Shown here: one piece after another, positions 1-64,000 of the stretch
How positions within the stretch are numbered: position 1 is the first letter of the stretch
Layout: every line of letters starts with the position of its first letter
NCBI GenBank assembly: GCA_001567275.1
Contig: LNBX01000040.1
Coordinates: 7,169-71,168, forward strand
Direction of reading: 5' to 3'
DNA length: 64,000 nucleotides
Source of the DNA: Bacteroidetes bacterium OLB10
Lineage (GTDB): Bacteria > Bacteroidota > Bacteroidia > AKYH767-A > OLB10
Made by a program: the position numbers and the translations under genes
The notes under the pieces: generated by a model
Databases searched by the model: none
What the model saw: only the letters and a program-made list of their open reading frames with translations
Told to the model about the DNA's origin: nothing

Positions 1-948
1 GTATATTGCAACCTGAAAGGTACAGAACAAAACTCAAACGTATTGGAGTTGGTAAGTTTCACTGTTCCTGAAACACCCTGATAAACGCCTGTACTGTCAG
101 TAAATTCAACACACGCTTCACCTGCTGTCAATGGGCCACTACCCGAAGCAGGGCAATGTGCAGGATTGATGGTGTAAACTCCGGGGGAGGGATTTACGCT
201 GTAAAAAGTAGCCCTCAGATTGCTGGCACCCAACCATTCTGTTCCTGTAATAGAATACGTATTGGGATATAAACTTGCAGATCCGAAAGAATATAAAAAA
301 TGATTCTGCCCCAAAGAATTTACAAACGTATTTTTAGATGGATGGCATTGGTTGAAATTGATAACTACGCTATCAGGCTTGCTGTAACAATTATCTTTAT
401 ATGCATAAACAACATAAACACCTTCGTTGCCATAATTGGCAGAAGGAATGACCGGATTCTGCAAATTGGATGTAAAACCTGATGGGCCATACCAGATGTA
501 TTGTACACTGTCTGATAAGCTGGCAGAAAAAAGCTGAATAGTGCCTCCAACAGATAAAGGACTGTTGTAATTAGCCATCACATCTTCCGGTCTTTCACAC
601 AAAACAGTAACATAAAATGAATCAACATTGCTCTTACAAAGACCAAGCACATCAGCGCTTGCATAGTAATAACCTTCGTTAAGTGATGAAGACTGATATA
701 TAACCGGATTATAGGCGGTAGCAACAAAACCATTTGGTCCTGTCCATGAATAAGTAGCTCCTGTAAAAAGTGTTGCCATCAGACTGATGGTATCACCTGC
801 TTCAACAGTAGTATCTCCTGATATGTGAAGTGCCATATCCGGACAGGGTGGATTATCTGAACTCTTATCGTGGTTGCAAGAAGCAAACAACAATATCAGC
901 ATTCCTGAGATTAAAATTAAGTTTTTAAGAAGTTTTTTCAGAAACATG
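1..948 (-). CDS. Partial (N-terminal ~316 aa) repeat-containing lipoprotein; the gene continues past the window start
   Basis: Minus-strand reading frame open to position 1 with ATG at 946-948. N-terminus MFLKKLLKNLILISGMLILLFASC fits a lipoprotein signal with lipobox Cys. Two tandem ~75-aa Ig-like repeats share Y-x-W-x-GP-x-GF...NP-I...EG-Y. Not in the ORF track because it lacks a stop inside the window. Confidence 0.55.
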
Positions 949-1010
949 TTGCGAAACTACATCAAAGCAATGTAAGTTTAAAATTTACTTTTGTGTTCAT
1001 AAAATTGAAT

Positions 1011-1619
1011 ATGGAAATTCTTACTGCTGAATTCATTCAAAGTAATTCTGACTACAGAAAATGTCCTGCCGAGGATAAACCGGAATATGCTTTTATTGGC
1101 AGAAGCAATGTCGGCAAATCATCACTCATCAACATGCTTTGCGGAAAAAAAGGATTAGCCAAAACTTCAGCAACACCGGGTAAAACACAACTGATAAATC
1201 ATTTTATGATTAACGGGAAATGGTATCTGGTGGATCTGCCCGGATACGGTTATGCAAAAACAGCCCGTACCGAACGTGAAAAATGGGATACCATGATCAG
1301 GAACTATATGATGTACCGCAAAAATCTGATGTCGGTATTTGTGCTGATTGATATACGTATTGCTCCTCAGGAAAAAGACCTTGATTTTATCAACTGGATG
1401 GGCGAACAATCCATACCATTTGCTATTATTTTTACCAAAGCCGATAAGCAGACAAGAATTAAAAATGATTTTTCGGTAAAAAGATTTACAAATCAATTAT
1501 TGAGAACATGGGAAAATATTCCGCCTTCTTTTATCTCTTCGTCCGAAACAAAAAAGGGAAAAGAAGAGGTGTTAAACTATATTGAAGAGTCAAACAAATT
1601 ATTCAGGAACGTAAGGTAA
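1011..1619 (+). CDS. engB: Ribosome biogenesis GTP-binding protein EngB/YihA/YsxC
   Basis: G1 motif GRSNVGKSSLIN and G3 motif DLPGYGY, ~200 aa, typical EngB. ATG at 1011 preferred over the GTG at 993. Confidence 0.9.
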   Translation: MEILTAEFIQSNSDYRKCPAEDKPEYAFIGRSNVGKSSLINMLCGKKGLAKTSATPGKTQLINHFMINGKWYLVDLPGYGYAKTARTEREKWDTMIRNYMMYRKNLMSVFVLIDIRIAPQEKDLDFINWMGEQSIPFAIIFTKADKQTRIKNDFSVKRFTNQLLRTWENIPPSFISSSETKKGKEEVLNYIEESNKLFRNVR

Positions 1620-1638
1620 CAGCCAAACATTTAATAAA

Positions 1639-4059
1639 ATGAAAAAAGTAATATTCTTATTCGCTGTTCTGACAGGAGTATTCAACAATGGATATAGTCA
1701 GATTATTACCATAAAAAACAAATTGACATACCAGCCGGTGCAGGGTGCGGTGCTGATTAATCATAACCCATGGGCTGATGTGTCATCCAATAAAGACGGA
1801 CAGGCTGATATCACTGTTTTTAAAGGTGCTGCACAGATAGAAATACGCTCAATGGGTTTTAAAAGCATCACTGTTGGATATAATGAAATTCTTTCCGGAG
1901 GGAATACTCTCTTTCTGGAACCTGTGGTATTTGAATTAAAAGGAACAGTTGTTTCAGCAACAAGATGGAAACAATCATCAGACAATGTACCTTCAAGGAT
2001 TGCATCCATACAGCCTGAAGACATCATATTTCAGAATCCGCAAACAGCTGCTGATATGTTGGGCAATACAGGAGAAGTTTATATTCAGAAAAGTCAGCAG
2101 GCAGGCGGTAGTCCTATGATGCGCGGCTTTGCAACCAATCGTCTTTTATACACAGTAGATGGTATAAGAATGAATACTGCCATTTATCGCTCAGGCAATG
2201 TACAGTATGTAATCCTACTGGATCCGTTTGTGATGGAAAGTGCCGAAGTAGCTTTCGGGCCGGGTTCCGTTATTTATGGCAGTGATGCTGTTGGAGGTGT
2301 GATGAGTTTTCAAACGCTGACACCTGAATTTTCTTATCAGAAAGATCCGATAATAAAAGGGAATGCCGTTGCACGTTATTCATCCGTCAACAATGAGAAA
2401 ACAGCACATTTTGATGTGAATGTTGGGTGGAAAAAATGGGCGATAGTAACCTCCATATCGCACTTTAATTTTGGTGACTTGCGTATGGGAAGTCATGGAC
2501 CTGATGATTACCTGAAAAAGTATTATGTAACTACTATTGATACCGTAAATATGGCTGTCACCAATCCTGATCCACAGGTGCAGGTTCCTACAGGATATTC
2601 GCAAATTAATTTATTGCAAAAAATAAAATTCAAACTCAATGAAAAATGGAATTTTCAGTATGGCTTATATTATTCCGAAACTTCCGATTATCCGAGATAT
2701 GATAAACTTATTGAGCTAAAAAATGGTGCACCCAAAGCTGCAGTTTGGGAATATGGCCCCGCGAAATGGATGATGAACAATGTTATTGCTACTTATATTA
2801 ACCAACATAAGTTATTTGATGAAATGAAAATCAGGCTTGCATTGCAAAACAATGAGGAAAGCAGAATAGACAGAGATTTCAGCGGAAGTAAAAGATATCG
2901 TCTGAGAAATCAGAAAGAGAATGTCAGGGCATGGTCAGGCAATATTGATTTTATCAAATCCATAAATAAGCACCATGTTTTTTATGGTATCGAATATGTA
3001 TATGATGATGTAAAATCCATAGGAACAGCTCATGACATCAGAAATGGTGATCCCATTCCGGTGGATGACCGCTATGCTCAGGCAAAATGGTCTTCGTATG
3101 CCGCATATATCAATTATCAGTATCAGTTGAGTAAACCTTTAACACTGCAGGCAGGAGCAAGATATAATCAATATGATGTTGTACTGGATTACAGCCGCTT
3201 TGCTTTAAATTCTTTTCTTAATCTGAATACCGTTACTGTTACTCATGGTGCTCTTGTTGGAAATCTGGGAATGATTTTCAAACCACAGGAATCCTGGATC
3301 TTGTCGTTGAATGCTTCAACAGCATTCAGGGCTCCTAATGTGGACGACCTGGGGAAAACCGTAGAGGTGAAAGACGGAAGAATTTTAATTCCTAATCCTG
3401 ATTTGCAAGCAGAATATGCCTATAACGGTGAAGTAAATATTTCAAAATATTTTGGTGATATTTTTAAATTTAATGTCACAGGATTTTATACCTATCTGGA
3501 TAAAGCATTAGTGAGGAGACCTTTTAAAGTAAACGGGCAAGACAGCATATTTTATGATGGCGAAATGGTGATGGTGGATGCTATACAAAATGCAGCCTAT
3601 GCTACTGCTTACGGTTTTCAGTTGGGGTTTGACTTACAAATTGCCAATGGACTTATGCTTACGCAACATTTAAATTATCAAACCGGTGTTGAAGAAACGG
3701 ATGACGGCCAGACTTCGCGCACACGCCACGCACCACCCACATTTGGAGTTACAAGAATTACGTTTAGCTATCAAAAGCTGATGATGCAACTTTACAGCAC
3801 ATATAATGCTAAGTTAAAATACAGCGATATGAGTGCCGAAGAAATTGAAAAAGGCTGGATGTATGCTAAAGATGCTGACGGCAATCCTTATTCACCTGCA
3901 TGGGCAACATTAAACTTCAAAGTAAAATATTCGGTTTTTGCCAACATGGAACTTACAGCCGGACTGGAAAACATAACGGACGTTCGTTACAAACCTTATG
4001 CTTCAGGGTTGGTAGCTCCAGGACGTAATTTTTTCATGGCTGTAAAAGCAAGTTTTTAA
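1639..4059 (+). CDS. TonB-dependent outer membrane receptor (N-terminal carboxypeptidase-regulatory-like domain + plug + beta-barrel)
   Basis: Signal peptide. Plug-domain motif GGSPMMRGFATNRLLYTVDGIRMN. 806 aa with C-terminal aromatic residue (…KASF). Confidence 0.85.
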   Translation: MKKVIFLFAVLTGVFNNGYSQIITIKNKLTYQPVQGAVLINHNPWADVSSNKDGQADITVFKGAAQIEIRSMGFKSITVGYNEILSGGNTLFLEPVVFELKGTVVSATRWKQSSDNVPSRIASIQPEDIIFQNPQTAADMLGNTGEVYIQKSQQAGGSPMMRGFATNRLLYTVDGIRMNTAIYRSGNVQYVILLDPFVMESAEVAFGPGSVIYGSDAVGGVMSFQTLTPEFSYQKDPIIKGNAVARYSSVNNEKTAHFDVNVGWKKWAIVTSISHFNFGDLRMGSHGPDDYLKKYYVTTIDTVNMAVTNPDPQVQVPTGYSQINLLQKIKFKLNEKWNFQYGLYYSETSDYPRYDKLIELKNGAPKAAVWEYGPAKWMMNNVIATYINQHKLFDEMKIRLALQNNEESRIDRDFSGSKRYRLRNQKENVRAWSGNIDFIKSINKHHVFYGIEYVYDDVKSIGTAHDIRNGDPIPVDDRYAQAKWSSYAAYINYQYQLSKPLTLQAGARYNQYDVVLDYSRFALNSFLNLNTVTVTHGALVGNLGMIFKPQESWILSLNASTAFRAPNVDDLGKTVEVKDGRILIPNPDLQAEYAYNGEVNISKYFGDIFKFNVTGFYTYLDKALVRRPFKVNGQDSIFYDGEMVMVDAIQNAAYATAYGFQLGFDLQIANGLMLTQHLNYQTGVEETDDGQTSRTRHAPPTFGVTRITFSYQKLMMQLYSTYNAKLKYSDMSAEEIEKGWMYAKDADGNPYSPAWATLNFKVKYSVFANMELTAGLENITDVRYKPYASGLVAPGRNFFMAVKASF

Positions 4060-4087
4060 TACAGAAGAAAAATAAGGTTGTCTGAAT

Positions 4088-4417
4088 TTATTTTATCAGA
4101 TTTACCTCTTTACCGAATTCGCGTGCAAACGATTTCATTTTGTCTGCATGTTCTTTATTGTTGGTTGCATTCATATAGGTGTCGGCCATACTCATATACA
4201 TTTCAAAAAAGAACTGTTGCATTTCCTCCACCAGCATTTCTTTTGTCCATAAATCAATACGCATGGTGGTTTGGTCTTTTTTGTCAAACAAAGCAAGCAT
4301 CACGGCTTTACATTCTTTTTCACCTTCCATTCCGCTGTCATCTGCTCTCCAGTGCAACTGCTCGGGAAGATTATTGTCATCTAATGATACAATGAATTTT
4401 ATTTCTGATTTTTTCAT
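4088..4417 (-). CDS. gldC: Gliding motility protein GldC-like
   Basis: 109-aa cytoplasmic protein. Sequence (…RIDLWTKEM…EMQQFFFEMYMSMADTY…) matches my recollection of the GldC family. gldB lies nearby. Confidence 0.5.
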   Translation of the reverse strand: MKKSEIKFIVSLDDNNLPEQLHWRADDSGMEGEKECKAVMLALFDKKDQTTMRIDLWTKEMLVEEMQQFFFEMYMSMADTYMNATNNKEHADKMKSFAREFGKEVNLIK

Positions 4418-4676
4418 TTTTCAAGTATGGAATCACTGAAGCCTTTTTCCTGTGGTCTCCATTAATGGAGTACTGCACAATAGGCTTCAATATTAAGCCG
4501 CAAAGATATTTTTTATTCCTGATAGTAGGAGAAAATGCGCCATTCTGTTTCCTAAAGTTCAAAATAGTAAGGCAATGTTTTTTTGAAAACAGGGATGTAA
4601 GTGAGTTAAGAATATTTTTTCAGGGAAAGTATTGCAGTAATATTTTTTTTGTACTTTAGGGTATTCATTTTTTCAA

Positions 4677-6029
4677 ATGGACTTAAACTTCCTAACGAAA
4701 GAAAGCCAGTATTATGGCGTGTACCTGTTTGTAGCCATTGTATTGTTTCAAATGGTATTTATATTTATACAATGGCTGATTTACAAGCGGGTAGATTATC
4801 TGTTCTACATTGGATATATGATTTCCATTGTGCTGTATGCTTTTAGTTTGTATAAACACTTGTTTATTCAAGAATTTCCTGAAGGATATAGCGCTGCCAT
4901 AGAAACTTTCTTAAAACAATCTTTGCCTTTGATTTCCATTACATTATACTCCGGTTTCCAACGTCATTTTCTCGAGCTAAAAACAAGTTCTCCCTTGCTT
5001 AACACCCGTGTTAAGTGGATTGAAAGATTTCTGATTGCATTCTGTTGTTTTCTGCCGGTGTTACTATTTTTTGAGGTAGAAAGAATTTATATGCTGCAGA
5101 TTTTTATTGTAGTTTGTTGCATAGTAATTGCAGCTTTGGTGCTAATCATACGAAGAGTTTTAAAAGCTTGTCTGCCGTTTCAGCGGTTTGCTATTGCCGG
5201 TGCATTATTTATAATTGTAGGTTCAATTCCTACCATTATACTGGGTTTTTATGAAGACAGAGGTTATGAAGTAGCCGTTAACCCTCACCTTCCGCTGATG
5301 ATTTGCGTTATTCTTGAATTGCTCACATTTACTACAGGACTAACTTTAAAATCGTACTATATCGAGAAAGAAAAAAGAGTACTCGAGAAAGCTATAGCAA
5401 TTCAGAATAACAATCAAAAACAAACGGAAATAGAGTATTTGAAAATGCGCAACAATGTTTCACGTAAGTTACATGACAGTTTAGGGGCTGAACTTTCTAT
5501 TGCAAAAATGATGCTTAGCACATTGCCAAAAGAAAAAGCTGAGACGAATAAAAAGACGCTTTCTGATTCTATAAAATTGATAGGTAATTCTATTGAAAAG
5601 GTGTATGACCTGATGAGTGATGTAAATAAAATTACACCTGAAGAGATTAATGTCATCTCATCAATTCAAACATTAATACAGAACCTTGAACCATTAAATA
5701 ATATTAAATGGAATTTTGATTATAAATTGGAAGAGGAATGTTTGTCTTTTGTTAAGCGCCAGCACGTACTTCTTATTATTAAAGAACTGATTAATAACAC
5801 TCTCAAATATGCCTCAGCTACAACTATCAGCATTAGCATAAGACATGAATTTAAGACCGTTAACATTTTTTATCATGACAATGGCTCTGGTACCGACCTT
5901 GATAAATTGTCGAAAGGGAATGGTTTAAAAAATATTAAAGAAAGAGTAACTGAAATGGATGGACAAATGCATGTTTACTCAACTCCCAATGATGGGTTCA
6001 CTGTTCAGATAAATATTTCAGAAACATGA
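4677..6029 (+). CDS. Sensor histidine kinase (7TM receptor-type N-terminus + HisKA_3 + HATPase_c), NarL-class partner
   Basis: About seven predicted TM helices. H-box NVSRKLHDSLGAELS typical of HisKA_3. G-boxes HDNGSGTD and GNGLKNIKERV. Confidence 0.8.
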   Translation: MDLNFLTKESQYYGVYLFVAIVLFQMVFIFIQWLIYKRVDYLFYIGYMISIVLYAFSLYKHLFIQEFPEGYSAAIETFLKQSLPLISITLYSGFQRHFLELKTSSPLLNTRVKWIERFLIAFCCFLPVLLFFEVERIYMLQIFIVVCCIVIAALVLIIRRVLKACLPFQRFAIAGALFIIVGSIPTIILGFYEDRGYEVAVNPHLPLMICVILELLTFTTGLTLKSYYIEKEKRVLEKAIAIQNNNQKQTEIEYLKMRNNVSRKLHDSLGAELSIAKMMLSTLPKEKAETNKKTLSDSIKLIGNSIEKVYDLMSDVNKITPEEINVISSIQTLIQNLEPLNNIKWNFDYKLEEECLSFVKRQHVLLIIKELINNTLKYASATTISISIRHEFKTVNIFYHDNGSGTDLDKLSKGNGLKNIKERVTEMDGQMHVYSTPNDGFTVQINISET

Positions 6030-6053
6030 TTTATCCCAACTAAAATTACACCT

Positions 6054-6681
6054 ATGAAAAAATTGAAAACAGTAATTGCAGATGATCATGCCATGTTTGG
6101 TATGGGTATGGCTGAAATAATTGGGCAGGTTTTACCCGTAGAAGTGGTTGCAATAGCAGACAATGGTAAAAAAGCAATTGAACAAACACTTAGCCATAAA
6201 GCTGAACTGGTGATTATGGATATTGATATGCCTGTTGTTTCAGGAATATATGCTTGTAATGAAATTAAAAGGGTTTCACCCGACACATTGGTGTTTTTTG
6301 TAACTATGATTACACAAATAGAAACCGTGCTGTCAGCACTGAAAGCAGGAGCAGATGCCTATGTGTTAAAGGGAAACAGCCTGGAAGATTTGGCTGAAGC
6401 ATTTGATTATTCAGTGAAGAAAAAAACGTCCTTTCGTAAGTCAGCAATTGCGTCATCTGGTGAGTATAGATAAAAAAGACTTTCAGGATAAACTGATTAC
6501 AGACAGAGAAAAAAATATTCTGAAAATGATTTGTGAAGGAATGACTAATGACGAAATTGCAAACGTGATTAATATTTCAGTTCGCACAGTGGATACACAC
6601 CGCCAAAATATGCTCAACAAGTTAAAGCTACCCAACACTGCAGCACTCGTAAGGTTTGCAATTGAGAATAAGCTGATTTAA
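6054..6681 (+). pseudogene. NarL/FixJ-family response regulator (REC + LuxR HTH) interrupted by a frameshift in an A7 run (~6421-6427)
   Basis: ORF 6054..6473 encodes a receiver domain (DDH…VIMDIDMP…K). ORF 6448..6681 in the +1 frame encodes the LuxR-type HTH (LTDREKNILKMICEGMTNDEIANVINISVRTVDTHRQNM). Reading back in the HTH frame hits a stop at 6415, so the join must lie in 6418-6450, where gaagaaaaaaacg sits. Confidence 0.75.
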
Positions 6682-6738
6682 ATGGTGATTGAACCATAGC
6701 CCAAAATTTAATTCTTAATTTTTTTCTGCTAATTAAAG

Positions 6739-6758
6739 TTACGTGTTTTTACGTATTG
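6739..6758 (+). promoter_or_regulatory. 20-mer ttacgtGtttttacgtattg, copy 1 (direct TACGT-N5/6-ACGTA repeat)
   Basis: Seen directly; 18/20 identical to a second copy at 7019-7038. Lies ~50 bp upstream of the orphan LuxR gene. Confidence 0.3.
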
Positions 6759-6810
6759 CAAACCGCTATATCATATTGTTCTTTTGCTTCACGCAATAAG
6801 TCAGAAGGAT

Positions 6811-7005
6811 ATGACACCTATAACCCCACGAGAAAAACAAGTGCTTGTTTTATTAAGCAAAGGCTATACAGACAAAACCATTGCCGAAAAACTGGAGATG
6901 AGCCCCAATACAGCACGTACACACCGGCAAAAGCTACGAGCAAAGTTTCATGTCAGCAACACTGCTCTGCTCATTAAAATGGCAATTAAAAAAGGATTTA
7001 TTTAA
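6811..7005 (+). CDS. Stand-alone LuxR-family HTH protein (~65 aa, no receiver domain)
   Basis: MTPITPREKQVLVLLSKGYTDKTIAEKLEMSPNTARTHRQKLRAKFHV is a canonical LuxR/GerE HTH. ATG at 6811 preferred over the track start at 6784. Confidence 0.7.
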   Translation: MTPITPREKQVLVLLSKGYTDKTIAEKLEMSPNTARTHRQKLRAKFHVSNTALLIKMAIKKGFI

Positions 7006-7018
7006 TAATGGCAGAAAA

Positions 7019-7038
7019 TTACGTCTTTTCACGTATTG
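7019..7038 (+). promoter_or_regulatory. 20-mer ttacgtCttttCacgtattg, copy 2
   Basis: Seen directly, 14 bp after the orphan LuxR stop. Same orientation as copy 1. Confidence 0.3.
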
Positions 7039-7151
7039 ATAAAGAATTAAATATTGAAGTGATTTGCTGTCATTATTAATAATAACAACTGCAAACTACA
7101 TCAGATGAAATACACATTTGTGTTATAAAATATTCTCAAACTAATCCTATT

Positions 7152-7182
7152 GGGCATTGGCAACAGCCAATGCCTTTTTTAT
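7152..7182 (+). terminator. Rho-independent terminator (ggcattggc-aaca-gccaatgcc + T-run)
   Basis: Perfect 9-bp stem, 4-nt loop, followed by ttttttattt. Plus-strand orientation only, downstream of the orphan LuxR gene. Confidence 0.6.
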
Positions 7183-7277
7183 TTAATTCGTTTTTGTGAA
7201 TAATAAAGCAGGCAGGTTACTGAATTAACATTAGCTATTAAACATGATTGTATTTCCCTCGTTTACAAAAATTCCAT

Positions 7278-8321
7278 TCAGGGTTTAAATCCTGATTTTT
7301 CAAGGATTTTTTGTGCATCGTTTTCTTCGAGTAGTTGCGGCAGAGTAGTTTTATTATTTTTCATATACGAACGTACAATTTGCCATCCCAGCCATTGAGC
7401 TGTTTTGGCAGGAGCACCTTCGGGGAAACCCTGAGTGGTATTGCCATCGCCTACATATTTCATATATTCCATTTCATCGGTTGCATAGAGCAGTTTCTTT
7501 TCAATATAAAATGCCCACATCTGCTTGCTGTTGTTGTTGCACCACTCCAATTGTTTTGCAGTATAACCTATTTTAACGGAGTCCTGCATGTCAGGGGCCA
7601 TCATATCTGCAAAATACAATTGCTTGCCATAATAAATCATCTGACTCAGCAACTCTTTTTTTACATGGTCAATATCATGTTCGCTCTGATACCATCCTTT
7701 GATTACATCATTCACTATATATTCTTTTGAAAATCTGCGATAGGCATATTCAGGAATTCCTATGGAGGGATAAAATTCGCAATCGCTGCCCAGATACATA
7801 TCCAACCCAACACCAATCAAACTGTCGGTAGTGATAATACTGTAATTGAAAGCCGAAATAAAAGTGACAATTTCTTTAGCAGGTTGTTTGTTGAAGTAAT
7901 GTTTGTAATGTTTCAGAAAGTCATCAATGCCTGAAAATATTTTTTGAGTTACTACAGGGGTAAATATTTTTTGAGTTCGGTTATGAATGTCCTGCACATC
8001 CTTGTCGTGAATAAACGCATTGAGGTTGGAAGCGAGCTTTGCAGAGTCTGTTGGCGGGAGGTGAATAATACGGTTGACATACAAATCGAAAAACTCAGGA
8101 TAGGACGAACGATATTTTATTATTTGTTCGGGTGTGATGGAGTCAGCATCTGCATACAACAATGAGTCAAAGCGTATGTGTGTGGTGCTTACGGTTTCGT
8201 TTTCAGAAAAAGTGTCCCGATGTGTACATGCTGCAATTACTATGAAAAGAATGGCAAGCAGGCTTACTTTACGATATTCAGATCTCAATTTTATTATTAG
8301 TTTTGCCGATATTAAAAACAC
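7278..8321 (-). CDS. gldB: Gliding motility lipoprotein GldB-like
   Basis: 347 aa. Lipoprotein signal …LLAILFIVIAAC. Overall similarity to the GldB family from memory. Start is uncertain: GTG at 8321 or TTG at ~8288. Confidence 0.5.
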   Translation of the reverse strand: MFLISAKLIIKLRSEYRKVSLLAILFIVIAACTHRDTFSENETVSTTHIRFDSLLYADADSITPEQIIKYRSSYPEFFDLYVNRIIHLPPTDSAKLASNLNAFIHDKDVQDIHNRTQKIFTPVVTQKIFSGIDDFLKHYKHYFNKQPAKEIVTFISAFNYSIITTDSLIGVGLDMYLGSDCEFYPSIGIPEYAYRRFSKEYIVNDVIKGWYQSEHDIDHVKKELLSQMIYYGKQLYFADMMAPDMQDSVKIGYTAKQLEWCNNNSKQMWAFYIEKKLLYATDEMEYMKYVGDGNTTQGFPEGAPAKTAQWLGWQIVRSYMKNNKTTLPQLLEENDAQKILEKSGFKP

Positions 8322-8327
8322 TAAATA

Positions 8328-8918
8328 ATGAGAGCAAAAGTATCACTAATTGCATTAGCCTTTGTGGCAGTAGCCCAAACCCTGAATGCTCAGGACACAA
8401 AATTCAATTTTGGACTGAAAGTTTCGCCAACCATAGCATGGTTTAAAGCCAGTGGCAATTTAGACAATGATGGCAGCAAAATTGGTTTTGCCTATGGATT
8501 GATGGCAGATTTTAATTTTTCAGATAATTATGCCTTATGCACGGGAGTGGATGTAACCTATCGCGGAGGTAAAGTAAAAGCGTACGATACCTACAAATTA
8601 AAAACCGTTTTGCAGTATATTGAAGTTCCAGTTACTTTAAAATTAAAAACTAACGAAATTGGTTATGTCACTTATTTCGGTAAAGTAGGATTTGCACCGG
8701 GTTTCAACATCAGAACGGATGGTGACTTTAATAAGTCAGACATCTATCCTTTCAACTTAGCGCTGGTAGTTGGTTTGGGAATGCAGTATTCACTTGGTGG
8801 CAAAACAGCTTTGTTGGCAGGGGTAACTTTCAACAACGGATTTTTGGATGTGGTAAAAGAGAAGGAGATGAAAGCTACATCTAACTTTATAGCAATTGAT
8901 CTTGGAGTGATGTTTTAA
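8328..8918 (+). CDS. Outer-membrane beta-barrel protein (OMP_b-brl_2/PorT-like small porin)
   Basis: Signal peptide MRAKVSLIALAFVAVAQTLNAQ. Alternating amphipathic beta-strand pattern. C-terminal …GVMF. Confidence 0.55.
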   Translation: MRAKVSLIALAFVAVAQTLNAQDTKFNFGLKVSPTIAWFKASGNLDNDGSKIGFAYGLMADFNFSDNYALCTGVDVTYRGGKVKAYDTYKLKTVLQYIEVPVTLKLKTNEIGYVTYFGKVGFAPGFNIRTDGDFNKSDIYPFNLALVVGLGMQYSLGGKTALLAGVTFNNGFLDVVKEKEMKATSNFIAIDLGVMF

Positions 8919-8935
8919 TAAGAATCATCCAAATA

Positions 8936-8970
8936 AAAAAAGGCTGTCTCGAAAAGAGGCAGCCTTTTTT
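8936..8970. terminator. Bidirectional Rho-independent terminator between convergent genes
   Basis: aaaaaaaggctgtctc-gaaaa-gaggcagcctttttt: GC stem flanked by an A-run and a T-run. Confidence 0.7.
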
Positions 8971-8985
8971 GTGCTGTAAACTCAA

Positions 8986-11760
8986 TTAATTTTTCTTCAG
9001 ATAATCTCTCAGCACATATTGAAGGATTCCCTGATTTCTGTAGTATTCAATTTCAATAGCTGAATCTAACCGTGCTTCCACTTTGAAGTTGGTTTCTTTA
9101 CCTGATGAATGAACCGCTTTTACATCCAGAATTTTATGTGGCTTCAAATCTTTTTCAAGACCGGTGATGGCATAAGTCTCTGTTCCGTCAAGACCGAGTG
9201 ATGCAGCATTTTGACCATTGGTAAATACCAAAGGAGCAACACCCATCCCTACCAGATTGCTTCTGTGAATGCGCTCATAACTTTCAGCAATTACCGCTTT
9301 CACGCCCAGCAGGAATGTTCCTTTGGCAGCCCAGTCGCGTGATGAGCCGGAGCCATATTCTTTTCCTGCAAGAATAATAAGCGGAGTTTTGTCTTTCTGA
9401 TATTGCATGGCTACATCATAAACAGTTTTCACTTCGCCTGTTGGCAGATAGCGACTGAAGCCTCCTTCTTTATCTGAAATTTTATTTTTGATACGCACAT
9501 TGGCAAACGTTCCGCGCATCATCACTTCATGATTTCCTCTGCGCGAACCATAAGAGTTGAATTCTTCTTTGGCTATGCCTTTGCTGCTGAGATAAGCTCC
9601 TGCTGCTGATGTTTCTTTAAATGAACCTGCAGGTGAAATATGATCGGTAGTTACCGAATCTCCTAAGTAAAGCAATACTCTTGCATTAGTAATATCAGTA
9701 ATTGCATCCGGTGTGGCTTTCAGATTTTCGAAGAAAGGTGCCTCACGTATGTAGGTTGAGTTCTGATCCCACTCAAAATTCTGATCGAGTTTTACTTCCA
9801 ATGTTTGCCAGTCGGTTGAACCATCAAAAATAACATCATAAACTTCTTTAAAGTCATCCTGCTTCAAACATTCATTGATGGTATTCTGAATGTCTTCGCG
9901 TGATGGCCAAATGTCTTTCAGATAAACAGGTTCACCATTGGGGTCAAAGTCAATGGGGTCGTTTATTAAATCTATATCTACTCTTCCTGCAAGTGCATAC
10001 GCCACAACCAGCATTGGCGACATGAGGAAGTTCATTTTTACCTGCGGATGCACACGTGCTTCAAAGTTTCTGTTTCCTGATAACACAGAAGCTACCACCA
10101 GTTCGCCTTTGTCAACAGCTGTTGCAATGGCAGGAGGTAATGGTCCTGAATTTCCGATACACGATGTGCAACCATAACCAACGGTATGAAAACGCAAAGC
10201 ATCCAGATCAACATTCAGTCCTGAACGCTCTAAATATTTTGTAACCACTTTAGAACCCGGAGCCAGTGAAGTTTTTACCCAAACTTTTGTTCTCAGCCCT
10301 TTTTCAACAGCATTACGGGCAAGCAATCCTGCGCCTACCATCACAGCAGGGTTTGAAGTATTTGTACAACTGGTAATAGCTGCTATCACAATGCTTCCGT
10401 CACTTACCACAAATTCTTTATGCGGCTGTTTGATTCTTACAGAGTGATGCATCTTGTCCACTTCTACTTCCGATTTTGTTTCGCCATGAAGAGGAACTTT
10501 GCCAAATGTAAATTCAGTACCTGAACCACCTTCCTTCAGCCATGCTGATTCAAGCCGATCTTGCTGAGGCTGATATTCCCGGTTGAATTCACCTTTCAGA
10601 ACTTCGCAGAATTTGTTTCCAAGGTCTTTTACAAAAATTTTATCCTGCGGACGTTTTGGTCCCGATACAGTTGGTTCCAGTGTTGACAAATCCAGTTCAA
10701 CAACGGTTGAATAATTTATTTTTTCGTTTCCTGTTCTCCAGAGGAGATTGTCCTTGCAATATGTTTCTACTATTTTTATCTGCTCTTCTGAGCGGTTGGT
10801 AGAGCGCATATATTCCAGAGTGCGGTCATCAATCGGGAAATAAGTTACTGTACAACCAAATTCAGGCGACATATTACCAATGGTAGCGCGGTCGGTAACA
10901 GTTAAGTTCTGAAGTCCGTCACCAAACACTTCTACAAATTTTCCTACTACTCCTGTTTTGCGAAGCAGATTTGCTATTGCTAAAACAAGGTCGGTGGCTG
11001 TACACTGATTAGGGATTTTTCCTGTAAGTTTCAGTCCTACCACCTGAGGGCATGTAAAGAAAATCGGTTGACCTAACATGGCAGCTTCAGCTTCAATACC
11101 ACCCACACCCCATGCAATTACTCCAATACCGTTTACCATAGGCGTGTGTGAGTCCGTTCCTACCAGTGTGTCAGGAAACAACCATCCGTCTCTGGCAATA
11201 ACTCCTTTAGATAAGTATTCAAGATTCACCTGGTGGCAGATGCCCATTCCGGGAGGTACTACCGTGAAATTTTTCAATCCTTTCTGTGCCCACTTCAGCA
11301 ATTCATAACGTTCTTTGTTGCGGTGAAATTCCAGTTCAACATTTTTGTCGTATGAGTAATCGGTTCCGTAATAATCCACCTGCACAGAGTGGTCAATAAC
11401 CAGGTCAACAGGTATGGCAGGATTTATTTTCTGGCCATCTTTGCCATGGCGAACATATTCTGCACGCAGCGAAGCCATATCCACCACAGCGGGTACTCCC
11501 GTAAAGTCCTGCATCAGAATACGTGCAGGCATGAATGGAATTTCTTTATCTATTTCAGCAGGAGTCCAGTTAAGCAAAGTTTCTACATGCTCATCTGTAA
11601 TGCTGAAACCATCATAGTTGCGCAAAATATTTTCGAGTAAGATGCGTATGCTGAATGGCAAATGTTCTACATTCACTTTCAAATCTTTCAGCGAACTGTA
11701 TTTGTATTTTTTCCCGTTAACTGAAATCTCTTTTACTGCCTGTGCTTTAGAGTAACTCAT
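8986..11760 (-). CDS. acnA: Aconitate hydratase A
   Basis: 924 aa. Aconitase Fe-S cluster cysteine-containing segments …SCTNTSNP… and …YGCTSCIGNSGPL…. Length typical of AcnA. Confidence 0.95.
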   Translation of the reverse strand: MSYSKAQAVKEISVNGKKYKYSSLKDLKVNVEHLPFSIRILLENILRNYDGFSITDEHVETLLNWTPAEIDKEIPFMPARILMQDFTGVPAVVDMASLRAEYVRHGKDGQKINPAIPVDLVIDHSVQVDYYGTDYSYDKNVELEFHRNKERYELLKWAQKGLKNFTVVPPGMGICHQVNLEYLSKGVIARDGWLFPDTLVGTDSHTPMVNGIGVIAWGVGGIEAEAAMLGQPIFFTCPQVVGLKLTGKIPNQCTATDLVLAIANLLRKTGVVGKFVEVFGDGLQNLTVTDRATIGNMSPEFGCTVTYFPIDDRTLEYMRSTNRSEEQIKIVETYCKDNLLWRTGNEKINYSTVVELDLSTLEPTVSGPKRPQDKIFVKDLGNKFCEVLKGEFNREYQPQQDRLESAWLKEGGSGTEFTFGKVPLHGETKSEVEVDKMHHSVRIKQPHKEFVVSDGSIVIAAITSCTNTSNPAVMVGAGLLARNAVEKGLRTKVWVKTSLAPGSKVVTKYLERSGLNVDLDALRFHTVGYGCTSCIGNSGPLPPAIATAVDKGELVVASVLSGNRNFEARVHPQVKMNFLMSPMLVVAYALAGRVDIDLINDPIDFDPNGEPVYLKDIWPSREDIQNTINECLKQDDFKEVYDVIFDGSTDWQTLEVKLDQNFEWDQNSTYIREAPFFENLKATPDAITDITNARVLLYLGDSVTTDHISPAGSFKETSAAGAYLSSKGIAKEEFNSYGSRRGNHEVMMRGTFANVRIKNKISDKEGGFSRYLPTGEVKTVYDVAMQYQKDKTPLIILAGKEYGSGSSRDWAAKGTFLLGVKAVIAESYERIHRSNLVGMGVAPLVFTNGQNAASLGLDGTETYAITGLEKDLKPHKILDVKAVHSSGKETNFKVEARLDSAIEIEYYRNQGILQYVLRDYLKKN

Positions 11761-11897
11761 ATATCAGATGTTTTTATTTTAGTTTTAAAAATTGCTTTTG
11801 AAAAGCAGCGCAAAGTAACCACAATTAGACAAATTTTCGATTTGCTATTGATAAATTTTTCTTTTCGGACTTGTTAGGTTTACTTTGTAACAGATAA

Positions 11898-13367
11898 ATG
11901 ATTCCAATTGTTCAAAACAGCAGCGAATTTGGTGATGCCACAGCTATCATTGACAATAGCGGGACGTACACCTACAACCATTTAAGGCAACAGGCCTTAA
12001 TAATTGCCCATGCCTTAGAGGGTAGAAAAATTGCTGCACAGCCGGTTTTGTATCTTTTCCCTTCCGGATTTCAGTATGTTGCAGTGCAGTGGGGTATTTG
12101 GCTTAGCGGAAATATGGCTGTTCCGGTGCATACTGCCCATACACCTCATGAAATTGATTATTTTATTGAAGATTCAGGAGCCACTTTGTTGATTTGCGAC
12201 AAAACGCTGAAACATCTGACCACACATTTGAAGAACAACATTGTGCAGGCAGATTTTGAAGAGCTGATACAGGAGTCGCATCATAACAAACGAATTCCTC
12301 GTGTAAAACCGGAAAGTAACGCACTGATGATTTATACCAGCGGAACAACTGGAAAACCCAAAGGTGTGGTGATAAGTCATGAGCAATTGGACACACAAAT
12401 ACGTTCATTAAGCAAGGCTTGGGAATGGAAAAGCTCTGACAGGATACTGAATGTGCTGCCTATGCACCATGTGCATGGCGTAGTGAATATTACCTGCTGT
12501 GCACTTTACAACGGTGCTACTGTGGAAATGCAACCTCAGTTTGATGCTGCCTGTGTTGCCGAACGTATGGCAAGCGGTCAGCTTACCTTGTTTATGGCTG
12601 TGCCAACCATTTATCATAAACTGATACAACATTTTGAAAAACTTAACAACGAAGAGCGACATCAGTGGCAACATGGAATGAAATCTATGCGACTGATGGT
12701 TAGCGGATCGGCAGCACTGCCAATGCCAACTTTGGCGCGCTGGAAAGTAGTAAGCGGACATACTTTGCTGGAGCGTTATGGTATGACGGAAATCGGTATG
12801 GCTTTATCCAATCCGCTGCATGGCGAACGTAGAGCAGGAACTGTTGGTTTCCCTTTACCGTTTGTTGAAGTAAAAATAGCAGACGAATCAGGCAATGAAA
12901 TAAAAGATGCAGGCACTCCGGGAGAGTTATATGTAAAAGGAAAAACGGTTTTTAAACAGTACTGGAATAAACCGGAAGAAACTGCAAATGCATTTGTTGA
13001 CGGATGGTTTAAAACCGGTGATGTGGCAGAGAAAAGCAGTGACGGTTATTTCAAAATTTTAGGACGTAAGTCAAGTGATATCATCAAGTCGGGAGGTTAT
13101 AAAATCTCAGCACTTGAAATTGAAAACGTGCTTCTTTCGCATGAGCGCATCAGCGAATGTGCTGTGATTGCTTTGCCTGATGTGGTATGGGGCGAAACCA
13201 TAGCTGCTGCCATTGTAGGAAATGTTTTGCAAAGTGAACTTACAGAATGGCTGAGAGATAAAATGGCAGGATATAAGCAGCCTCGTCATTTTGTTTTTGT
13301 GAAACAACTGCCCAGAAATGCCATGGGAAAAATTTTAAAACCGGAAGTAAGAAATCTGTTTAAATAA
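11898..13367 (+). CDS. AMP-dependent synthetase/ligase (acyl-CoA synthetase family)
   Basis: AMP-binding motif IYTSGTTGKPKGV. C-terminal …GYKIS…E.E…. Confidence 0.85.
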   Translation: MIPIVQNSSEFGDATAIIDNSGTYTYNHLRQQALIIAHALEGRKIAAQPVLYLFPSGFQYVAVQWGIWLSGNMAVPVHTAHTPHEIDYFIEDSGATLLICDKTLKHLTTHLKNNIVQADFEELIQESHHNKRIPRVKPESNALMIYTSGTTGKPKGVVISHEQLDTQIRSLSKAWEWKSSDRILNVLPMHHVHGVVNITCCALYNGATVEMQPQFDAACVAERMASGQLTLFMAVPTIYHKLIQHFEKLNNEERHQWQHGMKSMRLMVSGSAALPMPTLARWKVVSGHTLLERYGMTEIGMALSNPLHGERRAGTVGFPLPFVEVKIADESGNEIKDAGTPGELYVKGKTVFKQYWNKPEETANAFVDGWFKTGDVAEKSSDGYFKILGRKSSDIIKSGGYKISALEIENVLLSHERISECAVIALPDVVWGETIAAAIVGNVLQSELTEWLRDKMAGYKQPRHFVFVKQLPRNAMGKILKPEVRNLFK

Positions 13368-13368
13368 A

Positions 13369-13400
13369 AAACGGACTACATCATGCAGTCCGTTTTTTTA
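13369..13400. terminator. Bidirectional terminator (aaaaacggactacatcatgcagtccgtttttt)
   Basis: 7-bp stem acggact/agtccgt flanked by an A-run and a T-run, between convergent genes. Confidence 0.6.
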
Positions 13401-13422
13401 CCAAGTATTTTTTGCAAAGAAT

Positions 13423-14343
13423 TTATTTCACTACCATACGTTGGGTGTAAGTCATATTGGAAGTTTTGATATTCAGAAAATAAATACCTGAAGTTAGTGC
13501 AGAGGCATCAAATCCAATAATTTTATCATCATCAGCATAGGCTTCGGCTTGTGTACAGAGTTTACCCAATAAATTATATACATCCAGTTTTACCAAACCA
13601 TTTTCAGCATCCTGCGGTAAAATAATAGTAGCATTTTCTTCTACAGGATTGGGATAAATAACAGGAATCATTATTTCTGCTTCGTTAGCCAGACGAGCAG
13701 TTTGTATATGCGAGTAAGTGATGGTAAGTTTTGGTCTGATAGCAGGATTAGGATTGTCGCTCGAAGCAAAAATCAGCTTCTTATACACACATTCACTTTG
13801 CAGACTCAGCATAAAACCAAAACTTGATGCAGGAAATCTTCTGGAATCGAGAATCAGTTTTTTCACGTTGATATTTGTAAAACTCTGATTTGAAGATGTT
13901 GTAGCCGGTAACGATACTCTGTTGAGTGCAGTAGTTGACGGCTGATTATTCCAAGTCACGGTTGATTCAGTCCAGCTTGAAGTAATTCTTTGCAGATAAC
14001 TGTCGTTGCAACCTAAAAACTGTGCGTGACTTCCTTCTTCACTCGTTGGATTGAAGTATAATGAAAGTGTAGCACTGTGAATGATGGCACTTTGTGGAAT
14101 CTGACTCAGGTCGAACTCAATCAGCGAGCGAACGATAGAGGTGTTACCGCTTTTAGTCCAGGCAATAGCGTTGAAGTCGCGCTTGGTGCCATAGTTGTGG
14201 TTGGCATATCCGCAGGGAACACAACTGAAAATTTCAGCGTCTTTTCCGTCAGACGGACCGGGTTGCAAAACAAGTGTAGTTTGAGCCTGCAAGCTAAGGA
14301 TGGTTGAACTTAAAATTGCAGCAAGAGTTATTGTTCTTATCAT
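13423..14343 (-). CDS. Secreted protein with DNRLRE-like jelly-roll domain and T9SS C-terminal sorting domain
   Basis: Signal peptide MIRTITLAAILSSTILSLQAQ. Mid region (…R.L.EFDLSQIP.SA.I.SATL.L…VTWNNQP) resembles the DNRLRE domain. C-terminus IYPNPVEENATIILP…LDVYNLLGKL…IYFLNIK is a typical Por/T9SS CTD. ATG at 14343 preferred. Confidence 0.6.
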   Translation of the reverse strand: MIRTITLAAILSSTILSLQAQTTLVLQPGPSDGKDAEIFSCVPCGYANHNYGTKRDFNAIAWTKSGNTSIVRSLIEFDLSQIPQSAIIHSATLSLYFNPTSEEGSHAQFLGCNDSYLQRITSSWTESTVTWNNQPSTTALNRVSLPATTSSNQSFTNINVKKLILDSRRFPASSFGFMLSLQSECVYKKLIFASSDNPNPAIRPKLTITYSHIQTARLANEAEIMIPVIYPNPVEENATIILPQDAENGLVKLDVYNLLGKLCTQAEAYADDDKIIGFDASALTSGIYFLNIKTSNMTYTQRMVVK

Positions 14344-14491
14344 AATGGGTGATTTAAAATTCACCTCTAAAGTAATATATTTTTAAATTAAAAAATCCAA
14401 TAATCCGCTAAATGTTGCAATTATGAGGTAAAAACAGTGCGTTTTATGAATAAAGTAACCCTCTGTCTGCTTTTTAAACATGATTTTCATT

Positions 14492-14851
14492 TTATCCGTG
14501 ATACACTCGCGAAGCCTTTATCAATCCATTAGTTCCAATTTCCAGAACTTCTGCCACAAGCATATCTTCTTCGCCCTGTACCTGACGAATGTATTCCATA
14601 AATACCCGTTGGTTGTTGGCAGTAAGTGTCTGTACCTGATAATGCAAAGTCGGCAAACGGTCGAATGCATCTTTCCACCATTGGCGCAATGCTGGTTTTC
14701 CTTTTACCAACCCATGTGTTTCAGGATGTCTTATTTTTAGTTTCGGACTGTAATGTTCAGCATTATTATCATATAAACTCAACAGGTTTTCGAGATGATG
14801 TTCGTTAAATGCTTCGAACCATTTTTGTGCAATGGCAATATTGGAAGTCAT
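14492..14851 (-). CDS. NTF2-like/SnoaL-like small protein
   Basis: 119 aa. Pattern …AQKWFEAFNEHHLENLLSLYDNNAEHYSP… is typical of ketosteroid-isomerase/SnoaL folds. Confidence 0.5.
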   Translation of the reverse strand: MTSNIAIAQKWFEAFNEHHLENLLSLYDNNAEHYSPKLKIRHPETHGLVKGKPALRQWWKDAFDRLPTLHYQVQTLTANNQRVFMEYIRQVQGEEDMLVAEVLEIGTNGLIKASRVYHG

Positions 14852-14918
14852 GTTTGTGCAGAATGAAATTTTTATGCTTCCAAAGATAAACAGTGAAAAC
14901 GACAGGCTGAATAATTAA

Positions 14919-15293
14919 TCACATATACGGATAAAAAGCATCTTCAATCATCTTCAGCTCATGGCGACCGTTGTGAATGACGATGGAAATAATATCGTAA
15001 CGCACTTCCACATCCAGATTTCTGGAAATAATATAATGATCCGCAGCTGTTGCCAGAAAGCGCTCTTTTGCTTTCGTTACGCCATCTTCAGGCTCACCGA
15101 AATAGTCACCGCTTCGTGTTTTTACTTCGACAATGCTCAGTACGTTTCCTTTGCGGGCAATGATGTCAATTTCAAGTTTACCGAATCGCCAGTTGCGTTC
15201 CACAATTTCATAACCGTTTTCCCTGAGGTGAGCTACGGCTAGGTTTTCACCTTCGCGGCCCAGCTGTGCACTTTGGTTATTTGTCGGTTCCAT
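14919..15293 (-). CDS. YraN-family endonuclease (UPF0102)
   Basis: …GEN.A..HL...GY.I.ERNWR....E.DIIA.KG..L..VEVKTR… is the YraN signature. ATG for M37 of the track ORF chosen; overlaps the upstream gene by ~17 bp. Confidence 0.7.
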   Translation of the reverse strand: MEPTNNQSAQLGREGENLAVAHLRENGYEIVERNWRFGKLEIDIIARKGNVLSIVEVKTRSGDYFGEPEDGVTKAKERFLATAADHYIISRNLDVEVRYDIISIVIHNGRHELKMIEDAFYPYM

Positions 15294-16617
15294 ACCAGTT
15301 GATTTTCCGTGACAGGTACATGACTGTTGCCAATACAACAAACAAACCGATGCTACCAAGCAACAATGCATAATCCTGCAGTTGAATAATGGAGAAAACA
15401 AACGTATATAGAATAATCAGTGAAAGTGTAAACAACAGCGTAAGCCGTGTGCTTTTGAAAATAGTTTTGGTATAAAGTCCAATCATGGCGATGATGGCTG
15501 CAGCAGCCAGTATGTAAGCTTTGTTAAAACTCATATACTCACTTAGTGAAAGAAGCAAAGTATAAAACAAACACAAGGCTACACCCACCAGTATGTACTG
15601 AAACGGATGAATACGTTTGCGGTTGAGCACTTCGATAAAGAAGAATAAAGTAAACGACAGAGTAATAAGCAGAATGGCATATTTGGCACTGCGATATGTT
15701 TTTTGATAATTGTCAACAGGGATTAAGAACTTAACACCAAAAGCTGATTCGCTGATTCCTGCAGGAACACCACGAAATTTCTGCGCATAGTTGCGGTTGA
15801 GATGAAACACTTTCCATTGTGCGTCAAAACCTTTATCGCTTACATGATGGCTGTCGGGCAAAAATGCACCATCAAAGCTTGGATCTTTCCATGTGGATTT
15901 TAAAAATACCTGAGTTTCTTTTCCAAGCGGCAGAAAATACATTTCCTTGCTGCCATTTAATTTTAATGACATGTTGAAACTCATTCTTGCAGAATCCTGA
16001 TTCTGTGATTCTGTCAGCGGCATTCTAATGCTTACACCTGATTCCTGAATGTCGTGGTTGTCGAGGCCCGGATTGAATTCAATGTTTTGACCATTCAGAT
16101 TTACCGACAAACGTTGTTTCACACCTCTGAGGTCGGAAATTCCAAGCGTAATGGTTGACTCTTTCCAAAGAATATCGCCATCAGCAATATTCCACTCCGA
16201 AAAATCAGGATATGAAAAACTTCCTTCAATGTTAAGATTAGATTTATAAACAACAGCTTCGTAGATACTTCTGTGTCTTATTTCCGGATCAAAATCACCT
16301 GTAATTTTTAACTCATCCGGAAGGAAATGTGCATAACGAACTTCAGAGATTCGTTTGCCATCTTCGTTGGTAAATGCAGTAGTATATGGTACGTTGATGA
16401 CAGGCCCGCTGATGGTTTGTGCATTACCCCATTTCTCCGAAATTTCATTCACTGCATCCTCATGGGTCATTTGCCTTTCGCGTATTAAACTCTCTACCAT
16501 ATTGGATGGTATCATCAGAAGGAGAATAAGTATTCCCATGCTGAGTAATTTAACCATCACAGAATTTTTCAGCCAGTTGCTGAGTTTGTCAAACAGAGAG
16601 GGAGAAGTATTTTCCAT
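15277..16617 (-). CDS. Cell-envelope integrity inner-membrane protein CreD-like
   Basis: 446 aa. N-terminal TM + periplasmic domain + C-terminal TM cluster. N-terminus …KLLSMGILILLLMIPSNMVESLIRERQ… matches CreD-family topology. Confidence 0.55.
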   Translation of the reverse strand: MENTSPSLFDKLSNWLKNSVMVKLLSMGILILLLMIPSNMVESLIRERQMTHEDAVNEISEKWGNAQTISGPVINVPYTTAFTNEDGKRISEVRYAHFLPDELKITGDFDPEIRHRSIYEAVVYKSNLNIEGSFSYPDFSEWNIADGDILWKESTITLGISDLRGVKQRLSVNLNGQNIEFNPGLDNHDIQESGVSIRMPLTESQNQDSARMSFNMSLKLNGSKEMYFLPLGKETQVFLKSTWKDPSFDGAFLPDSHHVSDKGFDAQWKVFHLNRNYAQKFRGVPAGISESAFGVKFLIPVDNYQKTYRSAKYAILLITLSFTLFFFIEVLNRKRIHPFQYILVGVALCLFYTLLLSLSEYMSFNKAYILAAAAIIAMIGLYTKTIFKSTRLTLLFTLSLIILYTFVFSIIQLQDYALLLGSIGLFVVLATVMYLSRKINWYGTDK

Positions 16618-16635
16618 AAAATTTCAAGTTAAAAA

Positions 16636-16686
16636 GATGTCTGCTATACTTAACGTAGTTTAATTACGCTAAGTATAACAGACATC
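16636..16686 (-). terminator. Rho-independent terminator of the RND efflux operon (22-bp imperfect stem + T-run on minus strand)
   Basis: gatgtctgctatacttaacgta-gtttaat-tacgctaagtataacagacatc. On the minus strand the hairpin is followed by ttttt. Confidence 0.65.
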
Positions 16687-16725
16687 AAACTTACAAAAAT
16701 ACTTTGCTGAAAAATCAACAGGCCA

Positions 16726-19700
16726 TCAGGCTATCAGCTCATTTTCCGGCTCCTTGGTACGTTTTAATTTTTTGGAAAGTCGTGCTTTCAGATTTTCGGA
16801 CATGAGATACATCACCGGAACCAAAAACAAAGTGAGGAATGTTGCGAACATCAACCCAAAAATCATAGTCCAGGAGAGCGGTCCCCAGAAGGATGTACTG
16901 TCGCCACCGATGAAAATATGCGGATTGAATTCAGTGAAGAGAGTTACGAAATCAATATTCAAACCAATGGCAAGAGGAATCAATCCTAAGGATGTTGCCG
17001 TAGCAGTAAGAATTACAGGTGTCATACGTGTGCGGCCTGCTTCTACAATGGCTTCATAAGGCCCGACACCTTGCTCGCGCAACATCTCAGCAAACTCAAC
17101 AAGCAAAATACCGTTCCTCACCACAATACCTGCAAGAGCAACAATGCCAATTCCTGTCATCACAATGGAGAAACTCATTTTGAACAATGAAAAACCGAGC
17201 AGCACACCAATGATACTGAAAATAATTTCAGAAAGAATAATCACCGGCTTACCTATTGAATTAAACTGTATAACCAGAATTATAAATATCAACCCTAATG
17301 AAATCAGCAAAGCATTCCCAAGAAAAGCTGATGTTTCAGCCTGTTCTTCCTGCGAGCCTCCGAATTTAATATCTACTCCATCGGTTTTAGGAAATTGTTT
17401 TACTGCAGCCATTACGTTGCCTACCACTTCAGCTTCGCGACTTTGATAATCGGTGAGCAGATTGGACGAAATAGTTACAATTCGTTTCTGGTTTTTACGC
17501 TTGATAACTCCATACGTATTGTCATATTTTATGGAAGCGAAAGACGCAACAGGAACACTTCTGATAACACCACCCATTCCCATATCACGATATGTTACAC
17601 GGATGCTGTTTAATAAACTTACATCATATCGTTGATTTTGTTTATAGCGAAGCATGATTTTATATTCGTCATTCTGGTCGCGGTACTTTGAAACTTCACG
17701 CCCCAGCACAGCCATATTAATTTCATTTCCTAATGTACCGGTAAAAATTCCCAGACGGTTCATGTGTTCGCGGTCAATATCAAAAGTTATTTGTGGTTTT
17801 CTGTCCTGCAAATCCGATTTCAATTCTTCCACACCGTCAATGCGCAGTGAGTCGAGATAGCGTTTCAGATTTTCAGAAGTTGTTGCAATAGCCTGCAAAT
17901 CATCTCCTGTTATTTCAATACTGATAGGCTTACCTACAGGAGGTCCGTTTTGTTCCTGCGATACGGTTATCTCTGCACCGGGAACCACATTTTTTACTGC
18001 TTCACGAATCTGATCCAGATATTTTACTGTGGACACACCATGGCGTTTACTGAATTCAACAAATGCAACTTCTATCTTACTTTTATTGGCATAATATCCC
18101 TGATCTTCATCAGAAGGGTCGGTTACATTTTCGCCAACACTAGCGATAACCGATTTTACTACATCATTCTTTTCACCAACTACTGCATATACTTTGCTTT
18201 CGAGAACCTTTGTTACCGAATCGGTATATGCCTGATCAGTGCCCACAGGAAGTGAAGTAAAGACATAAATAAAATTAGGATCGCTGCTTGGGAAAAAACT
18301 TACACCACCATTGCGGATGCCAATAGCAATGAATGATAAAATAAGTAATCCTATTGTACCTCCCATCATCCAGCCGGTACGATGAAGTGCTTTTTCAAGA
18401 AGCTGTGAATATAGTTTCTGTATTGCAGGCCAGACTTTTGTTTGAAAGCTATGAATAACTTTATGCAGCCAGAAACGGTGCAACAGATGAATCAAAAACA
18501 GGAACAGAGTGAAATTTCCCATTCCGGGTACACCTGAAACATAAAACAATACAGCAATAGCTATAAAAATAACAGCCGTTATTTTCAATCCTTTGTAAGG
18601 GTCGTGTTTTTGCTCATGTTTTTTCATAAAGTTGACTGCAAAAACAGGATTGATGATATATGCTACCACCAGTGATGCAAGCAGTGTGATGATGAGTGTT
18701 ATGGGAAGGAAAAACATAAACTTACCTATAATACCTTTCCAGAATGCGAGTGGTACAAATGGTGCAAGGGTAGTGAGTGTACCTGATAATACAGGAAGGA
18801 AAACTTCGCCTGTAGCCATCTTGGCTGCTCTCACGATATTCATTTTTCCGTTGTCGAAAATACGATGTGTGTTTTCTATCACCACAATGGCATCATCCAC
18901 TACAATTCCCAGCGCAAGCAGAAATGAAAATAATACAATAAAGTTGATCGTAAATCCTATGATTGGCAGGACAAGAAATGCCACACACATGGAAAGTGGT
19001 ACTGACAATGCTACGAAGAAAGCATTATTCACTCCCATAAAGAACATCAGTACAAGTAATACCAGAATAAAGCCAATTACAATGGTGTTGATAAGGTCGT
19101 GCAACTGAATACGTGTAGTTTCACTCTGATCACCTGTGAGTACTACATTCAGATCTTTTGGCCATTCGGCTTTAAGTTCGTTTACAATATTTACAATTTT
19201 ATCAGAAGCGTCAATCAGATTTTCTCCTGATCGTTTCACAACACTCAGTGTAATCACATTCTTATGGTTCAGTCGTGCATAGCTTTCCTGTTCTTTGAAT
19301 GAGTCAACAACCTCTGCAACATCTTTCAGATAAACAGGTGCTCCTGTCATAGTTTTTACAACGAGATTTTTTAACTGATCTACATTGGTGAATTCTCCGG
19401 TGACACTTAACGATCTTCTCGTTCCGTCATTCATTCGTACACCACCTCCCGGAACAGTCATATTTTCATATTTAACTGCAGTTTCGATATCAGACATGGT
19501 TAAACCTGCAGCCTGCAGTTTCAGCATGTCAACATTGATTTGTATTTCACGCTCGAGTGCACCAATAATTTTTACCTCTTTTACCTCTTTAAGGCTTTCC
19601 ATTTTATCTTTTGCGTCATCTGCATATTTTTTCAGCTTGGCAAGATCATAGTCACCATAAAGATTTACTGCCATAATAGGCAAGTCCGAAAAATTTACTT

Positions 19701-20112
19701 CAATAATATCAGGTTCGTTAGGTAAATCCTGAGGCAAATCGCTTCGCGCTTTGTCAACAGCATCCTTGACTTTTCGTTTAGCCTCATCAATTTTTACATC
19801 ACTGTTAAATTCAACAACAATGCTGCAATAATCCTGCAATGCACGGCTTGTTATTTTCTTAACACCTGAAATTCCTTTACACTGTTTTTCGATATGTCGA
19901 ACAACCAGGTTCTCCATATCCTTGGGTGAAGTTCCCGGATAAACCACACTCACATAAATATTAGGCAGTGAGATATCAGGAAAACTTTCCTTAGGAATAC
20001 TGATGTACGACATAATACCCATCAACGTAATGATGACGGTTATTACATAAATGGCAGTACGGTTGTCTATTGCCCATGAGGAGGGCTTAAACTCTTTAAA
20101 AATGTCCTTCAT
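16726..20112 (-). CDS. RND efflux transporter permease (AcrB/HAE1 family)
   Basis: 1128 aa, 12-TM RND architecture. Located downstream of MFP and TolC genes. Confidence 0.9.
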   Translation of the reverse strand: MKDIFKEFKPSSWAIDNRTAIYVITVIITLMGIMSYISIPKESFPDISLPNIYVSVVYPGTSPKDMENLVVRHIEKQCKGISGVKKITSRALQDYCSIVVEFNSDVKIDEAKRKVKDAVDKARSDLPQDLPNEPDIIEVNFSDLPIMAVNLYGDYDLAKLKKYADDAKDKMESLKEVKEVKIIGALEREIQINVDMLKLQAAGLTMSDIETAVKYENMTVPGGGVRMNDGTRRSLSVTGEFTNVDQLKNLVVKTMTGAPVYLKDVAEVVDSFKEQESYARLNHKNVITLSVVKRSGENLIDASDKIVNIVNELKAEWPKDLNVVLTGDQSETTRIQLHDLINTIVIGFILVLLVLMFFMGVNNAFFVALSVPLSMCVAFLVLPIIGFTINFIVLFSFLLALGIVVDDAIVVIENTHRIFDNGKMNIVRAAKMATGEVFLPVLSGTLTTLAPFVPLAFWKGIIGKFMFFLPITLIITLLASLVVAYIINPVFAVNFMKKHEQKHDPYKGLKITAVIFIAIAVLFYVSGVPGMGNFTLFLFLIHLLHRFWLHKVIHSFQTKVWPAIQKLYSQLLEKALHRTGWMMGGTIGLLILSFIAIGIRNGGVSFFPSSDPNFIYVFTSLPVGTDQAYTDSVTKVLESKVYAVVGEKNDVVKSVIASVGENVTDPSDEDQGYYANKSKIEVAFVEFSKRHGVSTVKYLDQIREAVKNVVPGAEITVSQEQNGPPVGKPISIEITGDDLQAIATTSENLKRYLDSLRIDGVEELKSDLQDRKPQITFDIDREHMNRLGIFTGTLGNEINMAVLGREVSKYRDQNDEYKIMLRYKQNQRYDVSLLNSIRVTYRDMGMGGVIRSVPVASFASIKYDNTYGVIKRKNQKRIVTISSNLLTDYQSREAEVVGNVMAAVKQFPKTDGVDIKFGGSQEEQAETSAFLGNALLISLGLIFIILVIQFNSIGKPVIILSEIIFSIIGVLLGFSLFKMSFSIVMTGIGIVALAGIVVRNGILLVEFAEMLREQGVGPYEAIVEAGRTRMTPVILTATATSLGLIPLAIGLNIDFVTLFTEFNPHIFIGGDSTSFWGPLSWTMIFGLMFATFLTLFLVPVMYLMSENLKARLSKKLKRTKEPENELIA

Positions 20113-20125
20113 AAAATTTTCCGGA

Positions 20126-21244
20126 TTATAATTTTATCAAATCACCTTCAATTAGGCTCTGATATCCTGTTGTTATTACTTTATCGCCCTGATTCAGTCC
20201 TTCTGTTATTTCAACAGTGCCGTTGTATGTCAAACCTGTTTTCACCTGCTTACGCATTGCAGTCATTTTGCCGTTTTTGTTTTCGGCAACAAACACATAT
20301 TCTCCATCAAGTCCTTTCTGAACTACATTTACCGGCAACGAAAGAGTTTTTTCATTGGTGTAATCAGCAATTTTTAATACTGCAAGCATATTTGGCCTCA
20401 ATATATTTTCCTTATTATTAAGTCTTACTTCCACATTGAAAGTACGGTTCATGTTATTGATGGCATTGCCTGAATAAGACACCTTGGTGTTTATTTCTTT
20501 ATTCAGATCAGGAAACTGTACCAATGCATTGTCATTTTTATGAACGCGGGTGATATACGCTTCGGGAAGTTCGCCTTTTATCTTCAGCATATTCAGATTT
20601 ACAATACGAATAGCAGGCACCTGAGGCGATACAACCTGACCGGCTTTAATATTTACAATATCCACTGTTCCGTCAAAAGGAGCTTTGATGCGTGTAAGTT
20701 CCCACTGTTCGCGATAGTTTGCCAAACGTTTCTCAGCACTTTCTTTGGTAGTTTTTGCTTGCAGATATTGTATTTCACTTCCTATCTGTTGATCCCAAAG
20801 ATTTTTTTGTCGCTGATAAACTGTGGTTGCAAGGTCAACAGCGCTTTGCAACTCACCTATTGTCTGCAACATTATTTTATCATCAAGTGTTGCAAGTATC
20901 TGTCCTTTTTTCACATGGTCACCGGCCTTCACATTAATGGCTGTTACTGTTCCTGACGACATGGGATTCAACATTACATCTTCATCACCTTCCACATTGG
21001 CCTGCACTTCCAGATAGTGTGTAAAAGTGTGTTGTTGCATTTCTGTTACTGCAACGTTTTTATATTTCTCACTCTTTGAAGTATCTGTTGCTGCAATCTC
21101 ATCTTCCAAATTGCGGATTTGTTCGGTTAGTTCTGCCTGTTGTTTTTTCAACTTATCTAACTTACTTTTTTTCTGATCCAGGTTTCCTCCTCCGCATGAT
21201 GACAGCAGTATCAATATTCCGACAGAGGCTATAAGCTTATTCAT
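20126..21244 (-). CDS. RND efflux periplasmic adaptor (membrane fusion protein, HlyD family)
   Basis: Lipoprotein signal …LLSSCGGG. Coiled-coil and beta-barrel MFP architecture. Operon context. Confidence 0.85.
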   Translation of the reverse strand: MNKLIASVGILILLSSCGGGNLDQKKSKLDKLKKQQAELTEQIRNLEDEIAATDTSKSEKYKNVAVTEMQQHTFTHYLEVQANVEGDEDVMLNPMSSGTVTAINVKAGDHVKKGQILATLDDKIMLQTIGELQSAVDLATTVYQRQKNLWDQQIGSEIQYLQAKTTKESAEKRLANYREQWELTRIKAPFDGTVDIVNIKAGQVVSPQVPAIRIVNLNMLKIKGELPEAYITRVHKNDNALVQFPDLNKEINTKVSYSGNAINNMNRTFNVEVRLNNKENILRPNMLAVLKIADYTNEKTLSLPVNVVQKGLDGEYVFVAENKNGKMTAMRKQVKTGLTYNGTVEITEGLNQGDKVITTGYQSLIEGDLIKL

Positions 21245-21269
21245 AATCTGTGTTTATGTTAGTGATGTT

Positions 21270-22619
21270 TTAATTTTTTATCAATGTTCCTGTAGCTTTT
21301 GCATAGTCAACTTTTGCTATGTAAGCTTCTATTAATGCTGTATAATAATTTGTTTCAGCAACCTTCAATGCAGTTTCTGCATCCATAACTTCGAGGCTGC
21401 TGCCTACACCTTCTTCAAATTTCTTTTTGGTGATGCGTGCAACATCTGCTGCAAGTTTTCTGTTTTCGCCTTGTGTATCCAGCGAAGCAAGTGCATTTAT
21501 AAGTGATGTGCGTGCAGTTTGTACTTCCAGTTGCAATCCCTGCGACACGGATTGGATAGTGTTGTCAATTTTATCAACTGCAAACCGAGCCTGTTTTACA
21601 CGTGATGCTTTCTGAAAACCATCAAACACAGGTACAGTAAGTTTCAATCCAACTAATGAGGTACGATACCAGGGTTTGTTTTCAAATATGTCGAAGTCAT
21701 TGCGTGAAGCATTTACGCTGTATGAACCAAATGCAGCAAGTGATGGCAAGTAGGCAACACGTTTTAATTTTAAATCTATCTGAAGCAATCGTTTGGTGGT
21801 TTGCAACACATCCATTTCAATACGGTTGTTTACATCAATTGTATCGGCCGGATTAATCATGGTGGTTGATTTGATATCTTCCAGTTTGTCGGTAAGCGTA
21901 AGTTCATCCTGTACGTTGGCTCCAATCTGAAATTTCAGCAGATTGACAGACAGAGTAACCATTCGGTCTAATTTTTCTTTCTCTGTTATGATGTTATTGT
22001 AGGCAAGTACAGTCCGGTCATAATCTATTTTTTCGGCAAAGCCATTATCATAAGTGGCTTTCATATCATCACGCAATTTTTTCAGTCGTTTGACATTGGC
22101 ATCCAGAATTTGCGTTTGCTCCTGAAGAATTAATACGTTGTAGTAAGCTTTACTCACGGTTGCCGCCAGATCTGTTTTGGTCTGATTTACCTGTTTGTGC
22201 ATCAGGTCAACATACATGCGCGAAGCTTTTAAGCCAACCAGATAAGAGCCATCAAATAATAGTTGTGATGCAGTCAATCCTGCTGTTGAAGAATAATTCT
22301 GACCAAACTGTACAGGGTAAAAAGAGCCGGGATCTCCACCAAAAAATTCACCCGGTACAAAGGTGGTAGGAATATCAATAAATTTGGTAATGTCGGCACT
22401 GCCACTGATTTGTGGTAAACCAATGCCGAGTAATTCATCAGATTTTTCTTTTGCAATTTTCTTGTCGAGTTCAGCATTTTTAACGCTTACCTGATTTTTT
22501 ATGGCAAAATCAACCGCTTGCTGCAGCGAAAAAGCATATTGGTTTTTATTTGTTTGCTGTGCCGAAATCTGAAAGGTGATCAGTACAAAAACAGGTAGTA
22601 ATTTAAATTTTTTCAGCAT
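21270..22619 (-). CDS. TolC-family outer membrane efflux protein
   Basis: 449 aa. Signal peptide. Two-repeat TolC architecture. Operon context. Confidence 0.85.
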   Translation of the reverse strand: MLKKFKLLPVFVLITFQISAQQTNKNQYAFSLQQAVDFAIKNQVSVKNAELDKKIAKEKSDELLGIGLPQISGSADITKFIDIPTTFVPGEFFGGDPGSFYPVQFGQNYSSTAGLTASQLLFDGSYLVGLKASRMYVDLMHKQVNQTKTDLAATVSKAYYNVLILQEQTQILDANVKRLKKLRDDMKATYDNGFAEKIDYDRTVLAYNNIITEKEKLDRMVTLSVNLLKFQIGANVQDELTLTDKLEDIKSTTMINPADTIDVNNRIEMDVLQTTKRLLQIDLKLKRVAYLPSLAAFGSYSVNASRNDFDIFENKPWYRTSLVGLKLTVPVFDGFQKASRVKQARFAVDKIDNTIQSVSQGLQLEVQTARTSLINALASLDTQGENRKLAADVARITKKKFEEGVGSSLEVMDAETALKVAETNYYTALIEAYIAKVDYAKATGTLIKN

Positions 22620-22631
22620 AATGTTTTGCGA

Positions 22632-23246
22632 TTAATCTTCGTCTGTAATGTTTTTATATTTATTAATAAGCCTGTGTCCTTTAACAGTAACTATTCCATG
22701 TAAGAAATGATCGAGCAGTGCTAACTGTACTTCATGTATTTTAAACTGTGAGGGAGGAAAAACCTCTGCATTCATTCCCATTGCAACTTCTTCCAGACGT
22801 AGCCTAACCAATATCTTGAGATTGATATCCGGGCGGTAAAGTTGTTCTGCAATTCCCTTTTTAAGATTTTTTTCGATGGTGGCAGCTATACTTTCTTCTT
22901 TAAACTTTAAAAAAAGTTTCCATGTTTTGGGATAATAGCGTTGCATATCATCAAACAAAACCGGATTTAAATTTGAAAATGTTTCATGCAGTTTTTGCAT
23001 GGAAATAATAATTTCATGAATGGCATCCTTGCTTTCCTGCGAATATTCCTTCAGCATACAACGATTTTCATTCAGAAAACTTTCGCATGCTTTCTGCACA
23101 ATCTCGTCTTTATCTTTAAAACAGGAGTAAATAGTTTTCTTGGAAACAGCAAGATGGTTGGCAATGTCATCCATGGTTACCCTTCGGATTCCCTGACGGA
23201 AAAACATTCCCAATGATTCTGTAAGTATTCTATCTTTAATTTCCAT
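22632..23246 (-). CDS. TetR/AcrR-family transcriptional repressor of the efflux operon
   Basis: N-terminal HTH …GIRRVTMDDIANHLAVSKKTIYSCFKDK…. First gene of the minus-strand operon. Confidence 0.85.
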   Translation of the reverse strand: MEIKDRILTESLGMFFRQGIRRVTMDDIANHLAVSKKTIYSCFKDKDEIVQKACESFLNENRCMLKEYSQESKDAIHEIIISMQKLHETFSNLNPVLFDDMQRYYPKTWKLFLKFKEESIAATIEKNLKKGIAEQLYRPDINLKILVRLRLEEVAMGMNAEVFPPSQFKIHEVQLALLDHFLHGIVTVKGHRLINKYKNITDED

Positions 23247-23273
23247 TTCGTTAAAAAACGGCCGCAAAACTCA

Positions 23274-23301
23274 GGAAACTTTTTTAGTGTTCAAAGTTTC
23301 C
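23274..23301. promoter_or_regulatory. Candidate TetR operator: perfect 9-bp inverted repeat ggaaacttt-N10-aaagtttcc
   Basis: Seen directly, 28-55 bp upstream of the tetR start. Not followed by a U-run in either orientation, so not a terminator. Confidence 0.4.
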
Positions 23302-23355
23302 GCACAAAAAAAAATCAGTCTTTAACCTTTTTTAACAGAAAACTCAGTTTTTGAT

Positions 23356-24366
23356 TTAATGAAATAATTGTTTACTCAACCCAAGCCATTCCAATGCCGA
23401 ACCATGCAGCAGTTGCTCTTTAATTTTATGGTCCAAATTCATTTCTTTTACCAATTTTCCCGGGATTGTTTCGCCTAACGGAAAAGGATAATCACTGCCA
23501 AGGGCAATACGGTTAGCACCGGCAAACTGTATAAGATAGCGCAGCATGTTTTCGTCATGCACCAGCGAGTCGAAATAAAAATTGCCGATATACTTAGAGG
23601 GTGAATGAGGATTATCAATAGCCACCAAATCAGGACGGCAGTCAAAACCATGTTTAATCCGTCCGAAAGTTGAAGGGAAACTTCCCCCGCCATGAGCAAA
23701 GGCTACACGCAGTTTTGGTAATCTTTCAAATACTCCTCCAAATATCATAGAACATATTGCAAGAGATGATTCGGCAGGCATACCAACCAGCCAAGGCAGC
23801 CAGTAACGTTGCATCTTTTGTTGACCCATCATGTCCCAGGGGTGAACAAATATGGGCATATCCAGTTGTTCGCATGCCTGAAATACAGGAAACAGATGTT
23901 CATCATTCAGGTTCCAATCGTTTACGTGTGTACCGATTTCAATTCCGGCAAGTCCGATTTTTTTGCAACGCTCTAATTCTTTTATTGCCAATTCAGGAGC
24001 CTGCATAGGCAGTGTAGCCAAACCTACAAAACGCTTTGGGTATTGTCTGACTATTCCCGCAATATGGTCGTTCAGATATTCGGATAATGCCAATGCATCA
24101 TTTGGTTTAGCCCAATACGAAAACATAACAGGTACTGTACTCAGCACCTGCACCTGAACATCATGTTGGTCGCACTCATGCATTCGTGTTGTTGCATCCC
24201 AGCAGTTGCTTTCTATCTCTCTGAAAAATGTACCGTCATCGCGAAGCATTCGTGCACAGCATGGCTTATGATGATCGAGTTGAATAAATCCTCCATAACC
24301 AAATTTGCTTTTCCAGTCAGGTAGTTTTTCAGGCAAAATGTGTGTATGGATGTCTATCGTAAGCAT
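23356..24366 (-). CDS. Amidohydrolase-2 family protein, ACMSD-like (aminocarboxymuconate-semialdehyde decarboxylase family)
   Basis: [12 protein letters not shown]…FGYGGFIQL…NCWD…[16 protein letters not shown] parallels the ACMSD N-terminus. ATG at 24364-24366 chosen (337 aa). Confidence 0.7.
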
Positions 24367-24458
24367 GCTGTAGTAAATAATATTTTTTTTGCAAATGTAT
24401 AAACAACTGAGCAAGCTGATAGAAGGAAAACTTATACTTTTGAAAAAATCATTTTTCA

Positions 24459-25868
24459 TTGGCATCTCATACAGAGAAATTATTACACAAAAATTTTCCA
24501 TTTGAACCTACAGGCGCGCAGAAACAATTAATGCACAGCCTTGCAGCGTTTATGGATGCTGCAACTAGTTATAAATGTTTTTTGCTGAAGGGGTATGCCG
24601 GTACCGGTAAAACCACATTAATAAAGTCGTTGATTAAAACACTGCGCAAACTTGATTATGATGTGAAGTTGCTTGCTCCAACAGGAAGAGCTGCAAAAGT
24701 GATAACACAATACACAGGCAGCGATGCTTCTACCATTCATCGTTATCTCTACGAAATAAAAAGTGATAAAGATGGTGGTGTCATTTCAAAAGTGAAGGAG
24801 AACAAACATCACCGGCAGGTATTTATTATTGATGAGGCTTCGATGATTTCGAATGAAGATGATAAAACTCTTTTCAAAGGGGCCAGCCTGCTTGCCGATT
24901 GCATTGATCATGTTTATTCTCAACCTGACAATTTTATTCTCTTTATTGGAGATACTGCGCAGTTGCCTCCTGTAGGAATAGAAGTGAGCCCTGCACTTGA
25001 CGAAGATTATCTGAGAAGAATGCATCAGTTGGAAGTAAGCTCATTTGAACTGAAGGAAGTAGTCAGGCAACAATTAGACTCCGGTATTCTGGCAAATGCA
25101 CACTGTACCCGTTTGCTCATTGAGCGCGAAGAATATCGTCCACGACTGAAGGTTGCAGGTTTTGACGATATGGAAAGAGTCACTCAGCAAGAGATAGCTG
25201 ACATATTTGAATCATATTTTCCATTGCGTTCAGATGGAAATTCAATAATTATTTGCAGAAGCAATAAACAAGCTAACAGATACAATGAGTTTATACGCAA
25301 CCGTTTTTATGCATTTGAAGACCCGGTAGAAAAAAATGAAAGGTTGATGGTGGTGAAGAATAATTATTACTGGCATGAGTCTGATGACAAGAATGCATTT
25401 ATTGCCAATGGTGATGAACTGCAGGTTGTGAGAACTTATTCTAAGGAAACAGTTTATGATTTTGATTTTATGGATGCACTGGTGGAATTAAAAGATGAAA
25501 GCAATACGCGGTTAAGAGTAAAACTTTTACTCAACGCACTTACCACCGAAACACCTGCACTTCCGCAGGAAGAATACAGAAAACTTTTTCAAAAGTTAGG
25601 AGAAAATTATCGTACGCCAAAAGGCAAAATAAATTTGCGTAAAATGAAAAGCGACCCTTATCTGAATGCACTTCAGGTGAAGTATGCTTATGCAATCACT
25701 TGCCATAAAGCACAGGGCGGCCAGTGGGAAACAGTGTTTGTTGACCCGGGATTTATTCCTGAAGATAATTATAACAAAGATTATATGCGTTGGCTTTACA
25801 CTGCGCTCACCAGAGCACAACATAAAGCATATCTGATTTCAATTCCTGAACAATTTTTTGTGCAATAA
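24459..25868 (+). CDS. RecD-like/PIF1-like ATP-dependent DNA helicase
   Basis: Walker [18 protein letters not shown], Walker [10 protein letters not shown]. Start uncertain: TTG at 24459 or ATG at 24531. Confidence 0.75.
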
Positions 25869-25902
25869 GCATTCACCTGAAAGTGTAATGCGGGTTGAAT
25901 TT

Positions 25903-26526
25903 TCAAAGCGGCATCACTTCGGTGACGGGATTGATGAAGTAAATACTTTTTGATTTAACTTCAATACAACAGAAATTTTTTCGCAACTGATGTTGCTTGA
26001 TAAACACACGGCCTGTACGAATTTTAAACCTGGCTCCGGTTTCAATTTCTTCCAGCGTGAGCCACCGGTCTTCGGGCTTGTCGTAGTTGCGAAGTGTTCG
26101 CAACAGGTGATGATCGGTGCAGCTGGTGGCAGCAGGGTTTTGCATATAGTCGTTCAGCGCTTTCACAATGTCAGGCGGAAAAATATGCTCACGTAGTATG
26201 GGCATCATCAGTTTTTTATATTCATTTTTCCACTCTTTACCATGAGGCACAGTAATTCGCTTGCGGATTTTCCATTGGTTCAGATGTGCCACCTCATGGA
26301 TAAATGTTATTAGAAATGCATAGGGATTCAGGTCGTGATTGATGGAGATGCGATGACCATGGCCATCCTGCGGAGGACGATAGTCGCCATACTTGCTGTT
26401 GCGACTGCGCGTTATTTTTAAACTGATTTTATTTTCCGAAATCCATTCAATGCAATAAGGAATTGCTCTTTCAGGAACATATTTTCTTAAGGCTTCTTCA
26501 ATTTGTGTTAAAGTAACTCTCGACAT
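25903..26526 (-). CDS. SprT-like zinc-metalloprotease domain protein
   Basis: HEVAHL (HExxH) followed by HGKEW, as in SprT-family proteins. Confidence 0.6.
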   Translation of the reverse strand: MSRVTLTQIEEALRKYVPERAIPYCIEWISENKISLKITRSRNSKYGDYRPPQDGHGHRISINHDLNPYAFLITFIHEVAHLNQWKIRKRITVPHGKEWKNEYKKLMMPILREHIFPPDIVKALNDYMQNPAATSCTDHHLLRTLRNYDKPEDRWLTLEEIETGARFKIRTGRVFIKQHQLRKNFCCIEVKSKSIYFINPVTEVMPL

Positions 26527-26544
26527 CAGTGATACGGCAACTGT

Positions 26545-28668
26545 TTATTTCAAAAGTTGATAAGCAATAAAACTTGCGACCCATGCCAGCGCACCCATAT
26601 ATACAAACTGAATGACCGGCCATTTCCACGAGCCGGTTTCACGTTTCACAACGGCAAGTGTACTCATACACTGCATGGCAAATGCGTAAAACAACATCAG
26701 CGACAAGCCTACGGCAAGGGTGTAGCGTGGAGCACCTGTCTCTGTTTTTTCAGCTCTCATTTTTTCAAGAATAGGTTGGTTTTCTGATTCGCCACCAACA
26801 CTGTAAATGGTGGACATGGTTCCTACAAAAACTTCGCGCGCAGCAAAAGATGTTACCAATGCAATTCCGATTTTCCAGTCGAAGCCCAAAGGTTGAATAG
26901 CGGGTTCAAGTGCTCTGCCCATCCATCCCGCATAGGAGTTTTCAAGTTTTTCAGATTGAAGTTTTGCCAACTGCTCCTGTGGTGGTGAAGGTTGTGCAGC
27001 GAGTTCTGTATATTCTTTTTCGAGGTTGTTGTATTTATCACCGGGTCCGCGTGACGACAAAAACCACAATATGATTGAAATGGCAATAATGATTTTACCA
27101 GCATCGAATAAAAATATTTTTACTTTATCATAAATGGTAATCAGAATATTTTTCCAGCGTGGCAGGCGATAAACCGGAAGTTCGAGAATAAAAAAATCGC
27201 GGCTTTTTGATTTCAGAATTTTTTTCATCACCCAGGCTGACGCTATGGCTGCAACAAAACCGATAAGATACATAAACATCATAATCAACCCCTGTGAGTT
27301 GATGAAACCAAGAATATAATATCGCGGAACAATGAGTGATATCAATAATGTATAAACAGGAAGCCGTGCCGAACAACTCATCAATGGAGTCACCATAATG
27401 GTAATCATTCTTTCTTTCCAGCTTTGTATGGTACGTGTTGCCATGATGGCAGGCACTGCACATGCCACACCGCTTATAAGAGGAATTACAGAACGTCCGT
27501 TAAGCCCGAAGGGACGCATCAGCCTGTCCATAATAAAACTTACACGCGACATATATCCCGTATCTTCCAGTATGGTGATGAACAAAAACAGCAATGCAAT
27601 CTGCGGAATAAAAATGATGATTCCACCGAGTCCGGCAAGTACTCCATTCACCAGCAAGTCATTGAGCATTCCCTGAGGAAGCCACTCACTCACCTTAGAT
27701 GATAATTGAGCAAAAGTTCCGTCAATAAAATCCATCGGAAACTGTGCTACGTTGAATATAAACTGAAAAATAATAAACAGTATAGCAAGAAATATCACAA
27801 ACCCCCAAATGCGGTGTGTTACCAGATTATCAATACTACGGGTCAGGGATTTACGAAATGATACCTGTTGTGATACACAACTTTTCATCAACACCGAAAT
27901 GGTTTTGTAACGCTCAAGCGTTTCACCGGCCTGCATCACGGTATTTTTGAATCCATGTTGTTGAGTAATGTTTCTTAATCGCTCTTTTTGTTTTTCGTCA
28001 ATAAAAGAAAGCGGAACTTTTTCAAAATTTCCCGCAAGAAGAAAAGCGGCATAATCACTTTTTACTGAAAACTCTTTTTTGATTTCTTTGATAACGTCAG
28101 GAGCCAGTTCGCACGAAGGCATGATGTCATTCTCAGGCTGATGGCGGTTTTCAAGCAATGCTTTTTTAATTTCTTCAATACCTGAATTTTGCCTTACCAC
28201 AGCAGGAACAATTTTTATTCCAAGTGCTTTTTCAAGTTTGGGAATATCAATCTTCAATCCTTTTTTTATGGCCAGATCCATCATGTTAAGCACCAGCACT
28301 ACCGGAACTTTCAAATCAATAATCTGAGAACATAAAAACAAACTGCGTTTTAAGTTGGTTGCATCTGCAATAACAATTACTCTGTCAGGGTACGATTCAT
28401 CATTTTTATCTGTCAAAACCTGATAAGGAATTTGCTCGTCAATGGTTTTTGGATACAAACTGTATGTGCCGGGCAAATCAGTAATTCTTACCTTATACGT
28501 ATTTCCATCGGCTGCATTGCGAATGGTAAACTGTCCAATGTGTTTGTCAACCGTAACACCTGGAAAGTTCGCAACTTTTTGATTGAGTCCGGTAAGTGCA
28601 TTAAATAAAGTACTCTTCCCGCTGTTGGGATTTCCTATTAATGCAACTTTAAGATTTATGTCGGCCAC
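26545..28668 (-). CDS. feoB: Ferrous iron transporter FeoB
   Basis: N-terminal G-domain GNPNSGKSTLFNALTG. 707 aa with C-terminal polytopic membrane domain. Confidence 0.9.
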   Translation of the reverse strand: MADINLKVALIGNPNSGKSTLFNALTGLNQKVANFPGVTVDKHIGQFTIRNAADGNTYKVRITDLPGTYSLYPKTIDEQIPYQVLTDKNDESYPDRVIVIADATNLKRSLFLCSQIIDLKVPVVLVLNMMDLAIKKGLKIDIPKLEKALGIKIVPAVVRQNSGIEEIKKALLENRHQPENDIMPSCELAPDVIKEIKKEFSVKSDYAAFLLAGNFEKVPLSFIDEKQKERLRNITQQHGFKNTVMQAGETLERYKTISVLMKSCVSQQVSFRKSLTRSIDNLVTHRIWGFVIFLAILFIIFQFIFNVAQFPMDFIDGTFAQLSSKVSEWLPQGMLNDLLVNGVLAGLGGIIIFIPQIALLFLFITILEDTGYMSRVSFIMDRLMRPFGLNGRSVIPLISGVACAVPAIMATRTIQSWKERMITIMVTPLMSCSARLPVYTLLISLIVPRYYILGFINSQGLIMMFMYLIGFVAAIASAWVMKKILKSKSRDFFILELPVYRLPRWKNILITIYDKVKIFLFDAGKIIIAISIILWFLSSRGPGDKYNNLEKEYTELAAQPSPPQEQLAKLQSEKLENSYAGWMGRALEPAIQPLGFDWKIGIALVTSFAAREVFVGTMSTIYSVGGESENQPILEKMRAEKTETGAPRYTLAVGLSLMLFYAFAMQCMSTLAVVKRETGSWKWPVIQFVYMGALAWVASFIAYQLLK

Positions 28669-28684
28669 CTTTGCGCTGAAAAAT

Positions 28685-28912
28685 TTATAATGTACTTACC
28701 AAAACAGTTTCTGCCTCTGATTTTCTTATGCTCAGTATATAGCCGGCTACAGTTATGGCAATAGGATCGCCAAGCGGAGCAACCCGCTCAACCCGCACAT
28801 TTTCTCCGGGAATACAACCCATCTCCATCAGCTTCAGTTTTATTTCTTCGTCTGTAAATTGTTGTATGATGCAGATGTTTCCGGGTTTGATTTCGCTTAA
28901 CTTCTTATCCAA
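28685..28912 (-). CDS. feoA: Ferrous iron transport protein FeoA
   Basis: 75-aa SH3-like protein immediately upstream of feoB. Confidence 0.8.
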   Translation of the reverse strand: MDKKLSEIKPGNICIIQQFTDEEIKLKLMEMGCIPGENVRVERVAPLGDPIAITVAGYILSIRKSEAETVLVSTL

Positions 28913-29019
28913 AACTGTAATCTAAAAAATAGTGATGCGAAAATAGGCATCCTTCTTCAATTTCAGGTATAAAACAAATCATCAGATGGTAAGTTTTAGT
29001 TATCATTGCTCCCGGTTTA

Positions 29020-29868
29020 ATGATTATGAAAGTTATTCATACAGTAAAACATCTGAAAGAAGCAATTTCGCTGATTAAGAAGCAGAACAAGTCTGTAGGT
29101 TTTGTGCCTACCATGGGCGCCTTGCACGAGGGACATATATCATTAGCAGAGAGAGCTAAGGCTGAAAATGAGGTGATGGCAGTCAGCATTTTTGTGAATC
29201 CTATGCAGTTTAACAATGCTGATGACTTAAAAAAATATCCCGTAACAACTGAAAGTGATTTGGCAATGCTTGAGACAGCAGGTTGTGATTTTGTGTTCTT
29301 GCCTACTGCAGATGAAATATACACTGCCAACGAAGCACCACTGAGTTTTGACCTCGGAAATCTTGACAAAATTATGGAAGGCAAATTCAGGCCCGGACAT
29401 TTTCAGGGAGTGATTACGGTGGTCAATAAATTTTTCAGCTGGATAAAACCGCAGAAAGCTTATTTCGGGGAAAAAGATTTTCAGCAATTGGCCATTATCA
29501 GAATGATGAGTAAAAAATTGCATCCTGATATTCAGATTATCGGATGCCCAACTTTGCGCGAGTCAAATGGTTTGGCAATGAGCTCGCGCAACAGAAGACT
29601 TGCTGAGAGTGAACGAAATGATGCAGGAATCATTTACAGCAGTCTTATACAGTTGAACTCATTAAAAAATAATCATGACATTGCTGATGCAAAATCACTT
29701 GTCATCCAAAGGATAGAAGAAGTTCATCCGTTCAAAGTTGAATATATGGATATTGTAAATGCTGATACACTTGATTCGCTTTCAGATTGGAGTGAGAGTA
29801 CTCAGATGAGAGCATGCATTGCTGTTTGGTGCAATGAAGTAAGGCTGATAGATAATATTGCAGTTTAA
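29020..29868 (+). CDS. panC: Pantoate--beta-alanine ligase
   Basis: FVPTMGALHEGHISL HIGH-type motif. 282 aa. Confidence 0.9.
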   Translation: MIMKVIHTVKHLKEAISLIKKQNKSVGFVPTMGALHEGHISLAERAKAENEVMAVSIFVNPMQFNNADDLKKYPVTTESDLAMLETAGCDFVFLPTADEIYTANEAPLSFDLGNLDKIMEGKFRPGHFQGVITVVNKFFSWIKPQKAYFGEKDFQQLAIIRMMSKKLHPDIQIIGCPTLRESNGLAMSSRNRRLAESERNDAGIIYSSLIQLNSLKNNHDIADAKSLVIQRIEEVHPFKVEYMDIVNADTLDSLSDWSESTQMRACIAVWCNEVRLIDNIAV

Positions 29869-29926
29869 AATCCACAACGGTAGTCTGAAAACCTCCGTTC
29901 ACATTCAAAAAAATGATGTTGGATTT

Positions 29927-30877
29927 TTAGAAAGATTGGCGGTGGCGGGCAAAAACACCAAGAGGTAATTTTTGTTGCGTTTTGCTTTGCAGATAAATTT
30001 CTCCTGTTTCGCGTTCAATGGATTTATCAAAATACTGATCCATTAAATTATCCAAAATCAGTGATGAAAACCCAAGAGAATAAGTATTAAGTACCAGAAA
30101 ATGTTTTTTGTCGAGCAGTTGCGAAACCAATTTCAACATTTCATTTATCTCATCTTCCAGTTTCCAGTTTTCGCCATTGGGACCATGTCCGTAAGCAGGC
30201 GGGTCAAGTATGATACCGTGATATTTTTTTCCACGTTTTACTTCGCGTTTCACAAATGTCATAGCATCTTCAACAAGCCATCTCACATGGTCAAGTCCGC
30301 TGAGGGTCATGTTTTCTTTTGCCCAGGTTACCACTTGTTTTATCGAGTCGAGGTGAATCACATCGGCACCTGCAGCTTTTGCAGCCAGTGTTGCAGCACC
30401 GGTGTAGGCAAACAGATTCAATACCCGTGGCTGATCAATTTTTAAATCAAGTGCCGAACGGTAAATGTAATTCCAGTTGACTGCCTGCTCCGGAAAAACA
30501 CCTACATGTTTGAACGATGTGAGTGCGAGGCGTAAAACAATTTCATGGTCTTCCGAAAGTTGGTATTTTATTCTCCAGCGGTCAGGCATATCTTTCAGTT
30601 TTTTCCAGCTTCCTGATGAGCTGTTTTTGGGAACAAACTTTACATGTGCCATTCTTTCCCATTCCTGCAAGGTCAGCTTGCGGCTCCATACTGCCTGAGG
30701 TTCAGGCCTAATGGTGAAATAAGTACCGAAACGTTCAAGTTTCTCAAACTGTCCGCTGTCTATCAGCTCATAGTCGTTAAAATGTAATGGCGTAAGCAAA
30801 TGCATGGCGGTAAAAGTACGACCAAATTTTTTCAAAAAAAGGCCCGGGAGCAACCTTTTAATTTCTTTATCGTACAA
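29927..30877 (-). CDS. Class I SAM-dependent RNA methyltransferase (RlmI/RlmK-like)
   Basis: SAM-binding motif LNLFAYTGAATLAAKAAGA. Catalytic …ILDPP…. N-terminal PUA-like region. Confidence 0.6.
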   Translation of the reverse strand: MYDKEIKRLLPGLFLKKFGRTFTAMHLLTPLHFNDYELIDSGQFEKLERFGTYFTIRPEPQAVWSRKLTLQEWERMAHVKFVPKNSSSGSWKKLKDMPDRWRIKYQLSEDHEIVLRLALTSFKHVGVFPEQAVNWNYIYRSALDLKIDQPRVLNLFAYTGAATLAAKAAGADVIHLDSIKQVVTWAKENMTLSGLDHVRWLVEDAMTFVKREVKRGKKYHGIILDPPAYGHGPNGENWKLEDEINEMLKLVSQLLDKKHFLVLNTYSLGFSSLILDNLMDQYFDKSIERETGEIYLQSKTQQKLPLGVFARHRQSF

Positions 30878-30898
30878 CGATGCAAATATTTCATAAAG

Positions 30899-32032
30899 AT
30901 GATAACCAACTCAGTAGAGCAGTCTGTAAGAAAAGATCAGACAGCAGTACGCAAGTCACCTCTGAAAGTATTGTTAGTGGACGATATTCCGGCAAATCTG
31001 TTGACGCTGGAAAGTATTCTTGAAGACGAAAATCGTATTCTCATAAAAGCATTTTCGGGCAATGAAGCGCTGAAGTTGCTTATGGAAGAGCCGATTGATT
31101 TAATCCTTCTCGATATTCAGATGCCGGATATGGATGGTATTGAAGTAGCACAGTTGTTGAGAGCCAATCCCAAGACAAAACATATCCCAATCATTTTTGT
31201 GTCGGCAATAGCTAAAAGTGAGCGTCCGAGTTTTGCAGAGTTCGAAACAGGGTCGTATGATTTTATTCCTAAGCCGCTCGACATTGAAGAAACTCAGAAA
31301 ATGGTATCCATTTTTGAAGCTGGTTGCCGTTATAAAAGTCTGATTAAAGAACAGGAGAGTAAAATAAAAAGACTTACTGAACATTTCGATAAGTTCTTAT
31401 ACATCCTCTCACACGATTTGAATGCTCCGTTGCGTGCAATTGAAAATCTGGTGCAATGGTTAGAAGAAGATTTGAAAAATACTGCTTCAGAAGAAAGTCT
31501 TGAAAACATAAATCTGTTGCGCAACAGAGTGGGCAAAATGAAACTGTTGCTCGAAGGATTACTGAAATTTGCAAGAGCCACAAGTAAAAATTCTCCTGCT
31601 GAAACCGTGAATCTGAAAACACTGGTTGAAGAAGTGTTTAAGAAAGTAAATAATAAAACTGAAGCGGTGATTAATGTTGAAGCCGAAGCAGGAAATATTG
31701 AAACAGATAAGCAGGCACTGTCAACTGTACTCACTGAGTTATTGCAAAATGCATTGCAGCATAATACCAATACCTATCCTGAAATAGCAGTTAAAGTAAC
31801 ACAACATCATGATAAGATTGAGTTCAGCATCAGCGATAACGGTCCGGGCATAAAACCGCAGCAGCAAAAAATGATTTTTGAAGTATTTCAAACCTTGCCG
31901 TCATCTCATTCAGAAGCATCAGCAGGAGTGGGATTAGCTATAGTAAAAAAGCTGGTGGAAGATCGCAACGGCATGGTATGGATTTCGCAGACGCAGAAGC
32001 AAGGTCTCGACATACATTTTACCTGGAAATAA
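30899..32032 (+). CDS. Hybrid response regulator-histidine kinase (REC-HisKA-HATPase_c) with no sensor domain
   Basis: REC: VLLVDDIPANL…DLILLDIQMPDMDG. HisKA: LSHDLNAPLRAI. HATPase: …DNGPGI…GVGLAIVKKLVE. ATG at 30899 chosen. Confidence 0.75.
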   Translation: MITNSVEQSVRKDQTAVRKSPLKVLLVDDIPANLLTLESILEDENRILIKAFSGNEALKLLMEEPIDLILLDIQMPDMDGIEVAQLLRANPKTKHIPIIFVSAIAKSERPSFAEFETGSYDFIPKPLDIEETQKMVSIFEAGCRYKSLIKEQESKIKRLTEHFDKFLYILSHDLNAPLRAIENLVQWLEEDLKNTASEESLENINLLRNRVGKMKLLLEGLLKFARATSKNSPAETVNLKTLVEEVFKKVNNKTEAVINVEAEAGNIETDKQALSTVLTELLQNALQHNTNTYPEIAVKVTQHHDKIEFSISDNGPGIKPQQQKMIFEVFQTLPSSHSEASAGVGLAIVKKLVEDRNGMVWISQTQKQGLDIHFTWK

Positions 32033-32035
32033 ATT

Positions 32036-34420
32036 TCAGAATCCGCCAAGTTTTGTTTTCAGAGTACTGACACCTGTTGTAAATAAAACAAGAGTAGTCG
32101 TACTTATAGGCATCAGAATAGCTGCAAACAGTGGCGACAGTGAGCCGGTAACTGCATAACTTATTCCAACCAGATTATACAACAGTGATATAATAAAACT
32201 GATGATAATAATGGTTACTGCCGATCTTGATAATTTTATCAGCTGTGGAAGTTTACCTATGTGTGATGCATCCATGATGGTGTCACTTGCAGGAGTAAAA
32301 TTATTGGTGTTGTCAGTTATTGAAATTCCGGAAGTTGCTGCAAGTAATGCTCCGGCATCATTCAGCCCGTCACCAATCATCAATACTTTGTGATTCTGCA
32401 GTCGCAGGTTTTCAATACAAGCAAACTTATCTTCAGGTTTTTGGTTGAACCTCATTTCACAATTACCGAAAAAATGTTCCAGATTTTTCTTTTCACTTTC
32501 ATTGTCACCCGTGAGTACAGTTGTTTTAAGTGAAAGTTTTTTTAGCCCCTGTGCAAGTTGCTCCACACCATCCCTGTAGCTGTTGAAGAAAATAAAACGA
32601 CCTTTTGTTTGTTGGTTGATATGAAAATACACACAGGTGCGGTCATCATTTTTATCCTCAACACCGGCAAACAATGCTGTGCCGGCTTTCACATGCACAC
32701 CATTCACGGTAGCTTCAATACCCTGACCTACAACTTCGTTAAAATCGGTGCTCTTATACGAACGTTCTGTTTTTAAATGTCGTGAAAGCAATTTGCTGAG
32801 AGGATGGGATGACTGTCTTGTGAGCGAATAGATAAGTTGTCTGTCATCATCACTCAGTGGGTCACCTTCGTATTCAATTTGTGAAGCATTATTTTTAGTC
32901 AGCGTTCCTGTTTTATCAAACACAACAGTGTCAATGTCGGCAAGTTTTTCAAGAGCTTTATAATTGCGCATATAAATTTTTCTTTTACCCAGCATGCGCA
33001 AAATGTTGCCATAAGTAAATGGTGCCGACAATGCCAATGCACATGGGCATGTAATTACCAGCACTGCAGTAAATGCATTAATAGCTTTTTGTGTATCGGT
33101 ATTCCACCAGTAAGCTCCGGCACCAAAAGCAATCAGCAATACAACTACAATAAACCAGCGACTGATGTTGTTGACTAATTTTTCGAAACGGCTTAACTCA
33201 GGTTTTGATGACGAACGGTTCCACAACTGTGTAAGATGACTTTGCGAAACTTCTTTGGTTACCTGCAGTTCAATCATCCCAGCTGTCTGACGACCTCCTG
33301 CAAAAATATTTTCGCCTGCCTCATGAGTTACAGGAACAGATTCCCCCGTCACAAAATGATAGTCTATGGATGCACGGCCTTTCAGTAACAATGCATCAAC
33401 AGGAATAATTTCGTTGTTGCGGATAAGAATTCTGTCGTTTACTTTAAGGTCGTTCACAGATATTTCTTTTTCCTCACCATTTTTCAGAGTAGTAACTGCA
33501 ATGGGGAAGTAAGATTTATAATCACGGTCAAAAGACATGCTGTCGAAAGTAAAATCCTGAAACCAACGGCCTATCAGCATAAAAAATACCAATCCGCTTC
33601 CGCTGTCGAAATAACCTGCGCCTGTATGGGTAATTATTTCATACGTACTGCGAAGAAAAATAGCAATCAGTCCGATGGCAATAGGAATATCAATAGAAGT
33701 GGTTTTATGACGAAGTGCTTTCCACGACTTGATAAAAAACTCATTGGCACTGTAAAAAAATACCGGTAATGCAAGCAGCAGATTCACATAACTGAAAAAA
33801 TATTGCAATCCGGGGTCTATGTTTTTTCCTGATGAAAAATATTCAGGGAAACTCAACATCATAATATTTCCTGCACAAAATCCTGCTACCCCAATACGAA
33901 CAATACGGCTTCTGTTTGCTTTTTTGGTTTCTTTTTTCTCTATAGAATCAAGACTCAGCAATGGCTCATATCCGGTTTGTGTAAGTTTTTCAGCTATTTC
34001 ACGAAGGGATGTTTTAGTATTGTCAAACACCAGATGCAGTTCTTTTTTCAGAAAATCAATTCGTGAAATAAGTACACCTGAATCAATTTTCTGAAAATGT
34101 TCCAGCAACCAGATGCAACTGCTGCAATGCATGGCCGGAATGTAAAAAGTTACATGTACTTCGTTTTTGTTTTTGAAGGTAATCAGTTTGCGTGCAATCT
34201 CCTCTTCGTCAAGAAAATTAAATCGTTTATTAATTACGCTTGCTTGTTTTGTCCCGGGTGTTTTGTTCAGGTCGTAATAAGTGCAAAGATTATTTTCATT
34301 CAGAATTTCGTAAACCAGTTTACAACCGGTACAGCAAAAATATTTTTCTGCAAGTGCAACAGACGTATCTTCACAGTCGTCACCACAATGATAACATTTT
34401 AATTTATCTGCTATTTGCAT
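32036..34420 (-). CDS. Heavy-metal (Cu) translocating P-type ATPase, CcoI/FixI-like
   Basis: N-terminal Cys-rich domain CYHCGDDC…CCTGC. HMA motif MHCSSC. CPC in TM6. DKTGTLT phosphorylation site. GDGLND. Confidence 0.85.
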   Translation of the reverse strand: MQIADKLKCYHCGDDCEDTSVALAEKYFCCTGCKLVYEILNENNLCTYYDLNKTPGTKQASVINKRFNFLDEEEIARKLITFKNKNEVHVTFYIPAMHCSSCIWLLEHFQKIDSGVLISRIDFLKKELHLVFDNTKTSLREIAEKLTQTGYEPLLSLDSIEKKETKKANRSRIVRIGVAGFCAGNIMMLSFPEYFSSGKNIDPGLQYFFSYVNLLLALPVFFYSANEFFIKSWKALRHKTTSIDIPIAIGLIAIFLRSTYEIITHTGAGYFDSGSGLVFFMLIGRWFQDFTFDSMSFDRDYKSYFPIAVTTLKNGEEKEISVNDLKVNDRILIRNNEIIPVDALLLKGRASIDYHFVTGESVPVTHEAGENIFAGGRQTAGMIELQVTKEVSQSHLTQLWNRSSSKPELSRFEKLVNNISRWFIVVVLLIAFGAGAYWWNTDTQKAINAFTAVLVITCPCALALSAPFTYGNILRMLGKRKIYMRNYKALEKLADIDTVVFDKTGTLTKNNASQIEYEGDPLSDDDRQLIYSLTRQSSHPLSKLLSRHLKTERSYKSTDFNEVVGQGIEATVNGVHVKAGTALFAGVEDKNDDRTCVYFHINQQTKGRFIFFNSYRDGVEQLAQGLKKLSLKTTVLTGDNESEKKNLEHFFGNCEMRFNQKPEDKFACIENLRLQNHKVLMIGDGLNDAGALLAATSGISITDNTNNFTPASDTIMDASHIGKLPQLIKLSRSAVTIIIISFIISLLYNLVGISYAVTGSLSPLFAAILMPISTTTLVLFTTGVSTLKTKLGGF

Positions 34421-34561
34421 AACACAGGAAATCCGGATTTCAGGCAGCAATAGTATTATCTTTTCCGCAACAATTTTTTGAGTAATATTTTTCTGTCGTA
34501 TGACATAGGTCATTTATCTGTTAAGCTAAAAATCTAAGATTTGTCGCCTTCTTTGGATAAA

Positions 34562-35935
34562 ATGTTTTTTCGTCAGATTTATATACCGGGCTTATCGCAG
34601 TTCAGCTACTTTCTGGAGTCAGAAGGTGAAGCTATCGTCATTGATCCCATTCGTGAACCGTATATGTATCTTGATCTGGCAAAAGAGCGTAATGCAAAAA
34701 TAAAGTATGTGTTGGAGACACATATTCACGCTGATTTTGTTTCAGGCCATCAGGAAATTGCAGAACGTTCAGGCGCCACTATTGTTTATGGGCCCAATGC
34801 ACGGACTGCATACCCAATTTATATGGCAAGAAATAATGAAGCAATTGCCTTTGGAAGTTTTTATTTAAAGGTATTGCATACACCCGGACATAGTATTGAA
34901 TCAACCTGTTATGTGCTGTATGATGAAAACCATAAACCTACAGCCATTTTCACAGGCGACACGCTGTTTGCCGGTGATGTAGGTCGTCCTGATTTGATGA
35001 GTGGAAACAAAAGTATTTATGAACTCACACAAATGCTTTTTGATTCATTGGGTATATTAAAATCACTTCCGGACGATTTAGTGGTTTATCCCGGACATGG
35101 AGCAGGCTCTGACTGTGGCAAAAACATCAGCGATGAAAAATTCACAACCATAGGCGAGCAGAAACAAAAAAATTATGCCATGCGGGCAACTGATATTGAC
35201 AGTTTCAGAAAAGCAGTTTCCTCTGATCTGACAATGCCTCCCGAATATTTTTTTAAAAACATGAGCATAAACATAATGGGTTATCGTCCATTGGAAGATG
35301 TGCTGAAAAAAAATATCAATCCGTTAAGCCCTGAAGAATTTAATTCGGAAATAAACAGAGCAATATTATTAGATACACGCGATTCGGAAGATTTTGCCGG
35401 AGCACATATCAGTGGTGCTATCAATATCGGATTAAACGGATTTTTTGCTCCATGGGTAGGAAAACTGATAGATATGGATCATCCTGTAATTGTGGTGGCT
35501 GATGCTGAAATGGATAAAGAGTCTATTACGCGACTGGCACGTATAGGTCTGGAAAATGTAAGAGGTTATCTGGAAGGTGGTATGACTGCATGGATGAATT
35601 CAAACTTCCCGACAGAACAAATTGAAATTATTGATTCCGATAAATTTTTATCTGTTATTTCTGATAATTCGCACATAGTGGTTGACTGCAGAAAGAAAAG
35701 AGAGTTTGTTAAAGTACATCTGAAGAACAATCTAAATATTCCATTGGAAGATTTTCAGAATCGCATAAATGAATTTGACAAGGACAAAAATTATATTCTG
35801 GTATGTAAAACAGGATACCTCAGCATGATTGCTTCTTCAATACTTCGCAAAAACGGAGTTCGTCAGGTTCAGGTACTTAAGGGTGGAATTGAAGGGTTGA
35901 GAAATGTTAAAGATGTATTTACGATGGAAGTCTAA
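34562..35935 (+). CDS. MBL-fold hydrolase fused to two rhodanese domains (persulfide dioxygenase-sulfurtransferase, CstB-like)
   Basis: HxHxDH motif HIHADFVSGH. Two rhodanese modules, the second with active-site CKTG. Confidence 0.65.
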   Translation: MFFRQIYIPGLSQFSYFLESEGEAIVIDPIREPYMYLDLAKERNAKIKYVLETHIHADFVSGHQEIAERSGATIVYGPNARTAYPIYMARNNEAIAFGSFYLKVLHTPGHSIESTCYVLYDENHKPTAIFTGDTLFAGDVGRPDLMSGNKSIYELTQMLFDSLGILKSLPDDLVVYPGHGAGSDCGKNISDEKFTTIGEQKQKNYAMRATDIDSFRKAVSSDLTMPPEYFFKNMSINIMGYRPLEDVLKKNINPLSPEEFNSEINRAILLDTRDSEDFAGAHISGAINIGLNGFFAPWVGKLIDMDHPVIVVADAEMDKESITRLARIGLENVRGYLEGGMTAWMNSNFPTEQIEIIDSDKFLSVISDNSHIVVDCRKKREFVKVHLKNNLNIPLEDFQNRINEFDKDKNYILVCKTGYLSMIASSILRKNGVRQVQVLKGGIEGLRNVKDVFTMEV

Positions 35936-36106
35936 GAAAAAATTAATGGATGATTAATAAATATGAATAAAACAATTACTGATAAATATCCTGTTGCCTG
36001 CTGCGGTAAATCATTTCTGCTCCGAAGTAATGAACCTACTTTTATACCGCAGAAAAAACTTTTTTCATATTTATAAAATGTAATTTGATTTAATGTTAGG
36101 ATGCAA

Positions 36107-36139
36107 GGCCGGTTAGCGAAAGCTGCCGGTTTTGCTTTT
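36107..36139 (+). terminator. Rho-independent terminator (ccggttagc-gaaa-gctgccgg + ttttgctttt)
   Basis: GC stem with GAAA tetraloop followed by a T-rich tract. Seen directly. Confidence 0.5.
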
Positions 36140-36409
36140 AAATAGTTTGGATAGGTGTATCTCCTGCTATAGCTGTCCATAAAATGATAATAATCATACC
36201 TTAAACTAATGCTGTTCATAAATTGGAGCAGCCACTTGTTGTTTTTTTGTATTTCAATTAAAGAGTGAAAATGAAACATCAGTTAACCATTCATCCCGAA
36301 GATAGCATTGAAGTTTTTCAAAAAAAATTCAATCATATATATCCATATCTTAAAGTTGAGTTTTTCAAAAAAGTCGCATCGCAAGGGGCAAGGAAGTCAT
36401 AAGAAAGAT

Positions 36410-36694
36410 ATGTATGCAGGTTCAGATTTATTCAAAGTACTTGCAAAAATGAATGAGAAGAAAACTTTTTTCTGGAATGACGATATGTCTATTGATGCAT
36501 TTGAACAGGGTTTTCGTACAAAGTTCGGACTGAATGTGCAGGTGTTTCGTAAATCAGGCAATGTATGGCTTGTAACTTCTGCTACTGATAACTGGACACT
36601 GATGCAGCAAAACGAAGAAGGCCAAAGCTTAGAAATGCATTTGAAAGCTCAGTCAGAAAACAAAGAAGAATTTGACAGAACCGAACAGGAATAA
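36410..36694 (+). CDS. Hypothetical small protein; possibly the C-terminal part of a frameshifted 36271..36694 gene
   Basis: ORF with ATG at 36410 (95 aa). An upstream ATG ORF at 36271..36402 in another frame ends in an A-rich tract. No recognised domain. Confidence 0.35.
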   Translation: MYAGSDLFKVLAKMNEKKTFFWNDDMSIDAFEQGFRTKFGLNVQVFRKSGNVWLVTSATDNWTLMQQNEEGQSLEMHLKAQSENKEEFDRTEQE

Positions 36695-36732
36695 AAAGTT
36701 TGTAATATGTTTTGCTGTTTACAGTTTGCACA

Positions 36733-37731
36733 TTAACTGTTATACGCCCACTTCAGATAAATACTTCCCCAGGTAAATCCTCCGCCAAAAGCTGAAAGAA
36801 TGAGATTATCTCCTTTGTGAAGTTGTTTTTCCCATTCCCATAAACAAAGTGGAAGTGTTCCATTGGTTGTGTTGCCGTATTTCTGAATGTTCAGCATAAC
36901 TTTTTCCATGCCCACTCCCATACGACTTGCAGTAGCATCAATAATTCGTTTGTTGGCCTGATGAGGTACCAACCATGCGATGTCTTCAGCTTTCAGATGA
37001 TTGCGTTCCATGATTTCAGCACTTACATCAGCCATTCCTTTTACAGCGAATTTAAAAACAGTTTGCCCTTCCTGATAAACAAAATGTTCGCGTGCATCAA
37101 CTGTAGCATGTGTAGGAGGTTTCACACTTCCACCGGCTTTCTGATGCAGGTAATGTCTTCCGTTTCCATCACTTTTCAATATGGAATCATACACACCATA
37201 TCCATCGGTATTGGGTTCGAGTAATACAGCTCCTCCACCATCACCAAAAATAATACAGGTAGCACGGTCGGTGTAATCAATAATAGCCGACATTTTATCG
37301 GCACCTACTACCACCACTTTTTTATACTGACCACTTTCAATAAATTTTGATCCCGTTACCAGTGCAAACAAAAATCCTGAACAGGCAGCACTGAGGTCGT
37401 AGCCAAAAGCATTTTTAGCACCTACTTTATCGCAAATAATATTTGCCGTAGCCGGAAAAACAAGATCGGGAGTTGTGGTAGCGCAAATCAGCAAATCAAT
37501 TTCTTCAGCACTGATTCCTCTTTTTTTAAGAAGACCGTTTACAGATTCAACTCCTATTTTTGAAGTGCCCTCACCGGGTTCTTTCAGAATTCTGCGTTCT
37601 TTTATTCCTGTGCGTGTTTGTATCCATTCATCATTGGTCTCCACCATGGTTTCCAGTTCCCGGTTGGTCAACACATAATCAGGCACCCAGGCATGAACAG
37701 CGGTGATGGCAGCTCTTAGTTTTTCCATCAA
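36733..37731 (-). CDS. fabH: 3-oxoacyl-ACP synthase III
   Basis: Active-site …AACSGF…. C-terminal …[10 protein letters not shown]. 332 aa. Confidence 0.9.
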
Positions 37732-37737
37732 AAAAAG

Positions 37738-38703
37738 TTATAATGTTTGATTGACTACATTACTGTGAAAAGCGGTTGCAATTTTTTCTGAAAGGTTGGC
37801 TTCGGTGACACGTTTGGAGAGTAGAATCATGTTTTTTATGGCTTTGGCTTTGGATATTCCATGTGCCATAATCACATTTCCATTTACTCCGAGTACCGGT
37901 GTTCCACCGTAGTTTTCATAATCAAAACGATCAAAGTATTCGTCCTTGATTCCACGTTTTTTAATCAGTGTGTAAAATGATTCGGCTTCTTTCAGCATCA
38001 CATTGCCTGTGAATCCGTCACACACAATTACATCAGCTTTGGCATTAAACAAATCGCGTCCTTCTACATTCCCTGTGAAGTTGATTTCTTTTGTAACTTT
38101 CAGCAACTGATGTGCCTGCTGTGAAAGCATATTTCCTTTCTCTTCCTCTTCGCCAATATTCATCAGCGCAACACGCGGTTTGCTGATTTGATAAACATGC
38201 TCTGCCAACAGCGAACCAAGTATTCCGAATTGCTGAAGCACTTCAGGTTTGCAATCGGCATTGGCGCCTACATCAAGCAGAATACCGTAGGTACCATCTT
38301 CCTTGGGAAGTATGGTAGAAATTGCCGGACGTAAAATTCCACTCACAGGTTTTACACTGAACATGCTTCCTACCAGCATGGCACCTGAATGACCTGCACT
38401 TGCAAAAACGTCAATCTTTTTTTGTTTCAGCAAACCGAAACCAATGGCCATACCCGACTGAGGTTTCTGCGAAAACACCTTGGTGGCAGAGTCGTCCATT
38501 TCTACATTTTCAGAGGCATGTACAATGTCAAATGACGATTCAGCAACACCATTTGCCTGAAGTATTGCTTTTATTTTTTCGCTGTCGCCTATCAACACAA
38601 GTCTGTTGTCGGCAGGCAGTTCTTTGAAAGCTTCTATAGCTCCCAGTGTGGTTTCGAGAGGTGCATAATCACCTCCCATTATATCAACACCTATCCTTAT
38701 CAT
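37738..38703 (-). CDS. plsX: Phosphate acyltransferase PlsX
   Basis: MIRIGVDIMGGDYAP N-terminus. 321 aa. Confidence 0.9.
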   Translation of the reverse strand: MIRIGVDIMGGDYAPLETTLGAIEAFKELPADNRLVLIGDSEKIKAILQANGVAESSFDIVHASENVEMDDSATKVFSQKPQSGMAIGFGLLKQKKIDVFASAGHSGAMLVGSMFSVKPVSGILRPAISTILPKEDGTYGILLDVGANADCKPEVLQQFGILGSLLAEHVYQISKPRVALMNIGEEEEKGNMLSQQAHQLLKVTKEINFTGNVEGRDLFNAKADVIVCDGFTGNVMLKEAESFYTLIKKRGIKDEYFDRFDYENYGGTPVLGVNGNVIMAHGISKAKAIKNMILLSKRVTEANLSEKIATAFHSNVVNQTL

Positions 38704-38718
38704 AAAGGAAATACCGGG

Positions 38719-38904
38719 TTAAACAGCTTTTTCTAAAACAACTTTTCCTTTGTAGTACATTTTGCCATCATGCCAGTATGCACGGTGATATAAATGTGTT
38801 TCACCTGTTGTTGGGCACACTGCTACTGTTGGCGCTTCGGCTTTGTAGTGAGTTCTGCGTTTATCTCTTCTTGATTTCGAATGTTTGTGCTTTGGATTTG
38901 GCAT
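38719..38904 (-). CDS. rpmF: 50S ribosomal protein L32
   Basis: [19 protein letters not shown]…, 61 aa. Confidence 0.9.
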
Positions 38905-38924
38905 AACTTCTTATTATTTATTCG

Positions 38925-39440
38925 TTAATTGTTATTTATTTTTTTCAGTAAATCCCACCGGGGATCGTCTTGTTTCTCATTTTTTACCATATATTTTGCT
39001 ATGGTGCGCAAGGTTTCTTCATTACATCCCATTCCTCCTGATGCATTGTCAGGATGTGTTACTTTTAGCGGGATAGACAATGACACTACATCGTAGAAGT
39101 GCTGTGCCAGATGAATATCATGAGCATTGTCCGCACGAATAATATTATCACCATCCACTTCATTGTCATCACCGGTAGTTTTTACAATAATGGTTTTGCG
39201 CATATCCAGCGGCATTTCAAACTCTTCCAGACAACGGTGACACTCCACATGTACCGTTCCTGAAACCTTGATATCCAACACAACCATTACCGCACTTTTG
39301 GTAACTGTAAGATGAATAAGAACATTTGCTCCCTGAACCAAAGGGTGTTCAAACATGTCGAAAAAATCCTGTTTTAACAGATATTCAAATTCATGTATCC
39401 CGTCTTTTAACCCGGCATAATGCAGGTTATATTTCGACAT
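38925..39440 (-). CDS. yceD: YceD/DUF177 large-subunit rRNA accumulation protein
   Basis: CxRCL motif (…CHRCLEEF…). Conserved position upstream of rpmF-plsX-fabH. ATG at 39440 chosen. Confidence 0.75.
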   Translation of the reverse strand: MSKYNLHYAGLKDGIHEFEYLLKQDFFDMFEHPLVQGANVLIHLTVTKSAVMVVLDIKVSGTVHVECHRCLEEFEMPLDMRKTIIVKTTGDDNEVDGDNIIRADNAHDIHLAQHFYDVVSLSIPLKVTHPDNASGGMGCNEETLRTIAKYMVKNEKQDDPRWDLLKKINNN

Positions 39441-39610
39441 CTTATCCACCTTAATCCTCGTGTTTTGGGAACGAATGGGCAAAAGTAAAAAAAAATGAAA
39501 TAGCAAGGTTTTTTTCTGTGAATTATCGCAAATAGTAGCTGATAATCAGAGCACAACAGCAAAAGCTATCAACAACAGCAAATGTCTTTAAATGTTTCAA
39601 CGCCACTGCA

Positions 39611-40585
39611 TCAGTGGTCGCGGTTCAGTAGTTTTTCGCAAAACAGTTTTAACTCCATGGCTGCCGATGGATTTAAGTTTAATGATTTGAGATGCTCAAA
39701 TCCTTTTTCAAAATAAGAGTGAATGGCTTTGCGTGTTGCCTCTACCACTCCGGCTTTATCAAAAATTTGTTTTACGCGAAGTGTTTTTTCTTCGGGTTGA
39801 AGCGTTCTGTTGTTATATAGATTTACAAAATCAAGATGCTCTTTTCCTTCCAGCAGGCAACAGGTTTCGGAAAACAAAAATGTTTTTTTGCCTTCAATGA
39901 TATCGCCTCCGGGTTTTTTGCCCACTTTATAATGTTCGCCATAGGCATCCAGCAAATCGTCCTGAATCTGAAATGCAATGCCAATGTTTTTTCCGAATTC
40001 ATAAATTTTTTCAGCATCTTTTTCTGAGGCTCCTGCAATCAGACTTCCTGTGGTGAGGCTGCAGGCCAGCAGCACGGCAGTTTTAAGTGTAATCATTGCC
40101 GTGTATTCTTCAGGTGATATTTCATTCAGCTGCTCATAATCCATATCCAGTTGCTGCCCTTCGCACACTTCTATTGATGTTTTATAAAACAGTGAAAGCA
40201 CCTTGCGCAGCAAAGTATCATCTACCATGGTCATTCGTTCGCATGCTTTCACAAAAAGCGCATCGCCTGAGAGTATAGCTACATTGGTATTCCACTTTAC
40301 ATGCACGGCAGGCTGATTTCTGCGTTTGGTTGCATTGTCCATAATGTCGTCATGCAACAGCGTAAAGTTGTGAAACAGCTCTATACCGATGGCAGCATCC
40401 ATAGCTTTGGAGTAGTCGCCACCAAACAATTCGCATCCTATCAAAACAAATAGAGGGCGCAACCGCTTGCCTGCAAGTGTAAGCATGTAGTCCATAGGCT
40501 CGTAAAGTTGTCGCGGCTCATGGCCAAAATGCAGTGATGAAAATTCTTTTTCCAACTTCTGCTGAAGAAACGGGATGCTGTGCAT
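39611..40585 (-). CDS. Polyprenyl diphosphate synthase (IspB/GGPPS family)
   Basis: FARM motif LLHDDIMD and SARM motif FQIQDDLLD. Confidence 0.85.
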   Translation of the reverse strand: MHSIPFLQQKLEKEFSSLHFGHEPRQLYEPMDYMLTLAGKRLRPLFVLIGCELFGGDYSKAMDAAIGIELFHNFTLLHDDIMDNATKRRNQPAVHVKWNTNVAILSGDALFVKACERMTMVDDTLLRKVLSLFYKTSIEVCEGQQLDMDYEQLNEISPEEYTAMITLKTAVLLACSLTTGSLIAGASEKDAEKIYEFGKNIGIAFQIQDDLLDAYGEHYKVGKKPGGDIIEGKKTFLFSETCCLLEGKEHLDFVNLYNNRTLQPEEKTLRVKQIFDKAGVVEATRKAIHSYFEKGFEHLKSLNLNPSAAMELKLFCEKLLNRDH

Positions 40586-40591
40586 ATTGAA

Positions 40592-40623
40592 ATAAAAAAA
40601 CAGCAATGCAAATGCGCATTGCT
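40592..40623 (-). terminator. Rho-independent terminator for the epimerase-rfbA transcript (minus strand)
   Basis: cagcaatgc-aaatgc-gcattgctg hairpin. On the minus strand it is followed by ttttttt. Confidence 0.6.
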
Positions 40624-40644
40624 GTTACAAAGAAATTAATTTTT

Positions 40645-41595
40645 TTACTTCCTTCGGTTACGAAATGCTTCAATAACCTTGCTCATTCCTTTTTCGAGAG
40701 GAGTGAGGTCACGGTTGAGCAGAATTTTCATTTTTGAAATATCAGGGCATCTGCGCGTCATATCACCTTCTTTGAGTGCAGGCAGATGCACAATGTTTGA
40801 TTTTGAATTTAGAATTTTCTTAACCATTTGAGCCAACTCAAGAATGGATGTTTCTTTATCGTTACCGATATTGATGACGTCATTCACAAAACGATGGGTG
40901 TAAAATGCATTGAGACATGCTTCAACATTATCATCTACATAACAAAAAGTTCGTGTCTGTGAGCCATCACCATAAATGGTAATATCCTGATCTAACAGTG
41001 CCGAATCAATAAATTTCGACATCACAAAGTCGGTGCTTTGTTTTGGTCCATACGTGTTGAAGAAACGGAAAATGGTAAAGTCAAGACCAAATTCCTGCTT
41101 GTAGGCACGCAGGTATGCTTCTCCCAGATTTTTTACGATGGCATAAGGCAATCGTGAGTTGAGCGGAGTAGTAGTTTCGTTTTGCGGATATTCAACAGGC
41201 TCGCCATAAACCTCGCTGCTGCTGCTGAAATATACGCGCTTCACGCCTGTATTTTTTGAAAGGTCGAGTACGTTTTTCAATCCTGTAAGATCGTTCAATA
41301 CCCATGACGGATGATCGAGTGTACGTTTTACACCTACTACCGCTGCATAATGAAATACATAGTCGAAAGCATAAGCATAAAAAATTGCAGAAATATCTCT
41401 GAAATCGTTTACATCGGCTTTTATAAATTTAACGTTGTTATGTTTGGAAGGCGGAACCTTGCTTAGCGATCCTGTCAGCAGGTTATCAACTACCACTACA
41501 AAATTGTCGGCATTATCGGCTAATTTTTCTGCCAGTGCACTGCCCACAAATCCTGCACCTCCTGTTACTAATATTTTGCTTTTACTGTTTGTCAT
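40645..41595 (-). CDS. NAD-dependent epimerase/dehydratase (UDP-glucuronate decarboxylase/UXS-like)
   Basis: Rossmann motif ILVTGGAGFVGSAL. Catalytic YxxxK region. 316 aa. Confidence 0.8.
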   Translation of the reverse strand: MTNSKSKILVTGGAGFVGSALAEKLADNADNFVVVVDNLLTGSLSKVPPSKHNNVKFIKADVNDFRDISAIFYAYAFDYVFHYAAVVGVKRTLDHPSWVLNDLTGLKNVLDLSKNTGVKRVYFSSSSEVYGEPVEYPQNETTTPLNSRLPYAIVKNLGEAYLRAYKQEFGLDFTIFRFFNTYGPKQSTDFVMSKFIDSALLDQDITIYGDGSQTRTFCYVDDNVEACLNAFYTHRFVNDVINIGNDKETSILELAQMVKKILNSKSNIVHLPALKEGDMTRRCPDISKMKILLNRDLTPLEKGMSKVIEAFRNRRK

Positions 41596-41600
41596 ATAAC

Positions 41601-42473
41601 TTATAAATGTTGATCTAATATTTTAATCAGATATTGTCCGTATCCGCTTTTCATCAGTGGCTCTGCAACTTTGCGGAGTTGTTCTTTATTGATAAAACCC
41701 ATACGGTAAGCCACTTCTTCAATGCAGCCTACTTTTAATCCCTGACGTTCTTCAATTACGTTTACAAAATTTCCTGCCTGCAACAGTGAGTTGAATGTAC
41801 CGGTGTCGAGCCATGCAGTTCCTCTTTCCAAAAGTTGCACTTTCAGTTTTCCTTCTTTGAGGTAATGTTTGTTGATGTCGGTAATTTCGTATTCGCCACG
41901 TGCGCTGGGTTTTAAATTTTTGGCAATAGATACCACATCATTGTCATAAAAATATAATCCCGGAACAGCATAGTTGGATTTGGGTTTCTGCGGTTTTTCT
42001 TCAATAGACAATGCATTAAAATCTGCATCAAACTCTACTACACCATAACGCTCAGGATCCGAAACGTGATAAGCAAATACCAGTCCGCCCTGCATGTTGT
42101 TGTTTCCTGCAAGAATCCGACCCAGCCCTTGTCCATAAAAAATATTATCGCCCAGTACCAGGGCAACAGAATCATTGCCGATAAATTTTTCGCCAATTAC
42201 AAATGCCTGTGCCAGTCCGTTAGGCACCTGTTGCTCTTCGTAATGAAAACGGCAGCCTAACTGCTCGCCCGTGCCCAGCAAACGTTTGAAGTGCGGCAAA
42301 TCATGAGGTGTGCTGATGATTAGTATTTCGCTGATGCCTGCCATCATCAACACCGATAACGGATAATATATCATCGGTTTATCATAAACGGGCATCAATT
42401 GCTTACTCATTGCCAGTGTAAGCGGATGTAATCGTGTGCCGCTGCCTCCGGCTAAAACAATTCCTTTCATCAA
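41601..42473 (-). CDS. rfbA: Glucose-1-phosphate thymidylyltransferase
   Basis: [19 protein letters not shown]-terminus. 290 aa. Confidence 0.9.
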
Positions 42474-42744
42474 TTAAATTCAGAAGTCAGGTTGTACGTA
42501 AAAATATCAATTGTGGTTTCTGAAAGCATAAAAATTACTTTCGGCTGTAAAAGTACTAATGTTCACTGATATCCGTATCTGCCTGATACCTAAAAATTAA
42601 CCGGAATATTTGCTATACAGAATTATTAAGTGATTATTGCGAGAGATAAACAAATCAACAGCATATAAAATTCTTCCTGCTTAAAAACAACCGTATAAAC
42701 AATCACCTTCAACTACTTGTTACCTTTGCAAAAAATATTTTTAG

Positions 42745-43776
42745 GTGAACCGTAATATCAGCGACCTTTCAAACCTGATGAGTAAACTCACAGTGCGTAA
42801 GGCAGCCAATTTTTCGAAAGTGATCAGCAGCTATTATCTGTCGCGACTGACAGGTAAGGCACAGCATAATGGTATGCCAGTAAGTATTTCGGTTGAGCCT
42901 ACTACCTCCTGTAACCTGCGCTGCCCTGAGTGTCCGAGCGGGCTGAGAGCTTTCAGCCGCCCAACAGGAATGCTGCAACCCGAATTTTATAAACGACTGA
43001 TTGATGAACTTGCTCCTGATTTATTGTATCTGATACTTTATTTTCAGGGCGAGCCTTATCTGAACACCAATCTCTTTGACATGATTCGTTATGCACATGA
43101 GCATAAAATTTATACGGCAACATCTACCAATGCTCATTACCTGAGTGACGACAATGCCCGCAAAACTGTAGAAGCAGGACTCGACAGACTGATTATTTCT
43201 ATTGACGGCACTACGCAGGATGTGTACTCGCAATATCGCAAAGGTGGCTCACTTGAAAAAGTATTGCAGGGAGCTGAAACAATGGTGAAATGGAAAAAAC
43301 AACTTCAGTCAAAAACACCGCATCTCATTTTTCAGTTTCTGGTAGTGAAACCCAATGAACATCAGGTGGAGGATGTAAAAAAACTTGCAGCCAAGATTGG
43401 AGTGAACGAAGTGGCGTTTAAGACAGCTCAGCTTTATGATTATAAAAACGGTAATCCGCTGATGCCTGACAATTCCAGGTACTCACGTTATAAGAAGAAC
43501 AAAGACGGCACTTACAGCATAAAAAATCCATTGGAAAATCATTGCTGGAAAATGTGGCATTCATCCGTTATAACATGGGACGGAAGTATGGTGCCCTGTT
43601 GTTTCGACAAAGATGCAAGGCATAAGTTAGGCGATTTGCAGCACGATAGTTTCCGCAAGTTATGGCATGGCAAAACATATAATCGTTTCAGGCAGGCTGT
43701 TCTTACTTCGCGCAGCAGTATAGATATTTGTGCCAACTGCACCGAAGGTGGCCGCGTGTGGACAAAAGGCAGATAG
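42745..43776 (+). CDS. Radical SAM enzyme with C-terminal SPASM/twitch-like Cys-rich domain; substrate unknown
   Basis: CxxxCxxC cluster SCNLRCPEC. Gly-rich SAM region …ISIDG…. C-terminal …W.DG.MVPCCFD…ICANCTEGG. Confidence 0.8.
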   Translation: MNRNISDLSNLMSKLTVRKAANFSKVISSYYLSRLTGKAQHNGMPVSISVEPTTSCNLRCPECPSGLRAFSRPTGMLQPEFYKRLIDELAPDLLYLILYFQGEPYLNTNLFDMIRYAHEHKIYTATSTNAHYLSDDNARKTVEAGLDRLIISIDGTTQDVYSQYRKGGSLEKVLQGAETMVKWKKQLQSKTPHLIFQFLVVKPNEHQVEDVKKLAAKIGVNEVAFKTAQLYDYKNGNPLMPDNSRYSRYKKNKDGTYSIKNPLENHCWKMWHSSVITWDGSMVPCCFDKDARHKLGDLQHDSFRKLWHGKTYNRFRQAVLTSRSSIDICANCTEGGRVWTKGR

Positions 43777-43866
43777 ACTTTGCAAGTTGTCTATTAAGAA
43801 GTTTACTTCTTAGGTTTAATATGTAAAAAATTTTTCGCACAAGCGTGGCCATATAGTGTTATCGCT

Positions 43867-43915
43867 CGCGCTCACCCCCTGCCCCTGAAGGGGTGACTGC
43901 GCGCTTTGCTTTTTG
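43867..43915 (+). terminator. GC-rich extended hairpin + T-run; likely terminator of the radical SAM gene. Contains copy 1 of a 24-nt repeat.
   Basis: cgcgcTcacccc-ctgcccctgaa-ggggtgACTgcgcg followed by ctttgcttttt. Seen directly. Confidence 0.5.
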
Positions 43916-44163
43916 ATATTCGACTCCTATGAAGTTGGTGAAATGGTTTTGTTGTGTATGGTATTAATATGTAATCTCTACGGGATTTGGAATAATATTA
44001 TTGACTTAGGGCAAGAGGTCAGTTTTTACAGGGTTGTTTCTATTAATTCTTTTTTATGTTCTTTTGTCTTAACACAATCCCGCAGTTCAGCGGGACCAAA
44101 AAGTCAAGGCTGTATAAAAACATCCTAAAAATTCAAACCGATTCTGCTGCGCAATCGAATGTC

Positions 44164-44193
44164 GCAACGTTTCGTAATGCTACGAAACGTTGC
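44164..44193. other. Perfect 13-bp inverted repeat gcaacgtttcgta-atgc-tacgaaacgttgc (protein-binding site or RNA stem-loop candidate)
   Basis: Seen directly. Not flanked by a U-run on either strand. Confidence 0.35.
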
Positions 44194-44329
44194 TCGGGAT
44201 TGCTTACACATGCTCCCGCTACGAATCGCTTTGTATTTTCCAGGCGGATGTTTTTATAAGGCCGATTATTGATTTTCGTATCTAAAAGTTTATATCAAAA
44301 TATTGAGTTAATATTTTTTTGCCTTTGCG

Positions 44330-44353
44330 CACCCCTGCCCCTGAAGGGGTGAC
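44330..44353 (+). repeat. Copy 2 of the 24-nt GC-rich hairpin repeat cacccctgcccctgaaggggtgac
   Basis: Direct-orientation duplicate of 43874-43898 with a one-base difference in a C-run. Contains the cccc-tgaa-gggg mini-hairpin. Confidence 0.45.
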
Positions 44354-44557
44354 AACACACATCGTATTTGAAGCGCGTCTGCGCCCTTTAGGGCTATGGG
44401 TGAGCGGTGCAAAGTAGTGTTCTTTTTGTTGTGTTGTAAATTTTTTCAGTGTCATTGTCTTGTCCTGAGCGGTTTTAACAGCACATTTCTGCACCTGCTT
44501 CAAAATTTATTTATCTTATTTTTAAATCGAAAAAAATTCTATTTTTGCGCCCTCGTT

Positions 44558-44628
44558 TGTCCGATGGTGTAATGGTAACACTGCAGATTTTGGTTCTGCC
44601 TTTCCAGGTTCGAATCCTGGTCGGACAA
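44558..44628 (+). tRNA. tRNA-Gln (anticodon UUG)
   Basis: Manual cloverleaf fold. Acceptor tgtccga/tcggaca with U1:A72. D-arm gtgt/acac. Anticodon stem gcaga/tctgc with loop ttTTGgt. T-arm ccagg-ttcgaat-cctgg. No encoded CCA. Confidence 0.8.
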
Positions 44629-44681
44629 CAAAGAATGGGCTGTTTCAACTTTTGAGCAGCCTTTTTTGTTTACTTCGCTGT

Positions 44682-46037
44682 ATGAAAACCACCGCCATAA
44701 CGCGTATTTTCATTGTGGAGGACGATGACTGGTACCGCGAGTTTTTGCAATATATCCTCTCATTGAACCCCGACCACGAGGTGTCAGCTTTTGCTTCGGG
44801 CAGAGAGATGCTGGAAAATATGCACCGCCAGCCGCATATCATCACGGTTGACTATCACCTTCCCGACATAAACGGCAGCGAGTTGCTTACCAGAATCAAG
44901 GAGCAGCAACCCGATTCAGATTGTATTGTCATTTCAGAACAACACAGCATTGATACCGTTGTGGAACTGCTCAAAAACGGTGCTTATGATTATTTTGTAA
45001 AATCAAAGGATATCAGAGACAAGTTGCTCAATACAATTGAAAAAATAAAAGAGCAGCAACAACTCAAAACAAAAATCTGGGAGCTGGAGCGTGAAGTGGA
45101 ACAGAAATATGATTTTCAGAAACGCCTCATTGGTGCACATCCATCATTCCAGAAAATATTTCCATTGCTGCAAAAAGCCATTTCGTCCAATATTACTGTG
45201 ATGATAAGTGGCGAAACCGGAACTGGTAAAGAAGAAATTGCCAAAGCCATTCACTATCATTCGAGGCAGAAGAAAGGAGCTTTTGTTGCTGTGAACATGT
45301 CGGCCATACCCAAAGAATTAGCCGAAAGCGAATTGTTTGGCCATGAGAAAGGTGCCTTTACCGGTGCTATACAGTCACGCACAGGAAAGTTTGAAGAAGC
45401 CAATGACGGCACATTGTTTTTAGACGAAATTGCCGATATGGACATTGCCCTTCAGGCAAAGCTGCTTCGTGTGTTGCAGGAACGCGAAGTGGTGAGGGTG
45501 GGTTCCAACAAACCCATTAAAATAAACTGCAGAATTATTGCTGCCACTCACCGCAATCTGGCTGCCGAAGTAAAACAAAACCGTTTTCGCGAAGACCTTT
45601 TCTTCCGTTTGTATGGTTTGCAGATACATTTGCCACCGTTGCGCGAGAGAGGTACTGACTGTATTCTGCTATCGCAGTATTTTATCCGACAGTTTTGTAA
45701 AGAGAATCAGCTGCCGACAAAAAAACTTTCGTCAGAGGCACAGAGTAAACTGATGGCTTATGCTTTTCCGGGAAATGTTCGCGAACTGAAATCGGTAATA
45801 GAACTGGCTGTAGTGATGGCAGATACAGAAACCATTCAGGCAGATAATCTCATTTTTTCTGAAAGTAATTTTGAAACGGAACTCCTGTCGCAGGAACTCA
45901 CACTCGAATTGTATGAGAAGAAAATTATTCTGCATGTGCTGGGCTTGTGCAACGGCAACGTGCAGCAGGCTGCCGACAGACTGAACATTGGCAAAAGCAC
46001 CATCTATCGTTTGCTGAACAGGGAAAAAGAAGGGTAA
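44682..46037 (+). CDS. Sigma-54-dependent response regulator (NtrC family: REC + AAA+ sigma54 activator + Fis-type HTH)
   Basis: REC domain. Walker A GETGTGKE. GAFTGA motif. Arg-finger region. C-terminal HTH …GNVQQAADRLNIGKSTIYRLL. Confidence 0.9.
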   Translation: MKTTAITRIFIVEDDDWYREFLQYILSLNPDHEVSAFASGREMLENMHRQPHIITVDYHLPDINGSELLTRIKEQQPDSDCIVISEQHSIDTVVELLKNGAYDYFVKSKDIRDKLLNTIEKIKEQQQLKTKIWELEREVEQKYDFQKRLIGAHPSFQKIFPLLQKAISSNITVMISGETGTGKEEIAKAIHYHSRQKKGAFVAVNMSAIPKELAESELFGHEKGAFTGAIQSRTGKFEEANDGTLFLDEIADMDIALQAKLLRVLQEREVVRVGSNKPIKINCRIIAATHRNLAAEVKQNRFREDLFFRLYGLQIHLPPLRERGTDCILLSQYFIRQFCKENQLPTKKLSSEAQSKLMAYAFPGNVRELKSVIELAVVMADTETIQADNLIFSESNFETELLSQELTLELYEKKIILHVLGLCNGNVQQAADRLNIGKSTIYRLLNREKEG

Positions 46038-46151
46038 TCAGCAAGTTCATTTTATTGTTTTGTAAACCATTAGGTCAAATTCGCTGAAAAACCTTTCTTG
46101 TCATCTGTCTTCCTTCTTCAGGAAACATATCTTTGTACACCTCTTTACAGA

Positions 46152-47882
46152 ATGAAAGAAACAGAGATAATAAAACGCTGGGATATTGCTCCTCCTGCAG
46201 GTGCTGATGCACTTAAGGCTTTTGGAAAGGAGTTAAATATCAACCCTGTTCTTTTAAATCTGCTCATTCAGCGAGGTATTACAACTTACGCTCAGGCCGA
46301 AACTTTTTTTAATCCTTCCTTGTCATCACTTCACGATCCGTTTCTGATGAAGGATATGCGAAAAGCAGTGGAGCGCATTGTTCAGGCAATTGAAAAAAAG
46401 GAGCGCGTGCTTATTTATGGCGATTATGATGTGGATGGCACTACCTCTGTGGCAATGATGTACACTTATTTCAAATCGAGGTTTGCTTATTGCGATTTTT
46501 ATGTGCCCGACCGCTATACCGAAGGGTATGGTATTTCCACACAGAGTATTGAATGGGCAAAAGAGCAAAACATCAATCTGGTGATTGCACTCGATTGCGG
46601 AATAAAAGCAACCGACAAAATCAGATATGCCAATTCGCTCGGTATTGATTTTATTGTTTGTGATCATCACCGTCCGGGAAGTGAAATTCCTGAAGCAGTT
46701 GCTGTGCTCGACCCCAAACAACCGGATTGCAATTATCCCTGCAAAGATTTATCAGGTTGTGGTGTAGGTTTTAAACTGTTGCAGGCATTTGCCAAAAGCC
46801 GGTCGCAACCTGAACAGGAAGTGCTCGACCTGATTGATCTTGCAGCTATAAGCATTGCAGCAGATATTGTACCCATTGTTGACGAGAATCGTGTACTTGC
46901 CTACTACGGACTGAAACAACTCAACGAAAAACCGCGCACAGGCATACAGGCTATACTGGAACTGAATGCCATCAGGCGCGAACTCAATATTTCTGATGTG
47001 GTTTTTGTGATAGCTCCGCGTATTAATGCTGCGGGAAGAATGGATCATGGAAAATCTGCTGTTCAGCTTCTCATCAGCAATACGGTGAACGATGCCAACA
47101 GCAAAAGCATTACCATCAATCAACACAACTCCAACAGGCGCGATGCCGACAAACAAATTACCGAAGATGCTCTGAAGTTAATAGGGAGAGATGAGATGTT
47201 TGAGTCGAAACGCACAACAGTTGTTTATCAGGCTTCGTGGAACAAAGGTGTCATAGGTATTGTGGCATCTCGATTGTCAGAAAAATTTTATCGCCCAACG
47301 GTTGTTCTTACTGAAAGCAATGGTCACATAGCAGGGTCGGCACGTTCTGTAAAAGATTTTGATGTGTACAATGCCATTGAAGCATGCAGTGAATATCTGG
47401 AGCAGTTTGGAGGACACATGTATGCAGCCGGCCTCACGCTGAAACATGAGAATCTCGAAAACTTCAGGAGAAAGTTTGAAGAAGTAGTAAGCACTACCAT
47501 CGAAGAGCGTATGCTCACTCCTGTGATTGAGATTGACAGTGAACTGCAACTAAAAGACATTACCGGTAATTTTTTTGGTATTGTGAAAAGGTTTGCGCCC
47601 TTTGGTCCCGGCAATATGGCACCGGTTTTTGTTTCGCGCAACTGTATGGCTGACCTTAACAGTCTTCGCACAGTGGGACAGGATAATAAACACCTGAAAT
47701 TATCAGTCATTCAACCCGGAATGACCAAAGCAATAAGTGCAATCGCTTTTCAGTTGGGCTCACATCTCGAGAGAATTAATGCCGGAAACACTTTCGATAT
47801 TTGTTATCACATTGAAGAAAATCATTTCAACGGAAATGTTGAACTGCAACTGAATATTAAGGATATAAAGTTTGCTGACTAA
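46152..47882 (+). CDS. recJ: Single-stranded-DNA-specific exonuclease RecJ
   Basis: DHH motifs (…GDYDVDGTTS…, …DCG…, …DHH…) and DHHA1 region. ATG at 46152 chosen. Confidence 0.9.
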   Translation: MKETEIIKRWDIAPPAGADALKAFGKELNINPVLLNLLIQRGITTYAQAETFFNPSLSSLHDPFLMKDMRKAVERIVQAIEKKERVLIYGDYDVDGTTSVAMMYTYFKSRFAYCDFYVPDRYTEGYGISTQSIEWAKEQNINLVIALDCGIKATDKIRYANSLGIDFIVCDHHRPGSEIPEAVAVLDPKQPDCNYPCKDLSGCGVGFKLLQAFAKSRSQPEQEVLDLIDLAAISIAADIVPIVDENRVLAYYGLKQLNEKPRTGIQAILELNAIRRELNISDVVFVIAPRINAAGRMDHGKSAVQLLISNTVNDANSKSITINQHNSNRRDADKQITEDALKLIGRDEMFESKRTTVVYQASWNKGVIGIVASRLSEKFYRPTVVLTESNGHIAGSARSVKDFDVYNAIEACSEYLEQFGGHMYAAGLTLKHENLENFRRKFEEVVSTTIEERMLTPVIEIDSELQLKDITGNFFGIVKRFAPFGPGNMAPVFVSRNCMADLNSLRTVGQDNKHLKLSVIQPGMTKAISAIAFQLGSHLERINAGNTFDICYHIEENHFNGNVELQLNIKDIKFAD

Positions 47883-47894
47883 GTTTTTGCCGTC

Positions 47895-48188
47895 TTATTT
47901 TTTAGCGATAACTTTCATTGCCGGCTGAACTTCCAGTGTTAATTCAACTGCATCGCCAATAGTTTTTCCGATTGCCTGCCGCCATTCCTGTTTAATGTTA
48001 AGCCAGTGCGAGCCGTCACGCTTAGGCTGCAGTGTACCTTCAATGGCATAGTCGTCAATAAACCCTTTTACCTGTAATGAATCACTGGTTTTCAGATTTT
48101 GCTGTGAATTGCGTAAAACCACATACGTTGATACACCTTTAATATCTCTGCGGTGTAAATGTGCTTTGTGTTTTAAAACCTTTCTCAT
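47895..48188 (-). CDS. DUF1905-like small protein
   Basis: 97 aa. Pattern V.G.I.G..L.P...G.H.L.I…R…G…GD.V.L.LE is typical of DUF1905. Confidence 0.45.
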   Translation of the reverse strand: MRKVLKHKAHLHRRDIKGVSTYVVLRNSQQNLKTSDSLQVKGFIDDYAIEGTLQPKRDGSHWLNIKQEWRQAIGKTIGDAVELTLEVQPAMKVIAKK

Positions 48189-48318
48189 CTTTCGTCCCTC
48201 CTTTCAGGTTATAAAGATAAGATAAAAACGTTCGCTTTATTGTGATGAAAAGATAAAGTTCAGAATGATTTTAATCATCCACTATCGAAACGGTTAAATT
48301 ACAGTTCACTGCTGAAAT

Positions 48319-49683
48319 TTATAGTTTTAAAAATTTCAGATTGATAATTTCCGATTCTGAAATTACAGCCAGGTGATAAACTCCATTGCTAAGTCCTGTA
48401 AGTTGCAGCTGATAACGAGTGTTGTCTGTATGTATTTTTCTGATGGTTTTTCCGGTAATATCTGAAAGAATCATTTCAACATTGCCAACAGGATGGTTGC
48501 TCACGAGAGTTATCACATCAGTTGCAGGATTAGGATAAATCTGCCAGCCGGAAGCTGACAGTGCACTCACACTGCTGATGATAACACTGTGACAGGAAGA
48601 AGTATCGCTACAGCCATTGGCACCAATTACAACTGCGTAAGTGCCATTAGCGGTGGGTGTAAAACTCTGACTGATGGCTCCCGGTACCGGAGTGTTGTTC
48701 AGGCAGTTTATCCACTGATAAGTTGCTCCGTTTTGATTAGCAGTCAGTGTATTTTGGTTTTGTGTAACTGAGGTATCATTCTGTGTAAGAATTATTTTTA
48801 TGGTTGAATCGCAGTTTACTGAAGAAGTATAGGTGAAGGTATAGGTGCCCGGCTGACTTATAAGCTGACCGTTGTAAGGATAGGATTGCCCTACACATAG
48901 ATATGCAGTAATCACGGTGCTGTTGTCAATTCCGTCAACGAAATTGGAGCTAGTACCTGTCAGATTAAATCCGGACAGAACTCCATTGACGTTGAGTTTT
49001 TTATCCGGAACAACTCCAATGCCTGTGTTGTTTCCTCCGGCTACACCGGTATTCATGTCGTAATACATCTGCAATCCGTTTGAATTGATGTCAATTTTGT
49101 TTTTATACAAACACATCACTTCTTCCGCAGTGAGACTTCTGTTCCAAAGCCCTACTTCGTCCACCTTGCCATCAAGGTAGTAGTTGGTTCCCTGATACAA
49201 CAGATTACCTACCAAAAACGACTGAGTTGAAGTGTTGATGGTGCCTGATGCAGGAACTGAGTCGGTAATTACACCATTACGATACACACGCAGATAAGAG
49301 CCATCATACGTCATGGCATAATGTTGCCAGGTGTTTAACTGCATTCCATTCGAAATAATATTGTACTGAATACCTGAACTATTGGTAAACCGTGCCTCTA
49401 TGGATGAAGAGGTGTATTGCAACAAATAAAAATCGGCAAACAGATTATCACGGAATCCTATTATTCCATCAAAATCAGGAAATGTTGGTGCGGGATTTCG
49501 GGGATACACCCAGCAGGCAATACTCATCTGCGGTGAACCTGTGATTAAGGATGAAGCGTTAAATGCCTCCACCTGATCATCAATGCCATCAAAATCAAGA
49601 GCATTTTCAGTTTGTGCCTGTGCAATTACAGACAGTAGTATAGCAACAAGAGTTACCATTGAATAACGTATAAACTGTTTCAT
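48319..49683 (-). CDS. Secreted LamG/concanavalin-like domain protein with T9SS C-terminal sorting domain
   Basis: Signal peptide MKQFIRYSMVTLVAILLSVIAQAQ. Jelly-roll/LamG-like region (…FDGIDDQVE…SIACWVYP…). C-terminal …WQIYPNPATDVITL…ILSDITGKTI…GVYHLAV… is a T9SS CTD. Confidence 0.65.
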   Translation of the reverse strand: MKQFIRYSMVTLVAILLSVIAQAQTENALDFDGIDDQVEAFNASSLITGSPQMSIACWVYPRNPAPTFPDFDGIIGFRDNLFADFYLLQYTSSSIEARFTNSSGIQYNIISNGMQLNTWQHYAMTYDGSYLRVYRNGVITDSVPASGTINTSTQSFLVGNLLYQGTNYYLDGKVDEVGLWNRSLTAEEVMCLYKNKIDINSNGLQMYYDMNTGVAGGNNTGIGVVPDKKLNVNGVLSGFNLTGTSSNFVDGIDNSTVITAYLCVGQSYPYNGQLISQPGTYTFTYTSSVNCDSTIKIILTQNDTSVTQNQNTLTANQNGATYQWINCLNNTPVPGAISQSFTPTANGTYAVVIGANGCSDTSSCHSVIISSVSALSASGWQIYPNPATDVITLVSNHPVGNVEMILSDITGKTIRKIHTDNTRYQLQLTGLSNGVYHLAVISESEIINLKFLKL

Positions 49684-49856
49684 GATTTTTAAATTTAAAA
49701 CGTAAAGGTAATGATTCTGAAAAGACATGTATGAAATTCTTCAACATTAACCCTTCACTCAGTTTGTCATCAGATGAATATTGAAGTAACTTATTGAAGG
49801 AGTGTTCGTACTATGTTTTGTTTTTACTAATATTGTGTAATTATAACTAAAGAATC

Positions 49857-50717
49857 ATGGGAAAAATAGAAAGAAGAAGTAAACTCACTTTCAGGGAATT
49901 TATGAATGAATACATTATTCCCAACAAGCCTGTCATACTAACCGATCAGTCAAAAGACTGGAAGGCATACAATGTATTCACACCTGAATTTTTTAAGAAA
50001 AACTTTCCGGACAAGACAGCAACCATTAAGGGCAAAGAATATAAACTCGGAGAGTATGTGGATATGATGCTGGCTTCCACGCCTGAAAATCCTGCGCCTT
50101 ATCCTTTTAAAGTAGATATAGACAGAAAATTCAGCGAACTGCTTGAATATGTGCAGCCTGATTTTGAAGTGATGCGCAAGAACAGACTGAAAAGCCCCAT
50201 GTTCCGTAATGGACTTATTCCACAGGCGGCAACGCTCGAAGTATTTTTTGGCGGTGCTGCAGGATGGTTTCCTTATCTGCATTATGATTTATATGGTTTA
50301 TATGCGATTGTTACACAGGTTTACGGACATAAAGAGTTCATCCTCTACAAACCCGAAGAAGGAAAATATATGTATCCCGATCCTGAACATCCCTGGAAAT
50401 CAACTATTGAAGAATATTACAATCCCAATTACGAAAAGTATCCTTTGTTTAAGAACGCTAACCCGATGAGTGATGTAGTAGCTCCCGGTGAAACAGTGTT
50501 TGTGCCCAAAGGTTGGTGGCATACAGCGCGTTCCATGGAGCCTACAATTTCCATTGCTAAAGATTTGCTGGTACATCAAAACTGGGACCTGTTCAGTAAA
50601 GATGTGGTGTTTTACAAGAGAAAACAAAGTCCTGTTAAAGCGAATATTATGGTTGGATATCTCAAAGCACTTGATATGGGAATGGGAATACATGAAAAGT
50701 TTATCAGTAAATATTAA
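49857..50717 (+). CDS. JmjC/cupin-like domain protein (putative 2OG-Fe(II) oxygenase fold)
   Basis: …WFPYLHYD… and …VFVPKGWWHTARS… resemble the His-x-Asp/…His facial triad of Cupin_8/JmjC proteins. Confidence 0.5.
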   Translation: MGKIERRSKLTFREFMNEYIIPNKPVILTDQSKDWKAYNVFTPEFFKKNFPDKTATIKGKEYKLGEYVDMMLASTPENPAPYPFKVDIDRKFSELLEYVQPDFEVMRKNRLKSPMFRNGLIPQAATLEVFFGGAAGWFPYLHYDLYGLYAIVTQVYGHKEFILYKPEEGKYMYPDPEHPWKSTIEEYYNPNYEKYPLFKNANPMSDVVAPGETVFVPKGWWHTARSMEPTISIAKDLLVHQNWDLFSKDVVFYKRKQSPVKANIMVGYLKALDMGMGIHEKFISKY

Positions 50718-51078
50718 ACTTACTGAAATGATTTGTTAAATATTGATTGTGTCATTCACATTGGAACAGAAGATGAATGAATGTTGATAAGTGATATATG
50801 ATACGTATTTTAGTGTGGTAGTGTAATATTCAGAATAACTTGTGGGAGGCAAATGTTCCGTAAATTTAAACACAACAATTTCTGAATTATCACTCGCACA
50901 AAACAATATTAATTATTTGTTGTTCTATTAACTGGATCGTGAACGAAGAGAAAATAAAATAAAAAAAAATTCAAATCTTCATTGTTTGTTAAGAAATATG
51001 TTGTACTTTAGCATCGCAAAATTGAAGTAACACACACAAAGATATTTTTTTCATAGGGTTAGTTTTAGGTTACGAATA

Positions 51079-51109
51079 GGGGGCTCAACGGAGCTCCCTT
51101 TCGTTTTTT
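51079..51109 (+). terminator. Orphan Rho-independent terminator (gggggctc-aacg-gagctccc + tttcgtttttt) ~360 bp downstream of the JmjC gene
   Basis: 8-bp GC-rich stem (one G·U) followed by a T-run. Immediately upstream of the next plus-strand gene. Confidence 0.5.
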
Positions 51110-51148
51110 AGTCACTTTGTGTTTGGTCTAATAAATTATTTTTGTACT

Positions 51149-51595
51149 ATGAAAAAACGAATAGCATTTCTTTCATTGAGTCTGATGCTGATTGCTGCAT
51201 TGAAATTGAATGCGCAGCAGGCTCCTACTACCTCAGCAGAATATCTTTATGGGTCGGTTGGATATAAACTGCAGCTTAATAATAAACTGCCCATGAAAGA
51301 AGGTTATACCCTTCGCGATTTTTCGCCTGTGGTAGAAGATACTCGTCAGGTAGAATTCAAAGGTTTATATCGCAATGGAGAAAAAATTCCCTGTGCAGTG
51401 ATTATGATTTACACAAGGCTTCGCATGGCACCTCAGTATTATTGTATTCCATCTGCCGATGCTGATGCAGAATTGTGGAAGAAGTTTAATGCAAGCTTGC
51501 TTGACGACTCTGAAAATCAGCAACCGCAATTGCAGTTTTTTGCATACTGCATAGCACATCTTTCTGCTCAACTTGCAATGAACAATGGGAAATAA
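51149..51595 (+). CDS. Hypothetical secreted protein
   Basis: Signal peptide MKKRIAFLSLSLMLIAALKLNAQQ. No recognised domain. Confidence 0.45.
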   Translation: MKKRIAFLSLSLMLIAALKLNAQQAPTTSAEYLYGSVGYKLQLNNKLPMKEGYTLRDFSPVVEDTRQVEFKGLYRNGEKIPCAVIMIYTRLRMAPQYYCIPSADADAELWKKFNASLLDDSENQQPQLQFFAYCIAHLSAQLAMNNGK

Positions 51596-51596
51596 A

Positions 51597-52343
51597 ATGT
51601 CGGCAATAGCTGTTATCCCTGCACGATACAACAGCACACGCTTTCCGGGAAAGCCATTGACCGATATTGGCGGACAAAGTATGTTGCAGCGCGTATATCA
51701 TCAAACTCAAAAGGCAAAAAATATTCAGCGCATAATTATTGCTACTGATGACAACAGGATTCAGGAACATGCATCATCTTTTGGCGCAGAAGTAATGATG
51801 ACATCAGATCGACATCCTTCAGGCACTGACCGCATTGCCGAAGTAATATCCAAACTGAATGAGTTGTATGATATTGTAGTAAATGTGCAGGGTGATGAAC
51901 CGTTTATCAATCCATCGCAGATTGATGCACTGGTTGATTTGTTCAGCAATGTGAACGTTGACATCGCTACGATGGTGAAACCACTCAGTGGAATTCAGGA
52001 ATATGAAAACCCAAATGTGGTGAAAGCAGTGATGGCCGATAATGGGAAAGTTCTTTATTTCAGTCGCAGCAATATTCCTCATTTCAGAAGGGGATATAAT
52101 GATCAGACATTCTCGTCCGTTACAGGATACAAGCACCTTGGTATGTATGCATACCGCAGCAGTGTTCTCAGTAAACTTGCCAAACTTGCACCATCGTCAC
52201 TGGAACAGGCAGAACAACTGGAGCAACTTCGCTGGCTTCAGAATGGTTTTAGTATCAGTGCCTGCATCACCCATGAAGAAACCATTGCCATTGACACACC
52301 GGATGATTTACAACGGGCAGTCATGTTTTTGAAACAGAGATAG
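51597..52343 (+). CDS. kdsB: 3-deoxy-manno-octulosonate cytidylyltransferase (CMP-KDO synthetase)
   Basis: MSAIAVIPARYNSTRFPGKPL N-terminus. ~248 aa. The alternative ATG at 51585 overlaps the upstream stop. Confidence 0.9.
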   Translation: MSAIAVIPARYNSTRFPGKPLTDIGGQSMLQRVYHQTQKAKNIQRIIIATDDNRIQEHASSFGAEVMMTSDRHPSGTDRIAEVISKLNELYDIVVNVQGDEPFINPSQIDALVDLFSNVNVDIATMVKPLSGIQEYENPNVVKAVMADNGKVLYFSRSNIPHFRRGYNDQTFSSVTGYKHLGMYAYRSSVLSKLAKLAPSSLEQAEQLEQLRWLQNGFSISACITHEETIAIDTPDDLQRAVMFLKQR

Positions 52344-52417
52344 AATAATCATTTACTTAAAGCAAATGTTTTTTTACATTCAAAGTTTTACTTTTACACC
52401 TCTTAATATTTATTGTT

Positions 52418-54463
52418 ATGCTAAAAAATTTATGTGCAGCAGTATTGCTGCTGATTGCTACAGGCGCACACAGTCAAAATAAACTTACTCCCGAAACACT
52501 CTGGAAACTGGGTCGCGTTGGCGAAGCAGCATTATCACCTGATGGGAAAACAGTAGTTTATACTGTGCGTACTTTTGATTTACATTCTAACAAAGGCAAT
52601 ACGGATATTTATAAAATTCCTGTTACGGGAGGGCAACCTACTTTACTTGCAGGAGAATCAGCTGATGAAACTGCACCACAATGGAGTGCTGACGGAAAGA
52701 AAATTTATTTTCTGAGTAACAAAGGAGGAGTGAATGGACTTTACGTAATGGATGCTTCAGGTTCAGGTATGAAACGACTGACCAATTACGGTGATGATAT
52801 TTCTTGTTTTGGAATATCGCCTGCCGGAAACAGAATCTGGCTTACTCGTGATGTTAAAATTGATAAGAACGCTCACGATTTATACCCTGATTTACCTCTG
52901 GCAACAGGGCGTATTTACGATGACCTCATGTATCGCCACTGGACACAATGGGAAGATGGATTGTACTCACATGTTTTTGTTGGAAGTTTTGTAAATGATG
53001 AAGTAGGTAACCTAACCGACATACAAGCCGGTGAACATTTTGATACACCTATGCAACCACATGGAGGTAGCGAACAAATAGCATGGAGTGCTGATGGAAA
53101 AAAACTGGCTTACACCTGCAAAAAACTTTCAGGAAAGGAATATGCGGTAAGTACCAATTCGGACATTTACCTGTATGATTTTGAAACAGGAAAAACTGAA
53201 AACATATCAGCAAGTAATTTGGGTTATGATATAAATCCTGCATTTTCATCTGATGGCAACAGTATGATGTGGCTCAGTATGAAAACACCGGGCTACGAAG
53301 CTGACCGTAACAGAATTCTTATTTATCATCTGGATTCAAAAAAAATTATTGAAGCCACTGCCGGATTTGATTATAGTGTGGAAAGTGCAAAGTGGGCGGC
53401 TGATGGCAAACGTATTTATTTTATTTCAGGAATTAATGCTACTGAACAGTTGTGGGTGTATGACGGCCGTTTACGCAGTTATCCGCCTGTAATGCAACTC
53501 ACACATGATGTGGCTGACTATACAGATTTTTCATTCGCTGCAGATCCTAAAATTACCTACGCTATCACTACAAGAATGTCTATTTCATCACCTTCGGAAT
53601 TATATAAAACAGATTTAAAAACCGGTGTGTCAACTCCGCTTACTGCAACCAACGAAGCAGTACTTAAAAACATCAAAATGGGAAAAGTAGAAAAACGAAT
53701 GGTGAAAGCGACTGATGGAAAAGAAATTCTTACCTGGGTAATTTATCCTCCCGATTTTGATGCATCCAAAAAATATCCTGCACTGCTTTACTGTCAGGGA
53801 GGCCCACAGAGCACGGTATCACAATTTTTCAGCTACCGTTGGAATTTTCAACTGATGGCAGCTAATGGTTATATCATTGTTGCACCCAACAGAAGAGGAT
53901 TACCTTCTTTCGGAACAGAATGGAACCATGAGATTTCAGGTGACTGGGGAGGACAGTGCATGAGAGATTATCTTTCAGCTATTGACTCAATGAGCAACCT
54001 TCCTTTTGTTAACAAAGATAAACTTGGAGCAGTGGGCGCCAGCTTTGGTGGCTACAGTGTTTACTGGCTTGCAGGGCATCATCAAAAACGCTTTAAAACA
54101 TTTATAGCCCATTGTGGTGTATTTAATCTCGAGAGTATGTATGGTACTACCGAAGAGTTGTGGTTTACGGATTATGATTTGGGAGGACCATACTGGCAGA
54201 CTCCAAAACCAAAATCTTACACACAGTTCTCGCCAAATGATTATGTAAAAAACTGGGATACTCCCATACTCATCATTCAGAATGAAAAAGATTTCAGAGT
54301 GCCACTGGGTCAGGGAATGGAAGCATTCACTGCAGCGCGCTATCAGAATATTCCTGCCAAATTTCTTACTTATCCTGATGAGGGGCATTGGGTTACTAAA
54401 CCACAAAACAGTGTATTGTGGCAACGAATATTTTTTGACTGGCTCGATCGTTATCTGAAGTAA
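52418..54463 (+). CDS. S9-family serine peptidase (prolyl oligopeptidase/DPP-like) with N-terminal beta-propeller
   Basis: Signal peptide. TolB-like propeller repeats. Nucleophile elbow GASFGGY. C-terminal Asp/His (…DEGHW…). Confidence 0.85.
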   Translation: MLKNLCAAVLLLIATGAHSQNKLTPETLWKLGRVGEAALSPDGKTVVYTVRTFDLHSNKGNTDIYKIPVTGGQPTLLAGESADETAPQWSADGKKIYFLSNKGGVNGLYVMDASGSGMKRLTNYGDDISCFGISPAGNRIWLTRDVKIDKNAHDLYPDLPLATGRIYDDLMYRHWTQWEDGLYSHVFVGSFVNDEVGNLTDIQAGEHFDTPMQPHGGSEQIAWSADGKKLAYTCKKLSGKEYAVSTNSDIYLYDFETGKTENISASNLGYDINPAFSSDGNSMMWLSMKTPGYEADRNRILIYHLDSKKIIEATAGFDYSVESAKWAADGKRIYFISGINATEQLWVYDGRLRSYPPVMQLTHDVADYTDFSFAADPKITYAITTRMSISSPSELYKTDLKTGVSTPLTATNEAVLKNIKMGKVEKRMVKATDGKEILTWVIYPPDFDASKKYPALLYCQGGPQSTVSQFFSYRWNFQLMAANGYIIVAPNRRGLPSFGTEWNHEISGDWGGQCMRDYLSAIDSMSNLPFVNKDKLGAVGASFGGYSVYWLAGHHQKRFKTFIAHCGVFNLESMYGTTEELWFTDYDLGGPYWQTPKPKSYTQFSPNDYVKNWDTPILIIQNEKDFRVPLGQGMEAFTAARYQNIPAKFLTYPDEGHWVTKPQNSVLWQRIFFDWLDRYLK

Positions 54464-54519
54464 TTACGTTTCTGTTAAAAAGAGATTCTTCAGAAAAAAT
54501 TATTGCAGTGTAGATTTTC

Positions 54520-55137
54520 TCAGCTGAGTGAATACATGATAAAAAAGTATTCACATACAAATCCTGCAAGAAATCCTGCATACAACTGCCAGGGAGTGTG
54601 TGCTCCATGCAGCAGCCGGGCAGATGCTACTAAACCTGACAGAATGAAACATAGTATCATTGGTAATATGAACTCATTGCCTAACAAAACAGAAAGCACA
54701 TAAAGTGCTCCTGTCATTCCACCTAAACCAATGAGGTGAATACTGATTTTCCAGAAAAAGTTAATGATAAAGGCAAGTGCAATACAACAGGCTGCAGCCA
54801 GAATAAGAATTTTGATGACGGAAGAAACAGGAAGTTTCAAGAGAAAATAATAGCAGGCTACATAATAAATCAAGGTAAAGAAATAAGGAACATAACGCGA
54901 TTTACGGTCTTCCATAAGCAGACTTTGCAAACCTCCTCTGCGCAGCAGCAATACCGATGAAAGCAGTGGCATCAGAAAGGTAAGAACAAAAATGGTGATG
55001 AGAATAATGCGCTGTAAGGAAGGTGAAAGCGTATAAGCTAAATAAGTATTACTTCTGAACAGAAGCAACATAAGATAAGTGGGAATCAGCAACGGATGCG
55101 ACAACCAGGTCAGTAAATTTAAAAACCGGTTGAACAT
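54520..55137 (-). CDS. Polytopic membrane protein, possibly PAP2-like phosphatase
   Basis: Six predicted TM helices. Weak PAP2-like motifs (…SIHLIGLGG…, …ARLLHGAHTPWQ…). Confidence 0.35.
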   Translation of the reverse strand: MFNRFLNLLTWLSHPLLIPTYLMLLLFRSNTYLAYTLSPSLQRIILITIFVLTFLMPLLSSVLLLRRGGLQSLLMEDRKSRYVPYFFTLIYYVACYYFLLKLPVSSVIKILILAAACCIALAFIINFFWKISIHLIGLGGMTGALYVLSVLLGNEFILPMILCFILSGLVASARLLHGAHTPWQLYAGFLAGFVCEYFFIMYSLS

Positions 55138-55140
55138 TTT

Positions 55141-56671
55141 CTATAATTCTTTTCGTAAACGAGCCACAGGAATGTTCAGTTGCTCACGGTATTTTGCAAT
55201 AGTTCTTCGTGCTACATTATAACCTTTATCATTCAGAATTTTTGCCAGCTGATCATCAGGTAGTGGTTTGCGTTTGTCTTCGCCTTCAATAGCATCAGAA
55301 AGTATTTTCTTTACTTCACGCGTACTCACTTCCTCACCTGAATCGGTTGCCATTCCTTCAGAGAAAAATGTTTTAAGCAAAAAATGTTCCGAATGGTGTT
55401 TGCACATACTTGCTGTTGGCAACACGCGAAACGGTAGAAATATCCAGCCCCACAATATCTGCAATATCTTTCAGGATCATCGGCTTAAGAAGTTTCTCAT
55501 CCCCTTCCTGAAAATAATCAATCTGATAATTCATAATAGCCTGCATGGTATGCAGCAATGTTGCCTGACGTTGCTTGATGGCATCAATAAACCATTTGGC
55601 CGAATCAATTTTTTGTTTCAGATATAAAATAGCTTCTTTTTGTGAGCGGTCATGTTTTTTGCTGTTTGCATAACCTTCCATCATCTCATTATACTCTCGG
55701 TTTATTCTCAGTTCCGGAGCATTTCTCGAATTGAGTGTAAGTTCCAGATGTCCATCATGGTTGGTAATGACAAAATCAGGAACTATATGTTGTACAGTTT
55801 TTGCATCTGCAGAAATATCACCACCCGGACGTGGATTCAGTTTCAGAATTTCCTGCATTGCTTCTTTCAGATATTCATCAGGAAGATTCATCAACCGCGC
55901 AATTTTCTCATAATGTTTTTTGGAGAATTCGTCCATATAATTTTTGATAATTTCTATGGCACGCTGAATGGCTTTGTTGTCTTTGTTTTTTCGTTGCAGT
56001 TGCAGCAGCAAACATTCCTGCAAATTACGAGCGCCTGTTCCCGGAGGGTCGAAGGTTTGAATCACCTGCAATACTTGTAATAACTCGTCAGATGTGGTAT
56101 GAATGTTTTGCGTAAATGCAAGATCGTTGACAATGGAATTGAGATCACGTCTGAGATAGCCGTCTTCGTCAAGACTGCCGATGAGGTGATGTGCAATGAG
56201 CTTTTGTTTTTCGTCAAGGTTCATCATTCCCAATTGCACCAGCAAAGTTTCCTGAAAAGTTACAGAGGCTCCTAAAGGCATTTCTGTACGCTCATCGTCA
56301 GGCGAAGAGTTGTTGGCATTGCTCTTGTAATATGGTACATCTTCATCCGTAATATAATCATCTACATCAAAGTCATCAGTATTTCGGTCTTTAATTTCTT
56401 CTTCAGCACTGTTGTCAAATTCATCTTTTTTATTGTCGTTGTCGTCTGAGCCTTCTTCTACTCCGTCATCAAGTTGAGTCTCTTCTTCGTCCTGCAGTTT
56501 TTCATCGTCAACATCTTCAGGGGCGCCTTCTTCCAGTGCTTCATTTGTTTCAAGTTCTTCTTTGATACGTTGTTCAAGGGCAACAGTAGGCAGTTGCAGC
56601 AGTTTCATCAGCTGAATCTGCTGTGGAGAAAGCTTTTGTAGTAATTTCTGTGATAAACTCTGCTTTAACAT
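55141..56671 (-). pseudogene. rpoN: RNA polymerase sigma-54 factor RpoN, interrupted by a 1-nt frameshift in an A6/T6 run (55379-55384)
   Basis: ORF 55373..56671 has Gln/Leu-rich region I (…LSPQQIQLMKLLQLP…) and the core-binding and DNA-binding domains up to …KYVQTPFGTFFA*. ORF 55141..55464 in the adjacent frame continues …LLKTFFSEG… to the RpoN box ARRTIAKYREQLNIP. Removing one T from acaTTTTTTgct restores TPFGTFLLKTFFSEG. Confidence 0.8.
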
Positions 56672-56887
56672 AATGAATTATCGGTGCCAAAATTAAAATT
56701 TTATACGTGGTTTTGGCTGAAATGGTTCTCAAACAAGTAAAATTAAAAAATTAAAAGAAGAAATGAATAGTAAGTATGATTTTTTACTTGTGTATGAGTG
56801 AAAAAAATGTTATACATTTGTACATTCGTTAAGCCTTCTGTACAGAGGGCTTAATTGTTTGATTGAATTTTTAAAGTGATTAGTAAC

Positions 56888-58729
56888 ATGTCAGAAATTG
56901 AAAAGGATTCTGCATTGAGCGAGAACCAAACCGTAAACGAAGTAAGTACAGAAAAAGAACTTACTGAGCAACCCTTGCATGAGGAGCATCAGGAACATGT
57001 GGCGGAGCCGGCTGAAAATTTCAGCAATCTCTCAAAGGAAGAGATGGTTAAGTTAGTCGAATCTTTTGCCGTTGCAGATATTACAGAGGTGAAATCTAAA
57101 GTACCTGCACTCAAGGAAGCATTTGACGCACTTTTGGAAACAGAAAAAACTGCAGCACTGTCAGCACATCTGGAGCAAGGTGGAGCCAAAGAAGATTTCA
57201 AATTTGAATACAGCAAGGACGATGACCGGTTTCAGGAAGCTTTAAGAAAATTCAATAAAAGAAAAGCAGAATATACTGCCGAGCAGGAAAAACTGCGCGA
57301 GGATAATCTGAAAGTAAAACAGGATATTCTCACTGAAATGAAAAACCTTATTCAGAATGAGGATAACATGCAACGTGCTTTTGAGCAGTTTCATGAGTTG
57401 CAGGCACGTTGGCGAAGTACAGGACCGGTACCTCAGGGCAAATTGCAGGATTTGTGGCTGACTTATAAACTTTACACTGACAAATTTTATGAGTTACTCA
57501 AAATAAACCGTGAGTTACAGGAGCTGGATTATAAAAGAAATCTGGATGCTAAAATTACTATTTGCGAAAAAGCAGAAGAACTGGTGAATGAACCATCTTT
57601 AAATACTGCATTACAGACACTGCAGTTTTTGCAAAATAAATGGCGCGAAACCGGACGTGTAAGCCATGATAAAAGTTCTGAAATATGGGAGCGATTTAAA
57701 GCTGCAGGTGATAAAGTATATGAGCGAAGAAGAGAATATTACAATCAACTGAAACAACGTTATGCTGAAAATCTTGAAGCAAAAAACAGTTTGATTGGAA
57801 AGCTGGAAGAGCTGATGAAAGAAGCACCTGTAAAAGCCAATGATTGGGTTGAAAGAGGAAAAGCTATTGTAGAATTGCAAAATGAGTGGAAGAAGATTGG
57901 TTATGCAGATAAGAAATCCAATGATGAAGTATGGGAAAAATTCAGAGGTATTTGTGACAAATTTTTCTCGGGTAAGAATGAATTTTTTACCAATCTGAAG
58001 AGAGAACATGCCGATAATCTTCAGGCAAAAAATGAACTGTGTATGCAGGCTGAAGCATTGGCAGAAAGCAGCGACTGGAAAAAAACTACCGAAGAACTCA
58101 AGCGGCTGCAGCAGGAATGGAAAAAAACAGGATCGGCAGGAGAGCGTCATAACCAAAAAGTGTGGGAACGTTTTCGCAAAGCCTGTGACGCATTTTTTGC
58201 ACGCAAGAGCGAACATTATACTTCACTTGAATCAGAATATAAAGAAAATCTCGAAAGGAAAAATGCACTGATTGAAAAAGCAGAGCAGTTTGTAGCCGGA
58301 GATAATGGTGACGAAACAGTAGAACAACTTAAAGAGTTGCAACGTGAGTGGAGTGCAATAGGAATGGTTCCGTTAGAACACAAGGACACTATTTATGCAC
58401 GTTTCAAAGCAGCTATTGATAAGCATTTTCAGGCTTTGCGTCAGCAAAATAAGGAGCGTTTTACCTCTCACAGCAGACCTGCATACAGAAGTGGGAAGCC
58501 CGGTAATGAAAAGAACGACATCAAGCATCGCATGAATCAGTTGTCAAGCGAAATCAATACATGGGAAAACAATCTTGGTTTTTTTGCCAAGTCGAAAAAT
58601 GCTGATGGCGTAAGAAAAGAATTTGAAGAAAAAATAAACAGAGCAAAAGAAGAAATTCAGCGCCTGAAAAAACAACTGGATACGATTGCTTTGCCGGCAA
58701 AAGAAGAAAAACCGGAAGACAAGCAATAA
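56888..58729 (+). CDS. DUF349 repeat protein (about six copies of W-x-GxxxxxxxxxxWERF+xACDxFF units)
   Basis: Repeats visible directly: …WRSTGPVP…, WRETGRVS…WERFKAAGDKVY, WKKIGYAD…WEKFRGICDKFF, WKKTGSAG…WERFRKACDAFF, WSAIGMVP…YARFKAAIDKHF. Confidence 0.8.
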   Translation: MSEIEKDSALSENQTVNEVSTEKELTEQPLHEEHQEHVAEPAENFSNLSKEEMVKLVESFAVADITEVKSKVPALKEAFDALLETEKTAALSAHLEQGGAKEDFKFEYSKDDDRFQEALRKFNKRKAEYTAEQEKLREDNLKVKQDILTEMKNLIQNEDNMQRAFEQFHELQARWRSTGPVPQGKLQDLWLTYKLYTDKFYELLKINRELQELDYKRNLDAKITICEKAEELVNEPSLNTALQTLQFLQNKWRETGRVSHDKSSEIWERFKAAGDKVYERRREYYNQLKQRYAENLEAKNSLIGKLEELMKEAPVKANDWVERGKAIVELQNEWKKIGYADKKSNDEVWEKFRGICDKFFSGKNEFFTNLKREHADNLQAKNELCMQAEALAESSDWKKTTEELKRLQQEWKKTGSAGERHNQKVWERFRKACDAFFARKSEHYTSLESEYKENLERKNALIEKAEQFVAGDNGDETVEQLKELQREWSAIGMVPLEHKDTIYARFKAAIDKHFQALRQQNKERFTSHSRPAYRSGKPGNEKNDIKHRMNQLSSEINTWENNLGFFAKSKNADGVRKEFEEKINRAKEEIQRLKKQLDTIALPAKEEKPEDKQ

Positions 58730-60028
58730 TTAACCTTCGAATTCTATCTCAGTATTCAGTTTTTGAGCAAGCAGCTTAAGCAAGTCAGCTTTAAGTGCAT
58801 CATTATTGATTTTTTCAATAACGTCACCTGCAAAAGCATAATTCAGCAAAGCGAGTGCATCTTTTTTGCCAATACCTCTTGAACGGAAATAGAAAAGTGC
58901 TTCTTCGTCCAGTTGGCCTGTGGTAGCACCGTGCGAACATTTTACATCATCGGCATAAATCTCCAGCTGAGGTTTTGCATTCATGACAGCCACATCGCTT
59001 AACAAAACATTTTTGCTGCTCTGAAATGCATTGGTTTTTTGTGCATCCTGACGAACAAATATTTTACCGTTGAAAATACCATGAGCATTGTCGTCAAGAA
59101 TGTTTTTATACAACTGAAAACTTTCGCAATGCGGGCTTGCATGATCCACCAGAGTGTGATTGTCAACAGTCTGATTTTTTCCTCCTACAGTAAGACCGTT
59201 CAGGTGAGCAGTGCCACCGGTTTCAGTGAGTGCAATATTCAGATTATTTCTGACCATTTTGCCTCCGATGGTTACAGTGGAAATATCGAAAACAGAATCA
59301 CGTTTCTGTTGTGCATACACATAATTTATCTGAAGTGCTTTTTCATTTTCATCCTGTTTTACATCATACTCTACAAAAGCATTTTCACCCACAAAAAATT
59401 CAGTTACGGAATTGGTAAGCGAAGTGAAATTATTCAGCGAATGGTAGGTTGCTATCAGCTGAACTTTGGAATTTTTTTCGGCAACAACCAGATTGCGGGG
59501 GTGCGCAGCTACGGCTTCTTGTCTTGAATCGTTGAAGTGCAGCAGGTGAATAGTTTGTTTAACCTCTTGTCCTGCTTTGATATGTATGAGCAAACCTCCG
59601 TGATGGAATGCGGTGTTGAGTGCAATAAACGGCTCATCGGTTTTGGCAAGTTTTCCAAACCAGTGCGCAGCAAGTTCTGATTCTACTGATTCAATGCTGA
59701 AGGTGTTATCCCGCTGTTGAGAAGATAATTCAGGACAATAAACACCATTGATAAAAACCAATGTGATGGCATCGGCACCTGCAACTTTATATTTTTCAAT
59801 ATCAGACAAAGTTAATTTGGTGCAGGCCGGGGCCTGATGGTTAAATGGTGTATTTTTCAGAACTGACAAATCAAGATATTTCCACTCTTCGTCTTTCAAT
59901 GACGGAAATCCTGACTTGTTGAAGGTATCAATGGCAAGTTTTCTTTCGGGAGTAAGTTTTTCCGAAGCTATATTTTCAAACGATATTTGTTGTTCTGTTT
60001 CTGAAATGGTTTCTGTAAGCGTATTCAC
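58730..60028 (-). CDS. sufD: Fe-S cluster assembly protein SufD
   Basis: 432 aa. Beta-helix SufB/D family member immediately downstream of sufC. Confidence 0.85.
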   Translation of the reverse strand: MNTLTETISETEQQISFENIASEKLTPERKLAIDTFNKSGFPSLKDEEWKYLDLSVLKNTPFNHQAPACTKLTLSDIEKYKVAGADAITLVFINGVYCPELSSQQRDNTFSIESVESELAAHWFGKLAKTDEPFIALNTAFHHGGLLIHIKAGQEVKQTIHLLHFNDSRQEAVAAHPRNLVVAEKNSKVQLIATYHSLNNFTSLTNSVTEFFVGENAFVEYDVKQDENEKALQINYVYAQQKRDSVFDISTVTIGGKMVRNNLNIALTETGGTAHLNGLTVGGKNQTVDNHTLVDHASPHCESFQLYKNILDDNAHGIFNGKIFVRQDAQKTNAFQSSKNVLLSDVAVMNAKPQLEIYADDVKCSHGATTGQLDEEALFYFRSRGIGKKDALALLNYAFAGDVIEKINNDALKADLLKLLAQKLNTEIEFEG

Positions 60029-60045
60029 GTCAGCAATTGTTTTTT

Positions 60046-60798
60046 TTAGATTTCTACTTCTTCCTTTATCCAGTCGTAACCTTTTTCTTCAAGTTCAAGA
60101 GCAAGTTCCTTGGTTCCGCTTTTTACAATACGGCCTTTGTAAAGCACATGAACAAAATCAGGAACGATATAATCCAGCAATCGCTGATAGTGTGTAATGA
60201 CAATGAAAGAGCGTTTGCCGTCACGCAGTGCATTTACACCATCGGCCACAATACGCAATGCATCAATGTCAAGTCCTGAGTCTGTTTCGTCAAGCACACC
60301 AAGTTCGGGTTCGAGCATTGCCATCTGAAAAATTTCATTTCTTTTCTTTTCACCTCCGCTGAATCCTTCATTCACACTGCGCTGTGTCATGGTTTTATCT
60401 ACCTGCACCAACTGCATTTTTTCACGCATCAGTTTCAAAAACTCTTTGGAGTCGAGTGGAGCAAGTCCTTTCGATTTGCGTACTTCATTCACTGCTGTTT
60501 TCATAAAATTGGCATTGCTCACGCCCGGAATTTCTATCGGATACTGAAATGCCAGAAATATTCCTTTGCGTGCGCGATCTTCAGGAGCCATCTCCAGTAT
60601 ATTTTCTCCATTAAAAATTACTTCTCCTTCAGTTACGTTATACTCTTCGCGACCTGCAAGTACCGATGCCAGCGTACTTTTTCCTGAACCATTTGGTCCC
60701 ATGATGGCATGCACTTCTCCGGGGTTGATTTCAAGATTCAGACCTTTCAGAATTTCCTTATCTTCAATGTTGGCTTTAAGATTTTTAATTGATAACAT
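60046..60798 (-). CDS. sufC: Fe-S cluster assembly ATPase SufC
   Basis: Walker [14 protein letters not shown] signature. 250 aa. Confidence 0.95.
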
Positions 60799-60818
60799 TT
60801 CTTTTTTTTGATTTAAAA

Positions 60819-62264
60819 TTATCCGACACTTCCTTCTAAACTTACTGCAAGTAGTTTTTGTGCTTCTACTGCAAACTCCATTGGCAGCTGATTAAATACT
60901 TCGCGGCAATAGCCATTCACGATTAACCCAACAGCATCTTCAGTTGATATTCCTCTTTGGTTGCAATAAAATATCTGGTCTTCGCCCACTTTAGATGTAG
61001 TGGCTTCGTGCTCCACTTTTGCAGTAGGGTTCGAACATTCTATATAAGGGAATGTATGTGCACCGCATTTATCGCCAAGTAAAAGCGAATCACATTGCGA
61101 AAAATTTCTTGCGTTAAGAGCATTTTTTCCGATGCGTACCAAACCACGATAGCTGTTGTTGCTTTTGCCTCCGCTGATTCCTTTTGATACAATGGTGCTG
61201 CTGGTGTTTTTGCCGATGTGAATCATCTTGGTTCCTGTATCGGCCTGTTGCATATTGTTGGTTACTGCTACAGAGTAAAACTCACCAACAGAATGATCGC
61301 CTTTAAGAATTACACTTGGATATTTCCAGGTAATAGCACTTCCTGTTTCAACCTGTGTCCAGCTTATTTTGGCGCGTTCGCCTGCGCAAAGCCCTCTCTT
61401 GGTAACAAAGTTATATACTCCGCCTTTACCATTTTTATCTCCGGGATACCAGTTTTGTACGGTACTGTATTTTACCTGAGCATCTTTATGCGCATAAATC
61501 TCCACTACTGCAGCGTGTAGTTGATTTTCGTCACGCTGAGGTGCAGTACATCCTTCGAGGTAGCTTGCATAAGCACCTTCATCTGCAATAATCAGTGTAC
61601 GTTCAAACTGGCCGGTACCTGCTGAGTTGATGCGGAAGTAAGTACTCAATTCCATCGGACAACGAACACCTTTAGGTATATAACAAAAGGAGCCATCGCT
61701 GAAAACGGCACTGTTGAGTGCTGCATAATAATTATCAGTATAAGGCACTACACTGCCCATATATTTTTTTACAAGGTCGGGATGTTCGCGTACCGCTTCG
61801 CTGAAAGAGCAGAAAATAATTCCAAGTTTTGCTAATTCATCACGAAAAGTTGTTTTTACACTTACACTGTCAATTACAGCATCTACTGCCACTCCTGACA
61901 AACGTTTTTGCTCTTCGAGTGAAATACCCAACTTATCGAATGTGGCTTTCACTTCGGGGTCTAATTCATCCAGGCTGTTGAGTGTTTTTTTGGGTTTGGG
62001 AGCAGAGTAATAAATGATGTCCTGAAAATCAATTTCAGGATAACTGACGTGTGCCCAAGAGGGCTCTTCCATTTTTTTCCACTGATTGAATGCTTTGAGC
62101 CTAAAGTCGAGCATCCACTGAGGTTCATTTTTCTTGGCTGAAATAAACCGGATGATATCTTCATTCAAACCTTTAGGCGCAGTATCAGCTTCAATGTTGC
62201 TTACAAAGCCCCATTTATAATCGCTGCCGGTTACTTCGTCTATTATTTTTAAATCCTCACTCAC
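60819..62264 (-). CDS. sufB: Fe-S cluster assembly protein SufB
   Basis: 481 aa. Conserved SufB core (…[13 protein letters not shown]…). Confidence 0.95.
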
Positions 62265-62392
62265 TGTTCTTTATTTTATTTGGTTATTTAGAATATGTCT
62301 AAATTTAATATGTAGTCAAAAAAAATTTATCCCTTCCGGGTTTTATTTAGATGCTGGAAATATGTTTTTAATGTTTTCAATCAAATTTGATT

Positions 62393-62719
62393 TTATACTG
62401 CAAAACTCTCACCGCAGCCACAGGTACGCGATGCATTGGGGTTTCTGAAATGAAAACCTTTCCCATTCAGTCCATCAGTATAATCGAGTTCTGTGCCAAT
62501 GAGATAAAGAAATGATTTTTTATCACAAACTATTTTAATCCCTTTATCTTCAAAAACTTTGTCATCAGGTTTAATTACTGTATCAAATTCAAGCAGATAG
62601 GTCAACCCTGAACAACCTCCGCCATCCACCCCAACACGGATAAAAGCATCAGAGCCTTTGTTTTCGGCTTGCATCAAACTCAGTGCTTTGGTTTTAGCAG
62701 TTTCGGTAACGGTAATCAT
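62393..62719 (-). CDS. sufA: A-type Fe-S carrier (SufA/IscA/ErpA/HesB family)
   Basis: Cys-x(n)-Cys-Gly-Cys-Gly-x-S-F C-terminus (…TCGCGESFAV). First gene of the suf operon. Confidence 0.85.
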   Translation of the reverse strand: MITVTETAKTKALSLMQAENKGSDAFIRVGVDGGGCSGLTYLLEFDTVIKPDDKVFEDKGIKIVCDKKSFLYLIGTELDYTDGLNGKGFHFRNPNASRTCGCGESFAV

Positions 62720-63339
62720 AATCTCTTGTATGAATATTTGAAAATGAGGCTACAAAAATAGCGTATATATACAGACATTCAACAGAAATCACCATTAAAA
62801 GTTTGTAAAAAGATATTCTTTAAGTTGTTTTAGCCGGGTTTAGAAATTTCTGTATCAAAATGAATAAAAGCTGCCACAATACAGGAATATTGAGATTGAA
62901 AATTTAGCAAAATCCTAAAAAGATAATCAGAATATCCGGAATTTATTTGATATAAAATGTTGTAACAAAAATAAAGTACCACAAACTCAATATCTTAATT
63001 CAAAAAAACGGTTCTATGACAAAAAACAGTTGCAAAGCCATTGTTTAATTTAGAGTTTATTCTACATTTGAACCCGCTAAACAGAACATAATCCACGCTT
63101 TTTATTATTAGTGGACTTTTAAAATCAAATTAAAAACAAGGAGGTGTATTGAGAGAATATATCCTCCGGAATTCATTAACAAAACATGCTGATGACAGGA
63201 GGGGATATGTGCGTCTTATTGGTTTTTGCCACGAGACAACATGAGGATGGGCTTGTAATGCTAAAGAACAGTTCGTTTTAAATAAGCCGCTTTTCAAAGT
63301 AGAAAACAATTAAATTAAGTATTACTAAAAATCAAACGT

Positions 63340-64000
63340 ATGACAAACAAAAACAAGTCAAGAAAAGGATACTACTTAAAGTATCTGATGAGTTGTTTCG
63401 TAGCAATAATGCTATGGACAACGGGCGCACGGGCGCAAACGGTAACTATAGGAAATCCTGGTTCTTCTACCAGCACCTATTATATTCCGATTAATAACTT
63501 TTATAGTTATACTTATTCACAACAAATTATTCTGTCGTCAGAGATTGGTATGGATGGGAATATTACCAAAATCAAGTTCTACTGGCTTGGAGTAGGGGAC
63601 CTCAATAACGGACAGAACTGGACTGTTTATCTGGGTTATACTACTGCAAGTTCTTTTGCAAATTCAACTTCTTGGGTACCATTAGGCAGTTTAACGCAAG
63701 TGTTTTCTGGAACAGTTGCACAACCTTCAGGTGCAGGATATACTTGTGAAGTAACACTTACTACTCCATTTCTTTATGAGCAGGCAAACGGAAATTTGGT
63801 AATTGCCGTTGATGAAAATCAATCAGGTTATTCGAGTTCTACCAATGTGTTTAAAACTACTGCGGGTGCAAACCGTAGTATCTATTACAGGAGTGATGGA
63901 ACCAATCCTAATCCTGCAAGCCCACCCACAGGAACTCTTTATGGATATTATAACAATATGCAACTGGAGATGGTGTCAAATACGCCTTGTGCCGGTACTC
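63340..64000 (+). CDS. Partial (N-terminal) large secreted protein of unknown function; the gene runs off the window end
   Basis: ATG at ~63340. Signal peptide …YLMSCFVAIMLWTTGARAQ. Open frame to position 64000. A long AT-rich 5' leader precedes it. Confidence 0.45.
   Translation, partial: MTNKNKSRKGYYLKYLMSCFVAIMLWTTGARAQTVTIGNPGSSTSTYYIPINNFYSYTYSQQIILSSEIGMDGNITKIKFYWLGVGDLNNGQNWTVYLGYTTASSFANSTSWVPLGSLTQVFSGTVAQPSGAGYTCEVTLTTPFLYEQANGNLVIAVDENQSGYSSSTNVFKTTAGANRSIYYRSDGTNPNPASPPTGTLYGYYNNMQLEMVSNTPCAGT

Follow-up and report, generated by a model that had tools for sequence, protein, structure and literature searches.

A conserved pair of candidate operators flanks a small GerE-type gene in a two-component module between gldC and gldB of Bacteroidetes bacterium OLB10

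The NarL/FixJ-family regulator RcsB works with auxiliary LuxR-type partners that lack a phospho-acceptor domain (RcsA, BglJ and GadE), and rcsA itself is preceded by the shared RcsAB box. A GerE domain can also stand alone, as in the 74-aa GerE protein of Bacillus subtilis, which acts as a DNA-binding dimer and serves a sigma-factor cascade. For NarL, the consensus of the recognized heptamer is TACYYMT. The NarL output domains bind as dimers to 7-2-7 sites, of which the engineered site TACCCCT-AA-AGGGGTA is an example, and activate transcription from positions -40 to -49 at napF and -38 to -47 at yeaR; the isolated output domain binds constitutively, with no need for phosphorylation (PMC4549865). 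On the promoter side, the flavobacterial sigma-A -7 box TAnnTTTG occupies positions -12 to -5 (PMC9723704). Here, we analyzed a window of 64,000 nucleotides (the whole stretch of DNA under study) in which a 20-mer occurs twice, as copy 1 and copy 2, around a small helix-turn-helix (HTH) gene of the GerE/LuxR type that follows a kinase gene and a regulator gene. The features of the locus are collected in Table 1.

Table 1. Features of the kinase/regulator/small HTH module and its neighbours, with coordinates in the window.
Feature	Position	Strand	Basis or remarks
gldC	4088-4417	-	Pfam
Sensor histidine kinase (7TMR-DISM_7TM + HisKA_3 + HATPase_c)	4677-6029	+	Pfam; first gene of the module
NarL-type response regulator (REC + GerE HTH), split	6054-6681	+	Pfam on both ORFs
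Regulator ORF with REC	6054-6473	+	Pfam
Regulator ORF with GerE	6448-6681	+	Pfam
Copy 1	6735-6758	+	Palindrome TACGTGTTTTTACGTA at 6740-6755; TTG at 6756-6758, predicted -33 element
Predicted -7 box, copy 1	6779-6786	+	TTCTTTTG, exactly 20 nt past TTG; predicted start ~6791
64-aa HTH-only GerE/LuxR-type protein	6811-7005	+	Pfam; third gene of the module
Copy 2	7015-7038	+	Palindrome TACGTCTTTTCACGTA at 7020-7035; TTG at 7036-7038, predicted -33 element
Predicted -7 box, copy 2	7059-7066	+	GTGATTTG, 20 nt past TTG; predicted start ~7071; conserved in L011
Predicted ~115-nt transcript from the copy-2 promoter	7071-7185	+	Without a real ORF
Intrinsic terminator	7152-7185	+	10-bp stem (6 GC pairs) and 4-nt loop (7152-7175), T-run; ends the module
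gldB	7278-8321	-	Pfam

The Pfam analysis confirmed the neighbours named in a preliminary description of this DNA, i.e., a HisKA_3 kinase, a frameshifted NarL-type regulator, gldC and gldB. The frameshift in the regulator is due to one extra A in the run at 6421-6427, which has seven A in the window and six in L001, L002, L004, and L011, and it was confined to this assembly among the assemblies compared. Gene calls gave an intact regulator (208 aa) for nine of ten contigs of this species, and the sister lineage L011 also has it, with both the REC and the GerE domains (L001 and L003-L011). In the relatives found through GldB, L012 (77% identical) and L013 (59%), gldB lies immediately next to gldC and the two-component genes are missing from the interval, indicating that the module was inserted in the window lineage. 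L011, in contrast (94%), carries the module plus an extra gene for a 547-aa T9SS cargo protein between the regulator and copy 1; upon inspection of the promoter of this extra gene, no operator was found, only a canonical TATATTTG promoter.

Copy 1 (TTACGTGTTTTTACGTATTG, 6739-6758) and copy 2 (TTACGTCTTTTCACGTATTG, 7019-7038) share their orientation and are identical at 18 of 20 positions, or at 21 of 24 once extended with a repeat finder to 6735-6758 and 7015-7038. The end of copy 1 is 52 nt from the ATG of the small HTH gene, and the stop codon of this gene is 14 nt from the start of copy 2. The positions, orientation, match, and flanking distances were thus as first described, and the earlier judgement that such a recurrence is unlikely by chance was borne out: when the 64 kb were searched with the 18 shared bases and up to three mismatches, the sole matches were copies 1 and 2, as against 0.12 expected from the shuffle control, in which two or more matches appeared in 2 of 100 shuffles. 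The looser pattern TACG-N8-CGTA was observed three times in the 64 kb versus 0.21 expected, a count reached in none of 100 shuffles. The third of these sites, at 53294, is without the T-tract and without ATTG, and it was treated as a chance occurrence. No operator site beyond the two copies was detected in the 64-kb window, and none was found upstream of the kinase-regulator operon. Just outside the two copies there is an inverted repeat with 16 of 18 matching bases (6702-6719/7039-7056), and another one at 7002-7025/7056-7079; these outer repeats decay in L011 and are absent elsewhere, and they were treated as chance pairings of AT-rich DNA.

Each 20-mer had initially been described as a direct repeat of its half-site. 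Because ACGT is its own complement, the direct appearance is a by-product of this symmetry, and an inverted repeat is the better description. The 20-mer holds 16 bp of the form TACGT-N6-ACGTA, i.e., TAC-N10-GTA, with two 7-bp half-sites 2 bp apart: TACGTGT-TT-TTACGTA in copy 1 and TACGTCT-TT-TCACGTA in copy 2. This agrees with the 7-2-7 site definition for NarL (PMC4549865). Like the NarL/NarP sites of E. coli, both copies have inverted 7-bp half-sites, a 2-bp gap, and the outer TAC and GTA. Unlike them, they contain a CGT core instead of YYM inside the half-sites, plus a central T-tract, and they are fused to a Bacteroidota -33/-7 promoter and not to a -35/-10 promoter; the candidate cognate kinase is also different from that of the NarL system, being of the 7TMR-DISM type. 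When compared with the heptamer TACYYMT, the best half-site (TACGTCT) matched at six of seven positions and the others at four to five of seven, and position 4 was always G and never Y. We read these as sites that share the NarL geometry but differ in specificity, and not as NarL sites proper.

The promoter layout next to the palindromes was analyzed in all module copies. In every one of them, exactly 20 nt separate the terminal ATTG from an 8-mer that ends in TTTG or TTTA; among the 19 tabulated copies, TTTG was present at the fixed distance in 16 and TTTA in three. The ORF starts 9-49 nt past the 8-mer, with one case at 109 nt. This arrangement resembles the Bacteroidota sigma-A promoters (-33 TTTG and -7 TAnnTTTG) in that TTG and TTTG are 20 nt apart, within the usual spacing of about 19-21 nt, and ORF starts are found about 20-30 nt past the -7 box. 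It departs from them in the -33 element, which reads ATTG, and in the canonical TA of TAnnTTTG, which is missing in TTCTTTTG, GTGATTTG, and almost all the other module copies. The missing TA is consistent with a weak, activator-dependent promoter. Because the flavobacterial -7 box sits at -12 to -5, the predicted transcription starts fall at about 6791 and 7071, and on these starts TTG would be placed at -35 to -33, and the palindrome at about -51 to -36, with its centre near -43.5. The ATG of the small HTH gene is 24 nt past the copy-1 -7 box and about 20 nt past the predicted start; therefore, the ATG at 6811, and not the TTG at 6784, would be the start codon. A sigma-70-type promoter scan was uninformative for Bacteroidota.

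The 64-aa product of the small gene scored 52.1 bits against Pfam GerE (PF00196; cutoff 23.5), with residues 4-58 of 64 aligned to profile positions 3-57 of 57, and its sequence matches in the PDB were the C-terminal domains of SsrB, FixJ, EsrB, and NarL. Like B. subtilis GerE, this small protein consists of the four-helix GerE domain only; unlike that protein, it sits in a two-component module. The recognition sequence of B. subtilis GerE is unrelated to TACGT-N6-ACGTA. The small HTH shared 39% identity with the HTH of the regulator in the module and 50-59% with the small HTHs of the distant lineages L052, L054, and L058, suggesting that it is an old, conserved paralog; on the same values, a recent tandem duplication of the regulator HTH together with the 3' motif was discarded. 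Between the window and L011, 9 of the 195 bases of the gene differed, and the proteins were 98% identical, with a single conservative K-to-R change. A word-index protein search with the 64-aa sequence returned its own 90% cluster only, and the relatives emerged via the kinase homologs. The gene was originally called an orphan, a label that no longer fits, as it is the conserved third gene of a kinase/regulator/HTH module in other lineages.

Kinase homologs with 39-45% identity lie in six other lineages in which the gene order is kinase, NarL-type regulator, operator, 64-aa GerE, operator, and a gene for a secreted protein or lipoprotein. The neighbourhood of these loci is unrelated to that of the window, and the next gene after GerE is co-directional. 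An operator was found 37-60 nt 5' of the small-HTH ATG in L052, L054/56, L058/59, L158/183/076, L095/180, and L167, the last three of which were drawn from a metagenome scan; together with the window lineage, seven lineages were tabulated. All seven with an RTVDTHR-type regulator and the canonical operator carry the small HTH. A second operator lies between the small HTH and the next gene in the other module lineages, the copy-to-copy spacing varies from 273 to 357 nt, and in L054 a second target gene further on is preceded by a third copy. In L052 and L054, the repeat extends to about 100 nt. The copy-2 20-mer is identical in the window, L011, L054-L057, and L058/59 (24 of 24 bases between the window and L058), and the non-coding DNA around it is unalignable across lineages. 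With regard to the sister L011, copy 2 is identical at 24 of 24 positions and copy 1 at 23 of 24 with diverged flanks; the identity was 0.87-1.00 for operators and promoters, 0.62 for the 5' UTR, 0.44 from the small-HTH stop to copy 2, and 0.67 for the spacer to gldB. Such conservation of a 20-mer amid proteins that are 39-59% identical and flanks that cannot be aligned would require selection on the sequence itself.

The next genes after copy 2 all encode proteins with signal-peptide or lipoprotein-like N-termini, and include a collagen-like lipoprotein of 174-205 aa, a thiol-cytolysin-like protein, and a GDSL-lipase-like protein. When these target proteins were searched against the window by tblastn, no homolog was detected, and there were only weak matches to C-terminal sorting domains near 48.4-48.6 kb. 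In L060, a regulator-only lineage (kinase 32% identical), a related site, TTAAGTGTTTTTACGGATTG, precedes a T9SS cargo gene, and no such operator site was found in L061/62, where the recognition helix is ETVKKH. The small luxR gene and both motifs are carried together in the other module lineages, and the motif, which the preliminary description had considered might turn out to be a common dispersed repeat, travels instead with regulator genes.

The metagenome scan was based on the pattern TACG-N3-TTT-N2-CGTATTG-N24-TTTG, which was found at 120 loci at least. Among the matches listed, 103 were unique and had room downstream, and 71 of them (69%) showed an ATG-ORF start within 60 nt downstream (4-58 nt, mostly 20-30), compared with 25% for control TTG-N24-TTTG sites of the same loci. 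The ORFs were signal-peptide-like in 45 of 71 cases among the matches listed and in 16 of 57 in the control. A GerE-type gene on the same strand, with its end no more than about 200 nt upstream (mostly less than 100) or its start no more than 70 nt downstream, was adjacent to 17 of the 120 loci listed, versus about 0.5 expected from a background of 0.05-0.06 GerE-type ORFs per kb. Most of the listed matches had no adjacent GerE gene, and many of those contigs are short. Several regulator genes have the motif in their own promoter (L078, L089, L096, and L117). The free positions of the listed matches lean to TACGTCA-TT-TGACGTA, a perfect 7-2-7 palindrome. Downstream of 48 related sites, we found DUF6252 lipoproteins, PQQ-like propellers, Por_Secre_tail proteins, and regulator genes, and no gld genes. 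As for the controls, the 19-mer had 10 matches in viral contigs, which were due to chance and all lacked both a correctly spaced TTTG box and a promoter-like context, and the relaxed motif did not occur in 550 kb of GldB loci from Bacteroidota.

Collectively, the operator pair is conserved, has a constant geometry, and is genetically linked to the module genes. On this basis, each 20-mer probably joins an operator for a transcription factor to a promoter and would be the cis-target of the adjacent module; binding, activation, transcription starts, and the identity of the binder are predictions from sequence comparison. The operator would abut the -33 TTG of a sigma-A-type promoter, with its centre at about -43.5, an activating position for NarL/LuxR-type dimers. 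Copy 1 would be the promoter of the small HTH gene and most likely drives it, this control being the natural reading because the -33/-7 layout puts the start about 20 nt 5' of the ATG. Copy 2 would serve as promoter for the next gene, a secreted protein or lipoprotein in other lineages, and in the window lineage it would yield only the short transcript that stops at the terminator. The phosphorylated regulator would bind both operators and induce the small HTH together with the target. As an output domain independent of phosphorylation, the small HTH would later occupy these operators too, by itself or paired with the regulator in a heterodimer, and either lock the promoters on or damp them.

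There are three candidates for the binder: the regulator in its phosphorylated form, the mini-HTH, and a heterodimer like that of RcsB and RcsA. The recognition helix is RTVDTHR in the regulator versus NTxRTHRQ in the small HTH (NTARTHRQ in the window), and TVRKH or TVETH in the other motif-linked regulators. The co-variation between helix and operator did not single out the binder, as R, D, and E were all found at the key position beside TACG sites. The module is similar to the RcsB system in that a NarL/FixJ-family regulator is linked to a second GerE protein without REC. Unlike RcsA, the auxiliary protein here is a 64-aa HTH domain alone, encoded directly after the regulator and with an operator on both sides, and a heterodimer of the RcsB/RcsA kind is hypothetical in this system. 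Regarding the original proposal of an operator pair for the LuxR-type proteins, controlling either their own gene or the gldB side, the conserved pair linked to GerE genes is supported. Control of the gldB side is not supported, since copy 2 faces the 3' end of the convergent gldB with a strong terminator between them, precedes a co-directional secreted-protein gene elsewhere, and gld genes are absent downstream of the 48 related sites.

The absence of a gene after copy 2 in this lineage allows more than one explanation. On the plus strand 3' of the predicted copy-2 start, no ORF of 20 aa or more was found in the window. A 7-codon ORF at 7106-7129 begins 39 nt past the copy-2 -7 box, at a distance comparable to the 47-49 nt of the target start codons elsewhere, and all three of its substitutions relative to L011 change the amino acid. 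The simplest history would be that the target gene of copy 2 was lost in the window lineage and in L011, and the ~115-nt transcript may be either a relic of the 5' end of the lost target or a small RNA. In a stronger version of the latter, copy 2 would be an active, regulator-controlled promoter for this small RNA or, with read-through, for a gldB antisense transcript coupling the two-component system to gliding/T9SS. We consider this unlikely. It is favoured by the conservation relative to L011, which was 0.87-1.00 in copy 2, the -7 box, and the terminator (33 of 34 positions in the latter) and 0.83 in the transcript body, as against 0.44-0.67 in nearby spacers, and by the lack of any variation in 7005-7150 between the window and 10 further assemblies of the species; moreover, the 7-codon ORF is not kept as a peptide, which is compatible with an RNA function, and the module sits between gldC and gldB. 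However, the transcript region is represented by two lineages only, and the region 6600-7300, searched against Rfam with a permissive E-value, gave sub-threshold noise with no family match. RNA folds of the copy-2 transcript from the window and L011 showed no stable structure except the terminator, whose loop is inverted (AACA/TGTT) among same-species assemblies and which is also the only conserved structure. The strength of this terminator argues against read-through into gldB, and the copy-2 promoter would drive a protein gene in six other lineages, making gene loss the simpler explanation.

Two further explanations would deny the adjacent proteins, or any regulator, a part in the conservation of the sites. 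The palindrome could be the site of an unlinked global regulator, such as a Crp/Fnr-type dimer, and the adjacent LuxR-type proteins would not bind it. Class II CRP-type sites have a 5-6-5 layout at a similar position, and TACGT-N6-ACGTA can be read as 5-6-5 centred at about -43.5; besides, about 85% of the listed metagenome motif loci are without an adjacent GerE gene, and the genes downstream are functionally heterogeneous. Nevertheless, the site flanks the small HTH in seven of seven module lineages and lies directly after the regulator gene in many others, the adjacency to GerE genes exceeds expectation (17 of 120 listed loci versus about 0.5), several regulator genes have the motif in their own promoter, the site is absent in L061/62, where the recognition helix differs, and TAC-N10-GTA is the NarL 7-2-7 geometry, so that we regard an unlinked regulator as highly unlikely. 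Weaker still is the case for the 20-mers as non-functional leftovers of a tandem duplication, or as the boundaries of a small cassette, mobile or inserted, that carries the HTH gene, the latter having been offered in the preliminary description. The direct repeats around a single small gene, the ~100-nt repeat of L052 and L054, the insertion of the entire module between gldB and gldC relative to L012/L013, and the inverted repeat just outside both copies would fit such an origin. Set against these, that outer repeat decays in L011, the spacing between copies is variable, the 20-mers are kept among 39-59% identical proteins where the surrounding DNA is unalignable, and no integrase, transposase, or other recombinase was found among the Pfam-annotated neighbours in the window and its relatives. 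The 20-mer unit precedes each regulated gene, including the one behind the third copy of L054, at a fixed distance from the -7 box and the ORF start, as corresponds to a promoter, and this last explanation is thus extremely improbable.

For this genome, the message is modest: the pair would be part of the ordinary regulation of a two-component module that was inserted here, and its second copy has no gene left. A broader view, which we consider doubtful, would be that the trio of kinase, regulator, and 64-aa HTH with its portable operator-promoter unit is an undescribed and widespread Bacteroidota architecture, in which the unit is copied before each recruited gene (secreted protein, lipoprotein, or T9SS cargo), the mini-HTH serves as a latch or brake that works without phosphorylation, and the loss of the target here has left a regulator-controlled small RNA beside gldB. 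To our knowledge, very few DNA motifs have been described for the NarL/LuxR-type response regulators of Bacteroidota. Our search of the open-access literature, directed at the motif strings and at this kind of regulator in the phylum, yielded no description of the motif or the module. The analysis offers a precise candidate operator, (A/T)TACGTCTTTTCACGTATTG or, alternatively, the 7-2-7 palindrome TACGnnn-TT-nnnCGTA, placed exactly within the unusual -33/-7 promoter of the phylum, and a conserved three-gene module whose predicted targets are secreted proteins, lipoproteins, and T9SS cargo. This would be a simple regulatory circuit open to direct test, and its promoter may be of use as a compact inducible part in the genetics of Bacteroidota.

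L012 and L013 are the two closest lineages without the module of sensor kinase, NarL-type response regulator and mini-HTH protein. In both, gldB and gldC were found to be co-directional and direct neighbours; judged by this gene order, the module is an insertion between them. The frameshift of the response regulator was traced to one added A, with A7 in the window versus A6 in three same-species contigs (L001, L002 and L004) and in the sister lineage, L011. Gene calls gave an intact 208-aa regulator in nine out of 10 same-species contigs, and the extra A probably reflects either a mistake in the assembly or variation between strains. The two AT-rich inverted repeats near the 20-mers were both weaker in L011 and were not seen in the other lineages compared, and are therefore probably due to chance. 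The terminator hairpin loop of the module reads AACA or its reverse complement TGTT, depending on the same-species assembly; the difference is a hairpin-loop inversion polymorphism.

Features located in the window and in related loci
Feature	Position	Strand	Basis or remark
Kinase, regulator and mini-HTH module between gldB and gldC	window 4088-8321	opposite to gldB/gldC	comparison with L012 6968-8371 and L013 1177-2603
Extra A in homopolymer of response-regulator gene	window 6421-6427		comparison with other assemblies
AT-rich inverted repeat near 20-mers	window 6702-6719 / 7039-7056		16/18
AT-rich inverted repeat near 20-mers	window 7002-7025 / 7056-7079		83% complementary
4-nt loop of terminator hairpin	window 7162-7165		same-species assemblies compared
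Additional 547-aa repeat protein with T9SS C-terminal sorting domain	L011 8720-10363	-	sister lineage
Long direct repeat around small HTH gene	L052 7030-7130 and 7380-7486		
Operator-promoter copies	L054 7114, 7466, 9525		

The additional T9SS gene of L011 lies between the regulator gene and the first operator-promoter copy. It comes with a terminator and a canonical TATATTTG promoter of its own, and the operator was absent at this gene. A tblastn comparison of the window with T9SS cargo proteins from L011 and from a regulator-only relative (L060) gave weak matches at 48346-48615 (- strand; 25-31% over ~80 aa); the region is probably part of an unrelated gene for a T9SS substrate, matched through its C-terminal sorting domain.

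Among the metagenome matches listed, TACGTGTTTTTGCGTATTG was represented by 13 near-identical sites with a conserved spacer (L075, L077, L091, L092, L107, L130, L136-L138, L141, L146, L152 and L178). A lipoprotein-like gene (MRKTFLMVAAVAAML..C) begins 130-170 nt downstream at nine of these 13 sites, a leader far longer than at the other sites; the remainder showed a closer ORF start (88 nt) or too short a downstream sequence. The palindrome variant TACGnCATTTGnCGTATTG, also among the matches listed, was repeatedly followed by a gene for a small lipoprotein of ~170-180 aa (Pfam DUF6252) with the N-terminus ..SCS.DDDGG...AKVDG (L105, L116, L127, L164 with two copies, L179, L187 and others). These loci may make up a regulon of their own, under a related regulator whose recognition helix reads TVRKH.

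In L052 and L054, other lineages with the same module, the direct repeat flanking the small HTH gene reaches ~100 nt upstream of the 20-mer, and the third operator-promoter copy of L054 precedes a second downstream gene. Both arrangements suggest that the recruitment of new genes goes with duplication of the whole promoter unit.

Follow-up and report, generated by a model that had tools for sequence, protein, structure and literature searches.

A stand-alone radical SAM gene with a predicted twitch domain belongs to a large family without assigned function

Radical SAM enzymes of the SPASM/twitch type number about 165,000, most of them uncharacterised (PMC9012708). Among those with a twitch domain, a term we use as defined in that paper, BtrN (the 2-deoxy-scyllo-inosamine dehydrogenase of the butirosin pathway; 4M7T/4M7S) has an auxiliary cluster held by four Cys and carries out a two-electron oxidation, and in MoaA (GTP 3',8-cyclase) the auxiliary cluster is held by three Cys, with a site left open to GTP (PMC9012708). 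We analysed a radical SAM gene of Bacteroidetes bacterium OLB10 within the window, a 64,000-nt stretch of contig LNBX01000040.1 (positions 7,169 to 71,168 of the forward strand), and BtrN was the best solved-structure match of its product (E = 1.6e-13 with the single sequence, E = 1.6e-17 with the family profile).

The family profile aligns with BtrN across the core and C-terminal domain with the Cys in register, profile residues 273-334 matching BtrN 175-237 (4m7s_A) so that VVPCC falls on VLPC and CKNC on CKNC. Both have a single auxiliary-cluster Cys set, not two, and the spacing from C267 to C285 would equal that of BtrN if the first BtrN ligand is C169, as we take it to be. The identity to BtrN is only ~22%, however, and the family is ~90 residues longer, adding a helical N-terminal extension of ~45 residues, an insert at ~227-266 and an extra invariant Cys, C286. 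BtrN is the product of a secondary-metabolite cluster gene, whereas the family studied here is housekeeping-type and phylum-wide. Orthology to BtrN as a DOIA dehydrogenase was rejected on the low identity and because neither the window nor any of 94 homologous loci contains aminoglycoside genes. Relative to MoaA, the family conserves four to five Cys instead of three.

The radical SAM gene and its conserved residues

The gene and the motifs that it encodes are placed as follows.

42745..43776, + strand: radical SAM/twitch-domain enzyme gene, 343 aa, GTG start
42910..42933, + strand: CX3CX2C motif for the SAM-binding [4Fe-4S] cluster, CNLRCPEC, residues 56-63, with Cys C56, C60 and C63
43543..43743, + strand: predicted C-terminal twitch (truncated SPASM) domain, residues 267-333, Pfam SPASM

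Both Pfam domains score above their cut-offs, Radical_SAM (PF04055) at residues 50-181 (59 bits against 29.5) and SPASM at residues 267-333 (61.5 bits against 21.5), in agreement with the original prediction of a 343-aa radical SAM enzyme with a Cys-rich SPASM/twitch-like C-terminus. The GTG start at 42745 is backed by an alignment with homologues, since the first residues, MNRNISDLSN, fit the family consensus MNxNxxDxxN. The CX3CX2C motif (C56-x3-C60-x2-C63) is invariant in 32 close homologues and 98-99% kept in 113 divergent representatives (32-57% identity), and the protein has both this motif and the core domain with the partial TIM-barrel fold of the radical SAM superfamily. An AF2 model shows the N-terminal extension as two helices.

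Exactly eight Cys are conserved across the 113 representatives, namely those of the CX3CX2C motif and five in the C-terminal domain (C267, C285, C286, C329 and C332; pattern C-x17-CC-x42-C-x2-C). These five are kept in 99-100% of the representatives, no other C-terminal Cys is conserved, and the protein finishes at residue 343, 11 residues past the CX2C and without a further Cys. Near-invariant positions in the family number ~38, and conserved residues other than Cys include N22, E51, QGE101-103, STN127-129, SxDG152-155, Y161, Y164, R165, Q197, N204, K226, R248, Y249, D288, K289 and R316.

The canonical SPASM domain has a seven-Cys motif, CX9-15GX4C ... CX2CX5CX3C ... C. A full SPASM domain with two auxiliary clusters was rejected here, as only C267-x12-G280-x4-C285(C286) and C329-x2-C332 are conserved; compared with canonical SPASM enzymes (anSME, PqqE, SuiB, CteB), the second half of the motif is absent and only the CX2C is left. 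Five conserved Cys are enough for one auxiliary Fe-S cluster, and judged from its sequence the C-terminal domain is of the truncated, twitch type. A pass of the Pfam SPASM HMM is as expected for a truncated domain.

Family assignment and spread

Searches of NCBIfam, Pfam and PADLOC placed the protein at superfamily level only, and no curated family cut-off was reached. The best NCBIfam match was TIGR04317 (W_rSAM_matur; 121.3 bits, cut-off 380, E 4.8e-35), and TIGR04311 (rSAM_Geo_metal, a putative metalloenzyme maturase) gave 104 bits against a cut-off of 400, both about one third of the score required. The TIGR04317 alignment is nearly full length (residues 48-332 on profile positions 6-313 of 349) and leaves the N-terminal 47 residues unmatched; membership of this family of tungsten cofactor oxidoreductase maturases was rejected on the score. 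To our knowledge, neither TIGR04317 nor TIGR04311 has been characterised biochemically. The equivalogs MoaA (53.7 bits, cut-off 284), AhbD (74.4, cut-off 500), NirJ1 (65.4, cut-off 650), PqqE (61.3, cut-off 381) and MftC (58.1, cut-off 265) were likewise rejected, as was anSME, which is absent from the 25 best NCBIfam matches and whose seven-Cys motif is missing here. Models for prokaryotic viperin and defence radical SAM proteins, for which PADLOC has no cut-off, matched weakly and in the core domain only (38-42 bits), and neighbour clustering of 85 loci found no kinase or defence genes near the radical SAM gene.

These matches bear on the reading that the enzyme matures a protein or metallocofactor whose gene lies elsewhere in the genome, after the models of anSME acting on distant sulfatases or of the tungsten cofactor oxidoreductase maturase. 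Such a role would suit a lone gene without a local partner, TIGR04317 and TIGR04311 are the best NCBIfam similarities, the former over nearly its full length, and the family profile also matches the C-terminal domain of anSME (4k36/4k37), weakly, at ~31 bits. Yet both NCBIfam scores fall far under their cut-offs, the seven-Cys SPASM domain of anSME is absent and no candidate target is at hand, and we consider a maturase acting in trans unlikely.

By sequence the protein belongs to a very large, highly conserved family to which no function has been assigned. Its members come from Bacteroidota, Ignavibacteriales and Planctomycetota, with 62-76% identity across Bacteroidota orders. They form more than 8000 clusters when grouped at 90% identity and 1526 (E < 1e-30) when grouped at 50%, and at least 597 species-level genome matches were found. 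A literature search found no paper on this family, and none of the lipid-modifying radical SAM enzymes listed in a 2026 review comes from Bacteroidota. No informative Rosetta-stone fusion was found: the longer homologues owe their length to wrongly called ends, to low-complexity stretches or to a second, tandem copy of the module. Assignment to a well-characterised family with an unrelated substrate, combined with an unconserved neighbourhood, had been named as what would overturn the original prediction; the neighbourhood is indeed not conserved (below), but the HMM searches that it proposed place the protein in no characterised family.

Gene neighbourhood, partner genes and promoter

The features around the radical SAM gene that enter the comparison with other loci are these.

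40645..41595, - strand: SDR-family NAD-dependent epimerase/dehydratase, Pfam Epimerase, 187 bits
41601..42473, - strand: rfbA (glucose-1-phosphate thymidylyltransferase), TIGR01207 at 476.9 bits against a cut-off of 360.65
42474..42744, no strand: intergenic region separating the divergent rfbA (-) and radical SAM (+) genes, with a predicted Bacteroidota-type -7 promoter box inside
42721-42728, no strand: predicted -7 promoter box TACCTTTG, ending 16 nt before the GTG start
44558..44629, + strand: tRNA-Gln (anticodon TTG), conserved at this downstream position among the closest relatives
44652..46037, + strand: sigma-54-dependent response regulator (NtrC type), Pfam Response_reg, Sigma54_activat and HTH_8

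The divergent arrangement with rfbA had been predicted and stands, RfbA being confirmed by TIGR01207; the SDR protein is generic and reached no NCBIfam equivalog. Homologous loci were surveyed through 12 contig look-ups and 80 genome loci with all-against-all ORF clustering, covering 85 and then 94 loci. No neighbour of the radical SAM gene is conserved across the 94 loci, which agrees with the earlier description of a gene standing alone, and each recurrent neighbour is confined to one lineage, the commonest reaching ~15 loci. The lineage blocks include GH25-rSAM-MarR-GHL10/AI-2E in Chitinophagaceae and Lnb-rSAM-inositol monophosphatase in Cytophagales, and in Marinilabiliales OmpA lies upstream. 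The sigma-54 regulator is present in 8 of the 94 loci and is the same downstream neighbour in three (L089, L091 and L092), a synteny limited to the closest relatives in the window's own clade. A weak cell-envelope theme runs through the variable neighbours (GH25, GHL10, the AI-2E permease, OmpA, Lnb, Wzi and rfbA) and could hint at a more specific role.

The original prediction offered two roles, the first being a sugar or nucleotide-sugar enzyme that works with the adjacent rfbA and SDR genes. The divergent arrangement in the window fits this reading, and the closest relatives by sequence or fold include BtrN (acting on a cyclitol), BlsE (on a nucleoside sugar acid) and DesII (on a dTDP-sugar). 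However, among the 94 loci rfbA is a direct neighbour in just 2 and comes within 10 kb in 7, while the SDR gene is present in 3 and adjacent in none. At this position the closest relatives (76% identity) carry neither gene and have a pseudouridine synthase upstream instead. Nor does any O-antigen-type gene set come near the family in conservation or in evenness of occurrence. A partnership with these genes is thus very improbable, and the sugar-gene neighbours in this window are coincidental.

The second proposed role was that of a RiPP maturase whose short precursor gene had escaped annotation. Many SPASM-family enzymes are RiPP maturases (PMC9012708), and short ORFs do exist in both flanks, but none of those of at least 20 aa in these flanks is plausible as a precursor. 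The proposed search for conserved short ORFs, which covered 700 nt to each side of the gene in 93 loci, found no conserved small-ORF family. Its leading clusters are shadow ORFs of genes next door, the largest (11 loci) being a shadow of a neighbouring GH25 gene. A 46-aa ORF that follows an Ignavibacteriales homologue looks repeat-derived on reading its sequence and was set aside. Neither PqqD nor any other N-terminal domain for leader binding (RRE/PqqD-like) is matched in Pfam, and no gene for a peptide or protein substrate lies nearby, two points of difference from canonical SPASM enzymes; the N-terminal extension offers only its ~45 residues and two helices. Neighbour clustering of 85 and then 94 loci found no co-clustered peptidase or transporter, as the original prediction had seen around the gene itself, no curated RiPP maturase cut-off was reached, the Cys suffice for one auxiliary cluster only, and 62-76% identity between orders would be unusual among RiPP tailoring enzymes. 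Because conserved neighbours, small ORFs, PqqD, peptidases and transporters are all lacking, both original options are unsupported, and we regard the RiPP reading as the most improbable of those considered.

The radical SAM gene usually has a Bacteroidota -7 box of its own just upstream, which would serve as its promoter. Of 90 homologous loci, 30 have the motif TAnnTTTG within the 45 nt that precede the gene, compared with 3 of 1170 coding windows, and the upstream-enriched k-mers across the other loci are variants of this box, with no other enriched motif. A sigma-54 promoter was rejected after reading the sequence by eye, there being no GG at -24. Neither flank (42474-42744 and 43777-44557) has an Rfam match, and hence no riboswitch names a pathway.

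Housekeeping-like conservation together with a promoter of its own would also suit an enzyme that modifies a conserved RNA or DNA. The nearest relatives have the gene between the pseudouridine synthase and the tRNA-Gln, and invariant basic or aromatic residues (R165, K226, R248, Y249, K289 and R316) are consistent with such a substrate. The Pfam search, however, detected no RNA-binding domain (TRAM, PUA, THUMP and similar), the RluA/tRNA synteny is confined to one small lineage, and the NCBIfam matches include none of the radical SAM families known to modify RNA; a nucleic-acid substrate therefore seems quite improbable.

Proposed reaction and the downstream spacer

We lean towards a stand-alone, constitutively expressed twitch-type (BtrN-like) enzyme whose housekeeping substrate is encoded or made elsewhere. 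In such an enzyme the CX3CX2C cluster would reductively cleave SAM to a 5'-deoxyadenosyl radical, which would then take a hydrogen atom from the substrate. By analogy with BtrN, C267, C285, C329 and C332 would ligate one fully Cys-bound auxiliary [4Fe-4S] cluster, and this cluster may accept the second electron, which would make a two-electron oxidation the most likely net reaction. The invariant C286 and the D288-K289 pair may lie at the edge of the active site, where they could relay a hydrogen atom or a proton. Candidate substrates are a conserved macromolecule and a small metabolite or cofactor of polar or anionic character; the substrate would be neither a compound made by the neighbouring dTDP-sugar genes nor a peptide encoded at the locus; that the substrate is not assignable had been said before, and we agree.

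Twitch enzymes also carry out non-oxidative reactions, as MoaA does, which speaks against BtrN-like chemistry, and the fifth conserved Cys, C286, makes the ligand set of the auxiliary cluster ambiguous. The AF2 model has pLDDT below 50 exactly at the cluster-binding loops (residues 54-74, 265-270 and 331-343), which also counts against this explanation.

More tentatively, the family may perform a housekeeping reaction that has not been described and is common to Bacteroidota, Ignavibacteriales and Planctomycetota, for example an oxidative step in the synthesis of a cofactor or of an envelope lipid or glycan, or in a nucleic-acid modification, with the invariant CC pair and the N-terminal helices marking a new subclass of twitch enzymes. 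Such a reaction would have escaped assignment because gene context is strictly lacking. A family so unusually large, well conserved and context-free suggests a core cellular role hidden from genome-neighbourhood methods, and knowledge of its function would improve the annotation of thousands of genomes and could extend twitch-enzyme chemistry by a new reaction. For the window the practical result is negative: the radical SAM gene should carry neither a dTDP-sugar-pathway nor a RiPP-cluster annotation, and its product is an ordinary conserved protein without assigned function.

Downstream of the gene lie a spacer and, beyond the tRNA-Gln, a possible terminator.

43777..44557, no strand: hairpin-rich non-coding spacer, 781 nt, lineage-specific
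44637-44662: terminator-like hairpin after tRNA-Gln, predicted from sequence

The hairpin-dense non-coding region noticed earlier after the gene is confirmed, with folding z-scores between -2.5 and -3.1 for four segments of the spacer. An 18-nt inverted repeat (44108-44125 and 44246-44263) flanks a perfect 13-bp hairpin (44164-44193), and the exact 22-mer CCCCTGCCCCTGAAGGGGTGAC occurs twice (43876-43897 and 44332-44353; 0 expected), both copies being part of a dispersed palindromic repeat of ~138 nt. This repeat was found in none of the 94 other homologous loci searched, and the two nearest relatives lack the spacer, with ~90-190 nt from stop codon to tRNA-Gln. Arrays of 2-5 copies of the repeat are present on 15 metagenome contigs. 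The spacer is a lineage-specific insertion made up of this dispersed palindromic repeat before a conserved tRNA-Gln.

The radical SAM protein and its enzyme class

The original prediction described an isolated radical SAM (rSAM) gene with a SPASM-type C-terminus, and reanalysis bore out both the gene and its surroundings, including the Radical_SAM and SPASM domains, the divergent rfbA/epimerase pair and the non-coding stretch that follows (residue numbers below refer to the rSAM protein).

Features of the rSAM locus in the window
42745..43776, + strand: rSAM ORF, 343 aa, GTG start
42910-42933, + strand: CNLRCPEC motif, residues 56-63
Divergent from the rSAM gene: rfbA, TIGR01207 at 476.9 bits (cut-off 360.65)
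Also divergent from the rSAM gene: generic SDR epimerase/dehydratase
44558-44629: tRNA-Gln(TTG), closing a 781-nt non-coding stretch 3' of the rSAM gene

Support for the GTG start comes from the N-terminus that it yields, MNRNISDLSN, which fits the family consensus MNxNxxDxxN; positions N4, D7 and N10 of this consensus show conservation of 90% or more. Pfam Radical_SAM (residues 50-181, 59.2 bits) and SPASM (residues 267-333, 61.5 bits) both matched over threshold. The protein reached no NCBIfam equivalog or subfamily cut-off; its best match, TIGR04317, scored 121 bits against a cut-off of 380, and MoaA, PqqE, AhbD, NirJ and MftC were rejected as identities with scores far under each cut-off. 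The closest solved protein is BtrN, the twitch-type radical SAM dehydrogenase of the butirosin pathway (E = 1.6e-13 for the single sequence). A profile of 32 homologues aligned with BtrN over core and C-terminal domain alike (E = 1.6e-17), pairing '...VVPCCFDKD...' with '...VLPCFEDFN...' and 'DICKNCTE' with 'DLCKNCNN'.

In an alignment of 113 representatives that diverge from the window protein to 32-57% identity, exactly eight cysteines were conserved at 98-100%: C56, C60 and C63, which belong to the SAM cluster, and C267, C285, C286, C329 and C332, with C286 an additional invariant cysteine of the family. The C-terminal layout is C-x12-G-x4-C(C) ... C-x2-C, and the protein stops 11 residues past C332. 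The CX5CX3C ... C half of the canonical seven-cysteine SPASM motif was not found in the protein, which places it outside the definition of a canonical SPASM enzyme. Twitch domains are truncated SPASM domains that bind one auxiliary cluster (PMC9012708), and by this definition the truncated cysteine set makes it highly probable that the protein is a twitch-type, BtrN-like enzyme rather than a true two-cluster SPASM enzyme. BtrN-type twitch enzymes are the known proteins whose working it resembles most, although it is no orthologue of BtrN: the two share ~22% identity, the BtrN pathway context is missing, and the window protein carries additional N-terminal helices, an insert and a fifth cysteine.

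Gene neighbourhood and candidate partners

Neighbouring ORFs in 94 loci, most of them with 7-10 kb of flanking sequence, were clustered all-against-all, after which particular neighbours were searched by phmmer or HMMs and named by Pfam. No family-wide neighbour of the rSAM gene was found among the 94 loci.

Recurrent neighbours of the rSAM gene (number of the 94 loci; distribution)
GH25: 15; Chitinophagaceae synteny block
MarR: 15; Chitinophagaceae synteny block
AI-2E permease: 15; Chitinophagaceae synteny block, eroding with distance
GHL10: 14; Chitinophagaceae synteny block
Sigma-54 response regulator: 8; clade of the window
Lnb: 7; a Cytophagales block
Inositol monophosphatase: 7; Cytophagales block, together with Lnb
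rfbA: 7; adjacent to the rSAM gene in the window and L069 only
OmpA-family gene: 6; immediately 5' of the rSAM gene in Marinilabiliales and one further lineage
SDR epimerase: 3; adjacent in none

A sugar-modifying role tied to the rfbA/epimerase pair, as previously proposed, found no support in these counts. In the two nearest relatives (76% identity) the rSAM gene is likewise followed by tRNA-Gln and the sigma-54 regulator, but a pseudouridine synthase lies 5' of it where the window has rfbA, so the placement of the pair is a local accident.

The Chitinophagaceae block runs GH25 muramidase (divergent), rSAM, MarR and GHL10, or an AI-2E permease (L010, L019, L028, L046, L055, L061, L082 and others), and the Cytophagales-like block runs Lnb (lipoprotein N-acyltransferase-like, divergent), rSAM and inositol monophosphatase (L007, L027, L054, L057, L078, L111). 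One independent AI-2E permease case is L093, where the permease gene sits immediately 5' of a homologue with 40% identity. Cell-envelope functions are a recurrent, not universal, theme among these variable neighbours, which is weak evidence for the role of the enzyme because envelope genes are abundant in these genomes. Chitinophaga-type loci also carry, 3-6 kb from the rSAM gene, a DegT-type aminotransferase, a CMP-sugar-type cytidylyltransferase and an Fe-dependent alcohol dehydrogenase (L001 1986-5032 in Chitinophaga vietnamensis; also L010 14165-15382), a trio that we take to resemble the KdnA/KdsB/KdnB set for 8-amino-Kdo.

The other proposed role, a RiPP maturase with a hidden precursor, was addressed by clustering, with blastp-short, the 15-100-aa ORFs located up to 700 nt from the gene on each side. 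Across 93 loci no small-ORF family tracked the rSAM gene, and the short ORFs flanking it in the window had no peptide-like features. The largest clusters (11 and 7 loci) lay inside the neighbouring GH25 gene of Chitinophagaceae, and another was tRNA-Gln, translated. A 52-aa ORF on the opposite strand 3' of the rSAM gene (MIQLILIGIVFLGAAFYLGRLVYRSFQAKHECSTGCGKCG...), by eye presumably a FeoB-associated Cys-rich membrane peptide, was rejected as a partner, being confined to four loci (L007, L026, L027, L057). The 46-aa gene called at L110 7996-8136, overlapping the stop codon of an Ignavibacteriales homologue, has a repetitive translation ('...RSEESQ...HSERTKRSEESHFF') with a similar antisense frame and is probably a palindromic repeat, not a gene. 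The rSAM protein has no PqqD Pfam match, and the gene has neither a peptidase nor a transporter partner. Together with the lack of a tracking small ORF, the single auxiliary-cluster cysteine set and housekeeping-level conservation, this makes a RiPP maturase very unlikely.

Predicted promoter and 3' spacer

The only k-mers enriched upstream of the rSAM gene (90 loci) were variants of TAnnTTTG, which we take to be the Bacteroidetes -7 promoter consensus. This element occurred within the last 45 nt 5' of the start codon in 30 of the 90 loci compared to 3 of 1170 coding windows, and the relaxed form TAnnTTT in 57 of 90 compared to 44 of 1170. The median gap from the end of the box to the start codon is 8-9 nt, a distance that leaves little room for a leader RNA element in most loci, and the region upstream of the window gene matched no Rfam family. 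With the predicted promoter at a -7 box this close to the start codon, the gene is apparently transcribed as a unit of its own, with a very short leader.

Predicted promoter and spacer elements
42721-42728, window: -7 promoter box TACCTTTG
43855-43915 and 44325-44460, window: ~138-nt repeat
L107 285-700; L102 2550-2656 and 5859-6104; L096; L106: ~138-nt repeat in other contigs
44108-44263, window: 18-nt inverted repeat GGCTGTATAAAAACATCC / GGATGTTTTTATAAGGCC

From stop codon to tRNA-Gln, the nearest relatives have ~90-190 nt versus 781 nt in the window. This spacer contains two exact copies of the 22-mer CCCCTGCCCCTGAAGGGGTGAC (0 expected by chance). The 22-mer is the core of a longer repeat (~138 nt), modular and palindromic, that was found in 15 metagenome contigs, where 2-5 copies often stand in tandem with units spaced about 85 or 137-139 nt apart. 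The repeat matched no Rfam family, and the 22-mer was present in 0 of 94 other loci searched. The repeat has the look of a REP/BIME- or MITE-like element belonging to the window's Bacteroidota lineage. The 18-nt inverted repeat flanks ~120 nt including a perfect 13-bp hairpin (44164-44193), and the two may form a small MITE; a weaker third copy of the arm lies at 59098-59115. Given the short spacer in relatives, the palindromic repeats and the lack of the 22-mer in other loci, the spacer is lineage-specific DNA, inserted as REP/BIME- or MITE-like elements, and has no functional tie to the enzyme.

The adjoining region at 44540-44662, comprising tRNA-Gln(TTG), 'TATTTTTGCGCCC' upstream and a terminator-like hairpin downstream, is nearly identical in L089 and L091 even though their rSAM proteins are just 76% identical to that of the window. 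The order rSAM, tRNA-Gln, sigma-54 response regulator is conserved in the window's clade.

Family distribution and proposed chemistry

A first homologue search matched at least 8000 clusters, of which all of the best 120 had 64-99% identity and a length of ~340 aa, with named members from Chitinophaga, Runella, Telluribacter, Chondrinema, Chitinophagales and 'Bacteroidia'. A genome scan returned at least 597 species-level matches, among them the genera Spirosoma, Dyadobacter, Niastella, Hymenobacter, Pontibacter, Flectobacillus, Fulvivirga, Roseivirga, Sediminibacterium and Lacibacter as well as Saprospiraceae and some Flavobacteriales and Sphingobacteriales MAGs. When 50%-identity representatives were searched exhaustively with HMMER, 1526 clusters had E < 1e-30, many of them full-length relatives at 35-45% identity; named examples of the more distant relatives belong to Crocinitomicaceae, Marinilabiliales, Salinivirgaceae, Bacteroidales, Ignavibacteriales and Planctomycetota. 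The sole fusion seen was a Planctomycetota protein of 674-685 aa (P0210 / P0325; L088 620-2677) with the radical SAM and twitch module duplicated in tandem.

Source annotations are always generic ('radical SAM protein with SPASM domain'), and the window protein is one more member of this already sequenced, functionally uncharacterised family. The window itself holds nothing surprising, but the family would be a sensible choice for functional discovery. Between bacterial orders its members share 62-76% identity, which together with ~38 near-invariant positions points to a precisely defined substrate common to all carrier organisms. The many Arg, Lys, Tyr, Gln and Asn among the invariant residues suggest that it is polar or anionic; it could be a nucleotide-like, phosphorylated or carboxylated metabolite, a nucleic acid or a protein, and its source must lie elsewhere in the genome.

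The motif set, fold class, conservation, gene isolation and promoter box are established. The auxiliary cluster of BtrN has four cysteine ligands, and its reaction is a two-electron oxidation (PMC9012708). By analogy with BtrN and enzymes with a fully ligated auxiliary cluster, SAM would be reductively cleaved at the C56/C60/C63 cluster, the 5'-deoxyadenosyl radical would take a hydrogen from the substrate, and the second electron would pass to an auxiliary [4Fe-4S] cluster on C267, C285, C329 and C332, giving a net two-electron oxidation in which C286 and D288-K289 possibly assist. We put this specific chemistry forward tentatively, with less than even confidence.

Elsewhere in the window, a 469-aa secreted protein (48319-49728, - strand) ends in a segment that resembles a type IX secretion sorting domain, which would be consistent with a Bacteroidota origin of the window.

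Follow-up and report, generated by a model that had tools for sequence, protein, structure and literature searches.

The spacer upstream of a tRNA-Gln gene in Bacteroidetes bacterium OLB10 is a mosaic of hairpin modules, likely relics of a REPIN-like repeat family associated with DUF559 genes

In the 64 kb of contig analyzed here (the window), we found that the ~780-bp spacer between a radical-SAM gene and tRNA-Gln(UUG) (43777–44557; the finding region) is non-coding and built almost wholly from small interspersed repeat modules. The family to which its hairpins belong flanks DUF559 genes in a near-identical assembly, in Bacteroidota, and in some cyanobacteria and Neisseria; therefore, the window copies are likely orphan, non-autonomous relics of a REPIN-like, DUF559-associated family, and the arrangement seen in the window is likely a deletion allele that arose by recombination between repeat units. 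The anatomy of the repeats, their dispersal, their polymorphism between strains, and their physical association with DUF559 genes were observed directly. The first-pass annotation of this DNA did not have the 137-bp tandem arrays that occur in conspecific strains, the patchwork nature of almost the entire spacer, or the link to DUF559.

The upstream edge of the variable region is formed by a radical-SAM/SPASM (rSAM) gene (42745–43776, + strand), which serves as context only; an identical rSAM protein contains Pfam domains PF04055 and PF13186 and is named as the radical SAM protein of "Bacteroidetes bacterium OLB10." On the other side lies tRNA-Gln(UUG) (44558–44629, + strand), followed by a terminator hairpin (44637–44662) and a T-run. 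Ten nucleotides upstream of the tRNA 5′ end, TATTTTTG (44540–44547, + strand) fits TAnnTTTG, reportedly the −7 promoter consensus of Bacteroidota, and, judged from its sequence, is probably the promoter of tRNA-Gln. A scan of the spacer for sigma-70 promoters and terminators yielded nothing that exceeds shuffle expectation. An NtrC-type regulator is encoded downstream; the idea of a sigma-54 promoter, which came from this regulator, was dropped, with TGGCAC-N5-TTGC not matched by eye. As previously noted, there is no convincing ORF between the two genes: the only ORFs in 43777–44557 are 58–73 aa long, and all of them lack support.

The basic element of the family is an arm, which consists of a mini-hairpin with a C-run/G-run stem of 3–4 bp, a spacer of 2–4 nt, and GGGTG(AG). 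Two inverted arms form an ~80-bp doublet, and a doublet together with a T-rich tail forms a 137-bp unit. The arm pattern occurs three times in the 64 kb, all three within the finding region, and the window content amounts to one solo arm (in the putative rSAM terminator hairpin) and one complete unit. Specifically, the core of the unit is an inverted doublet (44326–44406) composed of a beta arm (44331–44349, − strand), a spacer, and an alpha arm (44384–44401, + strand), with the outer termini GCGCACCC and GGGTGAGCG facing each other; the corresponding termini of array units are CGCTCACCC and GGGTGAGCG. The near-invariant 22-nt core of the unit is GCGCCCTTTAGGGCTATGGGTG (44381–44402), and the T-rich tail (44407–44455) has the type found in arrays, by which the right-hand side of a recombination junction can be recognized. 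A coding role for the 22-nt core was rejected, given that neither unit period (137 or 55 nt) is divisible by three and that third positions are invariant.

The duplicated hairpin reported earlier is real: an exact 22-nt repeat, CCCCTGCCCCTGAAGGGGTGAC, is present at 43876–43897 and at 44332–44353 (spacing of 456 bp), and a search of the 64-kb window that tolerates up to 3 mismatches finds these two copies and no others, compared with none in 100 shuffles. Copy 2 is carried by the beta arm of the doublet. Two further GC stems noted at the time, cccgcagttcagcggg (44079–44094) and gccctttagggc (44383–44394), are also present, and the latter (gccc-ttta-gggc) proved to be the second, inverted arm, i.e., the partner of the hairpin with repeat copy 2, which had been missed. 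Both the duplicated hairpin and this stem are arms of a dispersed repeat, with the family present at other loci and in other genomes. Copy 1 belongs to the solo beta arm, which reads CCCCTTCAGGGGCAGGGGGT on the − strand (43874–43893) and sits in an extended GC palindrome (43864–43904) followed by the T-run TTTGCTTTTTG (the whole feature, defined by folding and repeat search, spanning 43864–43915 on the + strand). The longer palindrome claimed around this copy exists in imperfect form, its arms (43864–43878 and 43890–43904) being 80% complementary. Folded as RNA, the first hairpin reaches −21.1 kcal/mol (z −3.0) and lies 88 nt past the rSAM stop codon. The suggestion that it acts as a terminator is plausible from the GC stem and the T-run, although it was not called by a consensus terminator scan, whose loop limit of 3–8 nt is exceeded by the predicted loop of 11 nt; the solo arm is probably the intrinsic terminator of the rSAM gene.

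Other modules contribute to the mosaic. A 34-nt module (43937–43970) has an identical stretch, found by blastn, in an unrelated metagenome contig (L016, 4768–4801). The repeat module at 44029–44133, which contains the hairpin CCCGCAGTTCAGCGGG (44079–44094), matches other loci and genomes (L019, L027, L028, and L040) and is the breakpoint of an alternative arrangement in L008, for which the match to the window does not extend past 44133. The perfect 13-bp inverted repeat at 44164–44193 was recovered as described, with a single occurrence in the window and a chance expectation of 0, and it is only the tip of an imperfect hairpin of ~175 nt (44100–44275) that had been overlooked (fold z −5.8 on the + strand and −7.1 on the − strand). 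The 13-bp repeat is also the tip of a 198-bp long-palindrome element (44095–44292; blastn and alignment); a second MAG, WAS_Bin_1, has a 95.5% identical copy of this element at a different locus (L038 561–758), likewise adjoined by a repeat unit. At the same-species locus L004, the 13-bp palindrome carries a mismatch (GCATCG...).

Analysis of the 22-nt core revealed that the family is dispersed: MAG WAS_Bin_1 has the core on at least 8 contigs and the Ribe MAG has it at 6 loci, with further occurrences in 5 other genomes and on 10 metagenome contigs, and the carrier genomes include several uncultured Bacteroidota. An nhmmer search returned 83 matches (64 distinct), with the 64-kb window supplying one copy only, inside the finding region. 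In ORF maps, the cores lie in the gaps between ORFs of ≥100 aa at every locus except L036, where a 176-aa mechanical ORF covers both cores. The arrays have periods of 137, 55, or 106 nt. For the window's species, two loci with the family are known, namely the rSAM–tRNA-Gln site and the DUF559 locus L043.

Comparison of the syntenic tRNA-Gln locus among strains revealed both arrays and deletion alleles. Loci encoding an identical rSAM protein have ~1.5 (L001), 1 (L002), or 4 (L003, L004, and L005) array units, as counted in MAG or metagenome assemblies, which can collapse or misjoin repeats. In this species, the tandem array (~1 to 4 units) is located directly upstream of tRNA-Gln, and a 314-aa Por_Secre_tail gene, i.e., a cargo gene of type IX secretion (T9SS), lies between the array and a solo unit beyond it. 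A CRISPR array was rejected as an explanation, as whole 137-bp units are 96–100% identical and have no unique spacers. Window positions 43601–44427 match L004 10857–11684, while window positions 44332–44750 correspond to L004 13417–13835 at 100% identity; relative to L004, the window thus has a 1829-bp deletion with its junction inside a unit. The window allele is the expected product of a homologous exchange in which the solo unit recombines with the last unit of the array; such an event would remove these 1829 bp, that is, the cargo gene and the array. Another allele is found in L021, which is 99.1% identical over window positions 39521–43897 and lacks window positions 43898–44353 because its first arm leads straight into a unit; this 456-bp indel ends within the two 22-nt copies. 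An "empty site" of the first arm was sought in strains with an L001/L060-type flank, which contain a different mosaic and no clean empty site. Neither a target-site duplication nor a clean empty site was found, and the polymorphisms are products of homologous recombination, not of transposition. The spacer is neither a gene nor a riboswitch but a hotspot of rearrangements driven by repeats, at which a T9SS cargo gene is gained or lost from strain to strain, and assemblies will break there.

The DUF559 (domain of unknown function) family is very large. All 10 of the DUF559 homologs examined on Bacteroidota or Bacteroidota-like contigs are flanked by arms: at four loci fetched only by the core pattern, a DUF559 gene is located within ~150 nt of the core, and six further homologs fetched by protein alone (6/6) are flanked by arms or arrays in the orientation of the gene. 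Among the plasmid-database records, flanking repeats accompany three of four homologs, i.e., those of Picosynechococcus PCC 7002 pAQ6, Pseudanabaena, and N. gonorrhoeae, while the Synechocystis B12 homolog, which adjoins BREX pglX, has none; Picosynechococcus sp. PCC 7002 is genetically tractable. In total, 13 of 14 independent DUF559 loci from three phyla display the inverted hairpin-arm architecture, and the density of arms is 5.6 per kb at ≤400 bp from DUF559 genes compared with 0.67 per kb farther off. The assembly GCA_022708685.1 is 99.6% identical to the window across 4.6 kb of shared flank and contains a DUF559 gene set in units 88–92% identical to the window's unit. The minimal case, L054, comprises a 121-aa gene inside a 22-nt inverted repeat (95% complementary), and in L042, inverted core-containing stretches of ~35–45 nt (by eye) bracket the DUF559 gene. 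The position of the gene relative to the arms varies by lineage (alpha-gene-beta, beta-gene-beta, or alpha-gene-alpha).

Assignment of the L034 and L042 genes to Pfam PF04480 (DUF559) scored 113 bits against a cut-off of 20.6 bits (E about 1e-33). The homologs number 624 at E ≤ 1e-10, with the gene often on very short contigs, and the nearest solved structure is 3HRL. A tblastn search found no DUF559 in the window or in ten same-species loci at the rSAM–tRNA-Gln site; any nuclease would have to act in trans. A RAYT hypothesis, based on a reverse-strand GTAG beside the hairpin, was rejected: GTAG is not conserved across lineages, and the flanked gene encodes DUF559. No Y1_Tnp domain was detected in ten Pfam-scanned ORFs near cores or DUF559 genes, and none is listed for the called genes of the fetched DUF559 loci. 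In the library searched, papers on DUF559 (also as PF04480/COG2852), on the motif strings, and on REPIN/RAYT in Bacteroidetes gave no description of the association, which is absence of evidence only.

By analogy with RAYTs acting on REPINs, a DUF559 nuclease would recognize or cleave the arms and lead to their copying, clustering, and recombination, and we infer that DUF559 may drive these processes and mobilize the family. At the rSAM–tRNA-Gln locus itself, the best reading of the window repeats is that they serve as a terminator (as read from the DNA) and as recombination substrates: the solo arm would end rSAM transcription, and the unit may have no dedicated function. DUF559 clusters with Vsr and the homing endonuclease I-Bth0305I (PMC3424549), and a DUF559 protein of Caulobacter triggers the SOS response (PMC12907096). 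In addition, predicted inversion targets are enriched in DUF559 genes (PMC9881135), which fits the flanking inverted repeats, and our finding may explain this enrichment among predicted programmed-inversion targets. A wider proposal, which we put forward tentatively and hold to be possible but doubtful, is that small DUF559 endonucleases are the dedicated enzymes of cross-phylum selfish repeats, namely inverted doublets of mini-hairpin arms with a G-run tag, which they would recognize and cleave and thereby copy or amplify into arrays. If true, this would represent a PD-(D/E)XK counterpart to RAYT/REPIN, assign a function to DUF559, and account for hypervariable loci like rSAM–tRNA-Gln.

The variable position of the DUF559 gene fits a gene that parasitizes pre-existing arrays equally well as it fits an array-making nuclease. 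We regard it as unlikely that the repeats belong to an older, independent family of the REP/BIME kind, which either lacks a dedicated enzyme or relies on a transposase not yet identified, and that DUF559 is just a free-standing homing-type endonuclease gene that targets these repeats and inserts into them. Such a scenario would be in line with the many arrays and solo units that have no DUF559 gene for several kb and with the kinship of DUF559 to EDxHD homing endonucleases (PMC3424549 and PMC9403480), but the sequence of the arms changes between lineages while the flanking relation persists across phyla; a parasite would have to retarget each time. Moreover, the minimal elements (L054; L042 by eye) comprise one gene and one inverted pair with no array, and a single bracketed gene of this kind looks like a unit in itself. 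Another explanation, proposed earlier for this spacer and in our estimate a rather improbable one, is that the units are small-RNA (sRNA) genes or a cis-acting structured leader. The 137-bp unit would then comprise a promoter, an ~100-nt RNA, and a T-rich end, and the arrays would either be multi-copy sRNA loci beside tRNA-Gln or regulate the T9SS cargo gene next to them. The doublet indeed has a stable fold (+ strand, −35.5 kcal/mol; − strand, −38.1 kcal/mol), as does the full unit on the minus strand (−49.4 kcal/mol, z −4.2); a G·T pair of the local stem GCGCCC/GGGTGC becomes A-T in two copies, and arrays are located 120–320 nt upstream of co-directional genes at several loci. Nevertheless, the tRNA is the sole Rfam match in the window (the best other match, at a permissive threshold, scored 20 bits against a threshold of 60 bits), and none was found in 145 kb from 20 related loci. 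Covariation across four helices of 17 distinct doublets equals that of shuffled sequences (88.6% vs 88.7% of cells paired; score of 0.064 vs 0.061), with only two pairs changing on both sides, and a T-A position of the outer helix is unpaired in 8 of the 16 copies that have letters on both sides, with no compensating change. Stems invariably consist of C-runs and G-runs, a pattern that suggests that the sequence itself, and not the pairing, is constrained. Copies occur in either orientation relative to their neighbors, convergent gene pairs included, and a manual search for TAnnTTTG boxes inside the unit gave near-matches only, none of them consistent.

Two further readings are less probable still. 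Under one of them, the tandem units would supply DUF559 with an RNA antitoxin, as in a type III toxin-antitoxin system, and the window copy would be an orphan antitoxin array; direct tandem repeats that adjoin a small nuclease gene in the same orientation suggest this. We consider it very improbable, as the repeats flank both sides of the gene in 0 to >8 copies and are dispersed as solos or orphans far from DUF559, the minimal elements (L054; L042 by eye) have one inverted pair and no array, the fold of the neighbor (nearest structure 3HRL) is that of a DNA nuclease and not of a ToxN/AbiQ-type RNase, and covariation is absent. Similarly, it is highly improbable that the spacer is the scar of an integrase-mediated genomic island formerly at tRNA-Gln, even though the tRNA-adjacent DNA is hypervariable between strains and includes T9SS cargo as accessory genes in some of them. 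In agreement with the first-pass annotation, no integrase domain is listed among the Pfam families of called genes in the same-species loci, within ~10 kb on each side of rSAM, and the 22-mer of the tRNA 3′ end has no second match in the window, not even at a tolerance of 3 mismatches; a tRNA-targeting integrative element was discarded on the same grounds. Furthermore, the DNA that varies is located on the 5′ side of the tRNA promoter rather than at the 3′ end of the tRNA, and the breakpoints are located inside repeat units. The earlier notion of a scar holds in that the locus is a rearrangement hotspot with a deletion allele formed by repeat recombination, but not with regard to an integrase or a duplicate of the tRNA 3′ end.

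The preferred reading, i.e., orphan relics of a REPIN-like, DUF559-associated family, can be set against several known systems. Like tRNA-adjacent VNTRs or hotspots, the locus shows copy-number differences between strains, deletions between direct repeats, and accessory genes that are gained or lost; unlike them, its units are inverted doublets of a dispersed family that crosses genomes, and no integrase is involved. DUF559 shares with Vsr-like (EDxHD, I-Bth0305I) homing endonucleases a PD-(D/E)XK clade comprising VSR, DUF559, 3hrl, and 3r3p (PMC3424549), and its gene is small and selfish-looking; however, there is no intron, intein, or host-gene target, and the gene is set in non-coding repeat arrays. 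The elements resemble MITEs in being 80–200 bp long, non-coding, hairpin-folding, and dispersed between genes, with longer gene-containing relatives, and in having TIRs, whose length is 9 bp for the window's family (the window copy itself has one mismatch), 17 bp in a "type B" carrier (Ribe MAG), 22 bp in L054, and ~35–45 nt in L042 (by eye). They differ from MITEs in lacking a TSD at the inspected ends, in gene-containing relatives that encode only DUF559 and no recognized transposase, and in a strong tendency to form head-to-tail arrays.

The features of REP/REPIN, RAYT, and BIME systems have been described previously (PMC3116915, PMC3337134, and PMC3733652). REPs are delimited as short imperfect palindromes that have a stem of 5–13 bp and bear an unpaired tag, GTAG or CGTC, on one side (PMC3733652), whereas the stems here are 3–4 bp (CCC/GGG or CCCC/GGGG) in the window and 3–5 bp of pure C/G runs in the family, shorter than most described REPs. 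The window tag is ATAG or CA followed by GGGTG, and the family as a whole has GGGTG or GGGGC in place of GTAG or CGTC; GTAG adjoins the hairpin only in copies of the WAS_Bin_1 type, and GTAG REPs have not been reported in Bacteroidetes (PMC3733652). The flanked gene also differs, being a DUF559 PD-(D/E)XK (Vsr-like) gene and not an HUH/Y1 RAYT, and mobility of the window's family is putative. On the other hand, this family shares with REP/REPIN-RAYT systems and BIMEs short extragenic palindromes with a conserved unpaired tag by the stem, pairing into inverted doublets, tandem clusters in which the doublet recurs along with adjoining DNA, a location mostly downstream of or between genes, and putative use as terminators. 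The inverted doublets and tandem clusters in extragenic DNA correspond to those of REPINs, and, as in REP/REPIN-RAYT systems, a small nuclease gene is flanked by the repeats, with one gene per locus examined. Among the three options raised in the first-pass annotation, a REP-like family is the closest, as regards presence at other loci and in other genomes, inverted doublets, and tandem clusters, though not as regards the REP tag and stem or a RAYT. Taken together, the 13 of 14 DUF559 loci suggest that, besides REPIN-RAYT, there is a second partnership of this type between a nuclease and repeats, one that uses another nuclease fold.

The spacer between the radical-SAM/SPASM (rSAM) gene (42745-43776) and tRNA-Gln(UUG) (44558-44629) contains ORFs of just 58-73 aa, none of them supported, in agreement with the first-pass annotation, which had seen no convincing ORF there. 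The hairpin element described as duplicated consists of two exact copies of the 22-nt CCCCTGCCCCTGAAGGGGTGAC (43876-43897 and 44332-44353), with no third match in the 64-kb window at ≤3 mismatches and none in shuffles. Copy 1 is indeed embedded in a longer GC palindrome (43864-43904) that runs into the T-run of TTTGCTTTTTG, and this region has an RNA fold of -21.1 kcal/mol (z -3.0). The perfect 13-bp inverted repeat reported at 44164-44193 is real and unique and forms the tip of a ~175-nt imperfect hairpin (z -5.8 and -7.1 for the two strands); its perfection is not conserved, since three same-species loci (L002, L004, and L005) carry one uncompensated mismatch. On the far side of the tRNA, the mechanical ORF of a sigma-54-dependent response regulator (44652-46037) starts at a TTG overlapping the tRNA terminator, while same-species annotations give a protein of 451 aa, matching the ATG at 44682.

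Further analysis revealed that the duplicated hairpin opens a 137-bp unit, which closes with a second element carrying a gccc-ttta-gggc stem. Read outward, both elements share one plan, here termed an arm: a C-run/G-run mini-hairpin (CCCC-TTCA-GGGG or CCC-TTTA-GGG), 2-4 unpaired bases, and GGGTG(AG). The two arms are mutually inverted, with outer termini CGCTCACCC...GGGTGAGCG, and the core of the unit is therefore an inverted doublet of ~80 bp, located at 44326-44406 in the window, with a T-rich tail behind it. Scanning the whole window for the arm pattern gave three arms, all within this spacer. Other parts of the spacer are repeated elsewhere as well: a long palindrome element (44095-44292) has a counterpart of 95.5% identity at another locus in a separate MAG (WAS_Bin_1, L038), likewise with a unit after it; a module with a cccgcagttcagcggg hairpin (44029-44133) recurs in L019, L027, L028, and L040; and 43937-43970 has an exact match in L016. 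The spacer is, in sum, a patchwork built from interspersed repeat modules, the main one being an inverted doublet that forms strain-variable arrays.

An identical rSAM protein, named for 'Bacteroidetes bacterium OLB10', an uncultured Bacteroidia lineage, occurs in many public assemblies, and ten loci encoding it were retrieved for comparison. At this syntenic tRNA-Gln locus, the flanks proved conserved (98-100% identical to the window), while the spacer is hypervariable, with a variable number of units. Specifically, L003, L004, and L005 carry four head-to-tail 137-bp units directly upstream of the tRNA-Gln promoter (TRF, 98% matches), L002 has one and L001 about one and a half, although in these MAG and metagenome assemblies exact copy numbers are not firm without long reads. 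An additional solo unit lies ~1.3 kb upstream of the array, and a minus-strand 314-aa gene with a type IX secretion (T9SS) sorting domain (Por_Secre_tail) sits between the two. The window allele was produced by recombination between repeat copies: it corresponds to L004 10857-11684 (solo-unit side) and then L004 13417-13835 (last array unit onward, 100%), and is therefore the product expected of unit-unit homologous recombination, with a loss of 1829 bp comprising the cargo gene and array. Same-species L021 is 99.1% identical across window 39521-43897, and its first hairpin copy leads straight into a unit; since 43898-44353 is missing there, the two direct copies delimit a real 456-bp polymorphism. 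Other arrangements occur in L006, L008, and L060, with breakpoints within repeat modules (module 44029-44133 in L008).

Several further features of this locus were recorded. In L008 (from 11390; cf. window 44133 and L027 6254-6706), the rSAM flank is joined to a MazG-Dtd-RsgA locus exactly within a common repeat module, through either genuine rearrangement or misassembly caused by the repeat. Some strains replace window 43898-44331 with a ~250-bp segment (L001 11120-11370, L011 100-200, the L021 3′ end, and L060 4640-4870) in which GTTTACA occurs five times, together with a perfect palindrome, GTTTACAC-N6-GTGTAAAC; the segment resembles a cluster of putative protein-binding sites. Cargo genes at this locus differ by strain and lie in either orientation. 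Por_Secre_tail genes repeatedly adjoin arrays (L004 11783-12727, L006 13775-16438, L025 445-3372, L040 2215-3708, L046 5951-6385, L060 4934-5893, and the flanks of L050 and L052), a proximity that may be explained simply by the abundance of these genes in accessory regions.

The suggestion of a REP-like family of small palindromic elements was partly supported, in that the family extends to loci outside this species. A 22-nt core, GCGCCCTTTAGGGCTA(C/T)GGGTG, is present in seven species-representative genomes, including a 3.25-Mb closed MAG chromosome and a Cyclobacteriaceae MAG, with copies on 8 contigs of WAS_Bin_1 and at 6 loci of a Danish activated-sludge MAG; 10 metagenome contigs contain a true match to the unit-interior pattern, and a profile search over all retrieved DNA yielded 83 core copies (64 distinct). 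The core is carried by a 130-137-nt doublet unit, by 55-nt tandem sub-units, and by a ~150-nt MITE-like element with 17-bp terminal inverted repeats (TIRs), which also has a 106-nt tandem form. When ORFs of ≥100 aa were mapped, the copies fell between them everywhere except at L036, in either orientation relative to neighbouring genes. The MITE-like carrier of the Ribe_18-Q3-R11-54 MAG (L023, L026, L029, L033, L039, and L041) has two inverted arms between its TIRs (AATGTCATTAAGTTAAG). Five tandem 55-nt sub-units in L014 (1080-1446) and L024 (5796-6059) contain nothing beyond the core arm and AGGCATGTGTAAAAAAATTATT; they lie ~240 nt upstream of an unannotated co-directional 289-aa ORF and of a TolC-like (OEP) gene, respectively.

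The doublet folds well on both strands, as would suit the structured sRNA or leader also proposed at first, but we rank this reading low because covariation is lacking and the stems stay C/G runs. Under a four-helix model of 17 distinct doublets, 88.6% of cells were paired versus 88.7% in shuffles, the covariation score was 0.064 versus 0.061, and one outer-helix pair was broken without compensation in 8 of the 16 copies having letters on both sides. Across lineages, stems remain C-runs and G-runs with no drift to other complementary bases, and Rfam matched nothing but the tRNA in the window (gathering and permissive thresholds) and nothing in 145 kb of core-bearing loci. The persistence of C-run and G-run stems looks like a constraint acting on sequence, as in a protein recognition site, more than on pairing.

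Four loci retrieved by the core pattern alone contain an ORF of 119-137 aa within ~150 nt of the core. Those of L034 and L042 belong to DUF559 (PF04480; 113 bits against a Pfam cut-off of 20.6), a family with a Vsr-like PD-(D/E)XK fold whose nearest solved structure is 3HRL, and those of L011 and L037 were recognised as DUF559 by tblastn with the L034/L042 proteins. By eye, the L042 gene is bracketed by inverted stretches of ~35-45 nt that contain the core. A protein-only search returned 624 DUF559 homologues (E≤1e-10). Many of them sat on contigs <1.5 kb, as repeats would predict, and genomic context was examined wherever obtainable. At all six further Bacteroidota or Bacteroidota-like metagenome loci, Paludibacter and Cyclobacteriaceae included, arms or arrays flank the gene, with 105-170-nt doublet units oriented as the gene is; in the minimal case (L054), one 22-nt inverted pair, 95% complementary (TTGCCCCAGCCCTAAAGGGAGC / GCACCCTTTAGGGCTGGGGCAA), surrounds a 121-aa gene. 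Among plasmid-database records outside the phylum, three of four homologues showed flanking repeats: Picosynechococcus PCC 7002 pAQ6, Pseudanabaena (a 40-bp perfect and a 35-bp inverted pair), and N. gonorrhoeae (110-nt repeats); the fourth, beside a BREX methylase, had none. Arm density was 5.6 per kb ≤400 bp from DUF559 genes versus 0.67 per kb beyond. The window's module family physically brackets DUF559 genes across wide phylogenetic distances. The window itself contains no DUF559 gene by tblastn. GCA_022708685.1, 99.6% identical to it across 4.6 kb of shared flank, carries one that lies amid units with 88-92% identity to the window's own, so a candidate partner exists in an assembly very probably of the same species.

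Around these genes, we also observed a HepT/MNT (nucleotidyltransferase) toxin-antitoxin pair directly beside the DUF559 gene of L034 (5634-6264), in surroundings packed with degenerate units and DUF559 gene fragments. In L043, the DUF559 ORF (354-839, protein P0002) as drawn by gene callers reaches into the upstream arm (N-terminus MCVVTPSGVGGERER...), so database DUF559 proteins may include repeat-encoded spurious extensions. The gonococcal homologue, which has no annotation in its record (L058), is bracketed by two ~110-nt repeats (547-659 and 1160-1273; 91-93% identical) holding CCCTCTCC...GGAGAGGG-type palindromes. In L054 (1922-1964), a 16-nt hairpin with 88% complementarity overlaps the upstream gene's stop codon, reaches ~40 nt past it, and holds the 5′ arm of the minimal DUF559 element in its loop; the window's solo arm lies inside the GCGCGC stem of the putative rSAM terminator. 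Terminator hairpins may be preferred sites for arms, or may be created by them.

By analogy with REPINs and their RAYT transposases (PMC3116915, PMC3337134, PMC3733652), we infer that the arms may be recognised by the DUF559 nuclease, which would promote their copying, clustering, and recombination. The DUF559 family falls into one group with Vsr and the I-Bth0305I homing endonuclease (PMC3424549; PMC9403480), a Caulobacter member provokes an SOS response (PMC12907096), and predicted inversion targets are enriched in DUF559 genes (PMC9881135), an enrichment that flanking inverted repeats would explain. Counting against a simple model, neither target duplications nor empty sites were found at the loci inspected, and the gene's position relative to the arms varies by lineage. 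A serious rival is the reverse dependency, in which a homing-type nuclease gene parasitises older repeats. On the REPIN-like reading, the copies in the window would be non-autonomous relics left without a partner gene, and one would have been recruited as the stem of the probable rSAM terminator.

The spacer repeats do not form a CRISPR array, a type III toxin-antitoxin locus, or an integrase island, and they match no Rfam family. The system works like REP/REPIN/BIME elements and MITEs but differs from REPs and REPINs in its too-short stems and lack of a conserved GTAG or CGTC tag, from MITEs in having no target-site duplication, and from both in having no RAYT or recognised transposase. We found no description of the association between DUF559 genes and flanking arms in the searchable literature. 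The window locus itself is a decayed, ordinary-looking example, and it is the cross-phylum DUF559 association that merits follow-up.

Follow-up and report, generated by a model that had tools for sequence, protein, structure and literature searches.

A split sigma-54 gene, rpoN, in a Bacteroidota contig most probably reflects a one-base homopolymer error of the assembly

The rpoN gene, encoding sigma-54, was located on the minus strand of the window, the whole stretch of 64,000 nucleotides that was analysed. The gene was composed of two open reading frames (ORFs) in adjacent frames, an upstream piece (55373..56671, 432 aa) and a downstream piece (55141..55464, 107 aa). The 432-aa piece contained the Sigma54_AID and Sigma54_CBD domains and positions 3–82 (of 160) of the Sigma54_DBD profile, and the 107-aa piece covered positions 78–159 of the same profile. 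The frames met at a T6 run with the context GGAACATTTTTTGCTTAA, and the codons across the junction were GGA ACA TTT TTT GCT TAA. The initial annotation had attributed the split to a single surplus base in this T6/A6 homopolymer, and both the ORF frames and the domain profiles on either side bore this out. When one T was removed from the run, a 509-aa sigma-54 was obtained, in which the junction read ...YVQTPFGTFLLKTFFSEGM..., exactly the conserved junction that the annotation had written for a one-T deletion. The features of the window are listed in Table 1.

Table 1. Genes and homopolymer sites discussed in the text, in window coordinates.
Feature	Position	Strand	Remarks
rpoN (sigma-54)	55141..56671	-	ORF pair in adjacent frames; Pfam AID/CBD/DBD
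T6 homopolymer holding the extra base	55379..55384	-	A6 on + strand; T5 in other assemblies of the species
NtrC-type sigma-54-dependent activator, intact	44652..46037	+	REC, Sigma54_activat, AAA lid, HTH_8
NarL/LuxR-type response regulator (REC + GerE), split	6054..6681	+	Repaired, 208 aa
Hypothetical protein gene, 140 aa, frame-broken after '...VEFFKK'	36271..36694	+	Intact in L060–L064
Extra base, A6 (A5 elsewhere)	55379-55384	+ strand reading	Breaks rpoN
Extra A, A7 (A6 in L048, L049)	6420-6426	+	Breaks response regulator
Extra A, A6 (A5 in L050, L052–L054, L060, L061, L063, L064)	36367-36372	+	Breaks 140-aa gene
T8 (T7 elsewhere)	24383-24390	+	Intergenic
T6 (T5 elsewhere)	30827-30832	+	Intergenic
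T4 (T5 elsewhere), sole private deletion	36130-36133	+	Intergenic
A6 (A5 elsewhere)	56745-56750	+	Intergenic, upstream of rpoN
A7 (A6 elsewhere)	56801-56807	+	Intergenic, upstream of rpoN

The repaired RpoN carried the region I domain Sigma54_AID (PF00309) at residues 3–48 (E about 1e-11) and the core RNA-polymerase-binding domain Sigma54_CBD (PF04963) at residues 135–327 (E about 1e-59). The Sigma54_DBD domain (PF04552) was unbroken over profile positions 3–159 (E=1e-52) and included the helix-turn-helix and the RpoN box 'ARRTIAKYR'. In the window version this domain was cut at profile positions 78–82, and it became contiguous only after the one-base removal. The gene is thus a member of the sigma-54 (RpoN) family, with the AID and CBD present as written and a contiguous DBD present only after repair. 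Once the extra base was gone, the gene was the same as other Bacteroidota RpoN in the AID, CBD, DBD, RpoN box, and 509-aa length, with no notable difference. The neighbourhood of rpoN, composed of the suf operon, a DUF349 gene, rpoN, a gene for a 205-aa membrane protein, and an S9 peptidase gene, was kept in all relatives.

The NtrC-type activator gene was located 9 kb from rpoN, and a 451-aa orthologue was called in the comparator contigs L060–L064. It had previously been reported as intact, in agreement with the REC, Sigma54_activat, and HTH_8 domains found here. The intact activator indicates that the sigma-54 system is maintained. A scan of the window for sigma-54 promoters (TGGCAC-N5-TTGC, at most one mismatch) gave 1 match, against 5.5 expected by chance. 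In the Rfam scan a tRNA was the only match, and no RNA element was tied to the rpoN break.

A protein search with the repaired RpoN returned thousands of full-length Bacteroidota sigma-54 matches. The best match was P0001 (509 aa, 99% identity); the next ones, also intact, had 94%, 91%, and 85% identity. P0001 is encoded on contig L001 (ERZ27284552), where rpoN was intact and its product differed from the repaired window protein at 3 residues. When the L001 contig was compared with the window, the nucleotide identity was 99.7% over 6.7 kb, with 17 substitutions and three one-base gaps; at all three gaps the window was longer by one T in a minus-strand T-run.

Further contigs of the same species were retrieved by exact-protein look-ups with neighbouring window genes. 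The 509-aa RpoN of five independent same-species assemblies, L055 (GCA_041393295.1), L056 (GCA_019187265.1), L057 (GCA_963169445.1), L058 (ERZ27282990), and L059 (ERZ27282915), was the same as the repaired window protein at every residue. The ORF pair was therefore not a chance juxtaposition, and the possibility raised earlier that the two ORFs were unrelated was rejected by this complete identity. When the NCBI contig L056 was compared with positions 50043..64000 of the window (13,958 bp), 0 substitutions and 3 one-base gaps were found, and a comparison of L053 (Logan assembly, ERR2683212) with positions 15902..36527 gave 1 substitution and 4 one-base gaps. The comparison with close relatives that had been proposed for this gene gave the in-frame run length in 11 of the 11 relatives that were not error-ridden themselves, including the contig with zero substitutions. 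The 432-aa truncated product had no identical entry when it was looked up by exact sequence in public assemblies, and thus the truncation is called in no other public assembly. The nearest species-representative genomes were uncultured Bacteroidota metagenome-assembled genomes (MAGs; e.g. WAS_Bin_1 and SZAS-1) with 93–94% protein identity, and the names of the MAG records suggest a link of the organism to activated sludge.

The rpoN tail after the break (78 codons) showed 100% protein identity with the intact relatives and no decay, and its 5 nucleotide differences from L001 were all synonymous in the restored frame. The gene held one lesion in total, with neither the further lesions nor the relaxed selection of a pseudogene.

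The whole window was then compared with the same-species contigs, the first 16 kb only with the noisy contig L048 and the short contig L049. Eight one-base differences were private to the window, and all were located in A/T homopolymers (7 insertions and 1 deletion; Table 1). Five of the eight were intergenic. None of them was found in another assembly (11 or more samples), and the comparators agreed mutually at each of the eight sites despite substitution divergence of up to about 1.3%. Substitutions against the closest contigs amounted to 1 in 34.6 kb. The private branch of the window held 7 indels and 1 substitution, compared with 5 indel events and 597 substitutions in the other assemblies (Fisher p = 1e-12). 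The indel frequency rose with run length from 0% to 12.5% (0/276 5-mers, 4/126 6-mers, 2/38 7-mers, and 1/8 8-mers). The private indels were somewhat clumped; a stretch of 1.43 kb around rpoN held three of them. The run at window position 23306 was unlike the private sites: L052 and L054 had A8 here, and the window had A9 together with L050 and L053. Each length state was common to distinct strains, and so this run looks like a natural intergenic homopolymer polymorphism.

Three otherwise perfectly conserved genes were broken in the 64 kb, each by one additional A in an A6/A7 run. Besides rpoN, these were the response regulator and the 140-aa hypothetical protein gene. The response regulator was divided into a REC piece (6054..6473) and a GerE piece (6448..6681), and its relatives P0121 and P0122 were intact at 208 aa. 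The gene sits downstream of a 7TMR-DISM/HisKA_3 sensor kinase gene (4677..6029). Directly after it, a stand-alone LuxR/GerE helix-turn-helix ORF of 64–73 aa (6784..7005) was also called in L048 and L049, and is for this reason probably a real small regulator gene. The 140-aa protein had no Pfam match. A homopolymer-fusion scan of the window gave many hits, among them rpoN and the response regulator; the others were ordinary adjacent genes (e.g. sufB/C/D) or antisense ORFs. The 140-aa gene was missed, its portion before the break being too short. The overlap of ORFs 14919..15401 and 15277..16617 raised the suspicion of another frameshift. This was rejected, since the pair consists of a UPF0102/YraN gene, called with an over-extended start, and CreD as a gene of its own. 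The ORF 35932..36279, for which the look-up was empty, was judged a spurious antisense or intergenic frame, its true neighbour being the 140-aa gene on the plus strand.

The extra base in rpoN is very likely a homopolymer-length error in the consensus of this assembly, and the rpoN of the organism itself would be intact and encode 509 aa. This reading was drawn from sequence comparisons, in which five same-species assemblies held the intact gene and the differences from the window were almost only one-base run lengths. The extra T/A in the run would be a miscall of run length in the consensus, and the same type of error very likely occurred at the seven other A/T runs, two of which would also have split genes artificially. 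The private run-length differences presumably arose in sequencing, consensus calling, or polishing. Several features of an artefact were found together: the differences were private to one assembly, recurred in homopolymers, depended on run length, and exceeded the substitutions. Residual homopolymer indel errors of genome and MAG assemblies reportedly lead to artificial frameshifts and split gene calls (e.g. Watson & Warr 2019, Nat Biotechnol). Like the known homopolymer errors of assemblies, those of the window were single-base, confined to runs, dependent on run length, present in one assembly only, and more numerous than substitutions. The known errors also split conserved genes into ORFs in adjacent frames, as in the window.

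Similar errors were found in related assemblies. The rpoN of CP064983.1 (L011; 3001..4525) contained three frame-breaking homopolymer deletions, and the rpoN of a related species (L047; 916..2441) was one base short in the adjacent T-run, in both cases at sites other than that of the window. A same-species assembly, GCA_041393335.1 (L048/L051, contig JAWKKJ010000009.1), showed 70 gap openings in 20.6 kb. In it, a P-type ATPase gene, FeoB, an OEP gene, an RND pump gene, an AMP-binding gene, and a response regulator gene were split. The response regulator was the same one that is broken in the window, interrupted there at another A-run (window 6168), where the window was correct. Such breaks, reciprocal and non-shared among near-identical genomes, point to assembly noise. 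The errors of the window were mostly insertions (7 of 8), in contrast to the deletions in the error-prone relative L011; this insertion bias is without effect on the conclusion of an artefact. Residual homopolymer indels are a documented error of long-read assemblies (Sereika et al. 2022, PMC9262707). Searching the literature for the accessions of related assemblies gave no match.

The initial annotation had left two alternatives for the break: a homopolymer error, or a real inactivation of sigma-54 that might be phase-variable or recent. The evidence as a whole decided between them, in favour of the error and strongly against the loss. A genuine and very recent loss of rpoN function in the strain or a sub-population, caused by replication slippage and possibly selected, is very improbable. 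Adaptive inactivation often strikes regulators, and two of the three broken genes encode transcription regulators; the undecayed rpoN tail would also fit a very recent event. However, the lineage would have needed 8 homopolymer indels and at most one substitution since its split from L053 and L056. Even for the spectrum of a mismatch-repair-deficient strain, at least 7 indels among 8 events would be improbable (p about 4e-4, with an indel share of ~25% assumed as a ballpark figure). Selection on regulators cannot account for the whole set, since most of the sites were intergenic, and the absence of every one of the indels from all other assemblies also stands against a genuine loss. A related proposal, a mutator or hyper-slippage sub-lineage that sheds regulators and has lost rpoN, the NarL-type regulator, and the small gene by slippage of one additional A in A-runs, is very improbable in turn.

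Phase variation at the run, by which sigma-54 would be turned on and off, or a bypass of the break by programmed +1 frameshifting or transcriptional slippage to give full-length RpoN, is hardly credible, since neither the tract length nor a shift site was conserved: the run was T5 in L001–L007 and in the same-species L055–L059, and it was interrupted by synonymous changes in more distant relatives (TTTCTG in L008, L009, and L011). The site is a homopolymer in which, as read from the sequence, UUU UUU would permit re-pairing of tRNA-Phe after a +1 slip, and the change in L047 is a different one-base change in an adjacent T-run. The tract is only 5–6 bases long, however, and typical A/T contingency tracts are longer. 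The window shares with phase-variable loci a frameshift of the ON/OFF type in a mononucleotide run. Unlike those loci, its run was short, showed no length polymorphism among natural strains, and was unconserved across species, and it had intergenic counterparts; identical extra-base events at intergenic runs lie beyond any logic of frameshifting. The orthologues from clean assemblies were all in a single frame, with no conserved out-of-frame arrangement, and no strain polymorphism in length was found at a long conserved tract, as would mark a contingency locus.

With a homopolymer error as the preferred reading, the rpoN locus holds no new biology, and its value is for quality control only. 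Annotators of this assembly would wrongly score sigma-54, the response regulator, and the small gene as pseudogenes, and a false loss of the sigma-54 regulon could be deduced from the split rpoN. With 8 errors in 64 kb, a homopolymer error would occur about once every 8 kb; roughly 5% of the genes in the window (3 of some 55) would be falsely split, and the rest of the assembly may have a similar rate. Calls of gene loss from this assembly are therefore unsafe without polishing or frameshift-aware gene calling.

A strain-variable slot adjoined the tRNA-Gln gene (44558..44629), at 43776..44652 in the window and at about 5100..7800 in L060–L064. A 314-aa Por_Secre_tail gene was located in the slot of L060, L061, L063, and L064 and was absent from the window. 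The slot also contained a unit of roughly 125 bp, which was present as a single copy in the window (44330..44455) and as 3–4 copies in L062 and L064.
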